Shown here one piece after another: positions 1-64,000 of a stretch of DNA of 64,000 nt. Made by a program: the position numbers and the translations under genes. The first letter of the stretch is position 1, and every line of letters starts with the position of its first letter. Where the stretch lies: NCBI GenBank assembly GCA_037133595.1, contig JBAXNV010000001.1, positions 30,479 through 94,478 of the forward strand, given 5' to 3'. The notes under the pieces were generated by a model. It was given only the letters and a program-made list of their open reading frames with translations, searched no databases and had not been told where the DNA came from. Origin of the DNA: a bacterium (GTDB lineage Bacteria; Patescibacteriota; Microgenomatia; UBA1400; UBA12108).

Positions 1-386
1 GCGTTAGCCAGTCAGTCGAGATAGACAAAAAGTCAGCCCTTGCTCCACCTGACGTAGATATGGCGCTTTCTCTTCGCGTGTACCAAACACCAGAACTTGC
101 TATTCTGGTCCCAGAAAGTGAGAGAGTGGCAGAAGCAATTTTACCGCTTTCCCAAAGAATCGGGTCCAGTTTTCGCTATGGTGGCTCGCCTAATTTAGTT
201 TTTTATAGTCAAAAGCACGTGACATATTATTACAACGTCGACGAGTGGATTGCCGCGCTAAATTCTATCCCATCTCTTACGATGTTTGCTACCGCCGATA
301 TGCCTCGCCTACCAGCTAGTTACGTTGTTGAATCAATAAATAAAAGTTATGTTACGGCAAGTCAGGGGGAAGATGCTGTCCGTTAG
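1..386 (+). CDS. 3' end of a gene that starts upstream of the window (partial, unknown function)
   Basis: The reading frame of ORF 60..386 has no stop codon from nt 3 to 386, so the listed Met at 60 is probably internal; no recognisable motif. Confidence 0.35.
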   Translation, partial: VSQSVEIDKKSALAPPDVDMALSLRVYQTPELAILVPESERVAEAILPLSQRIGSSFRYGGSPNLVFYSQKHVTYYYNVDEWIAALNSIPSLTMFATADMPRLPASYVVESINKSYVTASQGEDAVR

Positions 387-1149
387 TACACAAATCGCTA
401 GGGAAGATTCGCTAAGTACTTTTGAAGAAATGCTCAAGAGTATAAGTTTTGCTAACGAAATTATCATCTTTAATATGCAAAGGAATGATCAAGAATTTAG
501 AAATATTGCCAACAAATTTCATGCCAAAATTATTGAGGTAAAGACCCCCAAGATCGTAGAAGTAATTCGAGAAGATCAAGTATCGTCTGCAAGTGGCAAC
601 TGGGTTCTAGTAATGGATTTTGACGAAATCATAACGCCAGTTCTTTCAACGGAGATATTAAAGATAACTAAAGAAAATAATTCTGCCTATTCAGGATTTA
701 ACATTCTTCGCCGCAACTATTCGCTTGGTTTTCCGTTAAGTCATGGTGGGTTCGGCGATGATTATGTGTTGAGATTAATTCACAAATCATCTTTTCTTTC
801 TTGGCCAACCAACATTCATTCAACGCCGACTTTCAAAGGCAAAGTGGGCAAGTTAAAAAATTACATGGAACATCATAAGGACGAGAGTGTAGAACAAATG
901 GTGGACAAGACTAATAGATACTCTGATATTGAGTCACAACAATTTCTCGAAGGCAGTCTACCCAAAGTGGTAACAGCTACCCTTATGCGCAAATGGTGGA
1001 TGGAAACATTGCGTAGAGGTGCTTTCAAAGCAGGGTTTCTCGATGGCAAAATAGGCCTGATCCAATCTATCTATCAGGGTTTCTCGGTATTTATTAGCTA
1101 CGCCAAACTTTACGAAAAACAAATCAGTAGTAAGACAACCAAATCATAG
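349..1149 (+). CDS. family 2 glycosyltransferase (GT-A fold)
   Basis: N-terminal region LSVSTQIAREDSLSTFEEMLKSISFANEIIIFN aligns with LSIAIASYNEAENIQPCLESVKDLADEIVVVD of the GT2 ORF at 7727; DxD-like DFDE; start may be the Met at 373. Confidence 0.55.
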   Translation: MLRQVRGKMLSVSTQIAREDSLSTFEEMLKSISFANEIIIFNMQRNDQEFRNIANKFHAKIIEVKTPKIVEVIREDQVSSASGNWVLVMDFDEIITPVLSTEILKITKENNSAYSGFNILRRNYSLGFPLSHGGFGDDYVLRLIHKSSFLSWPTNIHSTPTFKGKVGKLKNYMEHHKDESVEQMVDKTNRYSDIESQQFLEGSLPKVVTATLMRKWWMETLRRGAFKAGFLDGKIGLIQSIYQGFSVFISYAKLYEKQISSKTTKS

Positions 1150-1156
1150 CACTTCG

Positions 1157-1624
1157 ATGATTCGAATCGATGGAGTAATTATGTCACAGGTATCAAAGCG
1201 AAAAATAGATCAAAAAGTTTACGATAAGTTGTTCTCCCTATTGCCGGAATTTATGGGGAGGTTAAGCCGCAATAACCATCAACAAGATTTTGTAAATACA
1301 CTATTCTATACAACCGAGAAGACAATGATCGCCAAAAGGCTTGCAATTGCTTTTATGTTGACCAAAGAATATACGTACAGTCAGATGATCTCCAAACTAA
1401 AGGTCAGTCAGGGTACAGTTGCCAAAGTTGCAGAGATGGTTGGTAACGCCGACAAATCATTTATATCCGAACTTCAAAATATTTCCAAAGAACAGCAATT
1501 TGTCGATTTTCTTGAACTTATCGGTTACAAGATTGAAACCATGCTTCCACCCAAAGGTGGCAACTGGTCCGTGTGGAGGCGTAGAATAGAGAAGGACAAG
1601 CAAAAATCAGAGCAACCATTTTAA
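1157..1624 (+). CDS. TrpR-like (YerC/YecD family) DNA-binding protein
   Basis: Segment MIAKRLAIAFMLTKEYTYSQMISKLKVSQGTVAKVAEM resembles the helix-turn-helix of Trp-repressor-related YerC/YecD proteins; the gene is flanked by GATTCGAATC palindromes. Confidence 0.45.
   Translation: MIRIDGVIMSQVSKRKIDQKVYDKLFSLLPEFMGRLSRNNHQQDFVNTLFYTTEKTMIAKRLAIAFMLTKEYTYSQMISKLKVSQGTVAKVAEMVGNADKSFISELQNISKEQQFVDFLELIGYKIETMLPPKGGNWSVWRRRIEKDKQKSEQPF
1159..1168. promoter_or_regulatory. 10-bp perfect palindrome GATTCGAATC overlapping the start codon of the TrpR-like gene; shares 12 nt (ATGATTCGAATC) with the site at 1634
   Basis: Read directly from the sequence; dyad symmetry. Confidence 0.3.
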
Positions 1625-1633
1625 ATACTACAA

Positions 1634-1647
1634 TGATTCGAATCATC
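1634..1647. promoter_or_regulatory. 14-bp perfect palindrome ATGATTCGAATCAT between the TrpR-like gene stop and the GT4 start; candidate operator
   Basis: Read directly from the sequence; 14 nt upstream of the ATG at 1661. Confidence 0.3.
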
Positions 1648-1660
1648 GAATTAATCAAAT

Positions 1661-2710
1661 ATGAAAATAGATACAAAAAAAGCATTAATTGTTAGCCCAT
1701 ATCTTGATCATCTTGGTGGTGGCGAGCGCTACATGCTTTCAATCGCCTCTGCTCTGGAGTCTCTCAACTATCAAGTGACATTCTCCTGGGACAATATCGA
1801 AGAGATTAACAAACTAGCAGCCATGCTTGGAATAACTTTACAAGATCCCGCCATAGATCAGCGAGTTATGTCTCTATATCACAGCAAAAATCCTATGGCC
1901 ATGTACCTAGCCTCTCGCAGGTATGATCTCACGGTCTATCTTTCTGATGGTTCACTTCCTCTACTCGGTAGTCGCAAAAATCTTATTCACATGCAGGTCC
2001 CATTTCACAATGTCGGTGGAAATAGTTTTAAAAACAAATTTAAAAAAAGATTCTTTAACGACATCATTGTCAACTCACAATTTACCAAAAAAATTATTGA
2101 TCAAGAATTCGGTGTCAACTCAACAGTGTTGTATCCACCAGTTCAGTTAGTGGAAGTGAAAAAAGCAAAAGAAAAAATTATCCTCTCGGTTGGTCGTTTT
2201 GAGCCATCACTCAATACCAAAAAACAGGATATTTTGATCGAAGCTTTTCGCATATTTTCGCCCAAGTTCCCTGAGTGGAAATTGGTTTTGGCTGGAGCTT
2301 CCACCAGCGACGAGTGGATCAATCGTCTTCGCGAAATGGCAGTCGGTCTCCCAATAGAGTTTGCAATTAATGCAACTCACGGTGATCTAAATGATCTATA
2401 TGCTAGATCTACAGTTTATTGGCATGCCGCAGGATATGGAATAAATGAAGCTAAAAACCCCGAGCTAACAGAGCATTTTGGCATTAGTTGCGTAGAGGCC
2501 ATTTCTGCTGGTTGTGCTCCATTTGTTGTTGGTAAGGGTGGGCAGCCAGAAATAGTTAGTGACATATCCTATCATTGGGAGACCCCATCAGACCTCGCCA
2601 TCAAAACAGCAGCATGGATTAACTCTCCAAGAGCTATCCCGACTTTTGCAACAGATTATTCGCTTAAAGCTTTTACCAATCAGCTAAGCACTCTGCTGCA
2701 AAAAATATGA
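1661..2710 (+). CDS. family 4 glycosyltransferase (GT-B)
   Basis: C-terminal EHFGISCVEAISAGCAPFVVGKGGQPEIV, the typical GT4 E-x7-E region; ATGA overlap with the next gene. Confidence 0.7.
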   Translation: MKIDTKKALIVSPYLDHLGGGERYMLSIASALESLNYQVTFSWDNIEEINKLAAMLGITLQDPAIDQRVMSLYHSKNPMAMYLASRRYDLTVYLSDGSLPLLGSRKNLIHMQVPFHNVGGNSFKNKFKKRFFNDIIVNSQFTKKIIDQEFGVNSTVLYPPVQLVEVKKAKEKIILSVGRFEPSLNTKKQDILIEAFRIFSPKFPEWKLVLAGASTSDEWINRLREMAVGLPIEFAINATHGDLNDLYARSTVYWHAAGYGINEAKNPELTEHFGISCVEAISAGCAPFVVGKGGQPEIVSDISYHWETPSDLAIKTAAWINSPRAIPTFATDYSLKAFTNQLSTLLQKI

Positions 2711-4056
2711 AAAAATATTGGCTAATAATTTGGATATTAATTTTCGCTTTCGGGGCAATAGTTAGATTTTTCCAATTTACTTCACGCTCCCCATTTGATT
2801 GGGATCAAAATCGTGATTATGCAGCAGTTGCCTCGATTGTTTCTGGCAAACCAACTCTACTTGGACCTATCGCCAAAGGCGATAATGGTTTTTATATAGG
2901 GCCCTTGTATTATTATCTACTAGTCCCAGGATACATCGTCTCAAAAGGCAATCCAATCTCATTCCCAATAACAAGTATTACTATCGATTTGCTTGGGATT
3001 GCTCTTCTAATTTATCTTGCATATCGGCGTTCGAGCGAGCGCCAAGTTGCAACAATTATCGCTGGCATCTGGTCAATTTCTTGGTTTTGTATCGAAAACT
3101 CTCGCGTGTCGTGGAATGTGGCATTACTATTTTCATGGATGGCCGCAATGTATGTTTTTGCGACGATGCGCAATAACACCAATTTGAGGATATTTTGTTA
3201 TGGCTTGGTAGCGGGTTTAGCCTGGCATATTCACGCTTCGCTCTTGCCGCTTAGCATCATTTTGCCAGTATTTTTCTTGCCCCAATCTACTTCTCGTATC
3301 AAAAGTTATTTACTATTTTGCGTTGGATATTTCGTTCCGCTCATCCCGTTATTGGCTTTTGATTTGCGTCACGCATTTTTTAATCTCAATCTTATGCTTA
3401 ATTTTGTCTCCACTCAAAACGACTTGCCTCACTCATCTATTACTTCAATTATCATAGATGTTATCGCCAAATTGGGTCGAAATACCATGGGAATCATAGG
3501 GGGTCCTCTTCGCTCCAATGTTTGGGTTGGGATTGCCGTAATGATGCTAGCATTGTGGGGGTTATTTACTCGCCGCCGCACTACTTTGTGGGCCAGTGTA
3601 ATCATATTTTTTAACTTTATATTTGTGGTAGCTTTGCGTGACCTACGCTTTCCCGAATATTATCTTGCTGCCAGTTATCTACCGGTTCTAATTTTGTTAT
3701 TCAATTTACGAATAAAGTTTGTTATACCTACGCTCGCTCTTTTGTTAATTGCGTTCTTCAATATTTCCTCGTACTCAATCGCTCCAAGCCCATATTCTTT
3801 GGCTAATAAAATTTTGCTTACGCAAAAAGTTTCTTCCTTAAAAGCCTCAATCGATGCGCGCTATGAGCTATCTCCTGGTAGGGAAGGGGGGATTGTGCCC
3901 CTTTTGCAAAAAGCAGGCGTTACAATCAACCAATCAGCTGACACTAAGATTATCTTTACGGATAAACTAGACGGCCAAGTTACAATCGGCAGTATGTTCG
4001 CTACAGATCTAATTCGCATCGGTGGCTTACGCGCCGCCATCTATAAGGTACAATAA
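2707..4056 (+). CDS. polytopic membrane protein, probable GT-C type glycosyltransferase
   Basis: More than 10 predicted hydrophobic helices; translationally coupled within the GT operon. Confidence 0.45.
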   Translation: MKKYWLIIWILIFAFGAIVRFFQFTSRSPFDWDQNRDYAAVASIVSGKPTLLGPIAKGDNGFYIGPLYYYLLVPGYIVSKGNPISFPITSITIDLLGIALLIYLAYRRSSERQVATIIAGIWSISWFCIENSRVSWNVALLFSWMAAMYVFATMRNNTNLRIFCYGLVAGLAWHIHASLLPLSIILPVFFLPQSTSRIKSYLLFCVGYFVPLIPLLAFDLRHAFFNLNLMLNFVSTQNDLPHSSITSIIIDVIAKLGRNTMGIIGGPLRSNVWVGIAVMMLALWGLFTRRRTTLWASVIIFFNFIFVVALRDLRFPEYYLAASYLPVLILLFNLRIKFVIPTLALLLIAFFNISSYSIAPSPYSLANKILLTQKVSSLKASIDARYELSPGREGGIVPLLQKAGVTINQSADTKIIFTDKLDGQVTIGSMFATDLIRIGGLRAAIYKVQ

Positions 4057-4063
4057 TAAGAAT

Positions 4064-4966
4064 ATGAAAAACCAAATGCCATCTGTTAGTGTCGTAATAC
4101 CAAGTTGGAACAGTGAATCACAAATGAAGCAAAACTTACCTTATGTTTTTGCAGCCGCCAAAAAAGTTGACGCCGAAATAATAATTGTCGACGATGCAAG
4201 CGCTTTCGACAAATCCTACGTTTACATCAAATCACTCAAAGACAAAGTTCGTGGCTACGAAAATAAGACTAATCTCGGATATTCCGCTACCGTTAATCGT
4301 GGGGTTACCCTAGCCAAAGGTGATCTTATCATGCTACTTAACACAGATGTTCGTCCAGAGCCAGATTGTTTTCTCAATGCGCTTGCATACTTCGAGGACG
4401 ATTCGGTCTATTCGGTTGGATTCAATAGTGGTGAGGCTTGGATGGGTGCCGAGTGGGACAGAGGGCTCTTGCAACACTTCAAGGTGGAGCCAACCAATGA
4501 CAATAAAAATAAGGTTAATTCAACTTGTTGGGCAAGTGGTGGCCAGGCGGCTTTTGATCGCAAAAAATGGCTTGCATTAGGAGGTATGGACCTTTTGTTC
4601 AAACCATTTTACTGGGAAGATACCGATATGGGTTATCGTAGCTGGAAAAGAGGTTGGCAAAATCTATGGGGTCCAACCTGCAAATGTGTTCATGATCACA
4701 AGAAAAGTGTAATTGCCAATAACTTTACCAAAGAATTCGTAATGGCCACCGCCCAAAGAAATCAATTTCTCTTTCTCTGGAAAAATATTTCTGACCTGGG
4801 GTATCTTCTCTCTCACCTTATCCGCTTACCCTATTATTTGCTCAAATATCCAGGTCCTGTTGGGAAAGCTATTCTACTTCTTCCCAAGGCGCTTATTGCC
4901 AGGAGTAAAGAAAGTAAGTATTGGGTAAAGAGCGATCGTGATATCCTTAAGACATGGTCAAGATAA
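4064..4966 (+). CDS. family 2 glycosyltransferase (DPM1/ArnC-like, possible polyprenyl-phosphate glycosyltransferase)
   Basis: VSVVIPSWNSE...AEIIIVDDASAFD... GT2 N-terminus with DDA; ATG at 4064 preferred over the GTG at 4022 that overlaps the upstream gene. Confidence 0.65.
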   Translation: MKNQMPSVSVVIPSWNSESQMKQNLPYVFAAAKKVDAEIIIVDDASAFDKSYVYIKSLKDKVRGYENKTNLGYSATVNRGVTLAKGDLIMLLNTDVRPEPDCFLNALAYFEDDSVYSVGFNSGEAWMGAEWDRGLLQHFKVEPTNDNKNKVNSTCWASGGQAAFDRKKWLALGGMDLLFKPFYWEDTDMGYRSWKRGWQNLWGPTCKCVHDHKKSVIANNFTKEFVMATAQRNQFLFLWKNISDLGYLLSHLIRLPYYLLKYPGPVGKAILLLPKALIARSKESKYWVKSDRDILKTWSR

Positions 4967-6060
4967 AAGATATTTTGTTACGTCTCCTAGTGTGGTGCTT
5001 GGTAGTCCTAGCTGTTATGGTTCTGGGATATTTTTTACTTCCCTCACGCTATGCTCCCTTGGCATTTCTTGCTCCAATTTATCGTAGTACTTTTCTTCTA
5101 TGGTCTTGGGCCAACTTTGATGGAGAGCATTATTTACTTATTGCCCAGTATGGGTATCAGATGATTGCTGGGCAATCAGAATACGCTTTTTTCCCACTTT
5201 TCCCTCTCGTGATTCGTTTCGTAGGTATGCTACTTCTTGGTGATTATTATCTCGCTAGTCATTTAATTGTTATTTGTTCATTGATTGGTTTTGCGTATTT
5301 TCTCACTCGTTGGACCAGTAAGATGGGGGGCAAGCTATATTCAATACTCTTGCAAGAACTAATATTTCCTGGAGCAATATTCTTGGCAAGTATTTACACT
5401 GAGCCGCTTTATTTGTTTCTTACAATCATAGTTTTTATTTTTGCAGAAAATAAACAGTGGGGCAGAGCTGCACTATTTACGGCATTCGCAACCGCTACTC
5501 GCATTAATGGGGTATTCCTCGTGCTATTTTTATTAATAAAAATGTTTCGCCAAAAACTAACTCCATTATCCATAATTTCAAATTCATTGTTATCCATATC
5601 TGGCTTGCTCAGTTACATGACATATTTATATCTCACGACCGGCAACGCTCTTTCATTTTATGTTGCACAGTCGGGTTGGGGCAAAAGCACACTTACAATG
5701 CCATGGGACACAGTTATTAGGTATACCCAAGCGCTTACTACAGGATTTATCCCCGACCTTACTCATCTTGTTGTTGCAGTAGAGGTAGTAGTCACGCTGT
5801 ATTTAATTACACTTTTCGTACTTTCATATATTCGTCATACACTTGATTTAGCGTACCTGATCTATTGTTTGGGTAATTTAGCTTTACCACTTGCGACAGG
5901 GAGTCTAGGTAGTATGCCCCGTTTTGGGCTTCTCTTGTTCCCATTGTTCTTGGTACTTGGTAGCTTTAGCAAGCCAAAGCGCGTTATACTATATGTAGTC
6001 TCCGGCACACTTGCAGTCATAGGAGTAATCTTGTTTACGAGAGGATATTGGTGGGCATGA
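4954..6060 (+). CDS. polytopic membrane glycosyltransferase, GT-C (PIG-V/DUF2029-like mannosyltransferase family)
   Basis: WANFDGEHYLLIAQYGY...FFPLFPLVIRF motif; paralogue of 14143..15252 (WDGPSYVVVAKSLYDP...HFPAMPLLIRAF). Confidence 0.45.
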   Translation: MVKIKDILLRLLVWCLVVLAVMVLGYFLLPSRYAPLAFLAPIYRSTFLLWSWANFDGEHYLLIAQYGYQMIAGQSEYAFFPLFPLVIRFVGMLLLGDYYLASHLIVICSLIGFAYFLTRWTSKMGGKLYSILLQELIFPGAIFLASIYTEPLYLFLTIIVFIFAENKQWGRAALFTAFATATRINGVFLVLFLLIKMFRQKLTPLSIISNSLLSISGLLSYMTYLYLTTGNALSFYVAQSGWGKSTLTMPWDTVIRYTQALTTGFIPDLTHLVVAVEVVVTLYLITLFVLSYIRHTLDLAYLIYCLGNLALPLATGSLGSMPRFGLLLFPLFLVLGSFSKPKRVILYVVSGTLAVIGVILFTRGYWWA

Positions 6061-7730
6061 AAAAAATACTTTCAATCAAGTGGATTATTATTTTTGCAGC
6101 CGTACTTAGGCTTTCATTCTTAGGTAGTGCTCCAATCTCTCTTAATTGGGACGAAATAAGTATGGGCTATACAGCGTATTCTGTAGGAGCTACTGGTCGC
6201 GATGAATGGGGAGAGTTATTGCCAATATTTTTTCGTTCCTACGGAGAGTGGAAAAGTGCGGTTTACATTTACCTACTAGTACCTTTTATAAAAGTCTTGG
6301 GGCTAAATGCTTGGGCGGTTCGCCTTCCTTCAGCACTTGCCGGGATTGGTGCTGTTTATCTTATATATTTACTTGGCAAAAGACTTTATAGTGAGAAAGT
6401 TGGGCTCTGGTCTGCGCTTTTAATCGCAGTTACTCCATGGCATCTCGTGCTATCCCGGCCTGCATTCGAGGCCAATGTATCACTTACCCTCCTCCTACTT
6501 GGAATTTACGGATTTGTTAGAGCATGGCAAACTCACTGGCAGTGGCAGGGTCTCGCACTTTCACTCATTGGTTTTGGCCTTGCTCCACATACTTACAACA
6601 GTGGCAAGATCGTAGTGCCCTTTCTCGTGCTTTATCTAGTCGTTGCAACCAAGTTTTACAAATCAATAAAAAACTGCGCATTATACTTTGGGGTTCTTGC
6701 AGTTTTTGCTCTCCCCATTCTTCTCAATATGGCAACTGGTCGTGCCCAATATCGCTATACTCAGGTCGGGGTGACAACAGATCAGTCAGCTGTGGCCAAG
6801 TTTTACGACAGTAGGAAAACCTTCCCTCTCCCAGAACTTGCCAACAAGATCCTATTCAACCAAGGCACTTTCTTTGTGTACAAGGTAGTCGACAATTGGC
6901 TTTCATACTTTGATCCTAGCTTTCTATTTATCGAGGCCGGTGATCATCGTCAGCATCATGTTCCATATCGCGGAGTTCTTTATCTAGTCGAAGGTTTATT
7001 TATTGTTTATGGACTTAAAGTTTTGTCATCTCGAGCACAGTCGAGAGATCTATCTTCAAGATTCCTCCACTTCGGTCGGAATGACACTGTATCTCTGAAA
7101 TTTCTTCCGTTTGTCATAATCGCCCTCGGCTTCCTCCCAGGAGCTCTTACTCGCGACTCCGAGCATGTGCTACGAACCATTCTCGCAATACCTGGATTTG
7201 TATTATTAGCAGCAGTCGGTGTAGATTATCTTCAAAACAACAAGAATCTTGGTCGACTTTTCACTTACTCATTATATTTCCTAACATTTGAGATTTTCAC
7301 TTTCTTAGTTATGTATTTTGCCTGGTATCCTCGCCTCACGGCATCCGACTGGCAATATGGACACAAACAAGTCGCCATCTATTTACAGCAGCACGAAGCC
7401 GAGTATGACAAGATCATAATGACCAAATGGTTCGGCGAGCCGCAGCTATTTTTGGCTTTTTACAACAAATGGGATCCTGTGTGGTATCAACAAGAGAACA
7501 AAAAATTGATTAGCTACGAGGGTGATGGACGTCTTTGGCTGGATCAGCTCCCAGAATATAGTTTTGGCAAATATACTTTCCGTTACCTCAATTGGCAATC
7601 AGAATCAAGGGCAAAAAACACACTATATATAAGTAAATGGGACGACTTCTATCAAGATAGCGATTACCAGGGTACAATAAAGTATCCTGATGGTAGTATA
7701 GCTTTTCAATTAGTAAGGGGAGACAAATGA
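6057..7730 (+). CDS. GT-C glycosyltransferase, ArnT/PMT-like (GT39/GT83)
   Basis: LNWDEISMGYTAYSV..GRDEWGELLP with DE motif in loop 1; more than 10 TM segments; paralogue of 10197..11849; ATG at 6057 overlaps the upstream stop (ATGA). Confidence 0.65.
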   Translation: MKKILSIKWIIIFAAVLRLSFLGSAPISLNWDEISMGYTAYSVGATGRDEWGELLPIFFRSYGEWKSAVYIYLLVPFIKVLGLNAWAVRLPSALAGIGAVYLIYLLGKRLYSEKVGLWSALLIAVTPWHLVLSRPAFEANVSLTLLLLGIYGFVRAWQTHWQWQGLALSLIGFGLAPHTYNSGKIVVPFLVLYLVVATKFYKSIKNCALYFGVLAVFALPILLNMATGRAQYRYTQVGVTTDQSAVAKFYDSRKTFPLPELANKILFNQGTFFVYKVVDNWLSYFDPSFLFIEAGDHRQHHVPYRGVLYLVEGLFIVYGLKVLSSRAQSRDLSSRFLHFGRNDTVSLKFLPFVIIALGFLPGALTRDSEHVLRTILAIPGFVLLAAVGVDYLQNNKNLGRLFTYSLYFLTFEIFTFLVMYFAWYPRLTASDWQYGHKQVAIYLQQHEAEYDKIIMTKWFGEPQLFLAFYNKWDPVWYQQENKKLISYEGDGRLWLDQLPEYSFGKYTFRYLNWQSESRAKNTLYISKWDDFYQDSDYQGTIKYPDGSIAFQLVRGDK

Positions 7731-8545
7731 GCGACACAAATATCAAATTATCCATAGCTATTGCCTCATATAATGAGGCAGAAAATATTCAGCCTTGTCT
7801 CGAATCAGTCAAAGACCTTGCTGATGAGATAGTGGTTGTTGACGGTACTTCTACCGATAAAACAGCTGAACTCGCAAGAGAGATGGGTGCAGCAGTTATC
7901 GTAGTCCCCAATCAAAAGAATTTTCACATCAACAAGACGCTTGCAATCGATAATTGTCATGGAGAGTGGATCCTGCAGCTAGATGCCGACGAGAGGGTAA
8001 GTACAGCGCTAGCGCAAGAAATTAAGACAATAATCAGTAGTCCCAACTCTGTTTCGTACGCCGCTTTTTATCTTAAAAGGCGCAACTACTTTCTTGGGCG
8101 TTGGATGAACAAAGGGGGTATGTACCCAGATCCAGTGATTAGACTTTTTCAAAAGGGAAGAGCGCATCTGCCAGAAAAAACGGTACACGAGTTAATGGTT
8201 GTCGATGGGGAGACGAGTTGGCTGGATAATGACCTATTGCATATCGCTGATCCCACCTTTTCTCGCTACCTCAAACGTAGCAATAGATACACTACTTTGC
8301 AAGCCGAAGAATGGCTCAAAGATGGCAAGATTGGCTTGGGCTGGCCCACAATCATCCTATACTGTTTTGGCAAACCAATTTATCGCTTCTTTGAGATATA
8401 TCTACGCCACAAAGGTCTTCTGGACGGGTTTCCAGGGTTTGTATTTGCACTCTATTCAGGCCTTCATATAACCAGTTCTTATGTAAAGTATTATGAAAAA
8501 AGAAAGTCTGGCAAAGGTATTACTCTTTCAACGGACTGGGAATAA
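7727..8545 (+). CDS. family 2 glycosyltransferase
   Basis: LSIAIASYNEAENI...EIVVVDGTSTDKT, DADE (DxD). Confidence 0.65.
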   Translation: MSDTNIKLSIAIASYNEAENIQPCLESVKDLADEIVVVDGTSTDKTAELAREMGAAVIVVPNQKNFHINKTLAIDNCHGEWILQLDADERVSTALAQEIKTIISSPNSVSYAAFYLKRRNYFLGRWMNKGGMYPDPVIRLFQKGRAHLPEKTVHELMVVDGETSWLDNDLLHIADPTFSRYLKRSNRYTTLQAEEWLKDGKIGLGWPTIILYCFGKPIYRFFEIYLRHKGLLDGFPGFVFALYSGLHITSSYVKYYEKRKSGKGITLSTDWE

Positions 8546-8547
8546 CT

Positions 8548-10200
8548 ATGATCAGGCGACACTGGTTTTTTCTTACGATACTTACGATATTTTCATTTTG
8601 GTCTATCAAAATAATTTTTGCTCCCGGAATGATGCAAACACATGATGGGCTTTGGCAGGTTCAGCGCGCATCGATAATGTTTGACACTCTCAAGTCTGGT
8701 CAATTCCCTGCCCGTTGGGCATCTAGTCCAGATAATGGGTATGGGATACCACTTTTCAATTTCATCTATCCAGCTCCATATTATCTTGCCGCTCCGTTTA
8801 TGTTTTTGGGTATCGTCAATATCACCTCGATCAAAATTGTTACGATCTTTGCATATTTTTTGGGTGGATTTGGGATTTATTATCTATTTCGCAAGCATCG
8901 CATTGTAGCGCTTGCTACTGCCATTCTCTATATTCTCAATCCATATCAGTTCGTCAACATATTCGTTCGTGGTGCACTCGGCGAGACGCTTGTTATTGGT
9001 CTTGCGCCATGGGTTGTTGCAAGTGCAATGGCTCTTAAGGATCGTCGTTTGCGTTGGTATGACCCAATCGCCTTTGCGCTTGCTTTAATCTCGCACAATT
9101 TCTTAGGATTACTATTGGGAGCGATTGTATTATTTTACGGGATCGCTCTCGGTGTCTGGAAGCGCGCTTTATTGTTTGTACTATTATCAATTGGCCTTGC
9201 CTCATTTTTCCTAGTTCCCATGATTATTGAGCGCAAAGATCTGCTCTCTTCTGCTACCAGCAATTTCACATACATTTGGAGTGATCACTTTATCTACCCC
9301 AAGCAACTTATATATAGCAAATGGGATTATTGGTACTCTATGCCAGGTGACTTGCAGGACGGCATGACTTTTCAGCTTGGCTTTGCCAATCTTGTTGTCC
9401 TGGCACTTTATACTGGGTGGTATCTAGTTCGTTTTCGCAAAATGTCGGCCAAAAATAAGCTTCAGTATGGCTTTTGGCCTCTTATGGCTTTCGGGCTAAT
9501 GCTTGCAATGATCCCCGCGGGTCGATTTATCTGGGAGTTGTTTCCGATCCTTCAGACAATGCAGTTTCCATGGAGGCTACTTGGGCTTATGACTGTTGTT
9601 GTTGGTGTAATGACAGGACTATTGTTAACCAAAAGAATTTCTCATCATCGCCTTTCTGGGTTATTGTTATTACTTGCTCTCGTCTTACTGTCTCTTGTTA
9701 ATACTCGCAATTATCATCGGCCGATGAGGATAATGACTAGCGAGGAATTTCGCGTAACGAACGAAGTTTTTGCAGACAAAACCACAACTTCACTTCGCGC
9801 CGAAGTTGTACCCAAATGGGCAAGTATTGAGCGTTATCAGCCACTAAGCTTGCGATTATTTAATCCTAGGTTAGGCATGTTATCAGGGAACGCAGAGATC
9901 AATTCAGCAACTGATAATCCAGGTGATTTACGCTTCAAGGCTACCGCCGAAAACGAGCGCGCAACAGCCATTTATTATCGCAATTATTACCCCATTTGGC
10001 AGGCAACAATAGATGGTAAACCATTGGCTATCTCTCCAACCGACTCAGGTGAAATCTCAATTCCACTGACTCAAGGTATTCATGATTATCATATCTATTT
10101 GCACAATACCAAAGCCGCAAGCGTAGGTAACTGGGTCTCTCTATTATCACTTGCCGTAGTCATTACCATGGCGACAATAGAGCGTAAGGCCAAATCATGA
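8548..10200 (+). CDS. large polytopic membrane protein (PTPS-related/YfhO-like), presumed GT-C type glycosyltransferase
   Basis: N-terminal ..QTHDGLWQVQRA...GQFPARWAS..NGYGIPLFNFIYPAPYY; many TM helices. Confidence 0.4.
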   Translation: MIRRHWFFLTILTIFSFWSIKIIFAPGMMQTHDGLWQVQRASIMFDTLKSGQFPARWASSPDNGYGIPLFNFIYPAPYYLAAPFMFLGIVNITSIKIVTIFAYFLGGFGIYYLFRKHRIVALATAILYILNPYQFVNIFVRGALGETLVIGLAPWVVASAMALKDRRLRWYDPIAFALALISHNFLGLLLGAIVLFYGIALGVWKRALLFVLLSIGLASFFLVPMIIERKDLLSSATSNFTYIWSDHFIYPKQLIYSKWDYWYSMPGDLQDGMTFQLGFANLVVLALYTGWYLVRFRKMSAKNKLQYGFWPLMAFGLMLAMIPAGRFIWELFPILQTMQFPWRLLGLMTVVVGVMTGLLLTKRISHHRLSGLLLLLALVLLSLVNTRNYHRPMRIMTSEEFRVTNEVFADKTTTSLRAEVVPKWASIERYQPLSLRLFNPRLGMLSGNAEINSATDNPGDLRFKATAENERATAIYYRNYYPIWQATIDGKPLAISPTDSGEISIPLTQGIHDYHIYLHNTKAASVGNWVSLLSLAVVITMATIERKAKS

Positions 10201-11849
10201 AAAAGTATCTCCTCCTAATTATTCTTATCGTTGCAGCTACATTCCGGCTAATTGGCCTTACCATGGCACCTCCTGGTCTCAATTGGGATGAGGTAAGCAT
10301 CGGCTACAATGCTTATTCAATTCTTAAAACAGGTCGTGACGAATGGGGAGAGTTTTTACCACTTGCCTTCAAAGCCTTTGGCGAGGTTAAGTTGCCTGGT
10401 ATGATTTATGCAAGCATCCCAGCAATTGCGCTTTTTGGCGAGACAGATTTTGGGGTTCGTGCTACCCCAGCAATAATCGGAATTATTGGAGTATGTCTAA
10501 TATATTTTCTTGGCAAAGAGCTTTTTGGCAAAAAAGAGTATGGTCTAGTCTCCGCAGCACTATTAGCAATTTCTCCATGGGGAGTTCATTTTTCTCGGGT
10601 CAGTTTTGAGGCTGGATTAGCAATGGTTCTTACCATGTTTTCTGTTTATTGTCTTCTTCGTGCCAAAGAAAAACCAAGCTATTTTTGGCCCGCGATGTTA
10701 GCCGCAGTATTTGCGCTATATACCTACAATAGTGTGCGGATTTTGCTACCATTATTATTTCTGAGTTACCTTGTTCTTGGTATTATCAAAATCACCAAAA
10801 GCAATACCAAGACGTTAATCAGTGTCATTGTTGTCGGACTAATCCTTGTAATTCCAAGTGTTACCAACATTCTTAGCAAAGGTGGTCAGATCCGGTGGGG
10901 TACCGTAAGTATTACTGGGCAAAAGGGATTTTTTGACGATGTTGCAGCAAGTAGGGGATACACAAGCAGTCTCCCAGAGCCACTTCCACGAATTGTTCAA
11001 AACAAAGTAACTCATTATATTTTTGCACTAGCCAATAACTACATTCAAACATTCTCAAGCGAGTTCTTATTCTTCAAAGGTAGTACCAACACCCAGCGCT
11101 CTGTTCAGGGGATGGGAATGCTCTATCTATTTGAGCTACCCCTTCTTATCATTGGCATATCGCAACTTATAGGTAAGGACAAGTCAGGCAAATCTGCAGC
11201 ACTATTACTATTACCTTGGTTGCTACTGGCCCCCATTCCCTCAGCAATCACAACAGATGCGCCATCTTCTGTGCGCACACTAGGTATTCTCCCTGCACTT
11301 TTACTAACAGAAGCGTTGGGATCAATGGCAATTATCAAATATCTTCGCACAAGATCTAAGATCTTTTCATATTTGGCACTTGCGTTTATAGTTTGGAATA
11401 TTTCGTATTTTGGGTATCAACTATGGCTTGTTAATCCAGTCAAATATGCCGACAACTGGCTCTACGGCCAACGCGAAATGATGCAATTTGTAACCAAAAA
11501 TGAGAATAATGTAGATAGTATTTACATCACTTCCAAGTATGGCGAGCCGTATATTTATGCACTATTCTACAGTGGATATGATCCAGCAAAATATCAAACA
11601 GAGACTGTGGTGCGCAATCCTGATCCGACTGGTTGGGTACACGTATATAGCTTTGGCAAATTTCACTTTACCGACTTTGGAGGACTTGAAACTCCCAAAG
11701 AAATCTTAGCCCGTCATAAGGGTAGGATTATGATGATTGACGGGTTTGCAACTCTCCCTGGCGAGTACCACAGGGATTTAGAGATCAAGGCGCCCAACTG
11801 GATTATGATGTTTGAAGGTACCATTCAAAATGGTCAAAACCCCAATTAA
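10197..11849 (+). CDS. GT-C glycosyltransferase, ArnT/PMT-like (paralogue of 6057..7730)
   Basis: LNWDEVSIGYNAYSILKTGRDEWGEFLP with DE motif; conserved C-terminal segment KYGEPYIYALFYSGYDPAKYQ matching WFGEPQLFLAFYNKWDPVWYQ. Confidence 0.65.
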   Translation: MKKYLLLIILIVAATFRLIGLTMAPPGLNWDEVSIGYNAYSILKTGRDEWGEFLPLAFKAFGEVKLPGMIYASIPAIALFGETDFGVRATPAIIGIIGVCLIYFLGKELFGKKEYGLVSAALLAISPWGVHFSRVSFEAGLAMVLTMFSVYCLLRAKEKPSYFWPAMLAAVFALYTYNSVRILLPLLFLSYLVLGIIKITKSNTKTLISVIVVGLILVIPSVTNILSKGGQIRWGTVSITGQKGFFDDVAASRGYTSSLPEPLPRIVQNKVTHYIFALANNYIQTFSSEFLFFKGSTNTQRSVQGMGMLYLFELPLLIIGISQLIGKDKSGKSAALLLLPWLLLAPIPSAITTDAPSSVRTLGILPALLLTEALGSMAIIKYLRTRSKIFSYLALAFIVWNISYFGYQLWLVNPVKYADNWLYGQREMMQFVTKNENNVDSIYITSKYGEPYIYALFYSGYDPAKYQTETVVRNPDPTGWVHVYSFGKFHFTDFGGLETPKEILARHKGRIMMIDGFATLPGEYHRDLEIKAPNWIMMFEGTIQNGQNPN

Positions 11850-13073
11850 TATGAGTAATATTCCAGCTGGTAATAAGCGGTAACTAGGCAATTGATTACT
11901 CACGATATATATAAGTTGTGCAAATGGGGCAAATGGCGTGTTGGGCATAGGATACATTGCGGTAGTTATGGCCCCCACAGCCGCAACAAATATTGAGTAC
12001 CCAAATAGTAACACAAATATCTTCCTTGCCCACGCACCTAGTTTCTCCCACCCACTAGCGGCAAGTAGGGAGAGTAATGGTAGAGTTGGTAGTAGATATC
12101 GAGGTCCATATTGATACCCTCCAAACGTTTGTTGAGTACAGATATGTAGTAACTGCAAGGTAGGTATTATAACTGCAGCATACGCTAGCATCCTTGATGT
12201 TTGCCTAAGCTTTTTATACCCAATAATCCCAAACAACAATATTGGTGAAAAAGCCCACAAAGCGCTCTTTGGGTCGGTCAAATAAAAATTTATATGTGCG
12301 GCAAAATTGGCTATATCCCACATGGGCATTGTGTCAGCTATTTTTCCGGCAAGATTGGGGAAAAGTAAAGGATTGCCAAAGTTGAGATAGTTAAACACCA
12401 AAGAAGGAGCGAGGCCAGTGGCAACTCCAGTTCCATATCGAATCAGTATTTTTACTTCTTTCGTTATCAAAAGTATCAAAATCCCAAGCCCCAAGGGTAG
12501 GGTTAATGGCAGCATCGAAAAAAACAGAGTCATTCCAGCAGCAATTCCGGCCGAGATATATCGTTTACAATAAACGAGATATACTGCCACAAATCCTACC
12601 ATCATTGCATAAATATCATGGTGCGATACCCCAGCATAAGGCCAGGCAATAGTGCCAAGCACAAAGATAGCCGGAGCCAAATATGATTTAGATATCAAGA
12701 ATAACAAAGTCGCGACAATTGCCATGCCAACGCCCGATGTCATCATTGTAATAATGTTGCTAGCATAGTCGTAGTGATGTTTCCATTCGATGCCAACATA
12801 TTTTAGGGGAGTATAAATTATTGATCCAACAATCGTTTGACCTGGCTGTTTCAATGGGAAAACTTGGTTTTGGTAGCGGAAAGTTTCATCACCCTCCACG
12901 AGATTAAACCCAGGAATAGCTTGATCTAATAGTCCAAAAGTACCATGATCGCTTAACCCAGCTATAGTTGCATTTTGTAGCCCAAAGTACTTTGCGTTTA
13001 AGCTATTAATTGGGCAAGTTACAACCCCCCATGCGATAAAAAACACGCTAGTAGCAAAGCGCCAATCTTTCAT
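11778..13073 (-). CDS. polytopic membrane protein, probable glycosyltransferase or polymerase (unknown family)
   Basis: More than 10 hydrophobic helices; start trimmed to the ATG at 13073 to avoid a divergent overlap with the gene at 13102. Confidence 0.4.
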   Translation of the reverse strand: MKDWRFATSVFFIAWGVVTCPINSLNAKYFGLQNATIAGLSDHGTFGLLDQAIPGFNLVEGDETFRYQNQVFPLKQPGQTIVGSIIYTPLKYVGIEWKHHYDYASNIITMMTSGVGMAIVATLLFLISKSYLAPAIFVLGTIAWPYAGVSHHDIYAMMVGFVAVYLVYCKRYISAGIAAGMTLFFSMLPLTLPLGLGILILLITKEVKILIRYGTGVATGLAPSLVFNYLNFGNPLLFPNLAGKIADTMPMWDIANFAAHINFYLTDPKSALWAFSPILLFGIIGYKKLRQTSRMLAYAAVIIPTLQLLHICTQQTFGGYQYGPRYLLPTLPLLSLLAASGWEKLGAWARKIFVLLFGYSIFVAAVGAITTAMYPMPNTPFAPFAQLIYIVSNQLPSYRLLPAGILLILIGVLTILNGTFKHHNPVGRLDL

Positions 13074-13101
13074 AGTGTAATGATACAATAACCAATACAA
13101 G

Positions 13102-14133
13102 ATGAAAGTAGTCATTAGTCACAAACCATTACATTCTGGTAGCAAAACACGTGGTGTTGGCGTATATACCCACGAGCTAATCAATGCTTTTCACAAATAC
13201 TTCCCCGAAACCAGGCTAATAGCTAGTTCCAAGGATTATTATCACGAAGATGCCGATCTTGTTCATTTTCCTTTTTTCGATCCATTTTTTTTATCTCTCC
13301 CTAGTCACTTCAAAAAACCTACCATCATTACAATTCATGATCTAACTCCTCTTAAGTTTCCAACTCATTTCCCGTCTGGACTCAAAGGCAAAATTAAACT
13401 TTGGATGCAAACAATTAGAGCTCGTCGAGCCAACAAGATCATTACGGATTCCGAGTGCAGCAAAAGAGACATTGTGGAGATGCTTGGTATTGTCGCCGAT
13501 CAAATAGTTGTTATCCCGCTAGCTCATACCAAAGAAAAGGTACCAACGGTAATGGCCAGAAAAATTGCCGGCAAGTACAAACTACCAGATAGATATATTC
13601 TTTACGTTGGTGACATCAACTGGAACAAGAATATAGTTGGGCTAATAAAGTCCTTCTCTGCTCTTGAAGACGATAACATTCACTTAGTTTTAGTTGGTAA
13701 GGTTTTTGGCGACATGCCCAAAATCCCAGAGTGGAAGGATATCGATCAGGCAATTGAGAACTCAAATAAAAAAGACATGATACATCTTCTTGGATACGTA
13801 CCTTCGCACCACCTTCCAGTGCTTTATGCCAACGCCACTTTATACGTGCAACCCAGTTGGTATGAGGGCTTTGGACTCCCTTTACTAGAGGCAATGACGT
13901 ATGGTTGCCCAGTTGCAAGTAGCAATAGAGGTAGTTTACCAGAGGTTGGTGGTGATGCTGTTGTGTATTTTGATCCAGACAAAGATATGACACAAGTTAT
14001 TGCAGATATTCTCTCCAATACTCGCAAACGCAATTCCCTAGTGCAAAAAGGACTCGAACGTGTCAAACTTTTCTCATGGGAGAAAACAGCCAGTGAAACA
14101 AAACAAGTCTATGAACAAGTTGTGGGGAAGTAA
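13102..14133 (+). CDS. family 4 glycosyltransferase
   Basis: YEGFGLPLLEAMTYGCPVASSNRGSLPEVGGDAVVYFDP. Confidence 0.7.
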   Translation: MKVVISHKPLHSGSKTRGVGVYTHELINAFHKYFPETRLIASSKDYYHEDADLVHFPFFDPFFLSLPSHFKKPTIITIHDLTPLKFPTHFPSGLKGKIKLWMQTIRARRANKIITDSECSKRDIVEMLGIVADQIVVIPLAHTKEKVPTVMARKIAGKYKLPDRYILYVGDINWNKNIVGLIKSFSALEDDNIHLVLVGKVFGDMPKIPEWKDIDQAIENSNKKDMIHLLGYVPSHHLPVLYANATLYVQPSWYEGFGLPLLEAMTYGCPVASSNRGSLPEVGGDAVVYFDPDKDMTQVIADILSNTRKRNSLVQKGLERVKLFSWEKTASETKQVYEQVVGK

Positions 14134-14142
14134 TATAACAAT

Positions 14143-15252
14143 ATGATTTCAAAAATATTATCCAAGTATCGCCAGTGGATTATGATAGCTAGTCTTTTTA
14201 TTTTGATTACAACCATCTTCTATGGAGTATATTACAAGTTGTATGGTAGCCTAGACATAATCTATAAAGCATGGGATGGTCCAAGTTATGTCGTGGTAGC
14301 CAAAAGCTTGTACGATCCCAAGTTGGCTGTTGCCAATAACATTATTCATTCAGTTGATATCAACGAGAAATGGACTTGGCTGCCTGCCCACTTTCCAGCT
14401 ATGCCTTTATTAATTCGTGCTTTTTCATTTATCGGTTTCTTCCAGGCCATGATTGTTCTTACCTTGCTTTCATCACTCGCCGCAACACTCGCGCTCTATG
14501 AGTTTTTCAAAGCTATAAAGATTACCAAACATCCATTTTGGTTAACTCTCCCATTTCTTTTTCTTTCCCCGCGCTGGTTTATTGTAAGTCATACGGGTAG
14601 TTCGGAGCCGCTTTTTATGGCCTTGATGCTAGTCTCTTTTACATTTTTTACCAAAAAGAATATGGTTAAGTCGGCGATATTTGCCGCCTTATGCATGCTC
14701 GTTCGGCCGCAAGGAGTTTTTTTGGGGTTAGGATACGGTATAGTCGCTTTAATCGAGCTGATCAAAACCAGGCAGTTTGAGCTCATCATTCGCAAATATA
14801 TTTATTACCTCTTAATCCCTGTAGCGCTCGTTGGCGTATTCACTTTTTATTACTTTCGCACAGGAGATTTCTTTGCTTTCTTCTCAGCCATAGCTTTGTT
14901 TAAGCATTTTCAATTCTCTCTTTTCCCCACCTTCAACTTCCCCGCAGCCAATGTTGAAACATTTTGGCAGGAGATCAATGCGCTCATGTTTGTACTTGCT
15001 GGTTCCGCATGTCTGATGGTGCTCAGAAGAAGAGTTTGGTGGCTAGGAGTCATTAGTCTTACATTTCTGGCGCCACTTTTATTTATGCAGCACTCCGATA
15101 TAAGTCGTTATCTTATCCCGCTTTTACCCGTGATGTTTGTTGCTTATCAGCCAATCCTAGAGCGCAAGAGTTTTATTGTTGGGGTTATTCTCATGGCGCC
15201 TGCAATCATGCGTTACGCTCTCAACTTTTTGCATTTTAACCACGCGATATGA
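14143..15252 (+). CDS. polytopic GT-C membrane glycosyltransferase (PIG-V/DUF2029-like), paralogue of 4954
   Basis: Shared motifs with 4954..6060; multi-TM. Confidence 0.45.
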   Translation: MISKILSKYRQWIMIASLFILITTIFYGVYYKLYGSLDIIYKAWDGPSYVVVAKSLYDPKLAVANNIIHSVDINEKWTWLPAHFPAMPLLIRAFSFIGFFQAMIVLTLLSSLAATLALYEFFKAIKITKHPFWLTLPFLFLSPRWFIVSHTGSSEPLFMALMLVSFTFFTKKNMVKSAIFAALCMLVRPQGVFLGLGYGIVALIELIKTRQFELIIRKYIYYLLIPVALVGVFTFYYFRTGDFFAFFSAIALFKHFQFSLFPTFNFPAANVETFWQEINALMFVLAGSACLMVLRRRVWWLGVISLTFLAPLLFMQHSDISRYLIPLLPVMFVAYQPILERKSFIVGVILMAPAIMRYALNFLHFNHAI

Positions 15253-16310
15253 GTCAAGAGGTTCCCATGGAATCCAAATCACGTATCGTGATATTTGATT
15301 ATCTTCGCGTCATCCTCGCTTTTTTTGTCGTTGCCATTCATGCTGACACAATCACCTCATCTCCAACCAATTATCTTGGAGGTGCTTCATGGTGGTTGGC
15401 TGCAATACTCAATTCTCTTGGTAGGGTTTCAGTGCCATTATTTATTATGTTAAGTGGAGCTCTGGCATTAAGTCCAATTTCGAAGGTCAAATCTATTTCA
15501 ACAATCTTTCAAAGGCTCGGCATTCCTCTTCTTTTTTGGACAGCTTGTTATAATTTGTGGAACGTCTTTTATCTTCACAATTCATTCTCATATTCCGTTG
15601 GGCATCTATATTATCTTTTCATTGCGCTTGGCCTTGGCCTAGTCACTCCATATTTACGTAATCACCCAAACCTTCTTCGTATCCGTTATGGATTGATCTT
15701 ACTGGGCATCTCGATCTCAATTGATATTATTCATTTCTTCACGGGTTGGGGCAATTTTTTCTTTTCGATACCGATACTATGGACTTTGTATCTTGGCTAT
15801 TTTATCTTAGGATTATCCTGGAAATATAAAATAAATCAGGTCATTACATATTTATCAATTATATTTCTTGCTGTTTGTGGAGCCTACTCGCTATATATTG
15901 GGAACTGGTCAGATATTCATGGATCATCTGCGTGGTGGATAGTTCCAGCTGGTAACTACTATTGGAGCCATTTTGCCCCAAACATTGTCATCTCAGTAAT
16001 TGTTATTTGGTCAACAATCAATTACTTACGCTCTTACATTGGTAACTCGTCCATAAACAAATTAGTAGCCAATTTGGGATCAGCAACCTATGGGATCTAT
16101 CTAGTCCATCCTTTTATTTTGGGATTTATGGAGCGTCAACTTGGGTTTGAGGTTCATCTTATAACTGGCAATTTGGCACTTTATTATAGTGTCAAAATAT
16201 TCGTTGCTTTGATACTTTCATATGGGTTAGTATTAGCGCTAAAGCGAACACGTGTGGGGTCCGTAGTTCTTGGCGACATATTGCAAACGCAAAATAAAAA
16301 GCTATCATAA
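15249..16310 (+). CDS. acyltransferase family 3 (OafA-like) membrane O-acyltransferase
   Basis: RIVIFDYLRVILAFFVVAIHAD, the acyltransferase_3 N-terminal signature; about 10 TM helices. Confidence 0.6.
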   Translation: MSQEVPMESKSRIVIFDYLRVILAFFVVAIHADTITSSPTNYLGGASWWLAAILNSLGRVSVPLFIMLSGALALSPISKVKSISTIFQRLGIPLLFWTACYNLWNVFYLHNSFSYSVGHLYYLFIALGLGLVTPYLRNHPNLLRIRYGLILLGISISIDIIHFFTGWGNFFFSIPILWTLYLGYFILGLSWKYKINQVITYLSIIFLAVCGAYSLYIGNWSDIHGSSAWWIVPAGNYYWSHFAPNIVISVIVIWSTINYLRSYIGNSSINKLVANLGSATYGIYLVHPFILGFMERQLGFEVHLITGNLALYYSVKIFVALILSYGLVLALKRTRVGSVVLGDILQTQNKKLS

Positions 16311-16314
16311 AACC

Positions 16315-16647
16315 ATGTCAGCAAAAATATCCAGTCAAAACGAACCAGCTACAAAAGGTGAGTTAAAGAGAGTAGAAACCGTGCTAAAGACGGATATTAA
16401 GAACATCCAGGTTGATGTATCTCAGTTAAAGGTCGACGTTTCTCAGCTCAAAGTAGATATGAAAGAAGTCAAAACAACGATTGTTACCATGTCTCAGCAA
16501 CTAGATTGGTTATACAAACGCGAGCTTAATAAACAAGAAGAGGGGCTAATCCACGATAATCGTCATGAAGAGGTCGAAGACAAGCTGGTAAATCACGAGA
16601 CGCGCATTGTAGGTGTTGAGAAATTTGTCAAATTGGTAACAGCGTAA
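16315..16647 (+). CDS. small coiled-coil protein, unknown function
   Basis: VDVSQLKVDVSQLKVDMKEVK tandem heptad-like repeat; start moved to the ATG at 16315, after the upstream stop. Confidence 0.3.
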   Translation: MSAKISSQNEPATKGELKRVETVLKTDIKNIQVDVSQLKVDVSQLKVDMKEVKTTIVTMSQQLDWLYKRELNKQEEGLIHDNRHEEVEDKLVNHETRIVGVEKFVKLVTA

Positions 16648-16675
16648 TCTATTTTCCAAGGTTATAATAGCGCAT

Positions 16676-17401
16676 ATGTCACTTTCATTCGTTCAGCTCA
16701 ATATCGAATCAGACAAGCATCTTAGCGAGGTGAAAAGGATTTTCCAAGCTCAACCCGACGTCGTGCATCTGCAGGAAGTTTTTCGCGCCGATGCCGAGGA
16801 GCTTGCTTCCCAGTATGGATATTATTGTCACTACGCTCCCCATGTGATTTTCGAGGATGCAAGTGCCAAGTTCAACCCGCGCGGGGAGTGGGGTGTGGCA
16901 ATCCTTACCAAGGCCAAGCAATCCAACTGCCAAACAGAATATTATCGTTACCAGGGCACGCCAGTGAAAGCTCAACTCGATGCCCAGGATCATCCTCGTG
17001 CAATCATTAGCTGCGACATCGAGGTAGAAGAGCAAGTCTACACTTTTGCCACTCTTCACTTTACCTGGGCCATGCCAGTAGATGCCGATCGTCTCCAAAA
17101 AGAAGACCTCGAAAGACTCTTATCAATCCTCAAGAAATATTCTAGTTTAGTTCTCTCTGGCGATTTCAATGCACCTCGCGGTAGTCTCGTACAAACCGAG
17201 CTCGCGAGTCGCTACCAATACCACATCCCCAGGATCATCAACACCACAATTGACAATAGTCTCCACCGTGCCGCTCCACTTTTCTTGGTAGTAGATCATC
17301 TATTTGCTACCCCCGATTACAAGATCACCAACGTGCGTGTAGAGTCAGGCTATTCCGATCATTGTGCAATTTTTGCGAGTATCACAAAAGTTACCACTTA
17401 A
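16676..17401 (+). CDS. exodeoxyribonuclease III (Xth)-like AP endonuclease, EEP family
   Basis: N-terminal PDVVHLQEV (compare Xth PDVIGLQE); GDFNA; C-terminal D..SDHCAI (the Xth/APE1 SDHCP motif). Confidence 0.6.
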   Translation: MSLSFVQLNIESDKHLSEVKRIFQAQPDVVHLQEVFRADAEELASQYGYYCHYAPHVIFEDASAKFNPRGEWGVAILTKAKQSNCQTEYYRYQGTPVKAQLDAQDHPRAIISCDIEVEEQVYTFATLHFTWAMPVDADRLQKEDLERLLSILKKYSSLVLSGDFNAPRGSLVQTELASRYQYHIPRIINTTIDNSLHRAAPLFLVVDHLFATPDYKITNVRVESGYSDHCAIFASITKVTT

Positions 17402-18056
17402 TCTCGGTCTTTCCCGTTTTTTGCAAATAAGCATTAGTTTTAGAGAATGGTTTCGATCCAAAAAATCCGTTGTAAGCCGAGAATGGCGAAGGGTGTGGCG
17501 ACTCAATCACCAGGTGTTTGTTTTTATCAATAGTCGCGCCTTTTTGTTTGGCATAGTTACCCCACAGCACAAATACTAAATTCTCTTTCTTATCAGACAA
17601 AACTCGGATAACGGCATCAGTAAATTCTTCCCAGCCTTTTTTTTGGTGCGATCCAGCATCGCTCTTGGCGACGGTCAAAGTTGCGTTAAGTAAAAGTACT
17701 CCTTGCTTCGCCCAACCTTCCAGATCTCCTTGTGGAAAGTTTGTTGCATGCCCAAGATCAGTCACGATTTCTTTAAAGATATTCTGTACCGATGGTGGCA
17801 GGCGCACTCCATTGTTAACCGCAAAGCATAGACCATTGGCTTGCCCAGGTTCGTGATATGGATCTTGCCCAAGGATTACAACTTTGACCTTGTCAAACGG
17901 CGTAAGTTCAAAGGCCCGAAAAATCAGGGAAGGGGGAGGATAGATAATTGCTTCTTGATATTGTTTTTTGACAAATTCGGTAAGTTTACCAAAGTATTCT
18001 TTCTCAAACTCTTCTTCCAATACATTCATCCAACTTGGCTCAATCTTTACGTTCAT
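17391..18056 (-). CDS. ung: uracil-DNA glycosylase, family 1
   Basis: GQDPYHEPGQANGLCFAV, LLLNATLTV, HPSPFSA motifs; start set at MNVKIEPSW. Confidence 0.85.
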   Translation of the reverse strand: MNVKIEPSWMNVLEEEFEKEYFGKLTEFVKKQYQEAIIYPPPSLIFRAFELTPFDKVKVVILGQDPYHEPGQANGLCFAVNNGVRLPPSVQNIFKEIVTDLGHATNFPQGDLEGWAKQGVLLLNATLTVAKSDAGSHQKKGWEEFTDAVIRVLSDKKENLVFVLWGNYAKQKGATIDKNKHLVIESPHPSPFSAYNGFFGSKPFSKTNAYLQKTGKTEIKW

Positions 18057-18113
18057 ATGAAATGACTGTATCACATCTTGATATCTTGATAAACCCATAC
18101 ATACAACAACATA

Positions 18114-18170
18114 TTGACATTCGGGTACTATTTGGTAGATATTGATATTGGTATATGTGAGTATGGGAGG
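18114..18170 (+). promoter_or_regulatory. candidate promoter/operator and strong Shine-Dalgarno for the toxin gene
   Basis: TTGACA at 18114; GATATT direct repeats at 18138-18149; GGGAGG 5 nt upstream of the ATG at 18176. Confidence 0.3.
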
Positions 18171-18175
18171 GCAAA

Positions 18176-18520
18176 ATGGGATATTTAATAAAGTACTTCA
18201 AGCACAATAATGAAGAACCTATAGAAGAGTATCTATCCAATAGTGATGAAACGACGAGAGGAAAGATAGTTAGACAGATAGCGTATATATATGAGTACGG
18301 TATTAATCCCAATATCCCAAGATTCAAAAAATTAGTTGGTTACAATATTTGGGAGGCGAGGGTATTGGGGAAAGATAATATACGCATATTTTGTTGCAGC
18401 AATTTGGGAGTAATATACATATTGCATATATTCAGGAAAAAATCACAAAAAACACAAAAAAAAGACCTTCAAATTGGCGAGAAAAGATATAATATCGTGT
18501 TGACAGGTAATATCCAATAA
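18176..18520 (+). CDS. type II toxin, HigB/RelE-like (phage Gp49-like, DUF891)
   Basis: About 114 aa; immediately followed (14 nt) by an XRE HTH gene in the typical HigB-HigA order; low-GC. Confidence 0.5.
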   Translation: MGYLIKYFKHNNEEPIEEYLSNSDETTRGKIVRQIAYIYEYGINPNIPRFKKLVGYNIWEARVLGKDNIRIFCCSNLGVIYILHIFRKKSQKTQKKDLQIGEKRYNIVLTGNIQ

Positions 18521-18534
18521 GATATCATGTCAAC

Positions 18535-18819
18535 ATGAGCAAGCAAATAAACGATTTTGAAGAATCACTAAAAAAATATCTAAAAGATCCTGGGTTCAAA
18601 AAAATCTGGGAGGATAGTGAGGCTGATTATCAAATTGGAAAATTATTGATAGAGGCGCGGATGAAGCAAAGAATATCCCAACGCGCTCTCGCCAAATCCA
18701 TCGGTACGACCCAGGCAGTTCTCTCTAGGATTGAGTCCAATACAACTAGCCCTACATTTCGCATGGCGGCCAAAATTGCACGAGGGCTGGGCAAAAGATT
18801 GCAAGTTAGATTTGTCTAG
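18535..18819 (+). CDS. XRE-family HTH antitoxin (HigA-like)
   Basis: ISQRALAKSIGTTQAVLSRIESN helix-turn-helix. Confidence 0.65.
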   Translation: MSKQINDFEESLKKYLKDPGFKKIWEDSEADYQIGKLLIEARMKQRISQRALAKSIGTTQAVLSRIESNTTSPTFRMAAKIARGLGKRLQVRFV

Positions 18820-18854
18820 TTGCATCCTTCAACTAGTTTAGTATTATTACAGTA

Positions 18855-19460
18855 ATGGCAACTGATATTGATCTATCAGAAAGAGCGAGTGAAAGCGGCA
18901 AAAAGGTGGGGCGCAGCGTCTCCATTAATGGTATTCATGCCGTCGACATGACGCTTGAGAAAAGCGAAAACCTAAACGATCCCATGCTTAATCTCAATAT
19001 TCAGCTCAACAATCCTCTCGGTAGGCTCTGGCTCGCTATTCAAAGGATCTGGAAGAGCCAAAGTACCGTAATTGCGCTCAAGTTTACCATCCCTTTGCTA
19101 GTTCTCCCAATCGCAATTTACGTGGGGTATAGATTGTGGCAAGGCAGGGGAGTAAGTGTACCTATGAGCAAACTCGGTATCGTGCATGAGGTCAAGGTAT
19201 CGGGTGATCCACGCGATATTCTCGTACTCCCTACAAGCGACGTATATATGCTCGAATATGGCCAAGACTTTGTACCTGCCACACGCATGACCGAAAAGCC
19301 AGTGGTAGTAATCGGTACTTACAACAACCTAAGTAACACTCTCTCGGTACAAGCTATCCTCGCATACAACCCCGCCGATATCCCCACCTCTCCCATCACT
19401 TCATACACTCAGCCCACAATGTGGGATACCATCCTCAAATTTGTGGATCAATTCCGCTAA
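18855..19460 (+). CDS. hypothetical single-pass membrane protein
   Basis: One TM segment, TVIALKFTIPLLVLPIAIYVGY; no recognisable motif. Confidence 0.3.
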   Translation: MATDIDLSERASESGKKVGRSVSINGIHAVDMTLEKSENLNDPMLNLNIQLNNPLGRLWLAIQRIWKSQSTVIALKFTIPLLVLPIAIYVGYRLWQGRGVSVPMSKLGIVHEVKVSGDPRDILVLPTSDVYMLEYGQDFVPATRMTEKPVVVIGTYNNLSNTLSVQAILAYNPADIPTSPITSYTQPTMWDTILKFVDQFR

Positions 19461-19490
19461 TTTACGCACCAATGGCCGTATAATAAAGTT

Positions 19491-20771
19491 ATGCTCAAAA
19501 GACTCAAAACTCTTACCTCCTCCTCTGGTGCCATCTCTCTATTTTTTATAAGCGGTGGCAACATTATCTCGACCATAATCTCGGCGCTTGCACTAATCAT
19601 TTTTTCGCGCTTTCTTGGCCCAGCCGAGTTTGGTGTTTTCTCGGCAGGCTTTGCACTTATGCAGATTATTATCCGCGTTGTCGATATGGGGGTAAACACA
19701 GCAGCCGAGCGCACAATAGCCCAAAAGTACGAGACTAGCGAAAGGCCAACAGCCATCTCATACATGCAACTAGTCCTCTGGATTAGATCGTTTGCAATCA
19801 CAATCGTATTGATTATCGGCCTTCTCTTTTCCCAGTCAATCGCCACTTGGCTTGGCATCACCAATCTATTAATCATCCGTCTCGCTTTTCTTACCTCTTT
19901 TGGTACGGTTTTTTACGAGTATGTAGCACTATTACTTCAGTCCACCCAGGCATTTATGTATGTTGCGCGCATGGCAATTGCTCAGGCATCAGCCAAGCTA
20001 ATTTTTGGCCTTATTCTTATTTGGCAACACGCATTAACCGCTACTTCTGCGCTAGCTATCTACGGTCTTATGCCCTTTTTTGGGGCTCTCTCTTCGCTTC
20101 GTCGCATTCCACTCACTTCCTTTGACTTGCCGCCAAATTGGCAAAAGCTCGGGAAGACTCTTGGGCTTACAGCTCGCTGGACAGCGATCAATATGATTGG
20201 GGTAACTCTCGCCGATAATATCGACATCCTGTTGGTGCAAAAGCTCCTTGGCAGTTATCAAACAGGTATCTGGGGCGCAGCGGGGCGCCTTGCACTATTT
20301 GCAAGCTTAATCGGGTTGTCCATGACGACAGTGCTTAGCATTCGCGTTGCGCGATACAACAACAAAAAAGATCTTGACGTCTATCTTGCCAAAGCCAAAT
20401 GGCTCGCACTTGGTGGCGCTACTCTCGTACTACTTGGCATTCCGCTTGCTGGGCTAGGCCTCTGGCTAACAGTCGGCCCAGAATACCTCGTAGGTACCAC
20501 TCCACTTATTCTTATGCTTGTTGCAGTTGCACTAGCTACATCCGCAGCTCCATATACCGCGCTCTTCTATCTTTTCAATCGCCCAGAGTATTATGCCTAT
20601 GTTGGCATCATCCTCGCAGTAGGGATAACGGTTGGCAATTGGTTTGCAATCCCTATCTATGGGCTAATTGGAGCAGGCACGGTAAAAATAGTTGTTCGCG
20701 CCGCAATTCTCGTATTTACACTTTTCTACGCGAGGTCTAGCTATCTTGGCCAAGTAAAGTATAGTAAGTAG
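19491..20771 (+). CDS. Wzx-type oligosaccharide flippase (MOP superfamily polysaccharide biosynthesis protein)
   Basis: 426 aa with about 12 TM helices and a Wzx-like N-terminus; glycan locus context. Confidence 0.6.
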   Translation: MLKRLKTLTSSSGAISLFFISGGNIISTIISALALIIFSRFLGPAEFGVFSAGFALMQIIIRVVDMGVNTAAERTIAQKYETSERPTAISYMQLVLWIRSFAITIVLIIGLLFSQSIATWLGITNLLIIRLAFLTSFGTVFYEYVALLLQSTQAFMYVARMAIAQASAKLIFGLILIWQHALTATSALAIYGLMPFFGALSSLRRIPLTSFDLPPNWQKLGKTLGLTARWTAINMIGVTLADNIDILLVQKLLGSYQTGIWGAAGRLALFASLIGLSMTTVLSIRVARYNNKKDLDVYLAKAKWLALGGATLVLLGIPLAGLGLWLTVGPEYLVGTTPLILMLVAVALATSAAPYTALFYLFNRPEYYAYVGIILAVGITVGNWFAIPIYGLIGAGTVKIVVRAAILVFTLFYARSSYLGQVKYSK

Positions 20772-21777
20772 ATCTACCAGCTCCTTTGCGTTCAATTATT
20801 TCCATACCAATCAGTCTTTGGAAATCAAGGGTGCGGGTAGCTTTTGCGCGAGTAGTGAGTTTGGCATAATCTCTATCGGTAATGTATCCATTCGTTTTAA
20901 TAAAGCCAATGATCTTATTATGATGAATCTCTAGGTTTGTTTCTGGCGAATCGGTGCGCTTTGGCAACATTTTTTGGACTCGCAATAATTCATCAATCAA
21001 ACCGGCGGTAAAATATTCAAGCCACGTGGTAAAGTCGATAGATTCTTTCAATTCATTGTAATCTCCATATTCACCTACAGTTTGAAAATATTTTGTCACA
21101 TTTTGGTTGTAGTAATTCTCAAAGCTAAACAAATTAAACGTATTAAGACCCATTTTTGCGAGCAACACCTTCGTTATCAAACGAGTAGTTCTACCGTTGC
21201 CATCCATAAATGGGTGAATAATAACCATTTGCTTATGAAAAATACCAGCCAAAATCAATGGATCAACCTTGGTTATATTTTTTTTAATATATTTAATCAA
21301 ATCCAACGTAAGGCTCTCAACAACATCAACCTCGGGTGGTAAATATACAATCTTTCCAGTTCTTGGGTCATTCACGACAACTGGCATTTTGCGTAGTCTA
21401 CCAGACTCTTGTTTGGGGAGTAGGTTTTGGGTAACTTGCTTGTGAGTCTGCAAGATAAGGGGGAGCGAAACCTCGATCTCGTTTGACTCAATTAATCTAC
21501 ATAAATTCTCAATAGCTAAGTTGTAGTTAATAACTTCACGCTCACTATCGCGGATATTGGTAGGTCGTGATTTTAGGAGTTGTTTTACTTCGGTAAGGGG
21601 CAGGGGATTGCCTTCGATACTGGTAGATGCAAAAGTCGAAACTTCCCTGGCAATAATCTCAAACTCCAAAAGAACCAATCTTGGGAATCGTCTATCGTTG
21701 AGGTCGTGAACGAGCGAATTTACCTTAGAAATATTTGCAAGTAACTGGTTCGAGATCAAAAATTTTGGCTCAAACAT
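20737..21777 (-). CDS. Fic family protein, class II (internal inhibitory helix)
   Basis: HPFMDGNGRTTRL Fic motif; STSIEGN matches [ST]xxxE[GN]; start set at the conserved MFEPKFLISNQLL. The listed TTG start at 21822 would translate the tandem repeats. Confidence 0.8.
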   Translation of the reverse strand: MFEPKFLISNQLLANISKVNSLVHDLNDRRFPRLVLLEFEIIAREVSTFASTSIEGNPLPLTEVKQLLKSRPTNIRDSEREVINYNLAIENLCRLIESNEIEVSLPLILQTHKQVTQNLLPKQESGRLRKMPVVVNDPRTGKIVYLPPEVDVVESLTLDLIKYIKKNITKVDPLILAGIFHKQMVIIHPFMDGNGRTTRLITKVLLAKMGLNTFNLFSFENYYNQNVTKYFQTVGEYGDYNELKESIDFTTWLEYFTAGLIDELLRVQKMLPKRTDSPETNLEIHHNKIIGFIKTNGYITDRDYAKLTTRAKATRTLDFQRLIGMEIIERKGAGRSTYYTLLGQDS

Positions 21778-21779
21778 AG

Positions 21780-21811
21780 TAGTCGAATAATAGTCGATTA
21801 TTAGTCGATTG
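21780..21811. repeat. three tandem 10-11 bp direct repeats (TAGTCGAATAA / TAGTCGATTAT / TAGTCGATTG) abutting the Fic start codon
   Basis: Read directly from the sequence; the same unit appears at 51064-51093 upstream of the second Fic gene. Confidence 0.7.
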
Positions 21812-21828
21812 TCAAGTAACAAGCCATC

Positions 21829-22563
21829 TTACACAATCCCCTCATACACCTTGGTCGCTTCTTCAATATCACCAAAGAACAATTGCTTGCCATTCTGTAG
21901 CACAAGCCCTTTGGTACAGTACTTTTTGACCATATCGGGGCTATGGCTCACCATTACCATAGTACTCCCAAGCTTCTTAAACTCGGCCATGCGAGCCAGA
22001 CACTTTTGCTGAAAGCTCTGATCTCCCACGGCCAGGATCTCATCAATTAGTAGTATATCGGGAGTTTCGGCAACAGCTACCGAGAAGGCGAGGCGCATAT
22101 ACATTCCCGAGGAATAGTGTTTGATCGGCTGGTCCATAAAGTTCTCAAGCTCGGCAAATTCGACAATATTATTGTATAGCTTATCCATATCTTTGCGCTT
22201 GATCCCGAGTATCGAGCCATTAAGGTATACATTCTCGCGCCCCGTAAGTTCTGGGTGAAATCCTGCACCAAGCTCGATAAGCGGCGCCACACGCCCATTC
22301 ACAGTTATTCGCCCATCAGAGGGCTTGGTAACACCCGCAATGATCTTAAGTAGGGTTGACTTGCCGCTACCGTTTCGCCCCATAATCCCCAGTGATTCTC
22401 CTTTGGCTAGTTCAAATTCAATCGAGGATAGTGCCGCAAAGTTGGTTTTGGTTTCTTTGCCAGAGAACAGGGCAGGGAGAAACTCCTTAAACGTTCGCTG
22501 TTTTTGCAGGCTATATTCTTTGCTTACGTTTTCAGCTTGTATGGCGCATGTTGGGTTAGACAT
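21829..22563 (-). CDS. ABC transporter ATP-binding protein, Wzt/TagH-like polysaccharide exporter
   Basis: Walker A GRNGSGKST; signature YSSGMYMRL; Walker B LLIDE; start at MSNPT, 4 nt after the permease stop. Confidence 0.8.
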   Translation of the reverse strand: MSNPTCAIQAENVSKEYSLQKQRTFKEFLPALFSGKETKTNFAALSSIEFELAKGESLGIMGRNGSGKSTLLKIIAGVTKPSDGRITVNGRVAPLIELGAGFHPELTGRENVYLNGSILGIKRKDMDKLYNNIVEFAELENFMDQPIKHYSSGMYMRLAFSVAVAETPDILLIDEILAVGDQSFQQKCLARMAEFKKLGSTMVMVSHSPDMVKKYCTKGLVLQNGKQLFFGDIEEATKVYEGIV

Positions 22564-23356
22564 AGTCGGCAAATCTCCCTTCCAGTTTCTTAAACACCAC
22601 AAACCCAATCCCAAAGAAAACGAGCGCAGTAACAGCGGCAATAGACAAGCTAACCATATTTGGCTCTTTGCCAGACAAGATAACTTGTCGATAGGCATTG
22701 ATAATCACAGACATAGGGTTAAGGGATAGCAAGAATCGGTACCTCTCGGGTATTACTTCCACTGGGTACATAATCGGAGTAAGGTACATCCACACAAGGA
22801 TAATTAGACCGAGCAGGTACTGGATATCACGGTAAAAAAGGTTAAAGGCCGAGACGAGTAGCGATAGCCCCATAGATAGTAAGACTTGGATCAAAAATAT
22901 CGGTAGTATCCACAGGTAGTGGATCGTAAGCGGGATATGAAAGATGAAAAGAAAAAGTATAAGTACGAGGCACGAGTAGCCAAAGTCCACAATCTTGGCG
23001 ATGATTGTGGCATAAACAAGGATTTCTCGGGGGAAGTAAATCTTGGTGATCAAATTGCTGTTACCCACCAGCGCCCCAGCCGATGACATTAGGCTAGAGG
23101 TAAAAAGGTTCCAGGGGAGTAGGGCAACAGTCAAAAAGATAATAAATGGCACACCAAGCGAGGGCACGTGTAGGATCTTGTCGAAAACAAAGCTCATCAC
23201 AATAAGCTGAAACAGCGGATTAAGTATTACCCATGCGTATCCTAGTACCGACTGCTTGTACCTCTGTGATATCTCGCGGTTGGCCAGATTCCAAAGTAGC
23301 TCTCGATGTTCCCAAAAAAGCTTAAGATTGACAGCCAACTTTTGCACAAGATTCAT
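22556..23356 (-). CDS. ABC-2 type transporter permease, Wzm/TagG-like
   Basis: 6 TM helices; immediately upstream of the Wzt-like ATPase. Confidence 0.7.
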   Translation of the reverse strand: MNLVQKLAVNLKLFWEHRELLWNLANREISQRYKQSVLGYAWVILNPLFQLIVMSFVFDKILHVPSLGVPFIIFLTVALLPWNLFTSSLMSSAGALVGNSNLITKIYFPREILVYATIIAKIVDFGYSCLVLILFLFIFHIPLTIHYLWILPIFLIQVLLSMGLSLLVSAFNLFYRDIQYLLGLIILVWMYLTPIMYPVEVIPERYRFLLSLNPMSVIINAYRQVILSGKEPNMVSLSIAAVTALVFFGIGFVVFKKLEGRFADYV

Positions 23357-23374
23357 ACGTCTAGTCTATCACAA

Positions 23375-24442
23375 CTATGATCGAAAAATATTTTCCCAAG
23401 TTAGGGGCGATAGTTGCTTTTCCAGATTAGCTAACTCGCCACTAAGGTCGTTAATGGATTTATATGTCTTAGTAATTTGGCTTACCCATGTTTTTGCGTT
23501 ACGCTCGTTAGCGTAAGGAATAATAGTTAGTAATTTTGATTTAATCCCTATCCCTTCTGCTCCAATTTCGGTCGTTATTATTGGTTTCCCATAAGAAAGA
23601 CTCTCTAGTATCTTGATTCTAGTCCCAGAACCAGAATAAATAGGTGCAACTAAGAAATCAATCTTTGAGTAAAAATCACGCAATTCGTCGATATGATCAA
23701 TTATTTCTACATGTTTGTTTTCGCTTAGCAATTTGTCAAACTTACCTAGTACCATCACGCGATATTCGTGTTCTCTCGTATTTAATGCGGGGAGAATATT
23801 CTCGGTAATAAAGTTGATAGCCGCAATATTAGGTGTATGCGATTGAGAGCCAATAAATCCAAGAGTCATAATTTTACTTGTTCTTGGCGGCAAAAAATGT
23901 ATCCCATCAATTCCGTTTGGAGTAATTAATATATTATTCATTCCAAATAAATTAGATAATGCGGCGGCATCTATCTTAGACATTGTGACAACTTGGTGGA
24001 ATCGCTTAAGGTAGTATTTTTCGTAGATATACACCTGTAGGCAGCTTGCGAGTCGCAGCAGTACCACGAAGGGATTATTGCTTTCCCATGCACGTCTCCA
24101 GAAAGAAACAGTAGATATGTCTAACGAAACAAATGTAGTAGGAACGTCGCGCGGCAGAAACTGCGCAAGATATAGCAACTGCGTGCCTTCTATTCTAATT
24201 TCATCAAAAGATTCATTCTCCAACAATTTGCGCAACTCAGGATTGTAATAATTGGTCATATGATAGGGGATGCCAGTTGTTATCGAAGTCCAAAGAGACT
24301 TTCTAACTACAGACACTTCCCTAAAGGTAATTTCATATTTTTGACTCAAGTATTTAAGAGTATTTTTTAGTCTTGTGGCACCACCATTATTTTGTGGTAG
24401 TAGTGGTATCCCGGAAATAAGTAGAAGTTTTAGTTTTTTCAT
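23375..24442 (-). CDS. family 4 glycosyltransferase
   Basis: GT-B architecture; first gene of the low-GC cassette. Confidence 0.6.
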   Translation of the reverse strand: MKKLKLLLISGIPLLPQNNGGATRLKNTLKYLSQKYEITFREVSVVRKSLWTSITTGIPYHMTNYYNPELRKLLENESFDEIRIEGTQLLYLAQFLPRDVPTTFVSLDISTVSFWRRAWESNNPFVVLLRLASCLQVYIYEKYYLKRFHQVVTMSKIDAAALSNLFGMNNILITPNGIDGIHFLPPRTSKIMTLGFIGSQSHTPNIAAINFITENILPALNTREHEYRVMVLGKFDKLLSENKHVEIIDHIDELRDFYSKIDFLVAPIYSGSGTRIKILESLSYGKPIITTEIGAEGIGIKSKLLTIIPYANERNAKTWVSQITKTYKSINDLSGELANLEKQLSPLTWENIFRS

Positions 24443-24486
24443 TACCGCCTATTTATAACATGTAGATGAGGATACATTCCCAATGT

Positions 24487-24517
24487 TTGACACTTATTGC
24501 TGTCACACATATATAAT
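24487..24517 (+). promoter_or_regulatory. sigma70-like promoter (TTGACA, 17 nt spacer, TATATA) for the GT2 gene at 24529
   Basis: Consensus-like hexamers read in the divergent intergenic region. Confidence 0.3.
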
Positions 24518-24528
24518 ACAACCTTATT

Positions 24529-25377
24529 ATGATAAAAATACTGAAGAAATATCACAACAGTTATCTAGTTTATAAAATGCTTCACAAGAAGGAATCTCTC
24601 TTTGGGAACAGAATCCAAGTTGTAGAAGGATTGGCACAGAACAACCTCAAACCTATAGATACTCAGATCAATCCAATTTCAATAATTATTCTTAATCATA
24701 ATAATGGAAACATCCTCCCAAAATGCCTGGACTCACTAATAAAATATAATGATTACGGTTATCGAATCATTGTGGTAGATAATTTATCAGCAGACAAATC
24801 TGTTGAGTTTTTAGGGAAAAAATACAAAAACATAATAACAATAGTACGTAATAAGATTAATGGATGTGCTTCTGGTAGAAACCTTGGGGCAATAGAGGCT
24901 GGTCAGGGATTATTAGTATTTCTTGACAGCGATCAGGGGCCAACAGCTCACAATTGGTTAGACAACTATCTTCAAATATTGTTATCAGATCCAAAGGTAG
25001 GAGCAATCGGTAGTAATGGAGGGTTCTTCACGGAAAGAGATCTTACCGGACCTTTACTAAGCCTGTTTCCGAATTTAGGGATGAAACAAGGCGTTATTTG
25101 TCGTACAAATATCGATTACCTAGAAACGAGTGGTTTTTTGATTAGGAAAACCTTATTTGATAAGATAGGGGGATTTGACGATCATTATGATCCATATATT
25201 TTTGAGGATGCAGACTTGTCGAGAAAAATTGTTAAGTCGAATCATTTACTATGTTATAGTCCCTATCTATCTGCTTATCATGATGCTCACAGTACAACCA
25301 AATCCGATCAGGCAGGCCAAGATTACTTAACACAATTTAGCAATAACGCGGCGTATTTTAGAAAAAAGTGGTTGTAA
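24529..25377 (+). CDS. family 2 glycosyltransferase
   Basis: ISIIILNHNNG...IIVVDNLSADKS...DSDQ. Confidence 0.65.
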   Translation: MIKILKKYHNSYLVYKMLHKKESLFGNRIQVVEGLAQNNLKPIDTQINPISIIILNHNNGNILPKCLDSLIKYNDYGYRIIVVDNLSADKSVEFLGKKYKNIITIVRNKINGCASGRNLGAIEAGQGLLVFLDSDQGPTAHNWLDNYLQILLSDPKVGAIGSNGGFFTERDLTGPLLSLFPNLGMKQGVICRTNIDYLETSGFLIRKTLFDKIGGFDDHYDPYIFEDADLSRKIVKSNHLLCYSPYLSAYHDAHSTTKSDQAGQDYLTQFSNNAAYFRKKWL

Positions 25378-26280
25378 TTTGTACTCCGTTGATAAGAGAC
25401 TTTCTTCATAAAACGGCTTTTCAGTTTGGTCAAACTGCTCTTTTGCATACACGCCAGCTACAGAATAGCCAATTCTATTCATCTGTCTAGTCATCTGGTG
25501 ATAAAACCTTGCGATTGATCCATCTATTCTAATTTTGTCCTGGGTTGGAACGACCTTCATTAATCGGATCCAAAATGCATTAGACTCTTCAGTGGCGCGC
25601 TGACTATAAGTACCTTGTCCCGGATGCTTCCTGGAGCAAAGTAGATAGTCTTTCATGAAGAGGATATTGTATTTTGGAAATAATCTTAGCCACATATCAT
25701 AATCCTGAGAAGTGCGAAGGCTTGGATCAAATAATCCTTCTTTAATTAAAATATTTTTAGGAATTAAGGTAGTACATCCGAAAACTAATCCTTTTACGAC
25801 GGGGTAGTAATGACATTGAAATTTTCTTACGTCGTGCACATTCTCGATGTTAACGGATTCGACGATATCTGCATTTTCATTAATTATTCGATAATTAGAA
25901 AACAATATTGTCTTATTTCGCAAATCTGCATCTATTTCATTCAACGTCTCTACTTGCTGCTCGATCTTATTGGGTTCAAACACGTCATCATGCGACAGCC
26001 AAGAGATATATTGTCCTTTAGCTTCAATTATCCCAATATTCAAAGCATCGGATACTCCACTATTCTTTTTCCCTATATATCTAATTTTATTTCCATAAGA
26101 TTTAACTATTTCTTCTGTATCATCAGTCGAGCCATCATTTACAACAATGACTTCGCAGTTTTTGTGGGTTTGCGCCAGTGCACTGTCTATGGCTTGGCAC
26201 AAGTATCTGGTACCATTGTAGACAGGAATTACGATAGAAACTAACAGATCATTGTTACTTTTATTCATCAGAGACAGCAA
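25327..26280 (-). CDS. family 2 glycosyltransferase
   Basis: VSIVIPVYNGTRYLCQAIDSALAQTHKNCEVIVVNDGSTDDT; paralogue of 27569..28696. Confidence 0.7.
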   Translation of the reverse strand: MLSLMNKSNNDLLVSIVIPVYNGTRYLCQAIDSALAQTHKNCEVIVVNDGSTDDTEEIVKSYGNKIRYIGKKNSGVSDALNIGIIEAKGQYISWLSHDDVFEPNKIEQQVETLNEIDADLRNKTILFSNYRIINENADIVESVNIENVHDVRKFQCHYYPVVKGLVFGCTTLIPKNILIKEGLFDPSLRTSQDYDMWLRLFPKYNILFMKDYLLCSRKHPGQGTYSQRATEESNAFWIRLMKVVPTQDKIRIDGSIARFYHQMTRQMNRIGYSVAGVYAKEQFDQTEKPFYEESLLSTEYKLQPLFSKIRRVIAKLC

Positions 26281-26292
26281 TCTTTCTTTGAT

Positions 26293-27582
26293 TTAGTCGA
26301 CTAACTCTAGAAACTTCAATCTGTCACGAACGATCCTACTAATATTTTCTGGACTAAAGTATTTATTAGCAGTATATTTACCCTCAACTATAAGTTTATT
26401 TCTCCAGACTGAATCAGAAACCATTCGATGCATGTGTGTTATTGCCTCATCAATATTTGGATTAGCCCAAATCAAACCATCACCGGGCTTTGAACCAACA
26501 TATTTGCCATTTACAGGAACTAGATCATAACCAACGAGTGCCGTATTCATATGTGTCATATACTGCATATTACCTGACCATGCAGTTGAAATTACCGGCG
26601 TGCCCAAAGACATAGCTTCTAGAGGCAACAAACCAAAACCTTCAGAACGATGCAAAGATATCACAGCATCTGATATCTGAACTAATGTTCTTTTTTCGAT
26701 ATCTGATAGATATTTTTCTATAAAATAAATATGCGGATAAGGCGACAATGCCTTCTTTAATTCTTGGATGTGTCTTCTATGTTTGTTTGAATAATTCAGT
26801 TTCAATACCAATCCAACATTATGGTCATCTGGGGAAAAAGCTTTTAAAAAAGCTTTAGCAACAGCATGAGGATTTTTTCGGGACACATAGCTCGTGCAAT
26901 CATAAGCAAACGTAAATATGAATATATTGCTGTCGATCTTAAAATGGTTTCTACCATCTTTTAGGATTGTTTTTTTTGGATTTGCGAATAGTGGAACTGT
27001 GATAACGGGAACGATTGATTTTTTCCCAATTGCAATTGTACAAAAATCAGAAAGAGTCCATATTTCGTGGAACATACTCAAATGACGGCTATAAATTTCA
27101 GGTAGTTCTTCTAGCTCCCATGCCAAATATCCGATATTAAAATATTTTTTGCCATCAAGGCCGAGATGTAACATCATTGCTGATGCATTTGAGGTAGCAT
27201 GACAAGAAAAAAGATTAACGCTGTATGGTTTTTTGCTTTTAAATTCTAATTTACATTTTTTAAGATCGGATAAATCAAATATATTATACGGAATTTGAGC
27301 ACTATCTAATAACTGTTGTAACGAGCGAGCTATTTCGCCAGCACTGTTTTTCAAATCATAAACGAAAAGATTTACGCCTTGTGGCAAATTACTAAATCTG
27401 CGACGATTTAATCTGACATTTTCATTGTACAAATAAATTTTTTGATAAAATGCATCTTTAAAATTGCCGTAAATTTTACCAGGTAAAACAGACTTTATAA
27501 TATGCTTTACTGAACGTATTACAGGGAATGTGTTAATCTTTATTGACAAGTGTTGTCTGTCAATTTGTTTATTTATGACCAT
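26293..27582 (-). CDS. family 4-like glycosyltransferase (GT-B)
   Basis: RSEGFGLLPLEAMSLGTPVISTAWSGN. Confidence 0.6.
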   Translation of the reverse strand: MVINKQIDRQHLSIKINTFPVIRSVKHIIKSVLPGKIYGNFKDAFYQKIYLYNENVRLNRRRFSNLPQGVNLFVYDLKNSAGEIARSLQQLLDSAQIPYNIFDLSDLKKCKLEFKSKKPYSVNLFSCHATSNASAMMLHLGLDGKKYFNIGYLAWELEELPEIYSRHLSMFHEIWTLSDFCTIAIGKKSIVPVITVPLFANPKKTILKDGRNHFKIDSNIFIFTFAYDCTSYVSRKNPHAVAKAFLKAFSPDDHNVGLVLKLNYSNKHRRHIQELKKALSPYPHIYFIEKYLSDIEKRTLVQISDAVISLHRSEGFGLLPLEAMSLGTPVISTAWSGNMQYMTHMNTALVGYDLVPVNGKYVGSKPGDGLIWANPNIDEAITHMHRMVSDSVWRNKLIVEGKYTANKYFSPENISRIVRDRLKFLELVD

Positions 27583-28696
27583 ATTTTGTCTTAATTTTAC
27601 TGCTTAAAAGTATAAATATTTTTTTTAATGCTTTCCAAAGCCCATATTTCTTGATTGCTTTGAAAGTTCTGGCAGGTATATCGTAACGCAAAAAAAGACG
27701 GATTGTTTTATGAGCAGATTTAGCAATAGTTTTTTCTTCACTAACCAATGAAACTGTATTTAAATTTCGCCTACCATACATTGTTTTAATACCTTTGCCT
27801 TCTGCTAATACCTCCACATAATCAAGTGCAATAGAATAGTCTGCATATGCAAAAAAATACTCCATATCAAGAAAAAACTGTGCTACTGTCGGAGATATTT
27901 GAAGGATTTCTTCATCGTTTAGATGATCTAGAATGTCAATATAGAGCAAACTATACTCGATATTACCCCGAGTATGAGATCTCCTACCTTGTCTGCTAGA
28001 TGATTCTCGAGCTGTAATTAGAACTTCATTTATATATAGGTGTGGAAACTTTGCAAATGCTCGGTAATAGAATTCAAAATCGTGGGCTACCAATGATGTT
28101 TCATCAAATAATCCAACTGTTTCAAATACTTTTTTTGAAAACAGGTGGGTGCAGCCATGTGTTTTATTGTAAATAACAGGATATAGCCACAAATCATTTC
28201 TTTTTGGATACTCGTCTCTATGTTGCTGGTAACCAGCAGTGGGAAATGTTCTCGTGTAATCTTCGTTCATTCCGTCCAAATCAGAAATTATAATAGTGTC
28301 TCTATTTTTCAATTTGGAGAGTTCTTCTATAGCTCGAGAAATCTTTTGTGGATAGTATAAATCATCATGACTTAGCCAAGAAAAATATTCTCCACGCATT
28401 TCTTTTATACCGAGATTGAGAGCAGTTGATGTTCCTCCATTTTTCTTAGAAAAATAGCGAATTTTATCACCATAAGACAATGCAATTTTTTCGGTGGCCC
28501 CATCATCATTTGATCCATCATTGATAACAATTATCTCTATGTTCTTATATGTTTGAGACAAGGCGCTATCAATAGCTTCACGAAGAAAATTTGAGCCGTT
28601 ATATACAGGGATCACGATTGATACGAGTGGATTCCAGCTTAATGATTTGATTATTATTGGCTTCTTTTTATTATTATTTATCATAACTTTGTCCAA
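27569..28696 (-). CDS. family 2 glycosyltransferase
   Basis: VSIVIPVYNGSNFLREAIDSALSQTYKNIEIIVINDGSNDDG. Confidence 0.7.
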   Translation of the reverse strand: MDKVMINNNKKKPIIIKSLSWNPLVSIVIPVYNGSNFLREAIDSALSQTYKNIEIIVINDGSNDDGATEKIALSYGDKIRYFSKKNGGTSTALNLGIKEMRGEYFSWLSHDDLYYPQKISRAIEELSKLKNRDTIIISDLDGMNEDYTRTFPTAGYQQHRDEYPKRNDLWLYPVIYNKTHGCTHLFSKKVFETVGLFDETSLVAHDFEFYYRAFAKFPHLYINEVLITARESSSRQGRRSHTRGNIEYSLLYIDILDHLNDEEILQISPTVAQFFLDMEYFFAYADYSIALDYVEVLAEGKGIKTMYGRRNLNTVSLVSEEKTIAKSAHKTIRLFLRYDIPARTFKAIKKYGLWKALKKIFILLSSKIKTKYGHK

Positions 28697-29790
28697 ATAG
28701 TTCTATTAACATATTCTGTGTAACTTGCAATAATTTTGACTACTTTTTGTGCCAAATGATCGACATCATAATCTTTAACAACGCCAATCTGACCAATTTG
28801 GCTCGTAACAATTTTTATAGAATTTAACACATTTTCTTTTTTTAACCCACTCATAATCAGCGTACCTTCATCCATGCCCTCTGGTCTTTCATGTGCTTGT
28901 CTAATCGTAATAGCAGGAAAAACTAACAGTGACGACTCTTCGGTAATAGTGCCGCTATCGGAGATCACACAGAAAGCATTTTGTTGCAATTTAATATAAT
29001 CAAAAAAACCAAAAGGTTTACTTATTCTGATTAATTCGTGCAACTCAATATTTTTCTCTATTAACAACTTTTGCGTTCTAGGATGACAGGAAAAAATTAT
29101 TGGCATCCTATATTGTTCACAAATTGCATTAAGTGAATTAACTAAGTCAGTAAAGTTACTCCAATTATCAATATTTTCCTCGCGATGTACGCTTAAAACA
29201 AAGTATTTTTTTGCTGTCAAATCTAGTTTTGTCAAAATTTCACTCTTCTCAATTAGTTTGCTATTTTCTCTAAGTACTTCTTTCATGCTCGAACCAACCT
29301 TGATAATAGTTTCTGGCCTAATACCTTCGGTAATTAGATATCTCCTAGCGTGTTCTGTAATTGTTAAATTAATGTCGCTTAAATGGTCAATAATTTTTCT
29401 GTTGATTTCTTCTGGCACTCTTTGGTCAAAACATCTATTGCCAGCTTCCATGTGAAAAATTGGAATTCTATTTCTTTTAGCAGAAATTACAGATAAGCAA
29501 GAATTGGTGTCCCCGTAAACAAGTAAAGCATCAGGTGTATTTTGTTTAAACAACTCGTCTGATTTACTAATAATATTGCCGATTGTCTCGGCAGTCGTTT
29601 TGCCCGTTGAGTTCATGAAATAATCTGGTTTTCTGATGCCCAATTCTTCAAAAAAAATCTCATTTAATTCATAGTCATAATTCTGACCAGTGTGAACTAA
29701 AATATGCTCGGTATACAAATCCAATTCTTTAATCACCTGCGACAACTTGATAATTTCTGGTCTTGTGCCAACAATGGTCATGACTTTCAT
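28681..29790 (-). CDS. UDP-N-acetylglucosamine 2-epimerase (non-hydrolysing), WecB/FnlC/Cap5G family
   Basis: MKVMTIVGTRPEIIKL...HTGQNYD...; family-specific N-terminal signature. Confidence 0.8.
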   Translation of the reverse strand: MKVMTIVGTRPEIIKLSQVIKELDLYTEHILVHTGQNYDYELNEIFFEELGIRKPDYFMNSTGKTTAETIGNIISKSDELFKQNTPDALLVYGDTNSCLSVISAKRNRIPIFHMEAGNRCFDQRVPEEINRKIIDHLSDINLTITEHARRYLITEGIRPETIIKVGSSMKEVLRENSKLIEKSEILTKLDLTAKKYFVLSVHREENIDNWSNFTDLVNSLNAICEQYRMPIIFSCHPRTQKLLIEKNIELHELIRISKPFGFFDYIKLQQNAFCVISDSGTITEESSLLVFPAITIRQAHERPEGMDEGTLIMSGLKKENVLNSIKIVTSQIGQIGVVKDYDVDHLAQKVVKIIASYTEYVNRTIWTKL

Positions 29791-29828
29791 ATTATTCTCC
29801 CAAAGATAATTTTTGATAAAACTTAAAT

Positions 29829-30857
29829 CTATTTTTCCAATTCATTCTGAATGTAATCGAGTGATTTCAATTTTTCAACAACCTCGTCGACGGTCAGTCG
29901 CTTGGTGTTATGAGAGGTATAATCCTCTTCCTTAGATATGTTCTTGTCTCCTACGCTAAAGTATTTTGAATAATTAAGGTCGCGGTTATCTGCTGGTATC
30001 CGGAAAAAATCTCCCAGATCCTCTGCCTTGGCCATTTCTTCGCGGTTAACAAGCGATTCAAATAATTTTTCACCATGTCTAGATCCGATAATTTTTAAGT
30101 TATTTTTTGCTTTAAAAATTATCAAAAGCGCCTTGGCCAAATCAAGGATAGTAGAGGCAGGTGCTTTTTGAACAAAAATATCCCCACCCAGTGCATGTTC
30201 ATAAGCATAAAGCACTAATTTAACAGATTCGTCAAGTGACATAAGAAATCTAGTCATGTCAGGATCGGTGACGGTAATATCCTTATTCTCTTTTATTTGT
30301 TTGATAAATAATGGAATAACTGATCCTCTAGATGCCATAACATTCCCGTATCGTGTAGCACAAAATATTGTTTTGCCGGGATTAGTGTTGCGGGATTTAG
30401 CCAGCATAAGTTTCTCCATCATTGCTTTCGACATTCCCATGGCATTAATGGGGTACACGGCTTTGTCAGTACTCAAGACGATAACTTTTTCTACATTATT
30501 GTGCTCTGCGGCATTCAATACGTTGTCTGCACCCAATATGTTTGTTCTTACTGCTTCCATCGGGAAAAATTCACACGAAGGAACCTGCTTAAGGGCTGCG
30601 GCGTGGAATACAAAGTTTACACCTCTCATTGCGTTATCAATTGTTTCCAGGTTCCTAACATCACCAATAATAAATTTAACTCTCATATCAGCAATTTCTA
30701 TTCTCATTTTCTCTTGTTTTTCTTCATCTCTACTAAAAATCCTAATTTCACCAATATCAGTATTATCCAAAAAATGTCGTAGCATTTTGTTGCCGAATGA
30801 ACCAGTACCACCAGTGATAAGAAGTGTTTTATTTTTAAAACTTATTGTTTTTTGCAT
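29829..30857 (-). CDS. UDP-GlcNAc 4,6-dehydratase, CapD/FnlA/PseB family
   Basis: LLITGGTGSFGN Rossmann motif; 342 aa; polysaccharide biosynthesis protein CapD-like. Confidence 0.8.
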   Translation of the reverse strand: MQKTISFKNKTLLITGGTGSFGNKMLRHFLDNTDIGEIRIFSRDEEKQEKMRIEIADMRVKFIIGDVRNLETIDNAMRGVNFVFHAAALKQVPSCEFFPMEAVRTNILGADNVLNAAEHNNVEKVIVLSTDKAVYPINAMGMSKAMMEKLMLAKSRNTNPGKTIFCATRYGNVMASRGSVIPLFIKQIKENKDITVTDPDMTRFLMSLDESVKLVLYAYEHALGGDIFVQKAPASTILDLAKALLIIFKAKNNLKIIGSRHGEKLFESLVNREEMAKAEDLGDFFRIPADNRDLNYSKYFSVGDKNISKEEDYTSHNTKRLTVDEVVEKLKSLDYIQNELEK

Positions 30858-31752
30858 ATTGATCTCGATTATGTTTATAAAATTCTGAACCTAAAAAATC
30901 ATTATACATGTCAAAGATTAGTTTATTCCAGCTAGGCACATCATAATCAATAGATATCTTAAACTTGTCCGAATCAAGAGATCTATCAATTTCAATAGAT
31001 TCATCAGCACTTATAATAATTTTCTTCTGGTATATTTCCGCAACGATGGTAAGTAAATCATGTTTTGAAATTGGTCGAGCAGAAATGTGATGAAGTCCGA
31101 AAAGTTTATCATTGGGAATTATTTTATTTATCAACAATCTGGAAAATTCCAGCGTAGTCAACCCGGAGAATATTGCCTTTTTGTAACCTTTAACCGTAGC
31201 TTCTTGGCTCAAAAACCAGTTTATAAGGCTGATATTCGAACTTAGTTCATGTCCAATAATAGATGTTCGTAGAGTAAGAGTATTGGTACGATCGCTTACT
31301 TCACCCAAATACTTGGTCATACCATACACGTCATGACATGTGGGTTCATCATCTTCGTGGTAATTACCAGATTTACCATCAAACACACAATCAGTGGCTA
31401 TGGTAATAAATCTACAGTTATTTTTTTCACACAACTCTGAAACGAGGTGGGGGAATAACGCATTAATCTCTATACAATCTCTTATATTACTAGACTTATT
31501 CTGTTTGATGATGCCAATACAATTTATTACTATATCTGGATGAAGTGATTTAATTATACTTTCTACAGTATCTATCTTGTTGGCATAAACCCCATCAAAT
31601 ATTTTTAGATCAAAAATATTGGGTAATAGGCCAGCAAAGCTATTTTTGCTGGTAACAGTTCCATATACATCAAATTCTCGATTTTTTGACAAGGTTTCAA
31701 ATACTTTGTGACCTAACATTCCGCTCGCGCCAAGGACAATAATTCTTTTCAT
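30835..31752 (-). CDS. NAD(P)-dependent sugar-nucleotide reductase/epimerase (RmlD substrate-binding-like; FnlB-like role)
   Basis: MKRIIVLGASGMLG Rossmann N-terminus; operonic with the dehydratase and 2-epimerase. Confidence 0.55.
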   Translation of the reverse strand: MKRIIVLGASGMLGHKVFETLSKNREFDVYGTVTSKNSFAGLLPNIFDLKIFDGVYANKIDTVESIIKSLHPDIVINCIGIIKQNKSSNIRDCIEINALFPHLVSELCEKNNCRFITIATDCVFDGKSGNYHEDDEPTCHDVYGMTKYLGEVSDRTNTLTLRTSIIGHELSSNISLINWFLSQEATVKGYKKAIFSGLTTLEFSRLLINKIIPNDKLFGLHHISARPISKHDLLTIVAEIYQKKIIISADESIEIDRSLDSDKFKISIDYDVPSWNKLIFDMYNDFLGSEFYKHNRDQYAKNNKF

Positions 31753-31835
31753 AATCTAGCTAAGATTATAGCAATTAAGTTTGTGGCAATATAGGGTATC
31801 TTCACCTAATCAATTCTACTTGGTACAATTCAAAT

Positions 31836-32444
31836 ATGGCTCAGATCAGCTTTCCATCAGACGACAATATCACTTACCTTTTTCTCGACTGGGGCGAGCT
31901 CGGCGCTCTTACCCAGGTACTAGCTACCAAGATCTTAGATTCTGGCGCTGCTCCATATGATCGTATCATAGCGCTTGCAACAGGCGGCCAGACGATGAGC
32001 AAAGCCATTAAGGATTATCTCAATATCCAAAATAGTAGCAGTATGCATATCTCTTTTTACACCGGTATTGGCACAACCAACAAAACTCCCGTTATCACCC
32101 AGTCAATAGCCACCGATCTGCAGGGTGAGCGCGTGCTTGTGTTCGACGATGTCAACGACACTGGGGCAACTCTCGAAGTAGCCAAGGCATATCTCCAAAT
32201 GCGAGGGGTCAAGAGTATCGACACCGCGTGTCTTTTGCAAAAGCCCCGCACCAAATGCCCTTCAACTTTCTTTGGCGACAGTACCGAGAGCTGGATTATC
32301 TTTCCCGATGAGGTAAGAGAAACCATCACCCTTCTTAGCTCTCGCTGGAGCAAGCAGGGGGTAAGTAAGCAAGATATCCACTCTCGCCTCAACCAGATCG
32401 GGTTTCTCGACTCACATCTAACGCTTATTGAGAACTATTCGTAA
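31836..32444 (+). CDS. phosphoribosyltransferase (type I PRTase) family protein
   Basis: VLVFDDVNDTGATL PRPP-binding motif. Confidence 0.5.
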   Translation: MAQISFPSDDNITYLFLDWGELGALTQVLATKILDSGAAPYDRIIALATGGQTMSKAIKDYLNIQNSSSMHISFYTGIGTTNKTPVITQSIATDLQGERVLVFDDVNDTGATLEVAKAYLQMRGVKSIDTACLLQKPRTKCPSTFFGDSTESWIIFPDEVRETITLLSSRWSKQGVSKQDIHSRLNQIGFLDSHLTLIENYS

Positions 32445-32447
32445 CAT

Positions 32448-33110
32448 CTATCCTGTTTTGGTAAGGTCGAGCTTCTTTACTACCAAGGTAATACTTGATT
32501 TGGCTTCTTCCCAATCAATATTCTGGTGCATTCTAGGCATTGGTTCGTGGTCTGCATCCTCAAAATAAACGAGCGATTTGAGGATGTGGGGGAGGTTGTA
32601 ATCAATATTTGGGTATTTATCTGGTAGATAATCGAGCAAGTCATTGAGCTTATATGTCTTGAGGATGGCGTACAGGTCTATAAAATCTTTTTTACTACCG
32701 CGCATACCAATTGTTTGAAGCTTGGTAAGAGCGACATCGAGAACAGAGCTAAGCAGAATGCTATCATATGGAACAAAATCAGACAATAAAGGGTAAGGAT
32801 AACCCAAGAATTGGACTTTTACTCCACGAATGTAGCAATTAAGCGTACTGTTGCCCAAAGTCGTGTTGGTTAGTGGGCCCAATACAGAAAGCTCATTCTG
32901 CAAAACAATGGGGTCAAAGTCGACAGAGCTAAAAAAATCCAAATCTTCTGACTCTCGATGACCAAGTTGAAGCGAAAGTGCAGTCCCACCCGATAAATAA
33001 AAGTTCTGTAAGAAAGAAGGTTTGCTAGACTGGATCTGCTCCAATAACCGGGCCGTACTGGGCGGTAATGTGTCTGGGAATAGTTGGTTCATGGCAAGTA
33101 CACCTTCCAA
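32448..33110 (-). CDS. nucleotidyltransferase AbiEii/AbiGii-type toxin (DUF1814), type IV TA / abortive infection
   Basis: SGGTALSLQLGHRESEDLDFF matches the AbiEii GGTAL...R.S.D(I/L)DF signature. Confidence 0.6.
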   Translation of the reverse strand: MEGVLAMNQLFPDTLPPSTARLLEQIQSSKPSFLQNFYLSGGTALSLQLGHRESEDLDFFSSVDFDPIVLQNELSVLGPLTNTTLGNSTLNCYIRGVKVQFLGYPYPLLSDFVPYDSILLSSVLDVALTKLQTIGMRGSKKDFIDLYAILKTYKLNDLLDYLPDKYPNIDYNLPHILKSLVYFEDADHEPMPRMHQNIDWEEAKSSITLVVKKLDLTKTG

Positions 33111-33319
33111 AAATTGGCAGACTTCTTGCTCAACTTAAACTTGTCTAGTCTTTGCCTAATTGAATCTATTCTTGTTTTACCAAATAGCCAGACGAGTGCC
33201 GATCTGTCACCTCGATCGAGGAGAGTTTGCGTTATGTAATTTTCGTGTTTTTCCCAAGAAAGATCACCCAAATCATCCCCCCAAAAAAATCTCGCTATGT
33301 TTTTAGGTAATCCAGACAC
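33089..33319 (-). CDS. small protein overlapping the AbiEii gene by 22 nt; candidate cognate antitoxin or partner
   Basis: 76 aa; translationally coupled upstream of the nucleotidyltransferase; no motif recognised. Confidence 0.3.
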   Translation of the reverse strand: MSGLPKNIARFFWGDDLGDLSWEKHENYITQTLLDRGDRSALVWLFGKTRIDSIRQRLDKFKLSKKSANFWKVYLP

Positions 33320-33364
33320 CTACATATTATATCAAGTTTTTACCCATACTGGCAGCTTGCAATC

Positions 33365-34723
33365 ATGTACAATTACCTCATGCAAACACTACTTGTTGCC
33401 GCACTTGCCCTACTACTACGCATTCCTTTTCTCTCCCAATCTCTCTGGCTCGACGAGGCGATAGAGGCACTCGCTCTTCAGGGCAAAATGGGCCCCCTCC
33501 TCACCTACGCTCTTGCCGATTTTCAGCCACCTCTTTATCACGGCCTGCTCTATGTATGGACTCAGCTTGTTGGAACGAGCGAAGTGGCGCTACGCCTCCC
33601 CTCGCTACTTGCTGGGGTAGGGGTGGTAGTTGTCGGGCTCAAGCTGGCCGAGTTGTTGGCTGGCAAAAGGGCAGGGCTCATTGTGGGGCTACTTCTTGCA
33701 ACCAATCCTCTTCTTATCTACTACTCGGTAGAAGGCAGAACATACATGCTCACCACCTTCTTTGTCACTCTTTCGTTTTACTGCCTTTTTCGCTTGCTTC
33801 AAAATGCTAGTAAATCTCTCTCGCTCCTATACATGCTTGCAACAATCGGCATTGTCTGGACAAGCTATCTAGGTGCTCTGATTGTTGTGCTACAGGGTCT
33901 TTATCTCCTCGTCAACAAAAAGTGGTCACTTATTCTCCCGCTCGCACTTGGTGCTGGTACGATCGTCTTTTGGCTACCATCTTTTGTAAAGTCACTCGGG
34001 GTCGGGGGCACCAATCTAGCAACAAGCCCCATGTGGGCGAGTGTTGTTGGGCAGTTTAGCTGGAAGTCGCTCCCACTCACGTGGGTCAAGTTTGTGTTGG
34101 GTAGGATTTCGTTTGATAACAAATTAATTTATGCTGGGGTTGTTGGCCTCGTTGGGCTTTTGCATTTGTATATATTAAAAGGCTTTGTTCCAAAGCTCAA
34201 AGTTCCAAGTTCCAAGCTTCTGCTGCTTTGGCTTGTCGGCCCCGTCGTTCTTGGCCTAGTAATTACCAACTTTATCCCGGTCTATCAGTTCTTTCGCGTG
34301 CTCTTTGTCCTCCCAGCGTATTTTATGTTGTTGGGGCTAGCACTCTCTAATAGGCCTAGTAAGATCACAATCTACGCACTTGTTGCCACTCAACTCATCT
34401 TTCTCGGAGTTTACGCATTTTCTCCCCGCTTTCATCACGAAGACTGGCGAGCGCTTGTGGCAACCTATGGGGAAAACGCCACCTACGCGCTACCTAGTAT
34501 CGAACAAAACGCTCCACTACTATATTATGGCGTAGCAAGAGCCAGCATGCTTGAGCCCAAGGTAGGTATTGGTACAGCTTCAAATCAAATCGTCTACATT
34601 CGCTATGCCGAAGAAGTATTTGATGCCGGTGGGGTTGGGCGTGCCAATCTGCTCTCAAGTGGGTATACTAAGCTAAGCGAGCAAGTATTCTCAGGTCTTG
34701 CCACAGAGGTCTACGCAAAATGA
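33365..34723 (+). CDS. GT-C glycosyltransferase, ArnT/PMT-like (GT39/GT83)
   Basis: LWLDEAIEA DE motif in the first loop; more than 10 TM helices. Confidence 0.6.
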   Translation: MYNYLMQTLLVAALALLLRIPFLSQSLWLDEAIEALALQGKMGPLLTYALADFQPPLYHGLLYVWTQLVGTSEVALRLPSLLAGVGVVVVGLKLAELLAGKRAGLIVGLLLATNPLLIYYSVEGRTYMLTTFFVTLSFYCLFRLLQNASKSLSLLYMLATIGIVWTSYLGALIVVLQGLYLLVNKKWSLILPLALGAGTIVFWLPSFVKSLGVGGTNLATSPMWASVVGQFSWKSLPLTWVKFVLGRISFDNKLIYAGVVGLVGLLHLYILKGFVPKLKVPSSKLLLLWLVGPVVLGLVITNFIPVYQFFRVLFVLPAYFMLLGLALSNRPSKITIYALVATQLIFLGVYAFSPRFHHEDWRALVATYGENATYALPSIEQNAPLLYYGVARASMLEPKVGIGTASNQIVYIRYAEEVFDAGGVGRANLLSSGYTKLSEQVFSGLATEVYAK

Positions 34724-35829
34724 AAATAGGCATTGATATCTCCCAGATGGCATACACAGGTACCGGTGTTGCTCGCTACGTTTCGGGCATGACCAAGGCA
34801 CTATTAAAAGCTGGTTCTACTCACCAGTTTGTTTTGATCGCTGGAGCCCTTCAGCAAAGAAAGTTCTTTACCAATCTTGCCAATAGCTCAGAGTACAAGG
34901 GTATTGAGTTTCGTATCCTTCCTCTCCCTCCCAAGCTCGCTCGTCACCTCCTCAAGTTCCCCGTGCTAAACCCATTTATCAAAGATCTGGATCTCTTGCA
35001 TACTTCCGACTGGGCAGAACCCTTTACTAGCTGTCCTCGCGTCACTACTGTTCATGATCTTGTTTTTCACAAGTATCCCGAAACAGTTGATAAAGAAGTT
35101 CTCCAGGCACAAACAACGCGCCTTATCCGTATCGTCAAGTCGGGCACACATATTATCGCTGATTCACAGAGTACAAAAAATGATCTAAAAGAAATTTATC
35201 ATCTTGCAGATGATCAGATCGATGTGGTATATCCAGCTATAGATAGCGCATATTGTAAGGTAGAGAGTAACAAAATAGACCAAGTGAAATCAAAATATGG
35301 CATAAGTGGTAGGTATATTTTGTCGGTCGGTACGCAAGAGCCAAGGAAAAATCTCACTGGGATAATCGAGGCGTATACGGATCTCAAAAATGATCCCAGC
35401 TGGCAGGATGTTGCACTTGTTGTTACTGGCAAGTACGGTTGGGGCGATAAAATTGCTCCGGTACAGGGAATGGTTGCAACAGGTTATGTCGATGAGGTAG
35501 ATCTCCCAGCTCTATATTCTGGGGCCGATGTCTTTGTGTACCCAAGTTTTTATGAAGGGTTCGGATTCCCGGTGCTAGAGTCTATAGCCTGTGGCACACC
35601 CGTTGTCACAAGCAATATCTCATCTCTCCCAGAACTTGCGGGGCATGCGGCGGTACTAGTTGATCCAAATGATCATTTGGCGATTGCAGCTGGTATTACC
35701 GAAGCATACAAGCAAAGAGAAGCTCTTATAGCAAGCGGTCTTGAGAGAGCTAGCGAGTTGTCGTGGGCTAGATCCGCCGAACAAATTATTCGTATCTATG
35801 AAAAGGTCGTAGCAAATGCCAAAAAATAA
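34720..35829 (+). CDS. family 4 glycosyltransferase
   Basis: YEGFGFPVLESIACGTPVVTSNISSLPELAG. Confidence 0.75.
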   Translation: MKIGIDISQMAYTGTGVARYVSGMTKALLKAGSTHQFVLIAGALQQRKFFTNLANSSEYKGIEFRILPLPPKLARHLLKFPVLNPFIKDLDLLHTSDWAEPFTSCPRVTTVHDLVFHKYPETVDKEVLQAQTTRLIRIVKSGTHIIADSQSTKNDLKEIYHLADDQIDVVYPAIDSAYCKVESNKIDQVKSKYGISGRYILSVGTQEPRKNLTGIIEAYTDLKNDPSWQDVALVVTGKYGWGDKIAPVQGMVATGYVDEVDLPALYSGADVFVYPSFYEGFGFPVLESIACGTPVVTSNISSLPELAGHAAVLVDPNDHLAIAAGITEAYKQREALIASGLERASELSWARSAEQIIRIYEKVVANAKK

Positions 35830-36928
35830 GAAATTATCAATTGCGCTTGATGGTAACGAAGCCAATGTGGTCGAGCGAGTTGGTACTGGGCAGTACGCTT
35901 TTAACATTCTTACTCGCTGGGCAGGGAACACTACGTACGACTTTCATATTTATCTGCGTACTCAGCCAGTAGCCGATATGCCCAAAGCCGGCAAGAACTG
36001 GCATTACCACGTTGTTGGGCCCAACAAAGCCTGGACTCGTCTTGCTCTCCCCCTAGCCCTAGCTCAGTCGCATCAACACGATGTTTTCTGGAATCCAGCC
36101 CACTACTTGCCGCCCTTTACCTTTGGCAAAAGCGTGGTTACGATCCACGATCTAGCGTACGAATATTTTCCCGAACTATTTCTCCCCAAGGACCTGTATC
36201 AACTCACCCACTGGACCAAGGCATCAGTCAAACATGCCACGCACGTTATCGCTGTCTCATCCGCTACCAAAAGAGATTTGGTCAAGCTCTACAGGGTGCC
36301 GGCTGGCAAAATCTCGGTAATCTACAATGGCTATGATCAAGATATCTTTAACACCAAGTTCAAACTCGACCCCAAAAAACTCCAAGACCACTCTCTTTCA
36401 TCGGGCGCCTTTATCCTCTTTGTTGGCACCATTCAGCCTAGGAAAAATCTCATCAACCTGATCCACGCCTTTGGGATCATGAAAGATCATGGTTACAAGG
36501 GAAAGTTGGTGATTGCAGGCAAGGTAGGTTGGCTAGCCGACGACACTCTTGCCGCCGTCGCTCACTCCAGCGTCAAGGATGATATTGTCCTTACTGGTTA
36601 TATTTCGGATGAAACGAGGCAACTTTTCAATCGCTATGCTTCAGTAGTTGTTCTCCCTAGTCTCTACGAAGGCTTTGGGATGCCGCTTATCGAGGCCATG
36701 GCCAGTGGCACTCCTGTTGCAGGCAGTAACAATAGTAGTATCCCCGAGGTAGTAGGGAAGGGTGGCGAGCTCTTTGATCCAAGCTCTCCAGATAGTATCG
36801 CCGCGGCAATTTTTAAGGTAATTAACAGTCGCACAAGCTATAGTAAACAAGCTCTTGCGCAGGCCGCCAAGTTCTCCTGGGATAAATGCGCAGATGAAAC
36901 ACTAAAAGCCTTGGTTGAGGTACAATAA
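35816..36928 (+). CDS. family 4 glycosyltransferase
   Basis: YEGFGMPLIEAMASGTPVAGSNNSSIPEVVGKGGELFDP. Confidence 0.75.
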   Translation: MPKNKKLSIALDGNEANVVERVGTGQYAFNILTRWAGNTTYDFHIYLRTQPVADMPKAGKNWHYHVVGPNKAWTRLALPLALAQSHQHDVFWNPAHYLPPFTFGKSVVTIHDLAYEYFPELFLPKDLYQLTHWTKASVKHATHVIAVSSATKRDLVKLYRVPAGKISVIYNGYDQDIFNTKFKLDPKKLQDHSLSSGAFILFVGTIQPRKNLINLIHAFGIMKDHGYKGKLVIAGKVGWLADDTLAAVAHSSVKDDIVLTGYISDETRQLFNRYASVVVLPSLYEGFGMPLIEAMASGTPVAGSNNSSIPEVVGKGGELFDPSSPDSIAAAIFKVINSRTSYSKQALAQAAKFSWDKCADETLKALVEVQ

Positions 36929-36932
36929 ATCT

Positions 36933-37541
36933 ATGACCAAGTCGATATTTCGGGACAAACATGGCAAAGAGCTAAGCACCAAAGAGGCTTGGGTCAAGGT
37001 AATTAAGCGTTTTGAAAGCTACATTCTCGACTTTACCCTCATGTGTCTGCACTTTACAACTTATATCCCCCTCCACTTTGTGCGCAATTTTGTCTGGCAG
37101 TTGGTGGGCGTCAAGCTTGGCAACAAAAGTACTCTTCATACCGGCATTAGGGTGTTTGATCCTCGAGGGATTACTGTAGGGGAGGGAACAATCATAGGTT
37201 TTGGTTGTTTTCTCGATGGCAGATCCAAGCTAACAATCGGCAATCACACCGATATTGCCAGTGAGGCAATGATTTACAACGGGGAGCACGATATTCATGC
37301 TCCTGATTTTGCTGGTATTGAAGCTCCTGTCACAATCGGCGACTATGTCTTTATCGGTCCTCGCGCCATCATTCTCCCTGGGGTCACGATCGGCAAAGGC
37401 GCAGTGGTTGGGGCTGGGGCTGTTGTCACCAAGGATGTTGCACCATTTGCGATAGTTGGTGGCGTGCCTGCCAAAGTTATTGGCGAAAGAGAGCTCAAAG
37501 ATCCGCATTATGTACTTGGTCGTTTTAAGTTATTTCAATAG
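36933..37541 (+). CDS. hexapeptide-repeat (LbH) O-acetyltransferase, WbbJ/WcaF/maltose acetyltransferase-like
   Basis: IGNHTDIASEAMIY...VTIGDYVFIGPRAIILPGVTIGKGAVVGAGAVV hexapeptide repeats. Confidence 0.75.
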   Translation: MTKSIFRDKHGKELSTKEAWVKVIKRFESYILDFTLMCLHFTTYIPLHFVRNFVWQLVGVKLGNKSTLHTGIRVFDPRGITVGEGTIIGFGCFLDGRSKLTIGNHTDIASEAMIYNGEHDIHAPDFAGIEAPVTIGDYVFIGPRAIILPGVTIGKGAVVGAGAVVTKDVAPFAIVGGVPAKVIGERELKDPHYVLGRFKLFQ

Positions 37542-37549
37542 GAGTTAAC

Positions 37550-38461
37550 ATGATACTTGTATCTGTAATTATCGTTAGCTACAACACTCGCGAGCTCACT
37601 GTCAAAAGTATTAAGCACGCCCAAAAAAGCGCTGGTTTTGCCAAAGGTGAAATCGAGATAATCGTAATCGACAACAACTCCAAAGACGACACAGTAAGCT
37701 ACCTCAAAGAACACTATCCCGAGGTAGTACTTATTGCCAACCAAGACAATGTCGGCTTTGGCGGTGGCAACAATCAAGGCGCCAAGATTGCCAAGGGCAA
37801 GTATCTGCTACTTCTTAATACCGACGCATTTCTAGAGCCAGAGTCCCTACGCATACTTGTTGATGTACTAAAAAAACATGACGATATCGTCTCGGTCGGC
37901 CCACAACTGCGCTATGTCGACGGCAGTATGCAGCTTTCTGGCGGCTATCTCCCAACCCCTATGCGCGTTATGGCCTGGATGTGGTGGCTCGACAAGTTGC
38001 CACTTATTAAGAAGTTTTTTTCCACTCCTTATCATGTTTTTGATCTAGATTGGCACAAAAAGTCGCAGTATCCAGAGTGGCTTATGGGTGCTTGCGTATT
38101 GTTTCGACGCGACGAGTTTCTTGCCGCCGGTGGATTTGACGACAAGATATTTATGTACGCCGAAGAGGTGGAGCTTTATCGCAGGTTAAAGGAAAGTCTT
38201 GGCAAAAAAGTCTACTTTACAACCAAGACCAAAGTTGTCCATATGGGCGGCGCCAGTAGCAAAAAAGCCAATGCATATAGGCTCATGTACGAGCTTAAAG
38301 GCATCGAATATATTTATACCAAGCACTATCCCAACCTGTTATGGTTTGTCAAAGCCGTTATCTTTGTTGGGGTTATTTTGCGCATGCTTGTTTTTACTCT
38401 TATTCCAAGTCGCCGCGAGGCGCTTGTGGAGTATCAAAAATACTTTGAAGGAAATAAATAA
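37550..38461 (+). CDS. family 2 glycosyltransferase
   Basis: VSVIIVSYNTRELT...IIVIDNNSKDDT...LLLNTDAFLEP. Confidence 0.7.
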   Translation: MILVSVIIVSYNTRELTVKSIKHAQKSAGFAKGEIEIIVIDNNSKDDTVSYLKEHYPEVVLIANQDNVGFGGGNNQGAKIAKGKYLLLLNTDAFLEPESLRILVDVLKKHDDIVSVGPQLRYVDGSMQLSGGYLPTPMRVMAWMWWLDKLPLIKKFFSTPYHVFDLDWHKKSQYPEWLMGACVLFRRDEFLAAGGFDDKIFMYAEEVELYRRLKESLGKKVYFTTKTKVVHMGGASSKKANAYRLMYELKGIEYIYTKHYPNLLWFVKAVIFVGVILRMLVFTLIPSRREALVEYQKYFEGNK

Positions 38462-40098
38462 TGAAAAGTTTTTGGACCAGACTCCTTACTTTTCTTGACG
38501 CCAATATTCTTACCATCCTTACGGCGCTACTTATTGTTGTTGTTCCGCTCTATCCCAAGCTCCCTCTAGCCGATCTACTAGAAGGCTATATTGTGCGCCT
38601 GCGCCTCGAGGATATCCTCATTGCTTTTGCCTGTTTGGTATATTTTGTTCAGCTACTGCGCAAACGCATCGCACTACCCACCTCGATCGTTGCTCGGCTT
38701 ATGCTTGGCTATATTATTGTCGGGTTTCTCTCCAGCTTGTCGGCTCTATTTATAACCAATACCGTGCCATTGCTTACTTCGCACGTCTTTAAGCTCGGGC
38801 TACATCTTTTTCGCCGCATCGAATATTTTTCGCTCTTCTTTATTGCTTACAGTAGTATCAGAACTCGCCGTGATCTCAAGCTATTTGTCGCCGTCGCGCT
38901 AGCGACCCTTCTTGCAGTAGTTGTTTATGGGTTTGGGCAAAAGTATCTCTACTGGCCTGCTTTCTCAACCATGAATCGCGAGTTTAGCAAGGGCATGCGT
39001 CTCTACCTTACCCCGACTAGTCGCGTCATGAGTACATTTGGTGGTCATTACGACTACGGGGCATACCTGATGATTATTCTTACTGGCCTTATCTCTGGCA
39101 TCTGGCTAGTCAAAAACAAGCTTGTCAAAATTGGGCTTGGCCTTTTGGCACTTGGCTCATACTGGTCGCTCTTACTTACCTCTTCCCGCTCAAGCTTTGG
39201 CGGCTACGTTGCAGGCGTTACGGCAATCGCGCTATTACTCGCTTTTCGTCAAGGTTTTTGGTGGTCACTCAAAAGGTATGTGGCTGTAATGATTGTAAGT
39301 CTTGTTATGATGCTGACAATTGGCGATCTTTCCACTCGCTTTCTCCAGGTAGTGCAGTCTCCCGATGCCATTCATCAATTTATCCCTTGGGTAGAGACTG
39401 GCAAGATTGAGGAAAATATATACAAAACCAAAGACTTTTTTTTGCGCCTTGCCGAGCTCAAAAGAAATCTCACCGAGCCCAAAAAAGAGCCTCCCAAAAA
39501 TGGTATCTCAACCGACGAACTTGCCAAGGTCGCAGTCCCCTCGGATGTGCCCCCAACCGACACCAAGCCGCTCCCTCCCGATGTCACTCAAGCTGAGGAT
39601 GATGTGCGCAACCAGCCAACAGCAACCGCCACCGTGTCTGCGGGTAGCAACTACAGCGAAAATGCGCTCAAGTACGGCCTCTCCGCGGCAATAAGACTCG
39701 ATGTTCTCTGGCCTCAGGCAATCGCTTCATTTAAGAAAAATCCACTCCTGGGTACGGGCTACTCCACTCTCGTCAAAGGTCAAAACGAAGAGTTTACTCA
39801 AGCTGAGTCGACCGACAACGATTATCTGCGCATGCTTGGCGAGACTGGGCTTTTGGGTACACTACTTTTTCTTTCGCTCCCACTTTATCTAGGCTATCTT
39901 GCAATTGTGGCTTATAAAAAGGCTCAAACGCCTCTCGACCAAGTACTCTTGCTTTCGATGCTTGGGGCAAGTATCGCGATGCTAGTTAACGCGACCTACA
40001 TTGATGTTTTCGAGAGTAGCAAAGTCGCCTATACTTTTTGGCTACTTGCCGCAATCATGCTTCGCACAACCGAGCTTGTACGTGGGAAACAAAAATGA
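38461..40098 (+). CDS. O-antigen ligase/polymerase-like membrane protein (Wzy_C domain) with a Pro-rich insertion
   Basis: Multi-TM; C-terminal DNDYLRMLGETGLLGTLLF Wzy_C-like; low-complexity PKKEPPKNG...PPTDTKPLPPD loop at about 39440-39700. Confidence 0.55.
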   Translation: MKSFWTRLLTFLDANILTILTALLIVVVPLYPKLPLADLLEGYIVRLRLEDILIAFACLVYFVQLLRKRIALPTSIVARLMLGYIIVGFLSSLSALFITNTVPLLTSHVFKLGLHLFRRIEYFSLFFIAYSSIRTRRDLKLFVAVALATLLAVVVYGFGQKYLYWPAFSTMNREFSKGMRLYLTPTSRVMSTFGGHYDYGAYLMIILTGLISGIWLVKNKLVKIGLGLLALGSYWSLLLTSSRSSFGGYVAGVTAIALLLAFRQGFWWSLKRYVAVMIVSLVMMLTIGDLSTRFLQVVQSPDAIHQFIPWVETGKIEENIYKTKDFFLRLAELKRNLTEPKKEPPKNGISTDELAKVAVPSDVPPTDTKPLPPDVTQAEDDVRNQPTATATVSAGSNYSENALKYGLSAAIRLDVLWPQAIASFKKNPLLGTGYSTLVKGQNEEFTQAESTDNDYLRMLGETGLLGTLLFLSLPLYLGYLAIVAYKKAQTPLDQVLLLSMLGASIAMLVNATYIDVFESSKVAYTFWLLAAIMLRTTELVRGKQK

Positions 40099-41522
40099 AA
40101 AAACTCGCAACAGTTTTCCTACTCGTAATCATGGGGCTTGGAGCCACTCTGCGTACATACAAGCTCCACGAGCCCCTTGGCGACTGGCACAGTTGGCGCC
40201 AGGCCGACACAGCCTCGGTTGCGCGCGAATATGTCAAAGCAGGCAAGATCGATCTACTACACCCCCAGTATCACGACCTTAGTAGCATCCCCTCAGGGCT
40301 AGACAATCTTGCTGGTTGGCGTTTTGTCGAGTTCCCCCTAAGAGACGCGCTCCATGCTCAGCTTGTGATGTGGTTCCCTTCAGTTGGCCTAGTTGAGTGG
40401 GGGAGGATAATCTCAATCGTTGCCTCAACGCTTACGATTGGGTTGATCTATTTGGTAGTCACTTATCTTTCTGGCTCTCGCGCTGGTCTATTTTCGGCGC
40501 TAATCTTTGCGATTCTCCCTTACAATATTTATTATGGCCGCGTTATTTTGCCCGAGCCAATGCTTGTTCTGTTTATGTTACTTTCGCTTTACGCCTTTTT
40601 TCGCGCCTGGGATAGTGGCAAACCAAAATGGTGGCTAGCGACGTTAGTTGCTCTTGCAACAACTCTCCTTTTCAAACCCACTGGCGCCGTGATCCTACTC
40701 CCCATGTTTGGTTATGGTCTTGGCTCCCTTGGCAAGATCAGTATCCGCAATACTATCTTTGCGCTCCTTTTGCCGCTATTAGCTTTTGTCCCGTATTTAC
40801 TTTGGCGACGCTATCTTGCCGCATTCCCCGAGGGCATCCCAGCTAGTTCTTGGCTGTTTAATGGCAACGGGATTAGGCTCAAGGGTGCTTGGTTTCGCTG
40901 GCTCTTTGGCGAGCGTTTGGGCAAGATGATTCTTGGGTATTGGGGACTTTTGCCACTCGGGTTTGGGCTACATCGCCTTGGTGGCAAGCTCAAAGAAACC
41001 CTCGTGTATGGCGGACTTCTTTTGGGCTCACTTACCTACATGGCAGTTATTGCAACAGGCAACGTACAGCATGATTATTATCAGATCCAAATTATGCCAA
41101 CAGTAGCAATCCTTGTAGGTCTCGGCATCGACTACATGCTTACGCTCTCCAAAGGTTTTAAGTTGGTTACTACCACAATCCTCATTGTCACCTCACTCTC
41201 ACTTATGCTTGCACTGTCGTGGTACGAGCTTCAGGGATTTTTCTGGGTCAACAATCGCGCCATGGTCCAAGCGGGCATCGAGCTAGACGCCATCTCGCCC
41301 AAGGACGCGCTCGTTATCGCGCCTTATATGGGCGACACAGCTTTTCTCTTCCAGACCAATCGCCGCGGTTGGCCCATAGGGGGGGCTATCGAATTCAAAA
41401 TAAATTCTGGAGCTAGCTATTATGTAACAACTACTAAAGATGCCGAGTATCAGGATCTTGTATCCAAGTACACTCTTGTCAAAGATACCGATCAATTCTC
41501 AATTATCAAGTTGTCCAAATAA
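40095..41522 (+). CDS. GT-C type polytopic glycosyltransferase (ArnT/PMT-like)
   Basis: MKKLATVF... HSWRQADTASVA loop motif; more than 10 TM helices; ATGA overlap with the upstream stop. Confidence 0.5.
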   Translation: MKKLATVFLLVIMGLGATLRTYKLHEPLGDWHSWRQADTASVAREYVKAGKIDLLHPQYHDLSSIPSGLDNLAGWRFVEFPLRDALHAQLVMWFPSVGLVEWGRIISIVASTLTIGLIYLVVTYLSGSRAGLFSALIFAILPYNIYYGRVILPEPMLVLFMLLSLYAFFRAWDSGKPKWWLATLVALATTLLFKPTGAVILLPMFGYGLGSLGKISIRNTIFALLLPLLAFVPYLLWRRYLAAFPEGIPASSWLFNGNGIRLKGAWFRWLFGERLGKMILGYWGLLPLGFGLHRLGGKLKETLVYGGLLLGSLTYMAVIATGNVQHDYYQIQIMPTVAILVGLGIDYMLTLSKGFKLVTTTILIVTSLSLMLALSWYELQGFFWVNNRAMVQAGIELDAISPKDALVIAPYMGDTAFLFQTNRRGWPIGGAIEFKINSGASYYVTTTKDAEYQDLVSKYTLVKDTDQFSIIKLSK

Positions 41523-41523
41523 T

Positions 41524-42720
41524 ATGAAAATCCTAATGCTAACGCCATATCTTCCTTACCCCTTGGTTAGTGGTGGGCAGATCCGCACCTACAATCTCCT
41601 CAAGCACCTTAGCAAAAATCATGACATCACGCTCTTTGCCCTAATCAAAGATGAGTCGGAGCGCAAGTATCTCAAAGAGCTCGAAAAGTACTGTAGTCGG
41701 ATTGAGCTGTTTTCTCGTACCAAAAATCCATGGCACCCACGCAACATCCTTCTTGCTGGTTTTACTCCGTACCCATTTGTCGTTACTCGCAATCTCCCAC
41801 TCGGTATGCGCCATGCAATCGAGGCCGAGCTTACGCGGAAAAAATACGACATTATCCACGCCGAAACCTTCTACATGATGCCCAACATCCCCCCCACCAA
41901 GATCCCCACGATCCTTGCCGAGCAAACAATTGAGTATCTGGGATATCAGGACTATGCCAACAAGGTCAACTCACTTATTCGCCTCTTTCTTAATCTAGAT
42001 ATTGCCAAGATCAAGTACTGGGAGCGCTACTTTTGGAACAAGTCCGACAAGCTTATTACCATGTCCGAGGAAGATCGCAACTTCATCGAGAAAGAACTCG
42101 GCCATACTCTTAACGCGAGCGTTGTTGCCAATGGTGTTGATATTGAGTACTTTATGGGTACCAAGAAAAAGCTCCCCAAAGATCCAACCGTTCTTTTTGT
42201 TGGTACTTTCAAATGGCTTCCCAATATCGAGGCGGTGGAGGAGATCGTACACAAAATTTGGCCGCTTATCAAAAAAGCACTCCCGAGTGCCAAGCTCAAG
42301 ATTGTTGGCTTCTCGCCAACCAAAAAAATCCAAAGCTATGCCACAGATCCTTCAATCGAAGTCTTGGGTGGGGTAGAGGATATTCGCGACGCATTTGCAA
42401 CCGCTCATGTTCTACTAGCTCCAATCCGAAGTGGCAAGGGGACTAGGTTTAAGGTCTTGGAGGCCATGGTTACAGCAACACCAGTTGTTGCAACCAACCT
42501 TGCTGTTGAGGGTATTGCGCTTCAGCCCGGGGTAAATGTTCTTACTGCTGACAAAAGTGCTGATCTGGCAGCTCTCACAGTTAAACTTTTACAAGATTCC
42601 AAGCTCCAAACAAGTATGGGCGAGGCAGGCCGTGCTGTTGTGCGTGCTACATATAGTTGGGATAGTATTGCCAAAGAGTTAGATCGCGTTTACAAAGAAT
42701 TTATCAATCACAAAGGATAA
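41524..42720 (+). CDS. family 4 glycosyltransferase
   Basis: MKILMLTPYLPYPLVSGGQIRTYNL; GTRFKVLEAMVTATPVVATNLAVEGI. Confidence 0.75.
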   Translation: MKILMLTPYLPYPLVSGGQIRTYNLLKHLSKNHDITLFALIKDESERKYLKELEKYCSRIELFSRTKNPWHPRNILLAGFTPYPFVVTRNLPLGMRHAIEAELTRKKYDIIHAETFYMMPNIPPTKIPTILAEQTIEYLGYQDYANKVNSLIRLFLNLDIAKIKYWERYFWNKSDKLITMSEEDRNFIEKELGHTLNASVVANGVDIEYFMGTKKKLPKDPTVLFVGTFKWLPNIEAVEEIVHKIWPLIKKALPSAKLKIVGFSPTKKIQSYATDPSIEVLGGVEDIRDAFATAHVLLAPIRSGKGTRFKVLEAMVTATPVVATNLAVEGIALQPGVNVLTADKSADLAALTVKLLQDSKLQTSMGEAGRAVVRATYSWDSIAKELDRVYKEFINHKG

Positions 42721-42721
42721 A

Positions 42722-43633
42722 ATGCCAAATAACAATACAAAGCCAGACCTTTCTGTTATTATTCTCAACTACAATGCCGAGAAGTTTCTTCGCGATACTC
42801 TTACTTCGGTACTAAAGCAAAAGGGGCTAGTTATCGAGACTATTGTGGTCGACAATAATAGCAAAGACAACAGTAGGTCAATGGTTGCAAGCGAGTTTCC
42901 TACAGTTCTTTGGGTTCAGCGCGACACCTCCATGGGTTTCTCTGCAGGCAACAATGCAGGGCTACCTCACGCTCACGCCGAGACTATTCTTTTTCTTAAC
43001 CCAGACACCAAGATCCAAGGTGTCAACGATCTCAAAAAATGCTACGACAAGCTCTACAGCGACGACACAATTGGTACCCTTACTGCCAGATTAGATCTAG
43101 TGATTACTGGCGGCATCGACGAGACCTGTCATCGTGGCTTCCCCACTCCTTGGGCCAGCCTTACCCACTTTGCTGGGCTAGATCACATGTTCCCCAATTC
43201 GCCACTTTTTGCCCAGTACACCAAGTCGTATCTTGGTTACGACAACGAGCACGAGATCGACGCAGTTGGCGGGATGTTTATGCTAATGCGAAAGAGCGTT
43301 GGCGAGTTGGTTGGTTGGTGGGACGAGGACTATCCACTTTATGGCGAGGATCTTGATTTTTGCTACCGTATCAAAGAAGCGGGTTACCGCAATCTTTACT
43401 ACCCAGCAGTTACTGTGCTTCATTACAAGGGTGTTAGTACTGGTATGAGCAAGCATAGTAAGACAGTCACAACTGCAAGCAAAGAGACAACAAGGAGAGT
43501 CAAAGGCTGGTCAATTACCGCGATGGAGCTTTTTTACAACAAACATTACAAGAATAAATATCCACTTTTTCTTACCTGGCTAGTTAAGTTGGGGATTAAG
43601 GGTATGTACTTTTTGCGCGTTACCTTGGCGTAG
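42722..43633 (+). CDS. family 2 glycosyltransferase
   Basis: LSVIILNYNAEKFL...IVVDNNSKDNS...LFLNPDT. Confidence 0.7.
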   Translation: MPNNNTKPDLSVIILNYNAEKFLRDTLTSVLKQKGLVIETIVVDNNSKDNSRSMVASEFPTVLWVQRDTSMGFSAGNNAGLPHAHAETILFLNPDTKIQGVNDLKKCYDKLYSDDTIGTLTARLDLVITGGIDETCHRGFPTPWASLTHFAGLDHMFPNSPLFAQYTKSYLGYDNEHEIDAVGGMFMLMRKSVGELVGWWDEDYPLYGEDLDFCYRIKEAGYRNLYYPAVTVLHYKGVSTGMSKHSKTVTTASKETTRRVKGWSITAMELFYNKHYKNKYPLFLTWLVKLGIKGMYFLRVTLA

Positions 43634-43645
43634 TACAATCAAGCT

Positions 43646-44719
43646 ATGCTCATTGCAATCGATGCTCGTTTCTATGGCACAGAGAATACCGGTCTTGGCC
43701 GCTATACTCAAAATGTGCTTGCGCATTTTTTTGAAAAAGATGATACCAACGAGTACATCGTATTTGTTACCCCCAAATATGCTAGACTCATATTCCCAGG
43801 CAGAGTAAAGGTTGTGCCCATTAATGTACGTCACTACACACTTGCCGAGCAATTGGTAATACCTTATCTATTGCTCAAGTATCGTGCAGAATTACTGTAC
43901 ACTCTTCACTTCAATGCACCCATTTTCTGCCCCGTTCCATTAGTTATCACGATTCACGATCTTATAAAGACTCATTTTCAGGACATTGCAACTTCTACTC
44001 ATGGTCATTTGGCTTTTGCCATCAAAAGGTGGGGGTATCGCACCGTGATGGGCGCCGTAATCGCAAATGCCAAGAATATCATTGTCCCGTCAGTCGCTGT
44101 CAAATCCGATATTCTTACGGCCTATCCAGATGCAGTAGGAACCAAAATAATCCCAATTCACGAGGCAGTTGACTCATTCTTTGTTAATTCTGCCCCCAAA
44201 ATAATCGCCAAACCAAAAATATTTTCCTCTCTCTTCAACCTGCTTTTTGTTGGCAATGCTTACCCTCACAAAAATCTTACTAATCTACTCTCCGCTTTCA
44301 CCATTTTGCGAAGAGAAGGCGATTACCATCTTACGATCTTAAGCAAAAAAACACCTTTTCTTGCCAGCGCATTAAAAAAACTCAACCCGATCGATCGCCC
44401 ATTTGTTGCAGTCGATGAAGACGTTAGCGACAAGGCATTGCTGCGCCATTACACTACAACAGGAGTCTTGGTAGTGCCATCGTTTATGGAGGGGTTTGGG
44501 CTCCCAGCTCTAGAGGCTTTATCGGTGGGTACGCCCGTTGCCGCTTCAGACATTCCAGTCTTTCGCGAGGTATACGGCAAGCATGTTACCTATTTCAATC
44601 CTTTTGATGCGCTCTCAATGGTCAAAGGGATCAAGCAGGCTTTAGGCAACGGTGTAATTTATCAATATCCAAGGACGTGGGGGCAGGTAGCTACTGAGAT
44701 TCGCAAGGTGCTACTGTGA
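43646..44719 (+). CDS. family 4 glycosyltransferase
   Basis: MEGFGLPALEALSVGTPVAASDIPVFREV. Confidence 0.65.
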   Translation: MLIAIDARFYGTENTGLGRYTQNVLAHFFEKDDTNEYIVFVTPKYARLIFPGRVKVVPINVRHYTLAEQLVIPYLLLKYRAELLYTLHFNAPIFCPVPLVITIHDLIKTHFQDIATSTHGHLAFAIKRWGYRTVMGAVIANAKNIIVPSVAVKSDILTAYPDAVGTKIIPIHEAVDSFFVNSAPKIIAKPKIFSSLFNLLFVGNAYPHKNLTNLLSAFTILRREGDYHLTILSKKTPFLASALKKLNPIDRPFVAVDEDVSDKALLRHYTTTGVLVVPSFMEGFGLPALEALSVGTPVAASDIPVFREVYGKHVTYFNPFDALSMVKGIKQALGNGVIYQYPRTWGQVATEIRKVLL

Positions 44720-45801
44720 AAGTTGCGATAGTTTATGATCGTCTCAACAAGTGGGGCGGGGCAGAGCGAGTTTTACTTGCTTTTCACGAGCTTTTTCCAG
44801 GTGCTGTGTGGTATACGAGTGTATGGGATCCCAGAGTGGCGACTTTTTCGGCCAATTGGGATGTGCATACAAGCTGGCTCAACAAAATCCCTTTTCTTCG
44901 CCATCTGCACGAATGGATGCCGTATCTTATGCCATACATTTTCGAGAGCTTCGACTTGGCCAGCTATGATTTAATCATTTCAATTAGTTCCGAAAGTGCC
45001 AAGGGGGTTATCACCAAGCCAGGTACCATCCATCTCAATTACTGCCTCACTCCAACTCGATATCTATATTCTCACACTGGGGTATATCTCAAGCAAAATC
45101 CAATATATCGCTTAGTTGCCAATGTTCTACGCAAGTGGGATCAGGTTGCGGCGACGCGGCCTGATGAAATGATAGCAATAAGTACCCAAGTGAAAAATAG
45201 AATACAAAAATACTACAATCGCGACAGTGAAGTCATTTTTCCTCCAATTGATATCAAAATATTTTCACCAAGCCCTCAAGGTCTGACCCTGAGGGGCGAT
45301 TATTACCTCGTCGTTTCTCGTCTTGTGCCATACAAGAATATTGATCAAATCGTTAAGGCGTTCAATAAACTGCCAGACAAAAAGCTTGTTATCATTGGAG
45401 TTGGCTCGGAATCAGCCAAGTTGCGCAAGCTAGCAGGCCCAAACATCACATTTCTAGGTCAAGTTGAAGAATCTGCACTCGTTGGCTACTATGCAAGAGC
45501 CAAAGCGTTTATCCAGGCCAATATCGAGGATTTTGGGCTAGCAATGGTCGAGGCACAGGCTGTAGGGATCCCTGTGATTGCCAAAAGAGGTGGTGGGGCA
45601 AACGACATTGTTTTGGACGGCGCAACTGGCTTGTTGTATGATGGCAAAGGAGCTGGCGCGCTGATCCTCGCCATAACTCAATTTGAGACCCAAACATTTG
45701 CAAAAGCTGCCTGCCGCGCAAATGCTCAAAGATTTGATACACATATATGGCAAAGAAAAATAATGGAAAGGGTCACGAATTTATGTCAGAACAAAATCTA
45801 G
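44716..45801 (+). CDS. family 4 glycosyltransferase (GTG start); carries an in-frame copy of the 23-nt palindromic element
   Basis: EDFGLAMVEAQAVGIPVIAKRGGGANDIV; GTGA overlap with the upstream gene. Confidence 0.7.
   Translation: MKVAIVYDRLNKWGGAERVLLAFHELFPGAVWYTSVWDPRVATFSANWDVHTSWLNKIPFLRHLHEWMPYLMPYIFESFDLASYDLIISISSESAKGVITKPGTIHLNYCLTPTRYLYSHTGVYLKQNPIYRLVANVLRKWDQVAATRPDEMIAISTQVKNRIQKYYNRDSEVIFPPIDIKIFSPSPQGLTLRGDYYLVVSRLVPYKNIDQIVKAFNKLPDKKLVIIGVGSESAKLRKLAGPNITFLGQVEESALVGYYARAKAFIQANIEDFGLAMVEAQAVGIPVIAKRGGGANDIVLDGATGLLYDGKGAGALILAITQFETQTFAKAACRANAQRFDTHIWQRKIMERVTNLCQNKI
45274..45297. repeat. 23-nt near-palindromic element CCCTCAAGGTCTGACCCTGAGGG (copy 1, in-frame in the GT4 gene, encoding PQGLTLR)
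   Basis: Identical 23-mer at 59769-59791. Confidence 0.7.
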
Positions 45802-46892
45802 AACACGTTTATGTAGTCATCCTTTGTGGTGGTGGTGGTACTCGGCTCTGGCCACTTTCTCGCAACAAAACTCCCAAGCAATTTATAGAGTTGGTTGGTG
45901 GGGAAACTCTATTTAAGAAGACATACGACCGCGCTCTTGCCCTTGTTCCTCAAGATCACATCTATATCATGACCAATCAGGAATATATGGAAGATATTTA
46001 CAGGCAAGCCCCAGAGATAACTAGTAATCGCATTGTCGCCGAACCAGTCAAAAAAAATACGGCACTAGCTATGGGCGTAATTGCCGGGATAATCCATGTC
46101 CAAGATAAGGATGCAGTTATTATCAATCTTGCTTCTGATCATCTCGTAGGGAATCTGGAAAAATTCAAAAAAACAGTTCTAGCTGCTGCAGATTACGCGG
46201 CCGATCACGACTGTTTTGTTTCGGTTGGTATCCAACCAGTCTTTCCACATCCTGGCCTTGGCTATATTCATCGTGGTGTTAGAATCCACGATGACAATGG
46301 CACCTCGGTATATCAGGTACAGGGATTTCAGGAGAAGCCAACCTCAGCTGTTGCCACTGAATATCTCAAAAGTGGCGAATATTATTGGAATGCCAATCTT
46401 TATACTTGGTCATCCAAAGTAATTCTCTCAGAATTCAAACTTCTTTCGCCAATTCTTTATACTCACATCCAAAACATTATGGCCTGCATCGGCAAGTCAA
46501 ATTACGAAACCTGCTTTGCTACAGAATATGCTAATGCTCCCGAAGAGGCAATTGATACTGCAATCTCAGAAAAAACCAAAAAACTTGTGGTTATTCCTGG
46601 CAACTTTGGCTGGAGCGATGTGGGTAGTTGGAATGTTGTGCATGATGAAGTGGCCAAGGATGAGGCAGGTAATGCGCTGGTTGAGCGCGAGGCTGGTGCC
46701 GATTGGGTACGGATCGATACGCATGATTCACTAGTCTCTGTGGGGCGTAAATTCGTGGCGACTATTGGAGTTTCCGATCTTATGATCATCGATACTCCCG
46801 ATGCATTACTCATCACCAAGAAAAATCGAGCTCAAGAAGTCAAAAAGATCATTGAAGAGCTCAAAATAAAGGGCTATAAAGAACTTCTATGA
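45783..46892 (+). CDS. manC: mannose-1-phosphate guanylyltransferase
   Basis: ILCGGGGTRLWPLSRNKTPKQF (ManC/GMPP signature); start may instead be the ATG at 45747. Confidence 0.75.
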   Translation: MSEQNLEHVYVVILCGGGGTRLWPLSRNKTPKQFIELVGGETLFKKTYDRALALVPQDHIYIMTNQEYMEDIYRQAPEITSNRIVAEPVKKNTALAMGVIAGIIHVQDKDAVIINLASDHLVGNLEKFKKTVLAAADYAADHDCFVSVGIQPVFPHPGLGYIHRGVRIHDDNGTSVYQVQGFQEKPTSAVATEYLKSGEYYWNANLYTWSSKVILSEFKLLSPILYTHIQNIMACIGKSNYETCFATEYANAPEEAIDTAISEKTKKLVVIPGNFGWSDVGSWNVVHDEVAKDEAGNALVEREAGADWVRIDTHDSLVSVGRKFVATIGVSDLMIIDTPDALLITKKNRAQEVKKIIEELKIKGYKELL

Positions 46893-47521
46893 TGACTTAT
46901 CAAACCACGCTCAAAAGAGTGCTAGATCTATTGGTCGCCTCTGTACTTTCAATAATTTTTCTGCCGGTTTGGTTGCTGGTACCAATACTTGTCAAGTTAA
47001 CATCCCCAGGGAAAATTCTATACAGTCACAAAAGAGTCGGGCAAAATGGCATAGAGTTTGAGATGTTTAAGTTCCGCTCCATGGTGCTTGATGCCGATGA
47101 TATCTTACACAACGGCGACAAAAAACTGTTAGAAAAATTTAAAAAACACGACTGGAAACTAGAAGCCAAAGATGATCCTCGCATCACTGCATTGGGGAGA
47201 GTATTAAGAGCGCTCACGATCGATGAGTTCCCGCAGCTGCTCAATGTGTTCCGCGGTGAGATGAGTATGGTTGGTCCTCGCGCCTATCTTCAAAAAGAGC
47301 TCAATGAACAGCTGCAAAAATATCCAATCGCCAAAAAAGATATTACGGTCGTTCTTACCGCCAAACCAGGTATTACTGGCCTCTGGCAGGTATCGGGGAG
47401 GAATGAAATTACGTTTGACAAAAGAGCTCATCTTGATGCAGAATATGTAAGAGGAGCTTCCCTATGGAAAGATTTGACAATACTAGTAAAAACCCCCAAA
47501 GCAATGATCAGCAAATGGTGA
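46889..47521 (+). CDS. polyprenyl-phosphate sugar-1-phosphate transferase (small 'bacterial sugar transferase', PglC/WbaP C-domain type), initiating enzyme
   Basis: N-terminal TM hairpin; DEFPQLLNVFRGEMSMVGPRA signature. Confidence 0.8.
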   Translation: MMTYQTTLKRVLDLLVASVLSIIFLPVWLLVPILVKLTSPGKILYSHKRVGQNGIEFEMFKFRSMVLDADDILHNGDKKLLEKFKKHDWKLEAKDDPRITALGRVLRALTIDEFPQLLNVFRGEMSMVGPRAYLQKELNEQLQKYPIAKKDITVVLTAKPGITGLWQVSGRNEITFDKRAHLDAEYVRGASLWKDLTILVKTPKAMISKW

Positions 47522-49440
47522 TGCTCGACGAGCCACCAGCTACCTTGTCGCTCGAAGAACATGCTTCAAATCCCAGATTCAAATTTTTCAAGTCACCAAT
47601 ATTTATTGGAGTATTAATATTTTTCTTGTTGCTTATTTGGTTTATTGGTTACTCCTCTTATCTTGGCTATCAAGCTTATCAGTCGGGTCTCAAGACTTAT
47701 GGAGTCGCCCAGGGCATTGCAACAGCCATCACAGCGCGCAATCTCCAAGACGCTCAGTCCAAGCTAACAGATACCAAAAACGCACTTATTGAGACTCAAG
47801 ATTTGTTTGGCAAGTTAAGTTATCTGTCACCACTTCCTTTTCTTGGCAATTATTACAAAGACGGTACGCACGCATTTGCTGCTGGTCTCAAAAGTTTAGA
47901 TGCAGGCGAGCTAGTCCTTTCGTCGCTTGCTCCATATGCCGATGTTCTCGGGTTTGCGGGTGGTGAGGGCTTGCCCGAATTTACTAGCACCGAAGATCGT
48001 ATTATCTTTATCGCAACTACAGTCGAAAAGCTTGCTCCAGAGATGGACAATATTAACCAAAAGCTTGGCGAGGTTAGCTCAGAGCTATCTTTGATTAACC
48101 CCAAGAATTATCCCGAGAAAATTGGGGACAAAGAGGTAAGAGCCAAGCTCGTTACTCTTCAGTCAACAGTCGCCGGCATGGTAACTTCACTCTCTTCGTT
48201 TCAACCCATGGTCAAGCTTCTCCCCGATCTTCTAGGCAACCCAGAAGCTCGCAAATATATGCTACTTTTCCAAAACAATGCAGAGCTTCGCCCAACTGGT
48301 GGTTTTCTTACAGCCTATGCCACGCTCAAAGTTACCAAAGGCAAGATCGAGCCAGGAGTCTCAGAAGATATCTACACACTCGACAGTAGCTTCAAGCAAA
48401 AGGTGCCAGCCCCAGACCCAATTAAAAAGTATCTCCCCCTCGTTTACACCTGGAATCTGCGTGACATGAATCTTTCTCCAGACTTTAAGTTATCTATGGA
48501 TACCTTTACCAAATACGCCAAAACCGCCTCAGAAATGCCCGAAGTCGACGCAATCATAGCAATCGATACAGAGGTCCCAGTTAGGTTGCTCAAGGTTCTT
48601 GGCCCAATCGGCGTTCCAGGATTTGGCGGCAAATTCTCCGCCGAAAACGATCCTCGCTGCAACTGCCCTCAAGTTATCTACGAACTAGAAAACATCATCA
48701 CAAAGCCTACCTACGAGATTAGGGTAGGGCGCAAAAGTATTCTTGGCCCACTCATGAATAGCATGCTCGCCAATATTATGGGGAGCCCCAAGAGCAAGTG
48801 GCCCGAATTTTTCAATATCTTTGCCGATAGCATTCGCGAGAAGCATCTCATGATGTATTTTTATGATAGCAACAAACAAAATGCTGTCGAGGTTCTTCAG
48901 GCCGCAGGTCGCATCACTACCTACGAAGGCGATTATCTGCACATCAATGATACCAACTTTGCTGGCGCCAAGAGCAATCTTTTTGTCGAAAACGAAGTCA
49001 ATCAAGAAGTTAGTATTGGGGAGGGTGGCGCAGTAACCAAAAAGATTACGCTCACCTACCGCAATCCAGCTCCAGGTAGCAACTGCAATCTTGAGGCTGG
49101 CCAACTATGTCTCAATGGCACGCTTCGCGACTGGATTAGAGTCTATGTTCCCAAAGGGAGTGTGCTCAAAGACGTTAAAGGTAGCGAGGTCGATGTAACA
49201 ACTAGCGAGGATCTGGGCAAAACTGTGTTTGAAGGCTTCTTTACACTAACTCCTCAGTCTGTCAAAAAACTAGAATTTAGCTATGTTACCCCAGCGGGGA
49301 CTGTCTCTGGAGACAACTACAAGCTGCTTATTCAAAAGCAAGGTGGTACGCAAACAGTCAAACACACGATTTCGGTAAATGGCAAAAAAGCCATCAACTA
49401 CAGCATCAACTCTGATCAAGAGATAGTTCTGCCCAAATAA
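47515..49440 (+). CDS. large signal-anchored extracytoplasmic protein, DUF4012-like
   Basis: Single N-terminal TM segment; LLFQNNAELRPTGGF motif recalled from DUF4012 proteins. Start is uncertain (47464, 47515 or 47521). Confidence 0.4.
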   Translation: MVMLDEPPATLSLEEHASNPRFKFFKSPIFIGVLIFFLLLIWFIGYSSYLGYQAYQSGLKTYGVAQGIATAITARNLQDAQSKLTDTKNALIETQDLFGKLSYLSPLPFLGNYYKDGTHAFAAGLKSLDAGELVLSSLAPYADVLGFAGGEGLPEFTSTEDRIIFIATTVEKLAPEMDNINQKLGEVSSELSLINPKNYPEKIGDKEVRAKLVTLQSTVAGMVTSLSSFQPMVKLLPDLLGNPEARKYMLLFQNNAELRPTGGFLTAYATLKVTKGKIEPGVSEDIYTLDSSFKQKVPAPDPIKKYLPLVYTWNLRDMNLSPDFKLSMDTFTKYAKTASEMPEVDAIIAIDTEVPVRLLKVLGPIGVPGFGGKFSAENDPRCNCPQVIYELENIITKPTYEIRVGRKSILGPLMNSMLANIMGSPKSKWPEFFNIFADSIREKHLMMYFYDSNKQNAVEVLQAAGRITTYEGDYLHINDTNFAGAKSNLFVENEVNQEVSIGEGGAVTKKITLTYRNPAPGSNCNLEAGQLCLNGTLRDWIRVYVPKGSVLKDVKGSEVDVTTSEDLGKTVFEGFFTLTPQSVKKLEFSYVTPAGTVSGDNYKLLIQKQGGTQTVKHTISVNGKKAINYSINSDQEIVLPK

Positions 49441-49958
49441 TGCATTACCAGAAGTATCTCGGAATAATAATCAAAAAAACTGCGGTCAAAGATGCTGACC
49501 AATTCCTTACAATTTTGACAAAAGGCGAAGGAAAGCTAAGCGTCTACGCGTGTGGTGTTAGAACTCTGGTTAGCAAAAGGCGCGCCAGCCTCGATTACTT
49601 TTCGGAGATCAACTTTGAGGTCGTCGAAAAGTCTGGTCGCCTTACCCTTATGAGTGTGGAGCTGGTCAACGACTTTATGGCCGCGAAGAAAGGCCTGTAC
49701 GACATCTCGCGCTTGTTTCAGATAGCTGAGCTTGTCGATGGTCTCTTGCCCGAAGGTGAAGAAAATGAGTTTGTGTATGAGCTTCTTCATAAGGCCCTAT
49801 CTCATCTCGAGCAGTTTGCTATGCCCGAGTATCTTATCCGCTTCAAAAGGAGGCTTCTGCGCGAGCTTGGCTACGGGGAAGGGGAGATTAGCGACAGCAA
49901 TCTAGATAGTTACATCGAATCTCTTCTCGACAAGCCTCTGCGCGCAAAGCTGATCTAG
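49440..49958 (+). CDS. recO: DNA repair protein RecO (short form)
   Basis: N-terminal OB-fold pattern GIIIKKTAVKDADQFLTILTKGEGKLSVYACGVRT similar to RecO. Confidence 0.5.
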   Translation: MHYQKYLGIIIKKTAVKDADQFLTILTKGEGKLSVYACGVRTLVSKRRASLDYFSEINFEVVEKSGRLTLMSVELVNDFMAAKKGLYDISRLFQIAELVDGLLPEGEENEFVYELLHKALSHLEQFAMPEYLIRFKRRLLRELGYGEGEISDSNLDSYIESLLDKPLRAKLI

Positions 49959-49998
49959 TATATTAGTTTTCAAAAACTTCAGAGTGTGAAAGTATGTT

Positions 49999-51063
49999 TC
50001 ACGCAGCATATTCTTTGCGAGCATTCTTAATTGCATGTGTTTCATTTAAAACATAATATGTAGTAGGGCCGCCAGATTTTCTCTCGATCAGCCCAAGGTC
50101 GACTAGATTGCGGAAATCCATAATTCTAGTTGAGTCAGCTCTCTTGGTAAGTTTGACATACTCCTTGTCACATATTCGCCCATGTGCAGTAAGATAGTTA
50201 AGAATCAACTGATGATAATCCTCAAGTCTGTCGTTAGAAATTAACATATCGAGTAGCTTTTGGATTCGCGATAATTCATCTACAATCCCATCTGTAAAAT
50301 ATTCGAGCCAAAACGTAAAGTCGGTATTATCTGCTATCTCATAATAATCCCCGTACTCTCCAACAGTAGCAAAGTACTTGGTCACATTTTGGTTATAATA
50401 ATTCTCAAAACTAAATAGGTTGAAGGTATTCATGCCCAAGTCTGATAATAATACCTTTGTCAAAAGTCTGGTAGTCCGACCATTTCCATCCATAAATGGG
50501 TGAATTAGCACCATTTGTTTGTGAAAAATACCAGCCAGGATAAGTGAGTCAAGCTCACCGCGATTCAATTTAATATAAGCAATAAGGTCTTGGAGCAACT
50601 GAGGAACATCACCAAAATCGGGTGGTATAAATGCAATCTGTCTCGTTTTTGGGTCGTTGACCACAACGGCACGCTTTCTTAAGTGTCCATTATCTGATTT
50701 GGATAATAGGCCACTGGTCACAACTTTCTGCACCTTGAGTACAAGAGGAAAATCAATTGTCAGGGCTCCTGTCTTAGCTTCCATTTCCAGTTCAATCAAC
50801 GCCTGGTTGTAGTTCAGCACCTCCAGTTCGCTATCTCTTACATTTTCTGGTTTCCCTTTGATCAGTTTTTTAACTTCAGTTAGGGGTAAGGGATTTCCTT
50901 CAATAGAGGTAGAGGCATGGGTAGAGAGATCTTGTGCAGCTCGCCACATCTCCATATACACTAGGCGGGGCAACTTTTTTCCATTAAGATTAGTCCTAAT
51001 TTCTGCAATCTTCTTGATGTTCTCTAGAAGTTTATTAGAGATGGAATATTTTGGACTAAACAT
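49999..51063 (-). CDS. Fic family protein, class II (paralogue of 20737..21777)
   Basis: HPFMDGNGRTTRLLTKVLL; STSIEGN inhibitory motif; start set at the conserved MFSPKYSISNKLL. Confidence 0.8.
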   Translation of the reverse strand: MFSPKYSISNKLLENIKKIAEIRTNLNGKKLPRLVYMEMWRAAQDLSTHASTSIEGNPLPLTEVKKLIKGKPENVRDSELEVLNYNQALIELEMEAKTGALTIDFPLVLKVQKVVTSGLLSKSDNGHLRKRAVVVNDPKTRQIAFIPPDFGDVPQLLQDLIAYIKLNRGELDSLILAGIFHKQMVLIHPFMDGNGRTTRLLTKVLLSDLGMNTFNLFSFENYYNQNVTKYFATVGEYGDYYEIADNTDFTFWLEYFTDGIVDELSRIQKLLDMLISNDRLEDYHQLILNYLTAHGRICDKEYVKLTKRADSTRIMDFRNLVDLGLIERKSGGPTTYYVLNETHAIKNARKEYAA

Positions 51064-51093
51064 TAGTCGATTATAGTCGATTATAGTCGATTG
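51064..51093. repeat. three perfect tandem 10-bp repeats (TAGTCGATTA x2 + TAGTCGATTG) abutting the Fic start codon
   Basis: Read directly from the sequence; on the gene strand they read CAATCGACTATAATCGACTATAATCGACTA-ATG, giving TATAAT-like hexamers. Confidence 0.7.
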
Positions 51094-51125
51094 GTCAAAC
51101 CAATAACACATGTTAAAATAAGTTC

Positions 51126-52520
51126 ATGACTACTCAACCAACTTCGCTTAACGATATCGTATCTCTGTGCAAAAGGCGCGGTTTTATGTTCCCAGGTAGC
51201 GACATCTACGGAGGTCTAGCCAATACTTGGGACTATGGTCCACTCGGTGCCGCTCTTAAGAAAAATCTCAAAGACTTGTGGTGGAACACCTTTATCGATA
51301 ACAGGGACGACATGGTAGGACTCGATACGGGTATCATTCTCAACAGCAAAGTCTGGGAGGCATCAGGTCATTTATCAGGATTCGCCGATGCCATGATCGA
51401 CTGCAAAGTTTGCCGTGCCAGGACTCGTGCCGACCATCTTATCGAGGATTACCTAGAGAAAAAGGGTACTCCCGAGAAGGTAGAGGGCAAGAGTATGGCA
51501 GAGCTAACTGCCATGGTTGTTGATAACAAGATCAAATGTCCAACTTGTGGCAATAGCAACTTTACCGATGTGCGCTCTTTTAATCTGCTTTTCCCGACCA
51601 AAATGGGTATCCTCGCAGATACCGAGAGTACAGTTTATCTTCGCGGCGAGACGGCGCAAGGGATCTTTATCAACTTCAAAAATATAATGGATAGTAGTCG
51701 GGTCAAGCTCCCATTTGGCGCTGGCAACATCGGCAAGAGCTTCCGTAACGAGATTACCAAAGGCCAGTTTATCTTTCGCACTGTTGAGTTTGAGCAGGGT
51801 GAGATCGAGTTTTTCTTTGATCCAACAGTTAGCAACTGGGAGGAGCTTTTTGACAAGTGGCTATCCTCGATGCAAACATTCCTACTTGAGACTCTTGGGA
51901 TCAAGTCCGAGAATCTTCGCGTAAGAGAGCACGAAGATGCCGAGAGAAGCTTTTATAGCAAGCGCACAGTCGATATCGAGTACCAATATCCTTTTGGGTT
52001 TAAAGAGCTTTGGGGTCTTGCTTACCGCACCGATTACGATCTCTCCCGTCACCAGGAGTTCTCTGGTAAGGATCTCACAGTAATGCGACAAGATGGGACC
52101 AAGTTCTTGCCTCATGTTATCGAACCAGCCGTTGGTATAGATCGCCTCATTCTTATGATATTGTGCGATAGCTATTGGGCCGATATCGAGCACAACCGTG
52201 TAGTTCTTAGGCTCAAGCCAGCTCTTGCTCCCTACAAAGTCGCTGTCTTCCCATTACTAAAAAATAACGAAGAATTGGTCGGCAAAGCCAAAGAAGTTTA
52301 CGATAGTCTCAAAACAAAATATCGCACTGCCTGGGATGATCGCGGCAATATCGGCAAAAGATATTACTACCAAGACGAGATGGGTACGCCATTTTGCATA
52401 ACAGTTGACCACCAAACGCTTGAGGATGGCACTGTTACTGTTCGCGATAGGGATACTACAGCTCAAGAGCGGATAAATATTTCAGCCCTAGATACCTATC
52501 TTTGTGGTAAATTAGAATAA
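51126..52520 (+). CDS. glyQS: glycine--tRNA ligase, dimeric (alpha2) class II type
   Basis: RRGFMFPGSDIYGGLANTWDYGPLGAALKKNLKDLWW N-terminal signature; 464 aa. Confidence 0.9.
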   Translation: MTTQPTSLNDIVSLCKRRGFMFPGSDIYGGLANTWDYGPLGAALKKNLKDLWWNTFIDNRDDMVGLDTGIILNSKVWEASGHLSGFADAMIDCKVCRARTRADHLIEDYLEKKGTPEKVEGKSMAELTAMVVDNKIKCPTCGNSNFTDVRSFNLLFPTKMGILADTESTVYLRGETAQGIFINFKNIMDSSRVKLPFGAGNIGKSFRNEITKGQFIFRTVEFEQGEIEFFFDPTVSNWEELFDKWLSSMQTFLLETLGIKSENLRVREHEDAERSFYSKRTVDIEYQYPFGFKELWGLAYRTDYDLSRHQEFSGKDLTVMRQDGTKFLPHVIEPAVGIDRLILMILCDSYWADIEHNRVVLRLKPALAPYKVAVFPLLKNNEELVGKAKEVYDSLKTKYRTAWDDRGNIGKRYYYQDEMGTPFCITVDHQTLEDGTVTVRDRDTTAQERINISALDTYLCGKLE

Positions 52521-52521
52521 T

Positions 52522-53325
52522 ATGAAAAAACCAATTGTTCTCTCGATCATTGCTCTGGTTGCGCTCGTAGGCGGTATCGTAGTTGCCAAAAAATTAATTT
52601 CCCCCAAGTCGACCGTGGTCACTACCAAGCAAGAGGAGGTTGTTCTCCCAGTCAACGTTATCCCGGTCGAGGAACGCCCATTTGTAACCCTTACTCCTGA
52701 TGCATCTGGCAGAAATCTGGCACTTGGTATCAACAACTTCAAAAGTACCTCATCCACCGTGGATTACGAGTTGGTTTATCAAACATCCGAAGGTGATGAA
52801 GGTGCTTTTGGGAGGATGAACCTCGCAACAGAGACTCAGCCAATCAGCAAGCAGCTTCTCCTTGGTAGCCGCTCCGCCGGTGGTGCCACTACTTTTTACA
52901 ATGGAGTAACAGGTGGTGCAATCGCACTTACTTGGGGCGAAACAAAGGTCAAAGAGAGCTTCAATTTTATTAGGTTCAACCCAACAGATCCAACTATTAT
53001 TAGCGTTGATGGTAGGCTTACCTACACTCTCACCGCCAAGGCTTTAAAGAAAGACGATGTAATAGTTACCATGAAGACGTCGGGTTATCCAGCGAGCTTG
53101 CCCACCCCAACTGCCAAGCTTTTGGCAGGCCCATACGCCATTCTTACCCCAACCACTCCCAAAGGGGTAGTAACTCTTAGTGTGCAGCTTCCAAGTGGTA
53201 CACACACCAACCCCACGATCTACGAGTTCGTAAGCGGTAAATGGGCCAAGCTTAAGACCACGCTAAAAGGCGACACAGTCACAGCCACTCCTACCACAAA
53301 CATTTTCATTGTCACCGAAGAGTAA
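52522..53325 (+). CDS. hypothetical membrane-anchored extracytoplasmic protein
   Basis: N-terminal TM or signal segment; Thr/Ser-rich, beta-rich. Confidence 0.35.
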   Translation: MKKPIVLSIIALVALVGGIVVAKKLISPKSTVVTTKQEEVVLPVNVIPVEERPFVTLTPDASGRNLALGINNFKSTSSTVDYELVYQTSEGDEGAFGRMNLATETQPISKQLLLGSRSAGGATTFYNGVTGGAIALTWGETKVKESFNFIRFNPTDPTIISVDGRLTYTLTAKALKKDDVIVTMKTSGYPASLPTPTAKLLAGPYAILTPTTPKGVVTLSVQLPSGTHTNPTIYEFVSGKWAKLKTTLKGDTVTATPTTNIFIVTEE

Positions 53326-53351
53326 GATTTAAAAAATATATATGCAAACAT

Positions 53352-53579
53352 TCATTGGGCATTAGCCATACTAAGAGCAATCTTCAACGCTATTTGATAG
53401 CTTTCAGGATTAAAGCCTACAACAACGCCTTCGCATAAAGTAAGACGATCTTCATATTCCAAAAAAGGAGTGGCATCTTTCCAACCAACCTCAGTACGGT
53501 CTGGGTAGACGTGTCTCTGATCATTGCCGCCTGGCGCTTCTGGTCTATTTGTCATAGTTTCGCGATTATACACCAACAT
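53352..53579 (-). CDS. small hypothetical protein (75 aa) in an unusually long intergenic gap
   Basis: Only ORF in the 390-bp gap 53326-53715; no motif recognised. Confidence 0.2.
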   Translation of the reverse strand: MLVYNRETMTNRPEAPGGNDQRHVYPDRTEVGWKDATPFLEYEDRLTLCEGVVVGFNPESYQIALKIALSMANAQ

Positions 53580-53652
53580 ATTGATCCCATAACATATACA
53601 TTCGGGATCTCTTCGGTTTTATATCACACTACATTTTGCTAGTACAAAACAG

Positions 53653-53681
53653 TTGACAACTATATCATTCTAAGCTTAAAT
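53653..53681 (+). promoter_or_regulatory. candidate mraZ/dcw promoter (TTGACA, 17 nt spacer, TTAAAT)
   Basis: Hexamers read from the sequence 35-60 nt upstream of the mraZ ATG; AAAGTGG-like element at 53697-53707. Confidence 0.35.
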
Positions 53682-53715
53682 GTCCTCATTGGAAAAAAGT
53701 GGAAAAGAGTCTTAT

Positions 53716-54147
53716 ATGTTTATTGGCACATATTATCACACTCTCGAAGATAAAGGCCGCGTCGCGGTGCCCAAAACTTTTCGGCAACTTCTTGGTACTG
53801 GTAGCGTTGCAACTTACGGTCTCGACGGTTGTCTCTTTATCTTTACAGAAGAAGGCTGGTCCAAGCTCACCGACAAACTCTCAACCCTCCCGCTCGGTAG
53901 CAAGCCTGCTCGCGATTTCTTGCGTCTTCTTACCTACAACGCAACCCCCATCGAGTTTGATGCTCTAGGTCGTACTCACCTCCCAGAAAACCTCATTGCT
54001 CTAGGGAAGCTCAAAAAAGAAGTTGTTTTTGCCGGCGCGCTTTCTCGTGTCGAGCTTTGGGACAAGCAAGCTTATCACACCTATGTCGACAGCCTCTCGG
54101 CAAGTGAAGCTACTTTATCCGAAACTCTTGGGGAACTTGGCATATGA
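53716..54147 (+). CDS. mraZ: transcriptional regulator MraZ
   Basis: Duplicated DxxxR motifs LEDKGRVAVP and FDALGRTHLP. Confidence 0.85.
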   Translation: MFIGTYYHTLEDKGRVAVPKTFRQLLGTGSVATYGLDGCLFIFTEEGWSKLTDKLSTLPLGSKPARDFLRLLTYNATPIEFDALGRTHLPENLIALGKLKKEVVFAGALSRVELWDKQAYHTYVDSLSASEATLSETLGELGI

Positions 54148-55016
54148 CAAACGTCGTTCACATCCCAGTGCTTGTAGAACAAGTGGTAAAGATTTTTGAG
54201 CCAGCAGCTGGCAAGACTTTTGTCGACGCGACACTTGGTGCGGCAGGTCACTCTCTTGCTATCCTTTCTTGTGGCGCCACTATTATTGGGATCGATCAAG
54301 ACGAAGATATCCTACAAATCGCTCAAGATAGGATCAAAGAAGCGGGTTACTCAGATCAATTTACACCTATCTGTGCGAGCTTTAGCAAACTGGCAGAGTT
54401 AATCAAAACTCCTGTCGATGGTATTCTTTTTGATCTTGGGGTAAGTAGTTATCAGCTCGACACTCCCGAGCGTGGCTTTTCGTTTCGTTACGACGCTCCT
54501 CTTGATATGCGCATGAGCAAGTCGCTTAGTGTCACTGCTGCTGATCTTGTAAACGCGCTTGGCCGCAAAGAGCTATATGAGCTTTTTACAACACTTGGCG
54601 ATGAATATCGTTGCAAACCACTTATCGAAACAATCATGCGGCAAAGAAAAATCCAGCCAATCAAAACAACCGGCGAGCTAGTCGACCTAATCGAAGACTG
54701 CCTACCAAGGACTGGCGCGATTCACCCCGCAACCAAAATTTTCCAAGCCCTTCGCATGGCTGTCAACAGTGAGCGCGAAGAGCTCAAAGCCGCACTGCCC
54801 TCGGCTTTGAGTGTACTAAAACCGGGTGGGATACTAGCAGTTATTAGTTTTCACTCCGGTGAAGATGCAATTGTAAAAGATTTTTTTGCCGAAAACTCAA
54901 AAGCGATCGAAAGCTTGTCCGACAAACCAATAATCGCCACAAACAAAGAAGTCGAGGATAATCCTCGCTCTCGCTCAGCCAAATTACGTATAGGAAGGAA
55001 AAATGAAACTAATTAA
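54144..55016 (+). CDS. rsmH: 16S rRNA (cytosine1402-N4)-methyltransferase
   Basis: HIPVLVEQVV...FVDATLGAAGHS...GIDQD. Confidence 0.9.
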   Translation: MTNVVHIPVLVEQVVKIFEPAAGKTFVDATLGAAGHSLAILSCGATIIGIDQDEDILQIAQDRIKEAGYSDQFTPICASFSKLAELIKTPVDGILFDLGVSSYQLDTPERGFSFRYDAPLDMRMSKSLSVTAADLVNALGRKELYELFTTLGDEYRCKPLIETIMRQRKIQPIKTTGELVDLIEDCLPRTGAIHPATKIFQALRMAVNSEREELKAALPSALSVLKPGGILAVISFHSGEDAIVKDFFAENSKAIESLSDKPIIATNKEVEDNPRSRSAKLRIGRKNETN

Positions 55017-55275
55017 AGTTCTCTGTGTAGTTATTGTTGCCTTGGTTATCGCCAATGTAACTACGGCCAATCAAGGTCTAGATCAAAGTATCAAGATGGG
55101 CAAATTGGGCGAAGAAATCGCCAAGCTCACCAAGGAGAACAGTATTCTCCAGGCACAACTCGCCAAAAGCGCCTCCCTCGCATCACTCGAAACCAAGATC
55201 GAACAAGCTGGATTTATTACTCCAACTCGGATCTTGGCAGTCGGCACAACCACTTCGTCTCTTGCTTCGCGCTGA
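55003..55275 (+). CDS. ftsL: cell division protein FtsL-like
   Basis: 90 aa with an N-terminal TM and a coiled coil, between rsmH and ftsI. Confidence 0.5.
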   Translation: MKLIKVLCVVIVALVIANVTTANQGLDQSIKMGKLGEEIAKLTKENSILQAQLAKSASLASLETKIEQAGFITPTRILAVGTTTSSLASR

Positions 55276-55296
55276 CAGATCTTGTAGCTTAATATC

Positions 55297-57048
55297 ATGT
55301 CACATAATACAACTGACCGCCTAAGCTTGGCTTTTGAATTATTTTTACTTGCAATTACAGTCGTCGTTGCTAGGCTTATTTATTGGCAACTTATCAAAGG
55401 TGGTGAGCTCAAGATTCAAGCCGCCGAGCAGCACGCCAAGCAAAGTTCGGTCGAGCCCAAACGCGGTACGATTAAGACAGCCGATGGCTATCCTCTGGTA
55501 TTTACCACTCCAACTTACTCAGTTGTAGAGTATAAGCCTCAGCTCAAAGATACTGCAACCAAGATTACGGATAGTATTTTGCCGCTTCTCAATTTTGAGA
55601 TAAAAGATCCCGTAATCGCAACAGATCCTGCTCAAGTCGCGACAAAAATCAAAGAACTGCAAGACTCAACTCGCCTAGACATGCTCGACAAGCTCAATAC
55701 CAAGAACTGGGCGATATTAGCCAAAGGGGTCACGATCGACGAGAAGCAGCAAATCGAAAATCTCAAATTCCCAGGCATCGCCTTTGAGGAAAGTTTTGTG
55801 CGTGGTTATCCAGAGGCCTCTATGTCTGCTCACGTAATTGGTTTTGTTGGCAAAGATGATATGGATGCGCCAACTGGCTACTTTGGCCTAGAAGGGTTTT
55901 ACAATCGCGAGTTATCAGGTCGGGTTGGTCTGGAAAAAGAAGACAAAGATGCTTCGGGCAACCCTTTGTTGATCAGCACTTTTCGCAAATTATCTGGTCG
56001 TGAAGGACGAGATCTTACGCTGAATATGGAGCGCAGTGTCCAACACATCGTCGAAAGCGAGCTAGCAGCAGCTCTTGTTCGCTACGGCGCCTCAGCGGGC
56101 GAGGTAATTGTGATGGATCCCAATACGGGCGGGATTCTAGCGATGGCAAGCCTCCCGAACTATCAGGGAGATCGGTTTGGGTACTATGACACCAGTCTCT
56201 ACAAAAATCCTAGTATTGCCAACAGCTACGAGCCTGGGAGTACTTTCAAGGTACTAGTCGCTGCCGCAGCATTCAACGAAGGTGCAATTACCAAAGACGA
56301 CAAATGCGACATTTGTGGTGGTCCTCTCCCAATCGACAAATACTTTATCAAGACCTGGGATGGCACTTACCGGCCTGGCGCCACACCCGAAGATATCATT
56401 GTTCACTCCGACAACACGGGTATGGTCTGGATGCAAAGGAAACTTGGGGGCGAGAAAATGGTCGACTATCTTACCAAGTTTGGGATCGGTCAAAAGACTG
56501 GGATTGATCTTCAAGAAGAGGTTGCTCCGCCATTTCGTAGCAAATGGGGAGAAATCGACTACGCGACTTCTTCGTTTGGCCAGGGGATTGCAGTCACCTC
56601 GATTCAAATGATAACGGCTGTTTCGGCGATTGCCAATGGTGGCAAGTTGATGGAGCCTCATGTGGTCAAGAGTGTTGGCGGGGACAAAGGGCTTGAGGTA
56701 GTCCCCAAAGTTATTCGCACAGTAATCTCGCCAGATGCCGCAACAGAAGTCAAAGATCTTATGGTTGCCGCAGTAGAAAAGGGCGAGGCGCAGTGGACCA
56801 AGATAAAGGGTTACAAGGTAGCCGGAAAGACGGGCACGGCTCAGATTGCGGTCGATGGGTATTACGACGCCGAAAAGACCATAGCCAGTTTTGTGGGTTT
56901 TGCTCCAGCCGACAATCCCCGTTTTGTGATGATCACCAAACTTAGAGAACCCACCACCTCAATCTGGGGGAGCGAAACTGCCGCTCCGCTCTTTTTCAAG
57001 ATCGCGCGCCGCTTATTTTTGCACTACAATATCGCGCCCACTCAGTAG
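55297..57048 (+). CDS. ftsI: penicillin-binding protein (peptidoglycan D,D-transpeptidase FtsI)
   Basis: SxxK (GSTFK), SxN (HSDNTG) and KTG (GKTGTAQ) motifs; N-terminal TM. Confidence 0.85.
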   Translation: MSHNTTDRLSLAFELFLLAITVVVARLIYWQLIKGGELKIQAAEQHAKQSSVEPKRGTIKTADGYPLVFTTPTYSVVEYKPQLKDTATKITDSILPLLNFEIKDPVIATDPAQVATKIKELQDSTRLDMLDKLNTKNWAILAKGVTIDEKQQIENLKFPGIAFEESFVRGYPEASMSAHVIGFVGKDDMDAPTGYFGLEGFYNRELSGRVGLEKEDKDASGNPLLISTFRKLSGREGRDLTLNMERSVQHIVESELAAALVRYGASAGEVIVMDPNTGGILAMASLPNYQGDRFGYYDTSLYKNPSIANSYEPGSTFKVLVAAAAFNEGAITKDDKCDICGGPLPIDKYFIKTWDGTYRPGATPEDIIVHSDNTGMVWMQRKLGGEKMVDYLTKFGIGQKTGIDLQEEVAPPFRSKWGEIDYATSSFGQGIAVTSIQMITAVSAIANGGKLMEPHVVKSVGGDKGLEVVPKVIRTVISPDAATEVKDLMVAAVEKGEAQWTKIKGYKVAGKTGTAQIAVDGYYDAEKTIASFVGFAPADNPRFVMITKLREPTTSIWGSETAAPLFFKIARRLFLHYNIAPTQ

Positions 57049-57052
57049 TCAC

Positions 57053-58345
57053 ATGATACAATTATGTCCATCAATTATGAAAAAACAGCTTAAAGATGTC
57101 TTTAGACCTCTCTTTCCCCAGGTCTTGATCAACTACCTGTTTCATCTCCCCAAAGCATTTTTGGCTAGCCGCATTTATGGCAATCCAAGCGCCGATCTAG
57201 AGATAATTGGGGTCACGGGCACAGATGGCAAGACCACCACAACCACGCTCATTTACCATATTCTCAAAATTGCCAAAAAGAAAGTTGCCATGGTCTCCAC
57301 AATCGAAGCCAAAATTGGCAAAAAAAGCCTCAAAACTGGCTTTCACGTGACCTCTCCCGACCCATTTTCACTTCAAAAATTTTTGCGCATGATGCGCTCT
57401 CAAAAGATTCGCTATGTAGTACTTGAGATGACCAGTCACGGTCTGGATCAATTCCGCTTTTACCCCATCAAGCCCTCAATTGCAGTTTTAACCAACATTA
57501 CCCACGAACATCTCGATTACCACAAAACCTTTGACAAGTACAAAGACGCCAAGCTCAAATTATTCCGCCACGCCAAGTATGCCGTCGTCAACAAAGATTT
57601 ATCGACCTTTCAGGATCTCAATCGTCGCCTCAGCAAGGTTCTTTTCTCGACATATTCGATCGATCAAGAGTCTCAGCTGCGTCCTTCGCATGTTGAGTAC
57701 GGCGTAGGCTATACCAAGTTTAATATTGGCAAAATAGAATACATGGTCCCTCTAACCGGTCGCTACAATCTCGAAAATACTTTGGCAGCCATAAGTACAG
57801 CATTGCTATTGGATATTGCTCCTTCAGAAATCAAAAAAGCACTCATGAGCTTCCCGGGTCTTAAAGGTCGCTTCGAAACGGTAGAGAATGACAGGGGTAT
57901 TAATTCCATCGTTGATTTTGCACACACTCCAAATGCTCTTCGCGAGGTATTGCAAAATGTTCGTTCTCAGATGAGCCAGGGACAGCGATTAATTGTAGTT
58001 TTTGGCTCGGCAGGGTTAAGAGATGAGTCCAAAAGACCACTTATGGGTCAGGCTGCTAGTGAGTTTGCCGACGAGATCGTTCTTACCGCCGAGGATCCAC
58101 GCACCGAGGATCCAGGAGCAATCGCAGCCGCCATTCAATCTGGCATTGCCAAGAAAAAGCTTAAATTAGTTCACGTTGAGCTTGATCGCCAAGCTGCAAT
58201 TGATCTAGCAATCAACAAGCTTGCCAAAGCTGGAGATTGGGTCGTATGTGCTGGCAAAGGTCACGAAGAATCTATGTGTTATGGTACAGTAGAGACACCC
58301 TGGTCAGATCGCGTTGCGGTCGAGACTGCACTAACAAACAAGTAA
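57053..58345 (+). CDS. murE: UDP-N-acetylmuramoyl-L-alanyl-D-glutamate--2,6-diaminopimelate (or L-Lys) ligase MurE, short form
   Basis: GVTGTDGKTTTT; LEMTSHGLDQFR (the MurE S-S-H-A-L-x-Q-x-R equivalent); DFAHTPNAL; GRFE. Confidence 0.75.
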   Translation: MIQLCPSIMKKQLKDVFRPLFPQVLINYLFHLPKAFLASRIYGNPSADLEIIGVTGTDGKTTTTTLIYHILKIAKKKVAMVSTIEAKIGKKSLKTGFHVTSPDPFSLQKFLRMMRSQKIRYVVLEMTSHGLDQFRFYPIKPSIAVLTNITHEHLDYHKTFDKYKDAKLKLFRHAKYAVVNKDLSTFQDLNRRLSKVLFSTYSIDQESQLRPSHVEYGVGYTKFNIGKIEYMVPLTGRYNLENTLAAISTALLLDIAPSEIKKALMSFPGLKGRFETVENDRGINSIVDFAHTPNALREVLQNVRSQMSQGQRLIVVFGSAGLRDESKRPLMGQAASEFADEIVLTAEDPRTEDPGAIAAAIQSGIAKKKLKLVHVELDRQAAIDLAINKLAKAGDWVVCAGKGHEESMCYGTVETPWSDRVAVETALTNK

Positions 58346-58352
58346 GGAAGTT

Positions 58353-59102
58353 ATGTCCAATCTTAAGCACACAGCCGCCATTATTTTAGCTGCTGGCAAG
58401 GGCTCCAGGATGCATGCCAAGCTCAAAAACAAGGTAGCTTTTGTTCTCGATGGACAGCCGATGGTTGCCCGTGCCGCGACCAATCTTAGGTTAGCCGGAG
58501 TTGGCCAAATCATTGCCGTTGTTGGCTTTGCCGCCGACTCTGTCAAAAAAGCTCTTGGCGACCAGGTAACTTACGTCACTCAGAGTGAACAACTTGGGAC
58601 CGGCCATGCCATCAAAACTGCGCTCCCCGCCATGGCACCCGAGATGACGACTGTGCTCTCAGTTTATGGCGACGACTCAGCTTTTTACCCCGCAACACTT
58701 TATGAGTCTATGATTCACAAGCTTATTGAGAGCGGCTCGGGACTTTTGTTTTTAACAATCATCAAGGAAGATCCTTTTGGGCTCGGTCGCATCATAAGAG
58801 ACAATGTTGGCAATGTACTTCGAATTGTCGAAGAAAAAAACGCAACCGAAAAAGAGAAGCAAATCCAAGAAATAAACACTGGTTTTTACTGTTTCAAACG
58901 CGATTTTTTAGAGAAATATATTTGCGAAATTACTCAAAATGAGATTTCTGGCGAGTACTACCTGACAGATCTTGTTGAAATTGCGCTAAAACACGGCGAA
59001 AAAGTAGACACTTATCGGGCAGATAGTAATCTTTGGCACGGCGTCAACAACAGGAGTGATTTTGCCAAAGCCAGGGTCAAGATTTCCAAAAATTATGAAT
59101 AA
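58353..59102 (+). CDS. sugar-1-phosphate nucleotidyltransferase, GlmU N-terminal (UDP-GlcNAc pyrophosphorylase) domain only
   Basis: AIILAAGKGSRM; QSEQLGTGHAIKTALP (GlmU signature); 249 aa with no LbH acetyltransferase domain. Confidence 0.6.
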   Translation: MSNLKHTAAIILAAGKGSRMHAKLKNKVAFVLDGQPMVARAATNLRLAGVGQIIAVVGFAADSVKKALGDQVTYVTQSEQLGTGHAIKTALPAMAPEMTTVLSVYGDDSAFYPATLYESMIHKLIESGSGLLFLTIIKEDPFGLGRIIRDNVGNVLRIVEEKNATEKEKQIQEINTGFYCFKRDFLEKYICEITQNEISGEYYLTDLVEIALKHGEKVDTYRADSNLWHGVNNRSDFAKARVKISKNYE

Positions 59103-61326
59103 AAAAGCCTATTTTATCGGAATAAAGGGAGTCGGAATGATGGCTCTTGCTCTTGCCATGCAAGATGTTGGCTGGCAGGTTTCAGGGTCAGATACAGCCG
59201 AAAACTTCATTACCGATCACGTGCTTTCCGCCCGCAACCTAGAGGTCCGTCCCCTAGGCTCTGCGATCCCAGAGGGGACGGACCTCATCGTTTACTCAAC
59301 TGCTTACACAAAGCCAATCCATCCCACAGCCAAAATAGTTTCGCTTGCTCAGGCATTAGCTGATTTTGTAAAAGATCGAACAGTTATCGCTGTGGCAGGG
59401 GTAGGGGGCAAGACTACAACTAGCGCCATGCTCGCAACGCTGTTTCGCGCTGCTGGCCGCGATGCTGGGTATTATATAGGCACAAGCGATATCGTAGGGC
59501 TCAATGCTCCAGGAGCCGCTGGCACTGATCCAGTGTATATAATCGAAGCCGATGAGTATGCTATCAGCAAGTCGGATTCACGCCCCAAATTTGCACTACT
59601 AAACCCCAATATTCTCATTACCACCAATATTCAGCACGATCATCCTGACATTTATCCAGACGAAGCCTCAACTCTTGGAACTTTTCGCACTCTTGTTGAG
59701 AGTTTACCACAGGGTTCTACATGGATCGCCTGCGAAGACGATCAACTAACTCATCAATTATTGTGCGACCCTCAAGGTCTGACCCTGAGGGCCAAAACCA
59801 TACGCTACGGAAAGTCGCATCCAATATATCAACAGCTTTCACTCTCTGTCTTTGGCGATCACAACAAGCTGGATGGCACGGCCGCCGTTCTTGCGGCGAT
59901 CGAATCTGGGATCACGATGAAAGAGGCAGTTGTTGCGATCCAAAGTTACAAGGGCGCGACTCGTCGCCAAGAAAAAATGGGTGAGGTTGCAGGGCGTCTT
60001 TTGTACGATGACTACGGGCATCATCCCCACGAAATCGAGTCGACCGTGTCTGCTTTCAAACAAGCTTTCCCACGTAACAAAATAACTCTCGTCTTCGAGT
60101 CTCACACTTATTCGCGCACCGAAAAGTTGCTAGTCGAATTCGCCAAAGCAATTGCGCTTGCCGACAACTGCTACATCATGCCAATTTTTGAAAGTGCTCG
60201 TGAGAAGGGCCAGCCTCACTCTGTTACCCCAGAGAGTTTTGCCAAAGAAGTTGCCAAGTACAATAACAACGTCAAAGCTCTTACTTGGGATAACGCGGCA
60301 GAGACTATCGCCCAAGAGAGCCGTGAAAAAGACCTCATTCTTACAATGGGCGCAGGATTTGTTTATAAGTTGCACACTGAGTTAAGGTCTGTTCTTGAAA
60401 GGAATTCACGAGTGCAACTCGAGAAGGGCTCGCCGGCAGGTGAAAGGACAGATCTCATGGGATTAATCATACAAAAAAACATTCCTTTAGCAAAGTACAC
60501 TTATTTCAAGCTTGGTGGTCCCTCCGATTATTTTGTAGAAGTCAAAACAATTGTCGAGCTAACAACGGCGCTCTCTTATGCCCAAGATCACAAACTCCCA
60601 TATTTTATCCTAGGTAGTGGTAGTAACATCCTCGTTACCGACAAAGGGTTTCGGGGACTTGTCATCAAAAATAAAATTGCAAACATCACTCAGCAAGACA
60701 ATATCTTGACTGCGGATTCTGGCGTTCCAGTTAATCAACTGGTGACATATGCGATTGCTCAAGGTCTTGCTGGTCTTGAAGATTTCTTGGGGCTGCCAGG
60801 CACTGTCGGGGGGGCGATATTTAACAATGCTCATCACATGGGCGATCTCATTGGCAACCACGTGGTTAATGTCAAAGTTCTTGAGGCAGATGGCAAGATT
60901 AGTACTCTCACTCACAAAGAGCTTGATTTTGCCTATGATTATTCGCGTTTGCACAACACCGACGAGATTATTCTCTCAGTGTCATTTCAGCTCACCAAAA
61001 AAGACAAAGAAGAACTTGCCCAAAAAGGTCAATTTGCTGTGGCGCGCCGCGCCAAGACCCAACCACTCGGTTCCTCAAGCTCTGGCTGTATCTTTCAAAA
61101 TCCAAGTAGCACCCAATCCGCTGGTTACCTCATCGATCAGGCAGGTCTCAAGGGCGCGCGCGTTGGTGGCGCGGTAGTAAGTGATGTACACGCCAACTTT
61201 ATCGTCAACGACGGTAGTGCGACCTCCTCGGATGTGCTTGATCTTATCGAGTTAATTAAGGCCAAAGTGTACCAGGTACATGGTGTAAACCTTGTCAGTG
61301 AAGTGTTTGTGATTGGCGAAAAATAG
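59095..61326 (+). CDS. murC-murB: fused UDP-N-acetylmuramate--L-alanine ligase / UDP-N-acetylenolpyruvoylglucosamine reductase (MurC-MurB)
   Basis: MurC half: FIGIKGVGMMALA, GVGGKTTTSAM, DDYGHHPHEI. MurB half: YFKLGGPSDYF, LGSGSNILV, GLPGTVGGAIFNNA, SSGCIFQNP. Carries copy 2 of the 23-nt element. Confidence 0.8.
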   Translation: MNKKAYFIGIKGVGMMALALAMQDVGWQVSGSDTAENFITDHVLSARNLEVRPLGSAIPEGTDLIVYSTAYTKPIHPTAKIVSLAQALADFVKDRTVIAVAGVGGKTTTSAMLATLFRAAGRDAGYYIGTSDIVGLNAPGAAGTDPVYIIEADEYAISKSDSRPKFALLNPNILITTNIQHDHPDIYPDEASTLGTFRTLVESLPQGSTWIACEDDQLTHQLLCDPQGLTLRAKTIRYGKSHPIYQQLSLSVFGDHNKLDGTAAVLAAIESGITMKEAVVAIQSYKGATRRQEKMGEVAGRLLYDDYGHHPHEIESTVSAFKQAFPRNKITLVFESHTYSRTEKLLVEFAKAIALADNCYIMPIFESAREKGQPHSVTPESFAKEVAKYNNNVKALTWDNAAETIAQESREKDLILTMGAGFVYKLHTELRSVLERNSRVQLEKGSPAGERTDLMGLIIQKNIPLAKYTYFKLGGPSDYFVEVKTIVELTTALSYAQDHKLPYFILGSGSNILVTDKGFRGLVIKNKIANITQQDNILTADSGVPVNQLVTYAIAQGLAGLEDFLGLPGTVGGAIFNNAHHMGDLIGNHVVNVKVLEADGKISTLTHKELDFAYDYSRLHNTDEIILSVSFQLTKKDKEELAQKGQFAVARRAKTQPLGSSSSGCIFQNPSSTQSAGYLIDQAGLKGARVGGAVVSDVHANFIVNDGSATSSDVLDLIELIKAKVYQVHGVNLVSEVFVIGEK
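59769..59791. repeat. 23-nt near-palindromic element CCCTCAAGGTCTGACCCTGAGGG (copy 2, in-frame in murC, encoding PQGLTLR)
   Basis: Identical to 45275-45297. Confidence 0.7.
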
Positions 61327-61349
61327 ATAACTCCTATACAATCTCTCCT

Positions 61350-62678
61350 ATGACAAGTTTCAAAATCAAAGGCGGATCTCCTCTTCGAGGCGCAGTACGT
61401 CTTGGTGGAGCCAAAAATGCCAGCTTCAAGCTTATGATCGCCGCAGCATGTGGCGTGGGCGAGTCACGACTGCTCAACATGAGTAATATTGGCGATGTCG
61501 ATGTTACTTTTCGCACTCTCGAGGCACTTGGTGTCAAATGTACTCGACCTGGCGATAATACAGTTTATGTTGTCGGCAACGGGATCAATTCAGACACAAT
61601 CCCTCAATTTGCAGGTGAGAAAAGTCGCGCCAGTACGCTTTTTGCAGGCCTTCTTCTTAACAAAAAGGGTAGGGCGGTGATTCCTCAACCTGGTGGATGC
61701 GCTCTAGGCGATCGCCCAGTAGAGCGCCATCTCGATGGCTTTCGTGCCATGGGTGCAACCGTAGAATGTACAGATAACGCAATTGTCATGGAGGCTCCAG
61801 ATGGTCTTCATGGTGCAACCTACAAGTTTGACAAAAAAAGCCACACTGGTACTGAGGCTATAATTATTGCGGCAGTTCTTGCTCACGGCAAAACAGTAAT
61901 CGAGAATGCAGGCCTTGAGCCAGAGATTGATGACCTCATCAATTTCTTCAACAAAATGGGTGCAAGTATTAGCCGTATGGGCAATGGAGAGACGATTGTG
62001 ATCGAAGGGGTTGATACGTTATATGGCGCTACACATCGCGTCATGTGTGATCGCAATGAGGCTGTAAGCTATGCCACGATGGCGATAGCTTCCAAAGGCG
62101 ATATTATCGTTGAAGGCGCAGATCCCAAGTATCTTACTGCCTTTCTCAACAAGCTTGATCAGGCGGGTGGACGCTACGAAATCGAAGAATACGGCATCCG
62201 TTTTTGGTATGACTCACCGCTTGTTGCAACAGATCTCACAACCGGACCTGAGCCAGATTTTATGACAGACTGGCAGCCTCTCTGGACTACCATGATGACT
62301 CAGGCTAAAGGAGAAAGTCATGTTATCGAGGCTGTGCACAACAATCGCCTGGCATTTACGAGCCAACTCAACTCGATGGGGGCAAACATCGAAACCTACG
62401 ATCCAATGCCAGAGGATCCAAGTGGTTTCTACGAGTTCGAGTGGCCCGAACGTGTCAAAAACCCTCATGCCGCAAAGATCATTGGTCCAACCCCTCTTGT
62501 CGGCAAGCTGGATCTTACTGTTCCAGATTTACGCGGCGGTGCGACTCTAGTTATGGCAGCTCTAATTGCCGAGGGTACAACAATCATCAAAGATATCGAA
62601 CAGATTGATCGAGGCTACGAGAGTTTCGACGAAAGACTGCGAAATCTCTCTGCAAGTATCGAACGTATTGAGGGCTAA
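61350..62678 (+). CDS. murA: UDP-N-acetylglucosamine 1-carboxyvinyltransferase
   Basis: LGGAKNASFKLM; PGGCALGDRPV (active-site Cys). Confidence 0.9.
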   Translation: MTSFKIKGGSPLRGAVRLGGAKNASFKLMIAAACGVGESRLLNMSNIGDVDVTFRTLEALGVKCTRPGDNTVYVVGNGINSDTIPQFAGEKSRASTLFAGLLLNKKGRAVIPQPGGCALGDRPVERHLDGFRAMGATVECTDNAIVMEAPDGLHGATYKFDKKSHTGTEAIIIAAVLAHGKTVIENAGLEPEIDDLINFFNKMGASISRMGNGETIVIEGVDTLYGATHRVMCDRNEAVSYATMAIASKGDIIVEGADPKYLTAFLNKLDQAGGRYEIEEYGIRFWYDSPLVATDLTTGPEPDFMTDWQPLWTTMMTQAKGESHVIEAVHNNRLAFTSQLNSMGANIETYDPMPEDPSGFYEFEWPERVKNPHAAKIIGPTPLVGKLDLTVPDLRGGATLVMAALIAEGTTIIKDIEQIDRGYESFDERLRNLSASIERIEG

Positions 62679-62680
62679 TT

Positions 62681-63820
62681 ATGTCTTCTCAAATTATCAA
62701 ATGTCCAGAGTGCGGCCACCAATTTGCGCTCGATGACGTGCTAGCTCACCAGCTCGAGGAAGCAGCTCTCAAGGCAGTTGAGCTCAAGCACCAACAGGCT
62801 CTTGCACAAGCTATCGAAAAAGCCAAGTCTCAAGTTAGCTCGGATCTTGAGCTCAAGCTCAAATCACTTTCTGATCAGGCAGCTGAGGAGAAGGAGCGCA
62901 ACAAAAAACTCATGGTAGAGCTACTGGAGCAAGGCAAAATGTTGCGCCAGGCCCAAGTCGACAAAGAAGCATCGGCACTTGAGCTTCAAAAGAAACTCGC
63001 TGAGTCCGAGGCCAAACTCAAGATTGAGATCAAAACCAAAGCTGATGAGGAGCACGCCCTCAAAGGGATGGAAAAAGACAAGATAATCGCCGATCTACAA
63101 AAGTCGCTCTCTGATGCTCAGCGAAAGGCCGAGCAGGGGAGCCAGCAGACGCAAGGCGAGGTGCTTGAGCTCGAGATCGAAGCAATACTAAAAAAAGAGT
63201 TCCCACTAGATCAAATAAACGAAGTTAAAAAAGGGGTAAATGGCGCCGACATTACCCAGCTAGTTTTTGACAAATCGGGGAGAGAATGTGGCACTATCCT
63301 GTGGGAAACCAAGAACGGCAAATGGAGTGGTGGGTGGATTCCCAAGCTCAAAGAAGACGCAAGACTGGCCCATGCTCATATTTCAATTCTCGTTGCAGTA
63401 AATCCCCCCGAAGACATCAAAACCTATGCTTATCGCGAAGGTGTTTGGGTAACCACTCGCGCCATGGTCGCGGCTCTAGCAAGTGTATTGCGTTTTAATC
63501 TCTACAACCTCATGCTTGAACAATCCAAAAATCAGAACAAGACGGAGAAGCAGGAGATATTGTGGGCATACATCACCAGCCACGATTTTCAGGCACGCAT
63601 CGAAGCCATGATGGAAAATTACAATGCCATGCAAACAGAGATCGAGCGCGAAAAGCGCTGGTTTTTGACCAAATGGGCAAGGCAGGACAAACAGCTTCGC
63701 ACGCTAATAGATCATACCAATGGTGTTTATGGCGATTTGCAAGGTGTCGTTGGCAAGAGTCTTCCAGACATCGCTATTCAAGAAATTGGTCTTATACCCA
63801 ATACCACATTATTGGAATAA
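62681..63820 (+). CDS. zinc-ribbon plus long coiled-coil protein, DUF2130-like
   Basis: N-terminal CPECGHQF; extended coiled coil; conserved C-terminal region. Confidence 0.35.
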   Translation: MSSQIIKCPECGHQFALDDVLAHQLEEAALKAVELKHQQALAQAIEKAKSQVSSDLELKLKSLSDQAAEEKERNKKLMVELLEQGKMLRQAQVDKEASALELQKKLAESEAKLKIEIKTKADEEHALKGMEKDKIIADLQKSLSDAQRKAEQGSQQTQGEVLELEIEAILKKEFPLDQINEVKKGVNGADITQLVFDKSGRECGTILWETKNGKWSGGWIPKLKEDARLAHAHISILVAVNPPEDIKTYAYREGVWVTTRAMVAALASVLRFNLYNLMLEQSKNQNKTEKQEILWAYITSHDFQARIEAMMENYNAMQTEIEREKRWFLTKWARQDKQLRTLIDHTNGVYGDLQGVVGKSLPDIAIQEIGLIPNTTLLE

Positions 63821-63824
63821 AATT

Positions 63825-64000
63825 ATGAATGACATACCTAATCCTGTGTTAGAGGCAGTTAGAGATAGGATGATGAGTGGAGAAGATCCTGAGACAATTG
63901 TTAATGACATGTTTGATTTGCAAATTATTAAGATGCCAGCAGAAAGAGTAAGTAGGGCAGAGCAATTTCTTAATATAGATCATGCACGGCTTGAGGACGA
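63825..64000 (+). CDS. 5' end of an unknown gene (runs off the window)
   Basis: ATG at 63825, open to the end of the window; A/T-richer codons. Confidence 0.25.
   Translation, partial: MNDIPNPVLEAVRDRMMSGEDPETIVNDMFDLQIIKMPAERVSRAEQFLNIDHARLED

What the first reader, a model, noticed from the sequence alone, without database searches (positions are those of the whole stretch)
32448..33319. AbiEii-type nucleotidyltransferase toxin with a non-canonical 76-aa upstream partner
The 220-aa protein carries the AbiEii/DUF1814 GGTAL...R.S.DLDFF nucleotidyltransferase signature. Its upstream partner overlaps it by 22 nt, is only 76 aa, and lacks an obvious AbiEi-type winged helix of normal length. The pair is wedged between a PRTase gene and the second GT mega-operon. 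This may be a minimal type IV TA or abortive-infection module with a novel short antitoxin.
Basis: partly seen in the sequence, partly recalled or inferred. Interest (0 to 1): 0.5.

Follow-up and report, generated by a model that had tools for sequence, protein, structure and literature searches.

The report
AbiEii/MenT-type toxin with DUF6922 partner
This is a two-gene toxin-antitoxin-like cassette: a MenT/AbiEii-family nucleotidyltransferase toxin preceded by a 76-residue all-helical DUF6922 protein that replaces the usual AbiEi antitoxin; the pairing is very widespread, mainly in metagenome-assembled genomes labelled Patescibacteria, but has not been studied experimentally.

Summary

The 76-aa upstream gene is real and conserved. 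It belongs to Pfam DUF6922, not AbiEi. Its model is a compact five-helix bundle with no solved relative and no wHTH.

The 22-nt overlap comes from taking the longest ORF. The family-consistent start gives a 4-nt ATGA overlap.

The pairing is near-obligate. 76 of 78 toxin homologues with upstream sequence have DUF6922 directly upstream. 54 of 67 DUF6922-anchored loci have a full toxin, and the rest have degraded or missing toxins. An intact toxin never lacks a small upstream gene, which is the asymmetry expected of a toxin-antitoxin pair.

Some relatives carry an N-terminal HTH region before DUF6922, as AbiEi carries a wHTH before its neutralising domain. A -10 box lies 6-8 nt before the start codon in 86 of 114 homologues, which suggests a leaderless, self-promoted cassette.

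I read it as a DUF1814 toxin-antitoxin module with a third, uncharacterised antitoxin class. It is a new variant of a known kind, not unique to this genome, and of moderate interest.

The parts
33326..33355 (-). Promoter-like element: -35 CTGCCA (33355-33350), 18-nt spacer, extended -10 TGaTATAAT (TATAAT = 33331-33326). It ends 6 nt before the GTG start codon, so the transcript is probably leaderless.
   Evidence: The consensus scan scores 10 of 12 with a TG motif; the sequence is. The same -10-to-start spacing of 6-8 nt occurs in 86 of 114 homologous DUF6922 genes, against 47 of 461 control ORFs. A Shine-Dalgarno-like motif occurs in only 12 of 114.
33089..33319 (-). Gene for the 76-aa DUF6922 protein, the putative antitoxin. 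GTG start, basic (pI 9.8), predicted five-helix bundle.
   Evidence: It is identical to NCBI WCL07_00315. PF21956 gives 24.8 bits on the window protein, and the window protein and all 59 homologues aligned with it match PF21956 at E<=1. AF2 pLDDT is 89.6. No PDB fold relative was found. It is linked to AbiEii in homologous loci.
33089..33092 (-). ATGA stop/start overlap between the antitoxin and toxin genes, suggesting translational coupling.
   Evidence: Sequence. This is the modal arrangement in 44 of 125 homologous pairs.
32448..33092 (-). Gene for the 214-aa AbiEii/DUF1814 (MenT-like) nucleotidyltransferase, the putative toxin. Acidic (pI 4.9). The longest ORF extends to TTG 33110.
32937..32990 (-). 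Codons for motifs I and II: G35 G36 ... R46-E-S48-E-D50-L-D52. These are the metal-binding DxD and the Ser at the position of the MenT/AbiEii phospho-acceptor.
   Evidence: G36, R46, S48, D50 and D52 are invariant in 120 distinct full-length homologues, and G35 in 115. The pattern R-x-[ST]-x-D-x-D matches AbiEii R63/T65/D67/D69 (PMC3985639; bioRxiv 10.64898/2026.01.19.700257).
32676..32723 (-). Codons for motifs III and IV: K124-LQTIGM-R131 and K135-D136-F-I-D139.
   Evidence: K124, R131, D136 and D139 are invariant in 120 homologues. The motif definitions KLxAaxxR and +DxxD come from PMC3985639. The K124-to-D139 spacing of 15 residues equals that of MenT1 K137 to D152 (PMC10435456).

Best explanation
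A self-contained two-gene toxin-antitoxin cassette of the DUF1814 (AbiEii/MenT) superfamily, in which the usual AbiEi antitoxin is replaced by a small DUF6922 protein.

Shown here:
- The downstream protein has the AbiEii/MenT fold and every catalytic motif.
- The upstream 76-aa protein is a conserved, confidently folded five-helix bundle unrelated to AbiEi or MenA1.
- The two genes are almost always adjacent, antitoxin first, and usually overlap at stop/start.
- A -10 box lies 6-8 nt before the first start codon in most homologues.
- Intact DUF6922 genes occur beside degraded or missing toxins, but intact toxins do not occur without a small upstream gene.

Inferred:
- The mRNA is leaderless and the toxin is translationally coupled to the antitoxin.
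- By analogy with MenT1/3/4 and AbiEii, the toxin adds nucleotides to the 3' ends of tRNA acceptor stems and arrests translation.
- The basic DUF6922 protein binds the acidic toxin directly and neutralises it. It could do so by occluding the active site (type II-like) and/or by pushing the invariant Ser48 loop toward the bound NTP so that the toxin phosphorylates itself (type VII-like, as for MenA1-MenT1 and AbiEi-AbiEii).
- In this short form no DNA-binding domain is present, so classical antitoxin autorepression is unlikely. Relatives with an N-terminal HTH-type region before DUF6922 would supply that function.
For: Toxin identity:
- Pfam AbiEii at 50.4 bits against a cut-off of 22.5.
- Motif residues G36, R46, S48, D50, D52, K124, R131, D136 and D139 are invariant in 120 distinct homologues.

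Partner:
- DUF6922 matches in the window protein and all 59 aligned homologues.
- 944 clusters at 50% identity, mostly standalone proteins of 75-120 aa.
- AF2 pLDDT 89.6, five helices.

Linkage:
- 76 of 78 toxin-anchored metagenome hits with room upstream have DUF6922 directly upstream. The other two have a different small overlapping ORF.
- Of 67 DUF6922-anchored genome loci, 54 have a full toxin, about 6 a degraded toxin and about 4 none; a further toxin-less copy lies in L016, which also has a full pair. One orphan sits between nusG and rplK.
- Neighbourhoods vary, and some loci carry two pairs side by side.

Domain logic:
- P0280 (183 aa) has DUF6922 at its C-terminus after an N-terminal region with sub-threshold HTH hits, and sits directly upstream of a 206-aa AbiEii.
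- P0346 has a strong HTH_17 hit (60.1 bits) followed by DUF6922.
- This parallels AbiEi, whose wHTH precedes a C-terminal domain that alone gives antitoxicity (PMC3985639).

Expression and charge:
- ATGA overlap is the modal arrangement.
- The -10 box lies 6-8 nt from the start codon in 86 of 114 homologues, against 47 of 461 control ORFs.
- pI is 9.8 for the partner and 4.9 for the toxin; family medians are 9.2 and 5.9.

Precedent:
- A 68-aa antitoxin without a DNA-binding domain neutralises MenT1 and induces its phosphorylation (PMC10435456, PMC11375011).
- The phospho-acceptor is not needed for catalysis in MenT1 or AbiEii (bioRxiv 10.64898/2026.01.19.700257). Invariance of Ser48 therefore fits a regulatory role.
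Against: - Nothing here tests toxicity, neutralisation, binding or phosphorylation. All of these rest on comparison and analogy.
- No complex prediction could be run.
- The charges are the reverse of the classical type II pattern: the small protein is basic and the toxin acidic. A basic helical protein could equally be a nucleic-acid-binding cofactor.
- MenT4 carries the family fold but is not phosphorylated with its antitoxin (PMC11375011), so Ser48 conservation does not prove type VII control.
- No phage, plasmid or defence-island association was found for this subfamily, so an Abi role is unsupported.
- No presence/absence polymorphism could be shown for this particular locus. Only the same genome was recovered.
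Confidence: 0.62

Rival explanations
1. A canonical AbiE (AbiEi-AbiEii, COG5340-COG2253) abortive-infection system in which the antitoxin gene is simply truncated or mis-called.
For: The toxin matches PF08843 and weakly matches PADLOC AbiEii models (E 4e-4 to 2e-2). The gene order is antitoxin first.
Against: The 76-aa length is the family norm, not a truncation; the median is 77 aa over 125 pairs. No AbiEi_1-4 hit appears at E<=1 in the window protein or its 59 aligned homologues, and there is no PADLOC AbiEi hit. The fold is all-alpha, with no wHTH and no resemblance to AbiEi 6y8q or Rv2827c 1zel. Those two structures do appear as hits of the toxin model instead. Only 45 nt separate the GTG from the divergent PMT_2 gene, so there is no room for a longer N-terminus.
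Confidence: 0.03
2. Not a toxin-antitoxin pair. DUF6922 is a positive accessory subunit, for example a basic RNA- or substrate-binding specificity factor, of a two-subunit nucleotidyltransferase with a housekeeping or RNA-repair role.
For: The partner is basic (pI 9.8, family median 9.2) while the enzyme is acidic. The tight co-occurrence and translational coupling would also fit an obligate heterodimeric enzyme. The cassette sits among housekeeping genes, with no link to mobile elements or phages.
Against: Intact DUF6922 genes persist beside deleted or frameshifted enzymes or alone in about 10 of 67 loci, whereas the enzyme is never found intact without a small upstream gene. That asymmetry is expected for an antidote, not a cofactor. 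The distribution is patchy, the neighbourhoods are variable, and tandem or duplicated pairs occur. HTH-type N-terminal extensions mirror antitoxin architecture. Every characterised relative of the enzyme is a growth-arresting toxin (PMC7450476, PMC10435456).
Confidence: 0.12
3. A toxin-antitoxin or defence module in which DUF6922 acts chiefly as a transcriptional repressor or as a phage sensor, and the toxin is controlled without direct protein contact (the original 'type IV' reading).
For: The protein is small, basic and helical. The promoter overlaps the gene start, so a repressor binding at -10/-35 is conceivable. L. lactis AbiE needs both proteins for defence, which suggested a sensor role for the antitoxin (bioRxiv 10.64898/2026.01.19.700257).
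Confidence: 0.13

Closest known systems
MenA1-MenT1 (Rv0078B-Rv0078A) of Mycobacterium tuberculosis
AbiEi-AbiEii (Streptococcus agalactiae / Lactococcus AbiE; COG5340-COG2253) and MenA3/4-MenT3/4
   Same: The same toxin superfamily and Pfam family, with all four motifs. A bicistronic operon with the antitoxin first. The domain logic is similar, since HTH-DUF6922 relatives parallel the wHTH plus C-terminal domain of AbiEi (PMC3985639).
   Different: The toxin is about 80 residues shorter (214 aa against 290-292-residue MenT3/MenT4 chains). The G-to-DxD spacing is 13 residues, against the 15 reported for AbiEii (PMC3985639). The partner lacks both the wHTH and the AbiEi C-terminal domain. PADLOC would not call an AbiE system, because it finds no AbiEi.
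JHP933 of Helicobacter pylori (PDB 4ok0), a DUF1814 nucleotidyltransferase
   Different: I did not examine whether JHP933 has a DUF6922-like partner. The sequence similarity is not significant.
Pfam PF21956 (DUF6922)
   Same: The 76-aa protein and all its homologues fall in this family.
   Different: The window protein scores just below the gathering score of model version .1 (24.8 against 27). The family has no assigned function, and no paper in the searched library mentions it.

Membership tests
AbiEii / DUF1814 nucleotidyltransferase toxins (PF08843) | Pfam PF08843 match above the gathering score | tested here: met
   50.4 bits against a cut-off of 22.5.
AbiEii / DUF1814 nucleotidyltransferase toxins (PF08843) | Motifs I and II: hG[G/S] ... 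R..DhD, the pol-beta catalytic core with a family-specific Arg (PMC3985639) | tested here: met
   G35 G36 ... R46 E S48 E D50 L D52. G36, R46, D50 and D52 are invariant in 120 homologues and G35 in 115. The spacing is 13 residues, against 15 reported for AbiEii.
AbiEii / DUF1814 nucleotidyltransferase toxins (PF08843) | Motif III (K flanked by hydrophobic residues, K..(7)..R) and motif IV (+DxxD) (PMC3985639) | tested here: met
   K124-LQTIGM-R131 and K135-D136-F-I-D139. K124, R131, D136 and D139 are invariant in 120 homologues.
AbiEii / DUF1814 nucleotidyltransferase toxins (PF08843) | MenT/JHP933-type bi-lobed NTase fold | tested here: met
   [not shown]
AbiEii / DUF1814 nucleotidyltransferase toxins (PF08843) | Growth inhibition through NTP-dependent modification of tRNA 3' ends | not testable with these tools
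   Requires expression and in vitro nucleotide-transfer assays.
AbiE system (AbiEi + AbiEii; COG5340-COG2253) | [quoted passage not shown] | tested here: not met
   [not shown]
AbiE system (AbiEi + AbiEii; COG5340-COG2253) | Bicistronic operon with the antitoxin gene first | tested here: met
   Same strand, ATGA overlap.
MenAT1-type (MenA1 short antitoxin) | Antitoxin homologous to MenA1 (Rv0078B) | tested here: not met
   [not shown]
DUF6922 (PF21956) | Match to the Pfam model | tested here: met
   The window protein scores 24.8 bits against GA 27 with model .1, so it is marginal on its own. However, the database's precomputed PF21956.2 assignment includes it. It and all 59 aligned homologues match at E<=1, with a best E of 1.8e-12. 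Of the 10 longer family members scanned, the 9 non-repetitive ones reach the PF21956 gathering score; P0264 does not.
Toxin-antitoxin module (generic) | Conserved adjacent pair in variable neighbourhoods, with antidote-without-toxin occurring but not toxin-without-antidote | tested here: met
   76 of 78 toxins have DUF6922 upstream, and the other 2 have another small ORF. Of 67 DUF6922-anchored loci, 54 have a full toxin, about 6 a degraded toxin and about 4 none. Contexts vary.
Toxin-antitoxin module (generic) | Toxicity of the toxin alone and rescue by the cognate antitoxin | not testable with these tools
   Needs a co-expression assay.
Type VII (antitoxin-induced auto-phosphorylation) DUF1814 systems | Ser/Thr phospho-acceptor two residues before the first Asp of DxD | tested here: met
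   S48 in R-E-S-E-D-L-D is invariant in 120 homologues. It corresponds by pattern to AbiEii T65 and MenT1 T39 (bioRxiv 10.64898/2026.01.19.700257; PMC10435456). MenT3 S78 is reported to be structurally equivalent (PMC11375011), but I did not inspect its local sequence. I did no structural superposition.
Type VII (antitoxin-induced auto-phosphorylation) DUF1814 systems | Toxin becomes phosphorylated in the presence of the antitoxin | not testable with these tools
   Needs intact-mass MS or Phos-tag analysis of co-expressed proteins.

The most novel reading that the evidence does not exclude
DUF6922 is a third, structurally unprecedented class of DUF1814 antitoxin, alongside AbiEi/COG5340 (with COG4861) and MenA1. 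On this reading it neutralises a minimal MenT-like tRNA nucleotidyltransferase by inducing auto-phosphorylation of the invariant Ser48. It would be expressed from a portable, leaderless, self-promoted cassette, and would be the main MenT-type module in genomes labelled Patescibacteria. Antitoxin-induced toxin auto-phosphorylation would then be fold-independent and far more widespread than the mycobacterial and streptococcal cases.
Probability: 0.3. Interest if true: 0.6.

Novelty: new variant of a known kind. Interest (0 to 1): 0.42.

Why it matters
DUF1814/MenT toxins are an active research topic: tRNA 3'-end modification, and the recently proposed antitoxin-induced auto-phosphorylation. That work rests on a few systems from M. 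tuberculosis and Streptococcus, with two unrelated antitoxin types.

This locus represents a very large, untested subfamily: more than 7,400 toxin homologues and about 944 antitoxin clusters. Its toxin is minimal and its antitoxin fold is again different.

If DUF6922 also triggers Ser48 phosphorylation, the mechanism would be a general property of the toxin fold, independent of the antitoxin. If it acts only by sequestration, it gives a clean contrast.

The finding also assigns a likely role to a Pfam DUF. It shows that AbiE detection rules such as PADLOC, which expect AbiEi, would miss this class, which is found mainly in small-genome lineages labelled Patescibacteria.

It is not a new kind of system, and the locus in this window is an ordinary member of its subfamily.

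Tried and rejected
- Canonical AbiEi partner: rejected.
- SdhE/CptB antitoxin, the name JGI gives to one DUF6922 member (P0155): rejected. No Sdh5 hit in the window protein or its 59 aligned homologues, and no SdhE fold hit.
- Sequence relatives with solved structures: none significant for either protein, by phmmer or by profile. The best toxin profile hit was JHP933 at E 0.21.
- Phage or plasmid carriage: no relatives in IMG/VR and no PHROGs hits. No DUF6922 on PLSDB plasmids. Only four distant toxin hits on plasmids.
- The Aquifex aeolicus plasmid ece1 homologue has an overlapping 82-aa upstream ORF, but it is not detectably DUF6922. hhalign gave only a weak C-terminal resemblance, as it did for the small ORFs of L114 and L145.
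- Presence/absence polymorphism at this locus: only the same genome was recovered through the PRTase neighbour, so this remains untested.
- NCBIfam: no hit for either protein.
- Rfam and tRNA scans of the window: nothing.
- Intrinsic terminator or operator-like inverted repeats near the promoter: none convincing.
- Literature: no paper in the searched library mentions DUF6922, and none describes this pairing.
- Complex (multimer) prediction was not possible with the tools.

Full report
**1. What is in the sequence**

Both ORFs lie on the minus strand. The longer one runs 32448..33110, giving 220 aa from a TTG. The shorter runs 33089..33319, giving 76 aa from a GTG. The flanks are a phosphoribosyltransferase gene (31836..32444, +; its stop lies 3 nt from the toxin stop, convergent) and a PMT_2-type glycosyltransferase gene (33365..34723, +; divergent, 45 nt away) followed by GT4 genes. 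Exact matches in the protein collection (P0006, 214 aa, 'nucleotidyl transferase AbiEii/AbiGii toxin family protein'; P0001, 76 aa, hypothetical protein WCL07_00315) place the window in a 95.6-kb MAG contig labelled only 'bacterium'.

The called toxin start is ATG 33092. This agrees with the N-termini of the family (M..F.P.TLP). It makes the junction ATGA, a 4-nt stop/start overlap, rather than the 22 nt obtained from the longest ORF. Among 125 homologous pairs, ATGA/GTGA is the commonest arrangement (44). A second class has a 52-nt overlap (21). Most of the rest lie between -11 and +1 nt.

**2. The toxin**

The protein passes Pfam AbiEii/DUF1814 at 50.4 bits against a cut-off of 22.5. It gives weak PADLOC AbiEii hits, no NCBIfam hit and no significant PDB sequence hit, even with a family profile. 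The best profile hit among DUF1814 structures is JHP933 (4ok0) at E 0.21, and the motifs align.

All four motifs defined for the family (PMC3985639) are present:
- G35-G36
- R46-E-S48-E-D50-L-D52
- K124...R131
- K135-D136-F-I-D139

In 120 distinct full-length homologues of this subfamily (sampled at about 40-62% identity to the window protein), G36, R46, S48, D50, D52, K124, R131, D136 and D139 are invariant.

S48 occupies the R-x-[S/T]-x-D-x-D position of AbiEii T65. The same [S/T]-x-D relation holds for MenT1 T39/D41, and MenT3 S78 is reported to be the structural equivalent. These are the residues that become phosphorylated when the cognate antitoxin is present (PMC11375011; bioRxiv 10.64898/2026.01.19.700257). 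That correspondence is by motif pattern only; I did not superpose structures. The gene is full-length and looks functional.

**3. The 76-aa partner**

It is a real gene. The word-limited searches found 5 and then 541 homologues. A full HMM search of 1.84 billion cluster representatives found 944 clusters at E<=1e-3. Fifteen positions are invariant across the window protein and 59 homologues at 42-57% identity to it.

It belongs to Pfam DUF6922 (PF21956). The window protein itself scores just below the gathering score of model version .1 (24.8 against 27). However, it and all 59 aligned homologues match the family, and none matches any AbiEi family or Sdh5 at E<=1.

The protein is basic (pI 9.8; family median 9.2), and the toxin is acidic (4.9; median 5.9). 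No paper in the searchable library mentions DUF6922.

**4. Linkage**

Gene contexts of toxin homologues show a DUF6922 gene of 76-85 aa directly upstream. The neighbourhoods are unrelated, and some loci carry two pairs back to back.

Systematic counts:
- Starting from DUF6922 (67 GTDB-species genome loci; labels mostly Patescibacteria lineages, plus Anaerolineae and a few others): 54 have a full-length toxin immediately downstream, about 6 have a frameshifted or N-terminally deleted toxin remnant, about 4 have none, and 3-4 are cut by the locus end. A further toxin-less DUF6922 copy lies in L016, which also has a full pair.
- One orphan lies between nusG and rplK.
- Starting from the toxin (80 metagenome loci, 82 hits): 76 of the 78 hits with upstream sequence available have DUF6922 directly upstream. 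The remaining two are divergent second copies, each with a different small overlapping upstream ORF.

So the small gene can outlive the enzyme, but the enzyme is not found intact without a small upstream gene. This is the asymmetry expected of a toxin and its antidote.

A few family members have DUF6922 at the C-terminus of a longer protein. P0346 has a strong HTH_17 hit (60.1 bits). P0280 has only sub-threshold HTH_11/DeoR hits, but it sits directly upstream of a 206-aa AbiEii. This mirrors AbiEi, where a wHTH precedes a C-terminal domain that is sufficient for antitoxicity (PMC3985639). It argues that DUF6922 is the neutralising module, not the DNA-binding one.

**5. Expression signals**

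In the window, a -35 CTGCCA and an extended -10 TGaTATAAT end 6 nt before the GTG. There is no Shine-Dalgarno motif.

Across 114 homologous DUF6922 genes, 106 have a -10-like hexamer matching at least 5 of 6 positions within 40 nt. The gap to the start codon is 6-8 nt in 86 of them (exactly 6 in 58). Only 12 have an SD-like motif. Among 461 other ORFs of at least 150 aa in the same loci, 47 (10%) have a -10 at 6-8 nt.

The cassette thus appears to carry its own promoter and to produce a leaderless mRNA. Leaderless transcripts are known to predominate among M. tuberculosis toxin-antitoxin systems (PMC3898074, PMC8485053). This is inferred from sequence, not from mapped 5' ends.

No terminator-like site was found.

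The cassette's GC content is about 40-43%, below that of the adjacent genes at 47-53%. That is a mild hint of separate origin.

**6. Mechanism**

The best-supported reading is a DUF1814 toxin-antitoxin module. By homology with MenT1/3/4 and AbiEii, the toxin would add nucleotides to tRNA acceptor ends and block translation (PMC7450476, PMC10435456, the 2026 preprint). DUF6922 would bind it directly. It would neutralise the toxin by occlusion and/or by inducing Ser48 auto-phosphorylation.

The phospho-acceptor is dispensable for catalysis in MenT1 and AbiEii. Its absolute conservation here therefore fits a regulatory role, although MenT4 shows that the mechanism is not universal. None of this was tested functionally.

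Rivals:
- A cofactor subunit. The basic pI favours it; the orphan and degraded-toxin asymmetry and the HTH-type extensions disfavour it.
- A repressor or sensor without direct contact. No DNA-binding fold was found, and the non-contact model has been overturned for AbiE itself.
- A mis-called canonical AbiE system. Rejected.

**7. Comparison and novelty**

- The toxin is a member of the AbiEii/DUF1814 family; every testable feature is met.
- The system is not a member of AbiE as defined by an AbiEi/COG5340 antitoxin. That feature was tested and not met.
- It works most like MenAT1, a short toxin with a short antitoxin that has no DNA-binding domain. It is not homologous to MenAT1 on the antitoxin side.
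- The partner family is catalogued (DUF6922) but has no function assigned and no mention in the library searched.
- The locus in this window is an ordinary, intact member of a very large subfamily.

I rate it a new variant of a known kind, of moderate interest. The value lies in the family-level inference: a third antitoxin class, a leaderless cassette, and prevalence in genomes labelled Patescibacteria. This particular locus is not special.

**8. Limits**

- No multimer prediction, no structural superposition and no experimental data.
- No presence/absence comparison at this locus; only the same genome was retrieved.
- The taxon labels of many MAG records, such as 'uncultured Pseudomonadales', were not verified.
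- The literature search covers open-access papers and bioRxiv only.

Noticed in passing
window 33317-33355 (-), and loci L009-L155: A conserved TATAAT box lies 6-8 nt before the DUF6922 start codon in 86 of 114 homologues, against 10% of control ORFs. SD-like motifs are rare (12 of 114). The cassette probably makes a leaderless mRNA from its own promoter.
   Followed up: partly
L070 2980-3234 (+): An orphan 84-aa DUF6922 gene with no toxin sits between nusG and rplK/rplA in a conserved ribosomal-protein region. Other toxin-less DUF6922 copies occur in L016 (second copy), L017, L043 and L048. Toxin remnants with N-terminal deletions or frameshifts occur in L029, L033, L050, L059, L065 and L075.
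   Followed up: partly
L005 2771-4596 (also L006-L008): Two DUF6922-AbiEii pairs lie tail to tail. The second pair (85 aa + 202 aa) is only about 25-30% identical to the window proteins.
   Followed up: no
L158 2501-3621; 21 of 125 pairs: One subclass of pairs has a 52-nt overlap between the antitoxin and toxin genes instead of ATGA. It includes P0280 (183 aa, DUF6922 preceded by an N-terminal region with sub-threshold HTH hits) upstream of a 206-aa AbiEii.
   Followed up: no
L161 957-1761 (Aquifex aeolicus VF5 plasmid ece1, NC_001880.1): A 206-aa AbiEii homologue (35% identity) has an overlapping 82-aa upstream hypothetical protein. That protein is not detectably DUF6922 but ends in a similar '...K..aFWkl.L' stretch. 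A CopG gene and MazE/PIN genes lie nearby.
   Followed up: partly
window 29000-31700: A low-GC block (30-38% GC) carries minus-strand sugar-nucleotide epimerase/dehydratase-type genes. From about 31800 onwards GC is 45-53%. The toxin-antitoxin cassette itself is about 40-43%. This may reflect a mosaic origin of the glycan gene clusters.
   Followed up: no
L156 4613-5530 (ENA assembly of the same genome): The gene caller used for the ENA assembly missed the 76-aa GTG-start gene entirely and left a 270-nt 'intergenic' gap. Small leaderless GTG-start antitoxin genes like this are likely under-annotated.
   Followed up: no
P0155; record titles: JGI names one DUF6922 member 'succinate dehydrogenase flavin-adding protein (antitoxin of CptAB)', which Pfam scans and fold search do not support. 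Many MAG records carrying the pair are labelled 'uncultured Pseudomonadales/Gammaproteobacteria'. One isolate name contains 'PATE', so these labels may be unreliable.
   Followed up: partly
[not shown]
   Followed up: no

What the first reader, a model, noticed from the sequence alone, without database searches (positions are those of the whole stretch)
45274..45297. 23-nt near-palindromic element inserted in-frame in two unrelated genes (GT4 and murC)
The identical 23-mer CCCTCAAGGTCTGACCCTGAGGG occurs in the GT4 gene at 45275-45297 and in the MurC half of the MurC-MurB gene at 59769-59791. It has 11-nt arms around a central T with 10 of 11 complementary positions, and flanks are unrelated. 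In both genes it is in-frame and encodes PQGLTLR in what look like inter-domain linkers. This is reminiscent of Rickettsia palindromic elements or other miniature in-frame insertions. It could alternatively be a recognition site for a dyad-binding protein that happens to be tolerated in coding sequence.
Basis: seen in the sequence. Interest (0 to 1): 0.6.

Follow-up and report, generated by a model that had tools for sequence, protein, structure and literature searches.

The report
REP-like palindromes inside CPR genes
The repeated 23-base palindrome is a REP-type hairpin repeat, paired with a RAYT-like tyrosine transposase elsewhere in the same Microgenomates (CPR) genome, that sits in frame inside housekeeping genes and is translated as a short surface loop. 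Intragenic REPs are already known, but here they hold the same gene positions across distant relatives while carrying each genome's own sequence, which is unusual.

Summary
CCCTCAAGGTCTGACCCTGAGGG occurs exactly at 45273-45295 (GT4 gene) and 59769-59791 (MurC half of MurC-MurB). Both copies are on the + strand and in the same frame, encoding PQGLTLR; no such match is expected by chance.

It is a dispersed repeat, not a private oddity. Other contigs of the same species hold at least 9 more exact or near-exact copies, in both orientations, mostly in frame inside LeuRS, a class II aaRS, DinB, a UvrD-like helicase and a peptidase. One locus holds a Y1/HUH transposase gene (Pfam Y1_Tnp; its only NCBIfam match is the REP-associated tyrosine transposase model, below cut-off). 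One copy lies upstream of that gene, two lie in frame inside it, and one abuts its stop codon.

Related palindromes and this RAYT clade are widespread in Patescibacteria, and several genomes have their own dominant 23-mer. The MurC site is old: 30 of 79 orthologues encode the motif, and all 7 examined at DNA level are palindromic. The GT4 site is specific to this lineage.

Length differences against element-free orthologues (0 to +9 aa) do not fit a simple 23/24-nt insertion.

Verdict: a REP/RAYT system in a new, mainly intragenic form. How it spreads and stays uniform is not resolved.

The parts
45273..45295 (+). REP-like 23-nt imperfect palindrome, copy 1 (CCCTCAAGGTCTGACCCTGAGGG), translated as PQGLTLR (GT4 residues 187-193)
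   Evidence: Exact match. In frame in ORF 44716-45801. Coil linker between the two GT-B halves in an AlphaFold model, pLDDT 91. Absent from 59 orthologues and from sister genome L129.
59769..59791 (+). REP-like 23-nt imperfect palindrome, copy 2 (identical sequence), translated as PQGLTLR (MurC residues 239-245)
   Evidence: Exact match. In frame in ORF 59056-61326. Helix-to-strand loop in the model. The orthologous site holds a palindrome in L011, L012, L126, L127, L128 and L130.
44716..45801 (+). Host gene 1: family 4 glycosyltransferase (361 aa)
   Evidence: Pfam Glycos_transf_1 / Glyco_trans_1_4. Closest named homologues are Microgenomates.
59056..61326 (+). Host gene 2: fused MurC-MurB (756-aa ORF)
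   Evidence: Pfam Mur_ligase, Mur_ligase_M, Mur_ligase_C, FAD_binding_4, MurB_C. Homologues.

Best explanation
The 23-mer is the master sequence of a REP-type (repetitive palindromic) DNA repeat family in a Candidatus Microgenomates (Patescibacteria/CPR) bacterium. Its partner is a RAYT-like Y1 HUH tyrosine transposase encoded elsewhere in the same genome.

Shown:
- The repeat is dispersed in both orientations with unrelated flanks.
- Its copies flank the RAYT-like gene and also lie in frame inside it.
- Most copies lie inside protein-coding genes, in the two stop-free frames, and encode 7-8 residue loops (PQG[LQ]TLR or PS[GR]SD[LP]EG).
- Relatives have their own sequence variants, often at the same orthologous gene sites.

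Inferred: as with E. coli TnpA-REP and the IS200/IS605 transposases, the enzyme recognises the imperfect hairpin that one DNA strand forms when single-stranded, for example at the replication fork. It cuts and rejoins there, which copies the hairpin to new places or renews it at old ones. Selection then keeps only copies that stay in frame, avoid stop codons and fall in tolerant surface loops. The MurC copy in the window occupies an ancient site. The GT4 copy is a recent, lineage-specific gain. The peptide itself is most likely a tolerated by-product.
For: Repeat family in the same species: 8 metagenome loci hold 10 strict copies, plus 5-6 degenerate ones, with unrelated flanks and both orientations. 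None is expected by chance in shuffles. NCBI proteins MEI6690183, MEI6690198, MEI6690324 and MEI6690773 tie the window's GT4 (360/361 identical) and MurC-MurB (743/743), the LeuRS of L005 (811/812) and the RAYT of L001 (identical) to one MAG.

The enzyme: L001 829-1383 matches Pfam Y1_Tnp at 41.8 bits against a cut-off of 23. REP_Tyr_transpos is the only significant NCBIfam match for it, and apart from one marginal hit it is the only match for all 38 family members tested. The HUH motif (PNHFHLL) and the catalytic-Tyr helix (KYIH) align with ISDra2 TnpA.

REPtron-like layout: copies lie at L001 779 (50 nt upstream of the start), 978 and 1300 (in frame inside the gene) and 1510 (directly after the full-length stop codon). 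Three or four copies at similar spacing recur in L086, L087, L091, L096, L115 and L124. Both internal sites are occupied at constant length in nearly all of the 120 best RAYT homologues.

Family-wide: 148 elements were found in low-GC, mostly Patescibacteria loci. Of these, 99 lie in ORFs of at least 100 aa, with frame use 51/44/4. TAG-creating variants are absent from the frame where they would be stop codons.

Within-genome uniformity: 10/11 copies are identical in this species, 11/14 in CAZVYS and 7/9 in JAYEMX.

Conserved orthologous sites: MurC, DinB, rsmH, both internal RAYT sites and five further host families. Stem positions 3/21 and 10/14 covary (p = 8e-16 and 1.5e-6; counts are not phylogenetically independent).

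Precedent: intragenic REPs in aaRS, UvrD and polymerase genes, and RAYT genes flanked by REPs (PMC3733652). TnpA-REP processes ssDNA REP hairpins with a bulge (PMC8266576 abstract).
Against: No biochemical activity has been shown.

The RAYT scores below NCBIfam's curated RAYT cut-off (45 against 80 bits). By profile it matches ISDra2 TnpA only weakly (E = 0.0016) and does not detect E. coli TnpA-REP in the PDB.

The window variant lacks the GTAG/CGTC tag that defines most described REPs.

In the sampled population the RAYT carries an in-frame TAG (W185*), so it may be inactive there.

Copy density in the unbiased 64-kb window is low (2 copies). No complete genome was available to count copies.

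A 23-nt unit cannot insert in frame by itself, and no empty-site polymorphism was found, so transposition in the strict sense is not demonstrated. Length comparisons look more like replacement than insertion.
Confidence: 0.75

Rival explanations
1. Host-selected structural or binding site. The palindromes are kept at fixed places inside genes because the cell uses them. They could bind a dyad-symmetric DNA-binding or nucleoid protein, or act as mRNA hairpins that slow ribosomes or RNases at loop or domain boundaries. The RAYT-like gene would then be only a neighbour or another host of the site.
For: Site conservation is deep, reaching host proteins only 44-65% identical, and palindromy is maintained with compensatory changes. 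There is a modest excess of the G.U-capable version on the sense strand, 27 against 12, p = 0.02. In both window genes the copy sits in a coil just before a beta-strand.
Against: Selection on a site does not give 23/23 identity, including the mismatch and the loop base, across 10 loci of one genome while sister genomes differ at 3-4 positions at the same site. Both orientations are used relative to the gene. RNA folding of the sense strand is unremarkable (z = -1.0 and -1.8). Many orthologues lack the element or show it decayed. The sense-strand bias is confounded by amino-acid preference and by non-independent counts.
Confidence: 0.12
2. Fossil selfish insertions of the RPE type. A small palindromic element once spread into genes by an unknown route and now simply decays. 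The RAYT-like gene is just one more target.
For: Copies are in frame in unrelated genes and the peptides look like passengers. Decayed copies exist. The RAYT of this population carries a premature stop.
Against: Fossils would diverge, yet copies at ancient orthologous sites are identical to each other within a genome. The copies in and around the RAYT gene equal the genome's dominant variant in four genomes. Both internal RAYT sites are conserved in nearly all 120 homologues.
Confidence: 0.08
3. Ordinary conserved protein motif, or coincidence. QG.TL(K/R) is simply part of MurC in this lineage, and the GT4 match is chance or convergent.
For: LQGxxLK is the majority consensus at this MurC position among Microgenomates.
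Against: The match is exact at nucleotide level over 23 nt, with zero chance expectation. The same 23-mer occurs in at least 7 other unrelated genes of the species, in two reading frames and both orientations. DNA palindromy goes beyond what the peptide requires. The motif is absent from solved MurC proteins.
Confidence: 0.03
4. Assembly or sequencing artefact, such as a linker or chimera junction.
For: None beyond the oddity of an exact short repeat.
Against: The same GT4 gene with the element is present in independent ENA, Logan, JGI and NCBI assemblies. All intragenic copies keep long ORFs open. Related variants occur in well over a hundred loci of public genome assemblies, mostly Patescibacteria.
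Confidence: 0.01

Closest known systems
REP sequences with their RAYT / TnpA-REP transposase ('REPtrons') of Proteobacteria (Nunvar 2010, PMC2817692; Ton-Hoang 2012, PMC3333891; Corneloup 2021, PMC8266576)
   Same: A short imperfect palindrome that is dispersed and genome-specific. Copies flank a stand-alone Y1 HUH transposase gene. A conserved mismatch gives the hairpin a polarity. Repeat and enzyme appear to co-vary.
   Different: Most copies here are inside genes and translated. Two copies are built in frame into the transposase gene itself. The window variant has no GTAG/CGTC tag beside the stem. The host is a CPR bacterium. The enzyme falls below the curated RAYT score. Apparent copy density is low.
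Intragenic GTAG/CGTC REPs (Di Nocera, De Gregorio and Rocco 2013, PMC3733652)
   Same: REPs lie wholly within ORFs and add short peptide segments. The same kinds of hosts are involved (tRNA synthetases, UvrD-type helicases, error-prone polymerases). Same-site REPs were occasionally seen in recB of two Xanthomonas species.
   Different: There, intragenic copies are a minority of mostly extragenic families, and other genes of the same functional category were reported as interrupted at different sites. Here at least two thirds are intragenic, and same-site occupancy spans many genera.
Rickettsia palindromic elements (RPE)
   Same: Palindromic repeats found in frame inside functional protein genes, tolerated as surface additions.
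   Different: RPEs are several times longer (about 100-150 bp, from my own knowledge), are clear insertions relative to orthologues, have no known partner enzyme and occur in Rickettsia.
REPINs (Bertels and Rainey 2011, PMC3116915; 'Ancient Darwinian replicators', bioRxiv 10.1101/2021.07.10.451892)
   Same: A population with a master sequence plus mutants. Inheritance with a single RAYT appears vertical. One 57-nt inverted doublet is shared by two aaRS genes of this species.
   Different: The window copies and most others are singlets, not doublets. Copies are intragenic. Old sites are kept uniform.
Sub-terminal hairpins of IS200/IS605 elements (IS608, ISDra2)
   Same: The closest solved relatives of the enzyme. 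These hairpins are recognised as ssDNA and cleaved by a Y1 HUH transposase.
   Different: Those hairpins are the ends of an element that carries its own transposase gene, and they insert next to a specific tetra- or pentanucleotide. Here the hairpin alone is the repeat, and no conserved flank is seen beyond a frequent 5' G (8 of 12 copies).

Membership tests
REP (repetitive extragenic palindromic sequence) | Short (about 20-40 bp) imperfect palindrome able to form a stem-loop | tested here: met
   23 nt with arms 10/11 complementary. ssDNA hairpin energy -6.8 to -8.6 kcal/mol.
REP (repetitive extragenic palindromic sequence) | Many dispersed copies with unrelated flanks in one genome | tested here: inconclusive
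   11 strict and about 5 degenerate copies were seen in roughly 135 kb of this species, but that sample was selected for hits. The unbiased window has 2 copies in 64 kb. No complete genome was available.
REP (repetitive extragenic palindromic sequence) | GTAG or CGTC tetranucleotide tag at one end (Di Nocera 2013) or 5' of the stem (Quentin 2018) | tested here: not met
   The window variant ends CCCTCA.../...TGAGGG and flanks are not conserved. Many relatives have CCTACA.../...TGTAGG, so GTAG lies inside the stem, not beside it.
REP (repetitive extragenic palindromic sequence) | Extragenic location | tested here: not met
   Both window copies, and 99 of 148 family members, lie inside ORFs of at least 100 aa.
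REP (repetitive extragenic palindromic sequence) | A RAYT gene flanked by the same repeat (REPtron) | tested here: met
   L001 has copies at 779 and 1510 flanking, and at 978 and 1300 inside, the Y1_Tnp gene at 829-1509. It belongs to the same species as the window.
RAYT / TnpA-REP | Y1_Tnp fold with HUH motif and catalytic tyrosine | tested here: met
   Pfam PF01797 at 41.8 bits (cut-off 23). PNHFHLL and KYIH align with the ISDra2 TnpA motifs.
RAYT / TnpA-REP | Reaches the curated NCBIfam equivalog score (NF047646, 80 bits) | tested here: not met
   44-45 bits. It is nevertheless matched by all 38 family members, and apart from one marginal hit to another model it is their only match.
RAYT / TnpA-REP | Stand-alone gene (no TnpB), about one per genome | tested here: inconclusive
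   No TnpB-like ORF lies next to it in L001 or L012. The number per genome is unknown. L012 holds a divergent second-type Y1_Tnp.
RAYT / TnpA-REP | Cleaves and rejoins its cognate REP as single-stranded DNA | not testable with these tools
   Needs the in vitro cleavage/strand-transfer assay of PMC8266576.
Rickettsia palindromic element (RPE) | Palindromic element of about 100-150 bp that is a clear in-frame insertion relative to orthologues | tested here: not met
   The unit is 23 nt. Net length differences against orthologues without the element are 0 to +9 aa and inconsistent.
REPIN | Two REPs in inverted orientation forming one long hairpin as the repeated unit | tested here: not met
   The window copies are singlets. 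One doublet is shared by LeuRS (L005) and a class II aaRS (L006) elsewhere in the species.
MITE | Terminal inverted repeats around an internal segment, with target-site duplication | tested here: not met
   There is no internal segment and no duplicated flank.
DNA uptake sequence (DUS/USS) | Short motif at very high density (about one per kb), also as single non-palindromic units | tested here: not met
   The half-site occurs only within the two palindromes in 64 kb.

The most novel reading that the evidence does not exclude
In Microgenomates the hairpins beside and inside the RAYT gene act as master copies. A RAYT-driven, roughly length-neutral overwrite process (cut, exchange and rejoin, or short-patch conversion at the replication fork) keeps renewing hairpins at fixed positions inside essential genes such as murC, dinB, rsmH and the aaRS genes. 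On this reading it is a domesticated system of concerted evolution acting within coding sequence, possibly kept because the DNA hairpins serve the host, rather than classical transposition. It would explain three things: the in-frame state despite a 23-nt unit, loops that are no longer than in element-free orthologues, and identical genome-specific sequences at sites older than the genera.
Probability: 0.25. Interest if true: 0.8.

Novelty: new variant of a known kind. Interest (0 to 1): 0.6.

Why it matters
CPR/Patescibacteria genomes are tiny, gene-dense and thought to be poor in mobile DNA. This finding points to a REP/RAYT-type system that is widespread in them. About 7,700 homologues of the enzyme were found at E below 1e-5, and all named top hits are Patescibacteria. 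I found no report of it in the searched literature.

The system has adapted to a genome with almost no intergenic space by living inside genes as translated loops, including inside its own transposase gene.

Because the same gene sites are occupied across genera while sequences are uniform within a genome, it is a natural test case for how REP populations are copied and homogenised. That question is still open even for E. coli REPs.

Practically, these elements create short lineage-specific loop segments in essential enzymes (MurC, aaRS, DinB). Such segments can mislead alignments and phylogenies, but they could also serve as lineage markers.

Tried and rejected
Searches that gave no direct answer:
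- The exact or near-exact 23-mer pattern found nothing in one-genome-per-species GTDB contigs or in IMG/VR viral contigs, so a phage or plasmid origin has no support.
- There are no extra degenerate copies (up to 6 mismatches) and no lone half-sites in the window.
- There is no RAYT gene in the window. tblastn hits only the two palindromes.
- There is no Rfam family or tRNA in the window.
- Cluster look-ups for strain variants lacking the element gave none, so no empty site was found.

Ideas tested and dropped:
- Simple 24-nt (G + 23-mer) insertion. A 5' G is present in only 8 of 12 copies, and the length differences do not fit.
- Orientation rule relative to the host gene. Both orientations are used.
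- mRNA-hairpin function. Sense-strand RNA folds are not exceptional, and the sense-strand G.U bias is weak and confounded.
- Similarity of the sister genome's GT4 linker to the element (13/23 at a 1-nt offset). It is not convincing and that sequence is not palindromic.
- DUS/USS, MITE, CRISPR repeat, terminator. Their anatomy does not fit.

Literature searches for REP/RAYT in CPR or Patescibacteria returned nothing relevant.
Full report
1. THE OBSERVATION

The 23-mer CCCTCAAGGTCTGACCCTGAGGG occurs exactly twice in the window, at 45273-45295 and 59769-59791, both on the + strand. None of 100 dinucleotide-preserving shuffles gave a match, even at 3 mismatches. It is the only exact repeat of at least 20 nt between unrelated parts of the window. 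The 11-nt half-site occurs nowhere else. Flanks are unrelated.

Both copies are read in the same frame, xxC CCT CAA GGT CTG ACC CTG AGG Gxx = PQGLTLR. One is in a family 4 glycosyltransferase ORF (44716-45801). The other is in the MurC half of a fused MurC-MurB ORF (59056-61326).

The arms pair 10/11. The + strand has an A.C mismatch and the - strand a G.T pair. Predicted ssDNA hairpins are -6.8 kcal/mol (+ strand) and -7.7 to -8.6 kcal/mol (- strand).

AlphaFold models place both peptides in coil:
- GT4 (mean pLDDT 91.0): residues 187-193 lie in the linker 184-195 between the two Rossmann halves.
- MurC (mean pLDDT 89.3): residues 239-245 lie in a helix-to-strand loop (237-246) inside the central domain, which is not an inter-domain linker.

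2. IT IS A DISPERSED REPEAT OF THIS SPECIES

A palindromic pattern that allows the two asymmetric positions found nothing in GTDB species representatives or viral contigs. It did find 8 metagenome contigs with 10 sites, 7 of them from one sample. Relaxing to 6 mismatches added 5-6 degenerate copies, against none in shuffles. The sequence is the same 23-mer in both orientations, with unrelated flanks.

Most copies are inside long ORFs that stay open:
- LeuRS (three copies)
- a UvrD/AddA-like helicase (three copies within 90 nt)
- a DinB-type polymerase
- a class II aaRS
- a peptidase S51

Exact-sequence look-ups tie all of this to one organism. NCBI proteins MEI6690183 (GT4, 360/361 identical to the window), MEI6690198 (MurC-MurB, 743/743), MEI6690324 (LeuRS of L005, 811/812) and MEI6690773 (the transposase of L001, identical) carry neighbouring accession numbers of one MAG. 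That they come from one MAG is my inference from the numbering.

The closest named homologues of the host genes are Woesebacteria, Collierbacteria and other Microgenomates.

3. THE PARTNER ENZYME

In L001 a 184-aa ORF (829-1383) matches Pfam Y1_Tnp (41.8 bits, cut-off 23). Its only NCBIfam match is the REP-associated tyrosine transposase model (45 bits, below the curated 80). All 38 family members tested also match that model, and only one of them has any other hit, a marginal one. Its HUH motif (PNHFHLL) and tyrosine helix (KYIH) align with ISDra2 TnpA, weakly for the single sequence and at E = 0.0016 for a family profile.

The repeat surrounds and penetrates this gene:
- a 2-mismatch copy 50 nt upstream (779)
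- exact copies in frame inside the gene at 978 (PQGLTLR) and 1300 (PSGSDLEG)
- an exact copy starting right after the stop codon of the full-length form (1510)

In this population the gene has an in-frame TAG (W185*). An ENA variant is full length at 226 aa. The window itself has no such gene.

4. THE FAMILY BEYOND THIS SPECIES

By my own estimate about 9 chance sites are expected in 596 Gb.

Nearly all multi-copy genomes are Patescibacteria: Beckwithbacteria, Collierbacteria, Woesebacteria and 'Patescibacteria group' MAGs. Several TPA MAGs labelled 'Pseudomonadales' are also among them. Their RAYT genes are 50-75% identical to CPR ones, so they are probably mislabelled. The isolated hits in high-GC or unrelated taxa match the chance expectation.

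Of 148 elements in low-GC loci, 99 lie in ORFs of at least 100 aa. They use the two stop-free frames about equally (51 and 44) and the third frame rarely (4). In the LQGxTLK frame the variant that would create TAG is never seen, and an A.A mismatch replaces it. That is what selection on a translated sequence would produce.

Several genomes have one dominant 23-mer: 10/11 copies here, 11/14 in CAZVYS, 7/9 in JAYEMX and 6/10 in JAZDDW. Others are mixed. Loci with three or four copies at spacings of about 200, 300 and 210 nt recur, and they are RAYT loci.

The enzyme has about 7,700 homologues at E below 1e-5. The named ones among the best 120 are all Patescibacteria. Both internal sites are occupied at constant length in nearly all 120. 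The site-2 peptides (PSGPGPEG, PAGPGPAG, PARSDLAG and similar) read as frame-0 translations of palindrome variants, and two of these variants occur as DNA in other genes of L012 and L128.

5. OLD SITES AND NEW SITES

At the MurC site, 30 of 79 Microgenomates orthologues (58-69% identical) encode [LP]QG.[TSA]L[KRQ], and 16 more encode a decayed form. LQGxxLK is the family consensus there. Solved MurC proteins from E. coli, H. influenzae and others have nothing similar.

I fetched DNA for six orthologues, chosen by their peptide only. All six are 10-11/11 palindromes in the same register, with paired changes such as CCTT...AAGG to CCTG...CAGG and GGTC.GACC to GGCC.GGCC. L012 has the identical 23-mer in GlyRS. 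L126 has a near-identical copy (one central base different) near the 3' end of murC, where it overlaps the murB start, and L128 has a 2-mismatch relative in rsmH.

Whenever two element-bearing host proteins in my sample were homologous, the elements nearly always mapped to the same aligned position. This held for MurC, DinB (3 genomes), rsmH, both RAYT sites (10 genomes) and five other families.

By contrast, none of 59 GT4 orthologues has the motif. The sister genome GCA_023245255.1, which does have the MurC copy, lacks the GT4 copy.

So the window shows one ancient site and one recent gain. Because ancient sites (MurC, DinB, RAYT internal 1 and 2) carry this genome's own master sequence, while sister genomes differ at 3-4 positions at the same site, the copies evolve in concert.

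6. WHAT DOES NOT FIT SIMPLE INSERTION

The unit is 23 nt. Only a 5' G is enriched beyond it, in 8 of 12 copies.

Net length differences against orthologues that lack the element:

| Gene | Comparison | Net difference |
|---|---|---|
| GlyRS | L012 against the window | 0 aa |
| GT4 | window against sister genome | +1 aa |
| rsmH | occupied against unoccupied | +2 to +4 aa |
| MurC | long against short class | +3 to +4 aa |
| RAYT site 1 | L118 against L094 | +9 aa |

The DinB loop is made almost wholly of element peptide yet is no longer than my recollection of the E. coli loop. The element is also read in different frames in different genomes there. No strain-level empty site was found.

Two readings remain open: either old insertions were later trimmed, or copies are written over existing sequence. 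I cannot decide between them.

7. COMPARISON WITH WHAT IS KNOWN

REPs flanking a RAYT gene ('REPtron'), co-evolution of REP and TnpA-REP, and recognition of an imperfect ssDNA hairpin are established for Proteobacteria (PMC2817692, PMC3333891, PMC8266576).

Intragenic REPs that add short peptides to aaRS, UvrD-type helicases and polymerases were described by Di Nocera et al. 2013, who also equated some Rickettsia RPEs with REPs (PMC3733652).

The features that differ here:
- the CPR host
- the predominance of translated copies
- two copies built into the transposase gene across the whole clade
- no GTAG tag beside the stem in this variant
- same-site occupancy across genera with genome-specific sequence

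Full-text searches found no report of REP/RAYT in CPR.

8. VERDICT

The best explanation is a REP/RAYT-type system in a mainly intragenic form (confidence 0.75). The mechanism of spread and homogenisation is inferred, not shown. Novelty: a new variant of a known kind. Interest: 0.6.

Noticed in passing
window 59056-61326: MurC and MurB are fused into one ORF. Only the two nearest relatives (P0122, P0123, 67-69% identical) share the fusion. Other Microgenomates have separate adjacent genes.
   Followed up: partly
window 20737-21822 (-) and 49999-51111 (-): Two paralogous Fic-domain genes (HPFMDGNGRTTR motif) share a 298-nt stretch at 73% identity. This is the longest repeat in the window.
   Followed up: partly
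window 24001-32000: GC content drops to about 0.35, against 0.40-0.48 elsewhere. This could be a foreign or surface-polysaccharide island. Not examined.
   Followed up: no
L001 1381-1383 (same species, outside the window): The RAYT-like gene has an in-frame TAG where relatives have an invariant Trp (W185*), and the downstream frame is intact up to the normal stop. An ENA variant (P0247) is full length. This is either a nonsense polymorphism or a recent inactivation.
   Followed up: partly
L005 8918-8978 and L006 4223-4283: LeuRS and a class II aaRS of the same species share a 57-nt composite: the 23-mer, a 15-nt spacer, and a degenerate inverted copy. It encodes PSGSDLEGQDG(S/G)A(P/T)Q(G/D)L(T/S)L and resembles a REPIN doublet.
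   Followed up: partly
L002 1125; L037 4203; L088 5814: DinB-type polymerases of three genomes carry the palindrome in the same loop but read it in different frames (SPQGQTLRA against PSRSDLVG / PSGSDPVG). This implies independent arrival or replacement at one site.
   Followed up: partly
L012 18081-18749: A second, divergent Y1_Tnp gene sits inside the dcw cluster between ftsW and murG. It has no internal or flanking palindromes.
   Followed up: partly
L050 3552; L099 186: In a SAM-methyltransferase the element peptide LQG(R/Q)TLK runs straight into the VLDLGCGNG motif. It therefore occupies what is normally a structured strand-preceding segment, not a free loop.
   Followed up: no
L016, L020, L087, L094, L118 and about 35 other loci: GTDB-set TPA MAGs titled 'uncultured Pseudomonadales bacterium' have GC content of 0.34-0.53. 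Three of them (L087, L094, L118) carry RAYT genes 50-75% identical to Woesebacteria, Collierbacteria and Beckwithbacteria ones. They are probably mislabelled Patescibacteria.
   Followed up: partly
window 1-64000: No tRNA gene and no Rfam family at gathering score in 64 kb.
   Followed up: yes

What the first reader, a model, noticed from the sequence alone, without database searches (positions are those of the whole stretch)
59095..61326. MurC-MurB fusion protein (756 aa)
A single ORF contains a complete MurC ligase (GVGGKTTT, DDYGHHPHEI) followed, with no stop or frameshift, by a complete MurB reductase (FAD-binding YFKLGGP...GLPGTVGGAIFNNA...SSGCIFQNP). This fuses enzymes that catalyse consecutive steps in UDP-MurNAc-L-Ala formation and is an uncommon arrangement for the dcw cluster.
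Basis: seen in the sequence. Interest (0 to 1): 0.5.

Follow-up and report, generated by a model that had tools for sequence, protein, structure and literature searches.

The report
MurC–MurB fusion joined by palindromic repeat
Two consecutive cell-wall enzymes (MurC and MurB) really are fused into one protein here, which is a known architecture, but the piece that joins them is a translated copy of a small, structured, repeated DNA element that also sits in frame inside many unrelated genes of related uncultured bacteria.

Summary
The ORF is real: ATG 59095 to stop 61326, 743 aa. It holds a full MurC (aa 5-430) and a full MurB (aa 456-743).

It is not a sequencing error. Two relatives about 70% identical, from independent assemblies, carry the same in-frame fusion with the same gene order. 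The three form one clade, and its sister lineage has separate, overlapping murC and murB.

The architecture is already known. It was characterised in Verrucomicrobium spinosum, and more than 100 protein clusters at 50% identity match both halves. It is rare among the close relatives sampled.

The new result is the linker, 60377-60463. It is the most nucleotide-conserved stretch of the gene and is a copy of a structured palindromic element of about 75-87 nt. The element has three helices, 98.5% pairing and compensatory changes at 12 of 23 pairs.

I found 32 distinct copies in metagenome contigs. They lie in frame inside ClpB, TsaD, TsaE, an ATP-citrate-lyase-like gene, Wzy and SecD, and antisense inside TatD. 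Some contigs carry 5-6 copies in 13 kb. No Rfam family matches, and I found no report of it.

The closest analogue is the Rickettsia palindromic elements. Its insertion at the murC/murB junction most likely created this fusion.

The parts
59095..61326 (+). murC::murB fused ORF (743 aa plus stop)
   Evidence: ORF list and sequence; domains; the start is supported by the N-termini of homologues.
59095..60378 (+). MurC module (aa 1-428): UDP-MurNAc:L-Ala ligase, three Mur-ligase domains
   Evidence: Pfam and NCBIfam. The alignment to solved MurC structures keeps GKT, EADE, NIxxDH, HN, RR and DDYGHHP. It is 60-66% identical to hundreds of standalone Microgenomates MurC proteins.
60377..60463 (+). 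Linker, a copy of the structured palindromic repeat. P1 60384-60396 pairs with 60444-60456; P2 is 60409-60421; P3 is 60430-60443. Translated in frame as ...LRSVLERNSRVQLEKGSPAGERTDL...
   Evidence: Covariance model R1 scores 88.5 bits, E=6e-22. It is the top outlier for third-codon-position conservation. Covariation is shown in A3. The segment is absent from the sister lineage L003.
60442..60459 (+). Shine-Dalgarno-like GAAAGGA (60442-60448, inside the 3' arm of P1) followed by an in-frame ATG (60457-60459, Met455) at the position of the ancestral MurB start
   Evidence: Sequence. Other copies of the element carry CTCAATGG, and there the ATG starts the downstream gene (L098, L137, L114). The ATG is lost in L001 (ACG) and L002 (AAG).
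60460..61323 (+). MurB module (aa 456-743): FAD-dependent UDP-GlcNAc-enolpyruvate reductase fold of the short, S. aureus-like type, with a variant active site (Asp for Arg, Cys for Ser, Glu kept)
59235..59293 (+). Second, short hairpin inside murC: a 14-bp perfect inverted repeat GAGGTCCGTCCCCT / AGGGGACGGACCTC that resembles the P1 stem of the element
   Evidence: R1 scores 27.4 bits. The same inverted repeat is present in L010, and the 5' arm is conserved at the nucleotide level in L001, L002 and L003.
58353..59102 (+). Upstream gene: the uridyltransferase half of GlmU only; it overlaps the murC start by 8 nt
61350..62678 (+). Downstream gene: murA, the step before MurB

Best explanation
This is a real gene fusion in the dcw cluster of a Woesebacteria-like (Microgenomates, CPR) bacterium. 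One 743-aa polypeptide carries MurC at the N-terminus and MurB at the C-terminus. MurA, encoded by the next gene, makes UDP-GlcNAc-enolpyruvate. The MurB domain (FAD, NADPH) reduces it to UDP-MurNAc. The MurC domain then adds L-Ala using ATP. The fusion fixes a 1:1 stoichiometry and keeps the two active sites close together.

The linker of about 28 aa is not ordinary spacer sequence. It is a translated copy of a small mobile palindromic DNA element with a 13-bp outer stem, two inner hairpins and an invariant core. The ancestral genes were adjacent or overlapping. Insertion of the element at the murC 3' end / murB 5' end, in its stop-free frame, removed the murC stop codon and joined the two ORFs. 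This happened in the common ancestor of the window, L001 and L002.

Shown: the ORF, the domains, conservation of the fusion, the identity of the linker with the repeat family, its structure and covariation, and its in-frame presence in many other genes in both orientations.

Inferred: that the insertion caused the fusion, that both enzyme activities are retained, that the element is or was mobile, and how it moves. In this window an SD-like sequence plus ATG at Met455 could additionally allow some free MurB to be made.
For: The ORF and domains are established, and MurC motifs are conserved against solved structures.

The same fusion, synteny (murE, glmU-N, murC::murB, murA) and linker occur in L001 (GCA_023245255.1) and L002 (JGI 3300061720) at 69-71% identity. 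Both halves are under purifying selection, with pN/pS 0.24-0.30 while synonymous sites are saturated.

In the NJ tree (window,(L001,L002)) is sister to L003, which has separate genes overlapping by 22 nt and no element.

Third-position invariance in the linker is 0.64 against a gene mean of 0.22, the top window of the gene. Identical codons occur at 11 of 19 invariant residues in the linker against 99 of 432 elsewhere, p=0.0015.

A core-pattern scan found 82 loci, about 50 carrying the full element, of which 32 are distinct copies. In these, 98.5% of pair cells are paired, 12 of 23 pairs show double compensatory changes, and 0 of 500 shuffles reach the observed values.

In-frame copies lie inside ClpB AAA_2, an ATP-citrate-lyase-like gene, TsaE, TsaD, Wzy_C and Fic, at the SecD, GT2 and RnpA C-termini, and at the LepA N-terminus. 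Antisense in-frame copies lie inside TatD. One contig has up to 6 hits in 13 kb.

A different subfamily copy sits at the same murC-murB junction in unfused L010, which belongs to another clade.
Against: There is no protein-level or transcript-level evidence, and no reads.

The MurC score is below the NCBIfam trusted cut-off.

The MurB domain has Asp and Cys where S. aureus MurB has the catalytic Arg188 and Ser238. This is lineage-wide in standalone MurBs, but activity is untested.

Fusion first and element insertion second, on the same branch, cannot be excluded.

No target-site duplication, transposase or empty/filled strain polymorphism was found for the element. Only one full copy occurs in the 64-kb window.

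Strong synonymous conservation of the linker across three old lineages is not what a dead selfish insert predicts. Together with a sense-strand G·U bias in these three copies, it hints at an additional RNA-level role that this explanation does not cover.
Confidence: 0.75

Rival explanations
1. The fusion is an artefact. A sequencing or assembly error removed the murC stop codon or shifted the frame, or a repeat-induced misjoin occurred at the palindromic element.
For: The linker is a repeated sequence, and repeats can cause misassemblies. No reads are available.
Against: Three lineages that differ at most synonymous sites all keep one frame through the junction. Gene order is identical to that of unfused relatives. 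An identical protein comes from a separate Logan assembly.
Confidence: 0.02
2. The single ORF mainly yields two separate enzymes. MurB would be translated on its own from Met455 using the SD-like GAAAGGA carried by the element, or the linker would be cleaved by a protease, so that the fusion is only formal.
For: GAAAGGA lies 8 nt upstream of the in-frame ATG at 60457, at the position of the MurB start in standalone relatives. In other loci the element's ATG is the start of the downstream gene.
Against: L001 and L002 have lost that ATG (ACG, AAG) yet keep the open frame. The SD is buried in a 13-bp stem. Ribosomes translating murC meet no stop codon. The V. spinosum fusion was not cleaved (PMC4803751).
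Confidence: 0.12
3. The element is a functional sense-strand RNA, such as a riboswitch-like translational operator, a ribozyme or a processing site. In this reading it controls murB expression or splits the mRNA, and it is not selfish DNA.
For: The junction and loop nucleotides are invariant while the stems covary, which is a pattern typical of functional RNAs. The SD is sequestered in P1. Synonymous sites are conserved across three lineages. Five of the nine sense-strand G·U pairs lie in the three murC-murB copies.
Against: The same element lies in the middle of unrelated single-domain ORFs (ClpB, TsaD, TsaE, ACL-like). It also lies in reverse orientation inside TatD, where the mRNA carries its complement. 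Overall, G·U pairs (9) and A·C pairs (6) show no strand asymmetry. There is no Rfam match even at E up to 10.
Confidence: 0.08
4. The element is removed or bypassed, by an intron-like or 'byp'-like mechanism, so the mature proteins lack the 25-aa insert.
For: Its length is a multiple of three and it forms a closed hairpin, as translational-bypass and splicing elements do.
Against: All of the roughly 13 independent sense insertions in ORFs use one frame (E0), although a second sense frame (E1) is also stop-free. That is expected if the insert is translated and is unnecessary if it is removed. At 75 nt it is far too small for a self-splicing intron.
Confidence: 0.03

Closest known systems
MurB/C (MurC-MurB) fusion enzyme of Verrucomicrobium spinosum (PMC4803751), and the 'MurC-MurB' class of natural Mur chimeras (PMC10214165)
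   Same: Same domain order (MurC N-terminal, MurB C-terminal), similar size (770 against 743 aa), a single ORF, and consecutive steps of the pathway. [quoted passage not shown]
   Different: The origin is independent. The nearest relatives of both halves here are standalone Microgenomates proteins at 55-66% identity, against about 30-40% to other fusions. The linker here is about 28 aa and is a repeat-element copy. The 2016 paper reported the fusion only in Verrucomicrobia.
[quoted passage not shown] 2000, as summarised in PMC10969869)
   Same: A short, non-autonomous, hairpin-forming repeat inserted in frame into many unrelated housekeeping ORFs. It is translated as a conserved hydrophilic peptide and tolerated by the host proteins.
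   Different: The phylum is different (CPR). The element is about half the length, 75-87 nt against about 150. There is no evidence of sequence relatedness. The architecture is a three-helix junction with an invariant interior and a covarying outer stem. Here it bridges two genes and creates a bifunctional enzyme. Some copies donate an ATG to the downstream gene.
MITEs, REP/BIME and ERIC-type bacterial repeats
   Same: Small, multi-copy and palindromic, occurring in both orientations and sometimes inside genes.
   Different: MITEs conserve their terminal inverted repeats and have target-site duplications. Here the termini vary (while staying paired) and the interior is invariant. No TSD was seen and no partner transposase was identified.
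Other Mur chimeras: MurE-MurF, MurC-Ddl, MurG-MurC (PMC10214165)
   Same: dcw-cluster neighbours fused into one polypeptide, with or without a disordered linker.
   Different: The partners differ, and none has been reported to be joined by a repeat element.
Independent MurC-MurB fusion in Candidatus Beckwithbacteria CG10_big_fil_rev_8_21_14_0_10_34_10 (L016)
   Same: Same architecture within Microgenomates.
   Different: It is only 36% identical, and its short AT-rich Lys-rich linker contains no element. This is a separate event with a different mechanism.

Membership tests
[quoted passage not shown] | Three Mur-ligase domains aligned end to end with the family profile | tested here: met
   Pfam PF01225, PF08245 and PF02875. 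TIGR01082 covers aa 5-430 against profile positions 2-448 of 449.
[quoted passage not shown] | Score above the curated NCBIfam cut-off | tested here: not met
   282.8 bits against 335.1. It is still far above mpl (148), murD (55) and murE (41). Standalone orthologues 60-66% identical are named MurC by JGI.
[quoted passage not shown] | ATP- and Mg-binding and catalytic motifs (GxxGKT, EADE, NxxxDH, HN, RR, DDYxHHP) | tested here: met
   Alignment to 4hv4 and other solved MurC structures.
[quoted passage not shown] | L-alanine-adding activity | not testable with these tools
   Needs an enzyme assay or complementation.
MurB (UDP-N-acetylenolpyruvoylglucosamine reductase, NF010480 / TIGR00179) | FAD_binding_4 plus MurB_C domains, full-length profile match above the cut-off | tested here: met
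   NF010480 scores 295 bits against 259, and TIGR00179 scores 225.9 against 144.5. The best solved match is MurB 4pyt, E=3.6e-55.
MurB (UDP-N-acetylenolpyruvoylglucosamine reductase, NF010480 / TIGR00179) | Canonical catalytic triad Arg/Ser/Glu (S. aureus R188, S238, E308; residue numbering from my own knowledge) | tested here: not met
   YRxS is replaced by YDYS, GSxF by GCIF, and Glu is kept; NAGAYG is replaced by NNAHHMG. The same substitutions occur in the standalone MurBs of this lineage. I therefore file it as a MurB-family domain with a variant active site. The reductase function is inferred, not shown.
MurC-MurB bifunctional fusion (V. spinosum type) | One ORF with MurC N-terminal and MurB C-terminal, both complete | tested here: met
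   More than 100 collinear representatives of 720-850 aa are listed.
MurC-MurB bifunctional fusion (V. spinosum type) | Common descent with the Verrucomicrobia fusions | tested here: not met
   Only the P0003 cluster is more than 50% identical; other fusions are 30-41%. The closest relatives of each half are unfused. This is convergent.
RPE-like 'coding palindromic' repeat element | Multiple copies at non-orthologous sites | tested here: met
   32 distinct copies, at least 15 distinct coding sites, and up to 6 per 13 kb.
RPE-like 'coding palindromic' repeat element | Hairpin or palindromic structure supported by compensatory changes | tested here: met
   98.5% paired, 12 of 23 pairs with changes on both sides, 0 of 500 shuffles reaching the observed values, and slid controls at 32-50% paired.
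RPE-like 'coding palindromic' repeat element | In-frame insertion inside otherwise conserved ORFs, seen as an insert relative to the family profile | tested here: met
   The AAA_2, TsaE, TsaD, Citrate_synth_N and TatD profiles are interrupted or lengthened by about 25 aa at the position of the element.
RPE-like 'coding palindromic' repeat element | Presence/absence polymorphism at an orthologous site | tested here: met
   At the murC-murB junction the element is present in the window, L001 and L002. The site is empty in the sister lineage L003 and in the other unfused loci except L010 (70 unfused in all). It is occupied by another subfamily in L010.
RPE-like 'coding palindromic' repeat element | Sequence homology to the Rickettsia RPE families | not tested
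   No RPE sequences were available. None of the families listed by Pfam or NCBIfam covers the linker.
MITE | Conserved terminal inverted repeats, target-site duplication and a cognate transposase | tested here: inconclusive
   The ends pair but vary in sequence. No TSD is evident in the flanks of A3. No transposase was searched for systematically.
Any Rfam 15 RNA family | Covariance-model match | tested here: not met
   No hit at gathering thresholds in the window or in 10 loci. No hit at the element at E up to 10 in 4 loci.

The most novel reading that the evidence does not exclude
The linker belongs to a previously undescribed family of small, structured, mobile 'coding palindromes' in CPR/Patescibacteria. 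These would be the counterpart of the Rickettsia RPEs, but with a three-helix junction and an invariant core that imply a dedicated, still unknown recognition machinery. In this reading the family inserts in frame into essential genes in both orientations, can donate SD and ATG signals, and here has welded two adjacent cell-wall genes into a bifunctional enzyme. The copy in murC::murB may then have been co-opted at the RNA level, as suggested by conserved synonymous sites and G·U-only drift.
Probability: 0.45. Interest if true: 0.75.

Novelty: new variant of a known kind. Interest (0 to 1): 0.55.

Why it matters
The fusion alone adds only one more, independent, example of a known Mur chimera.

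Its linker shows a concrete route by which selfish repeats can create multidomain enzymes. A stop-free palindromic insert at a gene junction converts two cistrons into one polypeptide, and the product has then been kept for a long evolutionary time.

If the element family is confirmed as mobile and undescribed, it has several consequences:
- It is a new class of in-frame insertion in the very small genomes of CPR bacteria.
- It affects gene calling, domain annotation and the counting of 'fusions' in metagenome-assembled genomes.
- It gives a compact, highly constrained nucleic-acid structure whose partner protein or function could be sought.

The variant MurB active site (Asp and Cys in place of Arg and Ser) across this lineage is also relevant to MurB mechanism and to inhibitor design.

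Tried and rejected
- **Sequencing error:** rejected, because the fusion is conserved in three diverged lineages.
- **Repeat within the window:** nhmmer, blastn and the covariance model find only one full copy in the 64 kb. The repeat nature became visible only through the metagenome scan.
- **Known RNA family:** Rfam at gathering thresholds and at E up to 10 gives nothing.
- **Riboswitch or SD-sequestering leader:** this was my first reading of the element. I dropped it after finding copies inside single-domain ORFs and in antisense orientation.
- **Peptide-level census:** A concatenated 54-aa query returned only one candidate, so there is no estimate of spread at the protein level.
- **Full-length alignment for structure prediction:** MAFFT stacked the MurB-only sequences on the MurC half. 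No structure was predicted and no fold search was run.
- **Reverse-strand ORF spans:** those listed were unreliable (L153 was disproved). I used the direct check plus Pfam instead.
- **Viral contigs:** zero matches to the element core.
- **Literature:** searches for a CPR palindromic, MITE or RPE-like element found nothing relevant. That library is not exhaustive.
- **Not established:** the taxonomy of the element-bearing metagenome contigs, and any partner transposase.
Full report
**1. The observation**

The + strand carries one uninterrupted ORF ending at the stop 61324-61326. The tool's longest version starts at GTG 59056 and gives 756 aa. That codon lies inside the upstream gene. All homologues begin at the equivalent of ATG 59095, MNKKAYF..., so the protein is 743 aa.

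Pfam finds the three Mur-ligase domains (aa 6-82, 100-244, 290-421), followed by FAD_binding_4 (478-605) and MurB_C (649-739).

NCBIfam aligns murC (TIGR01082) end to end over aa 5-430, at 282.8 bits, which is below the 335.1 cut-off. It aligns murB (NF010480) end to end over aa 456-743, at 295 bits, which is above the 259 cut-off.

Against solved MurC structures the P-loop, EADE, NIxxDH, HN, RR and DDYGHHP motifs are all kept.

**2. Is the fusion real?**

The context is a CPR-type dcw cluster:
- mraZ (53680-54147)
- rsmH (54144-55016)
- PBP/ftsI (55297-57048)
- murE (57053-58345)
- the uridyltransferase half of glmU (58353-59102)
- murC::murB
- murA (61350-62678)
- an ORF that matches no NCBIfam family here; its counterpart in L003 carries DUF2130

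A search of 5.8 billion proteins returned an identical protein from a Logan assembly (P0001). It also returned two fused relatives of 772 and 767 aa at 69% and 67% identity (P0002 from NCBI, P0003 from JGI). Everything else was standalone MurC of about 430 aa at 60-66% identity, named where named as Woesebacteria, Collierbacteria or Microgenomates.

The contigs of P0002 and P0003 have the same gene order. Between the three fused genes synonymous sites are saturated (pS 0.71-0.81) while pN/pS is 0.24-0.30 in both halves. Both domains have therefore been under purifying selection in this frame for a long time. A sequencing error is excluded.

**3. How common is it?**

In the closest unfused relatives murC is immediately followed by murB. 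The two overlap by 22 nt in L003 and are 4-5 nt apart in L005 and L006.

Of the 84 related loci I classified by tblastn and frame-tracing (78 of them from 80 GTDB species representatives), 70 have adjacent but separate genes. Only L001, L002 and L016 are fused. L016 is a Beckwithbacteria genome only 36% identical, with an AT-rich linker.

Globally the architecture is common. In a search of 1.84 billion cluster representatives, more than 100 of the best 150 hits are 720-850-aa proteins collinear with both halves.

[quoted passage not shown] MurC-MurB makes up 11% of UniProt Mur chimeras (PMC10214165).

An NJ tree of concatenated MurC+MurB places (window,(L001,L002)) as sister to the unfused L003. 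This points to one local origin, independent of the known fusions.

**4. The linker is the surprise**

Aligning the three fused genes codon by codon shows that the linker has much lower synonymous divergence (pS 0.34-0.41) than the flanking domains. Its third-position invariance is 0.64, against a gene mean of 0.22 (sd 0.12). That is the top-ranked window of the whole gene. Identical codons are used at 11 of 19 invariant residues in the linker, against 99 of 432 elsewhere (p=0.0015).

The RNA folds with a 12-13-bp outer stem, 60384-60396 pairing with 60444-60456, and the lineages differ by compensatory changes in that stem.

I scanned JGI and ENA metagenome contigs for the invariant core CGAGAAGGGCTCGNCGGCAG. 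This gave 82 loci, against the handful I estimated would match by chance, and about 50 of them carry the complete element.

Thirty-two distinct copies align without gaps over 87 columns (A3). The element has these parts:
- an outer stem P1 of 13 bp
- J1/2, AAAAGGAAUUCC
- P2, 5 bp with a GCA loop
- J2/3, AGAAGGGC
- P3, 5 bp with a GGCA loop

Of the pair cells, 98.5% are paired. Twelve of 23 pairs show changes on both sides (89 cells). None of 500 shuffles reaches these values, and controls with the partner slid by 1-3 columns fall to 32-50% paired.

No Rfam 15 family matches, either at gathering thresholds or at E up to 10.

**5. What the element is**

Its contexts rule out a leader or riboswitch. 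It lies in frame inside single conserved domains, where it appears as an insert of about 25 aa in the Pfam alignments:
- ClpB AAA_2 (L087)
- an ATP-citrate-lyase-like protein (L092, L127, L139)
- TsaE and TsaD (L108)
- Wzy_C, with two copies (L107, L150)
- a Fic protein (L096)
- the C-termini of SecD (L098, L137), a GT2 (L095, L114) and RnpA (L128)
- the N-terminus of LepA (L152)

All of the roughly 13 independent sense insertions use one reading frame, E0. The encoded peptide is x-R-x-x-L-[KN]-RNSRLQVEKGS-x-A-x-ER-x-x-L. A second sense frame is also free of stops but is never used.

The element also occurs in reverse orientation, in frame, inside TatD in two genomes, where it encodes EETPFACRRALLDLQSGIPFRESP.

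A covariance model (R1) finds up to 5-6 copies, including lower-scoring subfamilies, in contigs of 13 kb.

Across all copies, G·U (9) and A·C (6) mismatches show no strand bias.

Together this describes a small, multi-copy palindromic DNA element that is tolerated, and translated, inside genes. The closest analogue is the Rickettsia palindromic elements (summarised in PMC10969869).

It differs from typical MITEs in two ways. The termini vary while staying paired, and the interior is invariant. I saw no target-site duplication and identified no transposase.

It was absent from IMG/VR viral contigs. Four literature searches found no description of it in CPR bacteria.

**6. How the fusion arose (inference)**

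The linker consists essentially of the element. The MurC part ends at ...KLH(E/T)(Q/E)L. The element follows. After two to six residues the MurB N-terminus resumes (IQKN..L....TYFKLGGP), at the point where standalone MurB starts.

The sister lineage L003 has neither the element nor the fusion. The simplest history is a single insertion, in frame E0, into the overlapping murC-stop / murB-start region. That insertion removed the stop codon.

The same junction was hit independently in L010, which belongs to another clade. There a different subfamily copy is read by murC until a TGA in its 3' arm, and murB keeps its own ATG.

Elsewhere the 3' tail of the element (GAAAGGA...CTCAATGG) provides the SD and ATG of the downstream gene, as for the ORFs that follow SecD in L098 and L137 and the GT2 gene in L114. 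In the window the tail is CTCATGG, which puts that ATG (Met455, 60457) in the fusion frame. L001 and L002 have lost it. The window may therefore make some free MurB as well, whereas the relatives cannot.

**7. Function (inference)**

MurA is encoded by the next gene. The MurB domain would reduce its product, and the MurC domain would then add L-Ala.

The MurB domain is of the short S. aureus-like type, but several residues differ. It carries Asp where Arg188 lies (YDYS), Cys where Ser238 lies (GCIF), and NNAHHMG in place of NAGAYG. The catalytic Glu is kept. These changes co-occur in the standalone MurBs of this Microgenomates lineage (homologues). They are therefore a lineage trait rather than decay of the fused copy. 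Activity remains untested.

**8. Open points**

The strong nucleotide conservation of this one orthologous copy over saturated synonymous distances is unexplained. So is the fact that 5 of the 9 sense-strand G·U pairs in the whole data set lie in the three murC-murB copies. Neither is accounted for by a dead insert.

Possible explanations are gene conversion from other copies, continued activity as a source copy, or an acquired mRNA-level role such as a translational pause or control of access to Met455. I could not separate these.

A second, shorter hairpin lies inside murC at 59235-59293. It is a 14-bp perfect inverted repeat resembling P1. It is shared with L010, and its 5' arm is conserved in L001-L003, with no change in protein length. 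It is also unexplained.

**9. Verdict**

The fusion as such is a new, independent member of a known class. The added value lies in the linker: a translated copy of an apparently undescribed, highly structured palindromic repeat of CPR bacteria, which most likely created the fusion. I rate the whole as a new variant of a known kind, with interest 0.55.

Noticed in passing
window 60460-61323 (MurB domain; YDYS at about aa 614-617, GCIF at about aa 664-667, NNAHHMG at about aa 577-583): The MurB domain has Asp in place of the catalytic Arg, Cys in place of the catalytic Ser, and NNxHH in place of the NAGAYG loop; Glu is kept. The three changes co-occur in most standalone MurBs of the related Microgenomates loci, whereas other CPR MurBs keep YRxS/GNAGA. 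This may be a distinct mechanistic subtype of MurB.
   Followed up: partly
window 59235-59293 (murC, aa 48-64 LEVRPLGSAIPEGTDL): A 14-bp perfect inverted repeat GAGGTCCGTCCCCT / AGGGGACGGACCTC lies inside the MurC N-domain and resembles the P1 stem of the element (R1 27 bits). The same repeat is present in L010 at 3135-3193. The 5' arm is identical at the nucleotide level in L001 and L002 and nearly so in L003. There is no insertion in the protein. Its origin is unknown.
   Followed up: partly
L140 4582-5427 (-) and L113 921-1712 (+): TatD-family genes carry the element in reverse orientation, in frame, encoding EETPFACRRALLDLQSGIPFRESP. The Pfam TatD_DNase match is lengthened by about 25 aa.
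   Followed up: yes
L150 (13.2 kb), L107 (12.8 kb), L119, L134, L160: The element and lower-scoring subfamilies reach very high local density: 6 CM hits in L150, 5 in L107 and 3-4 in the others. One Wzy_C gene contains two copies, and there are partial or nested copies such as 'HPRSDLN' preceding the TsaE copy in L108.
   Followed up: partly
L010 4265-4343 and L005 8670-8754: Divergent subfamily copies have the same P1-type stem but a different interior. One lies at the unfused murC-murB junction of L010, where murC reads into it and stops in the 3' arm. The other lies at the murA 3' end in a Candidatus Woesebacteria genome.
   Followed up: partly
L016 4371-4411 (Candidatus Beckwithbacteria CG10_big_fil_rev_8_21_14_0_10_34_10): An independent MurC-MurB fusion, 36% identical, with a short Lys-rich AT-rich linker and no palindromic element.
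   Followed up: partly
window 57053-58345 and 58353-59102: murE matches its profile only from position 71 onward, so the N-terminal Mur-ligase domain is missing or divergent. The glmU homologue is the uridyltransferase half only, at 249 aa, with no acetyltransferase domain. Both arrangements are shared with the relatives.
   Followed up: no
L098 1-270: A bacterial RNase P RNA (class A) scores below threshold, at 84 bits against a gathering score of 100, with large deletions. It lies on the same contig as an element-bearing SecD. This is consistent with a reduced CPR-type RNase P.
   Followed up: no
all copies in A3, columns 27-32 (window 60403-60408): The invariant core contains a GAATTC (EcoRI-type) palindrome within GGAATTCC, and a GCCGGC palindrome when the variable position in P3 is C. 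I did not examine whether these are recognition sites for a nuclease or methylase.
   Followed up: no
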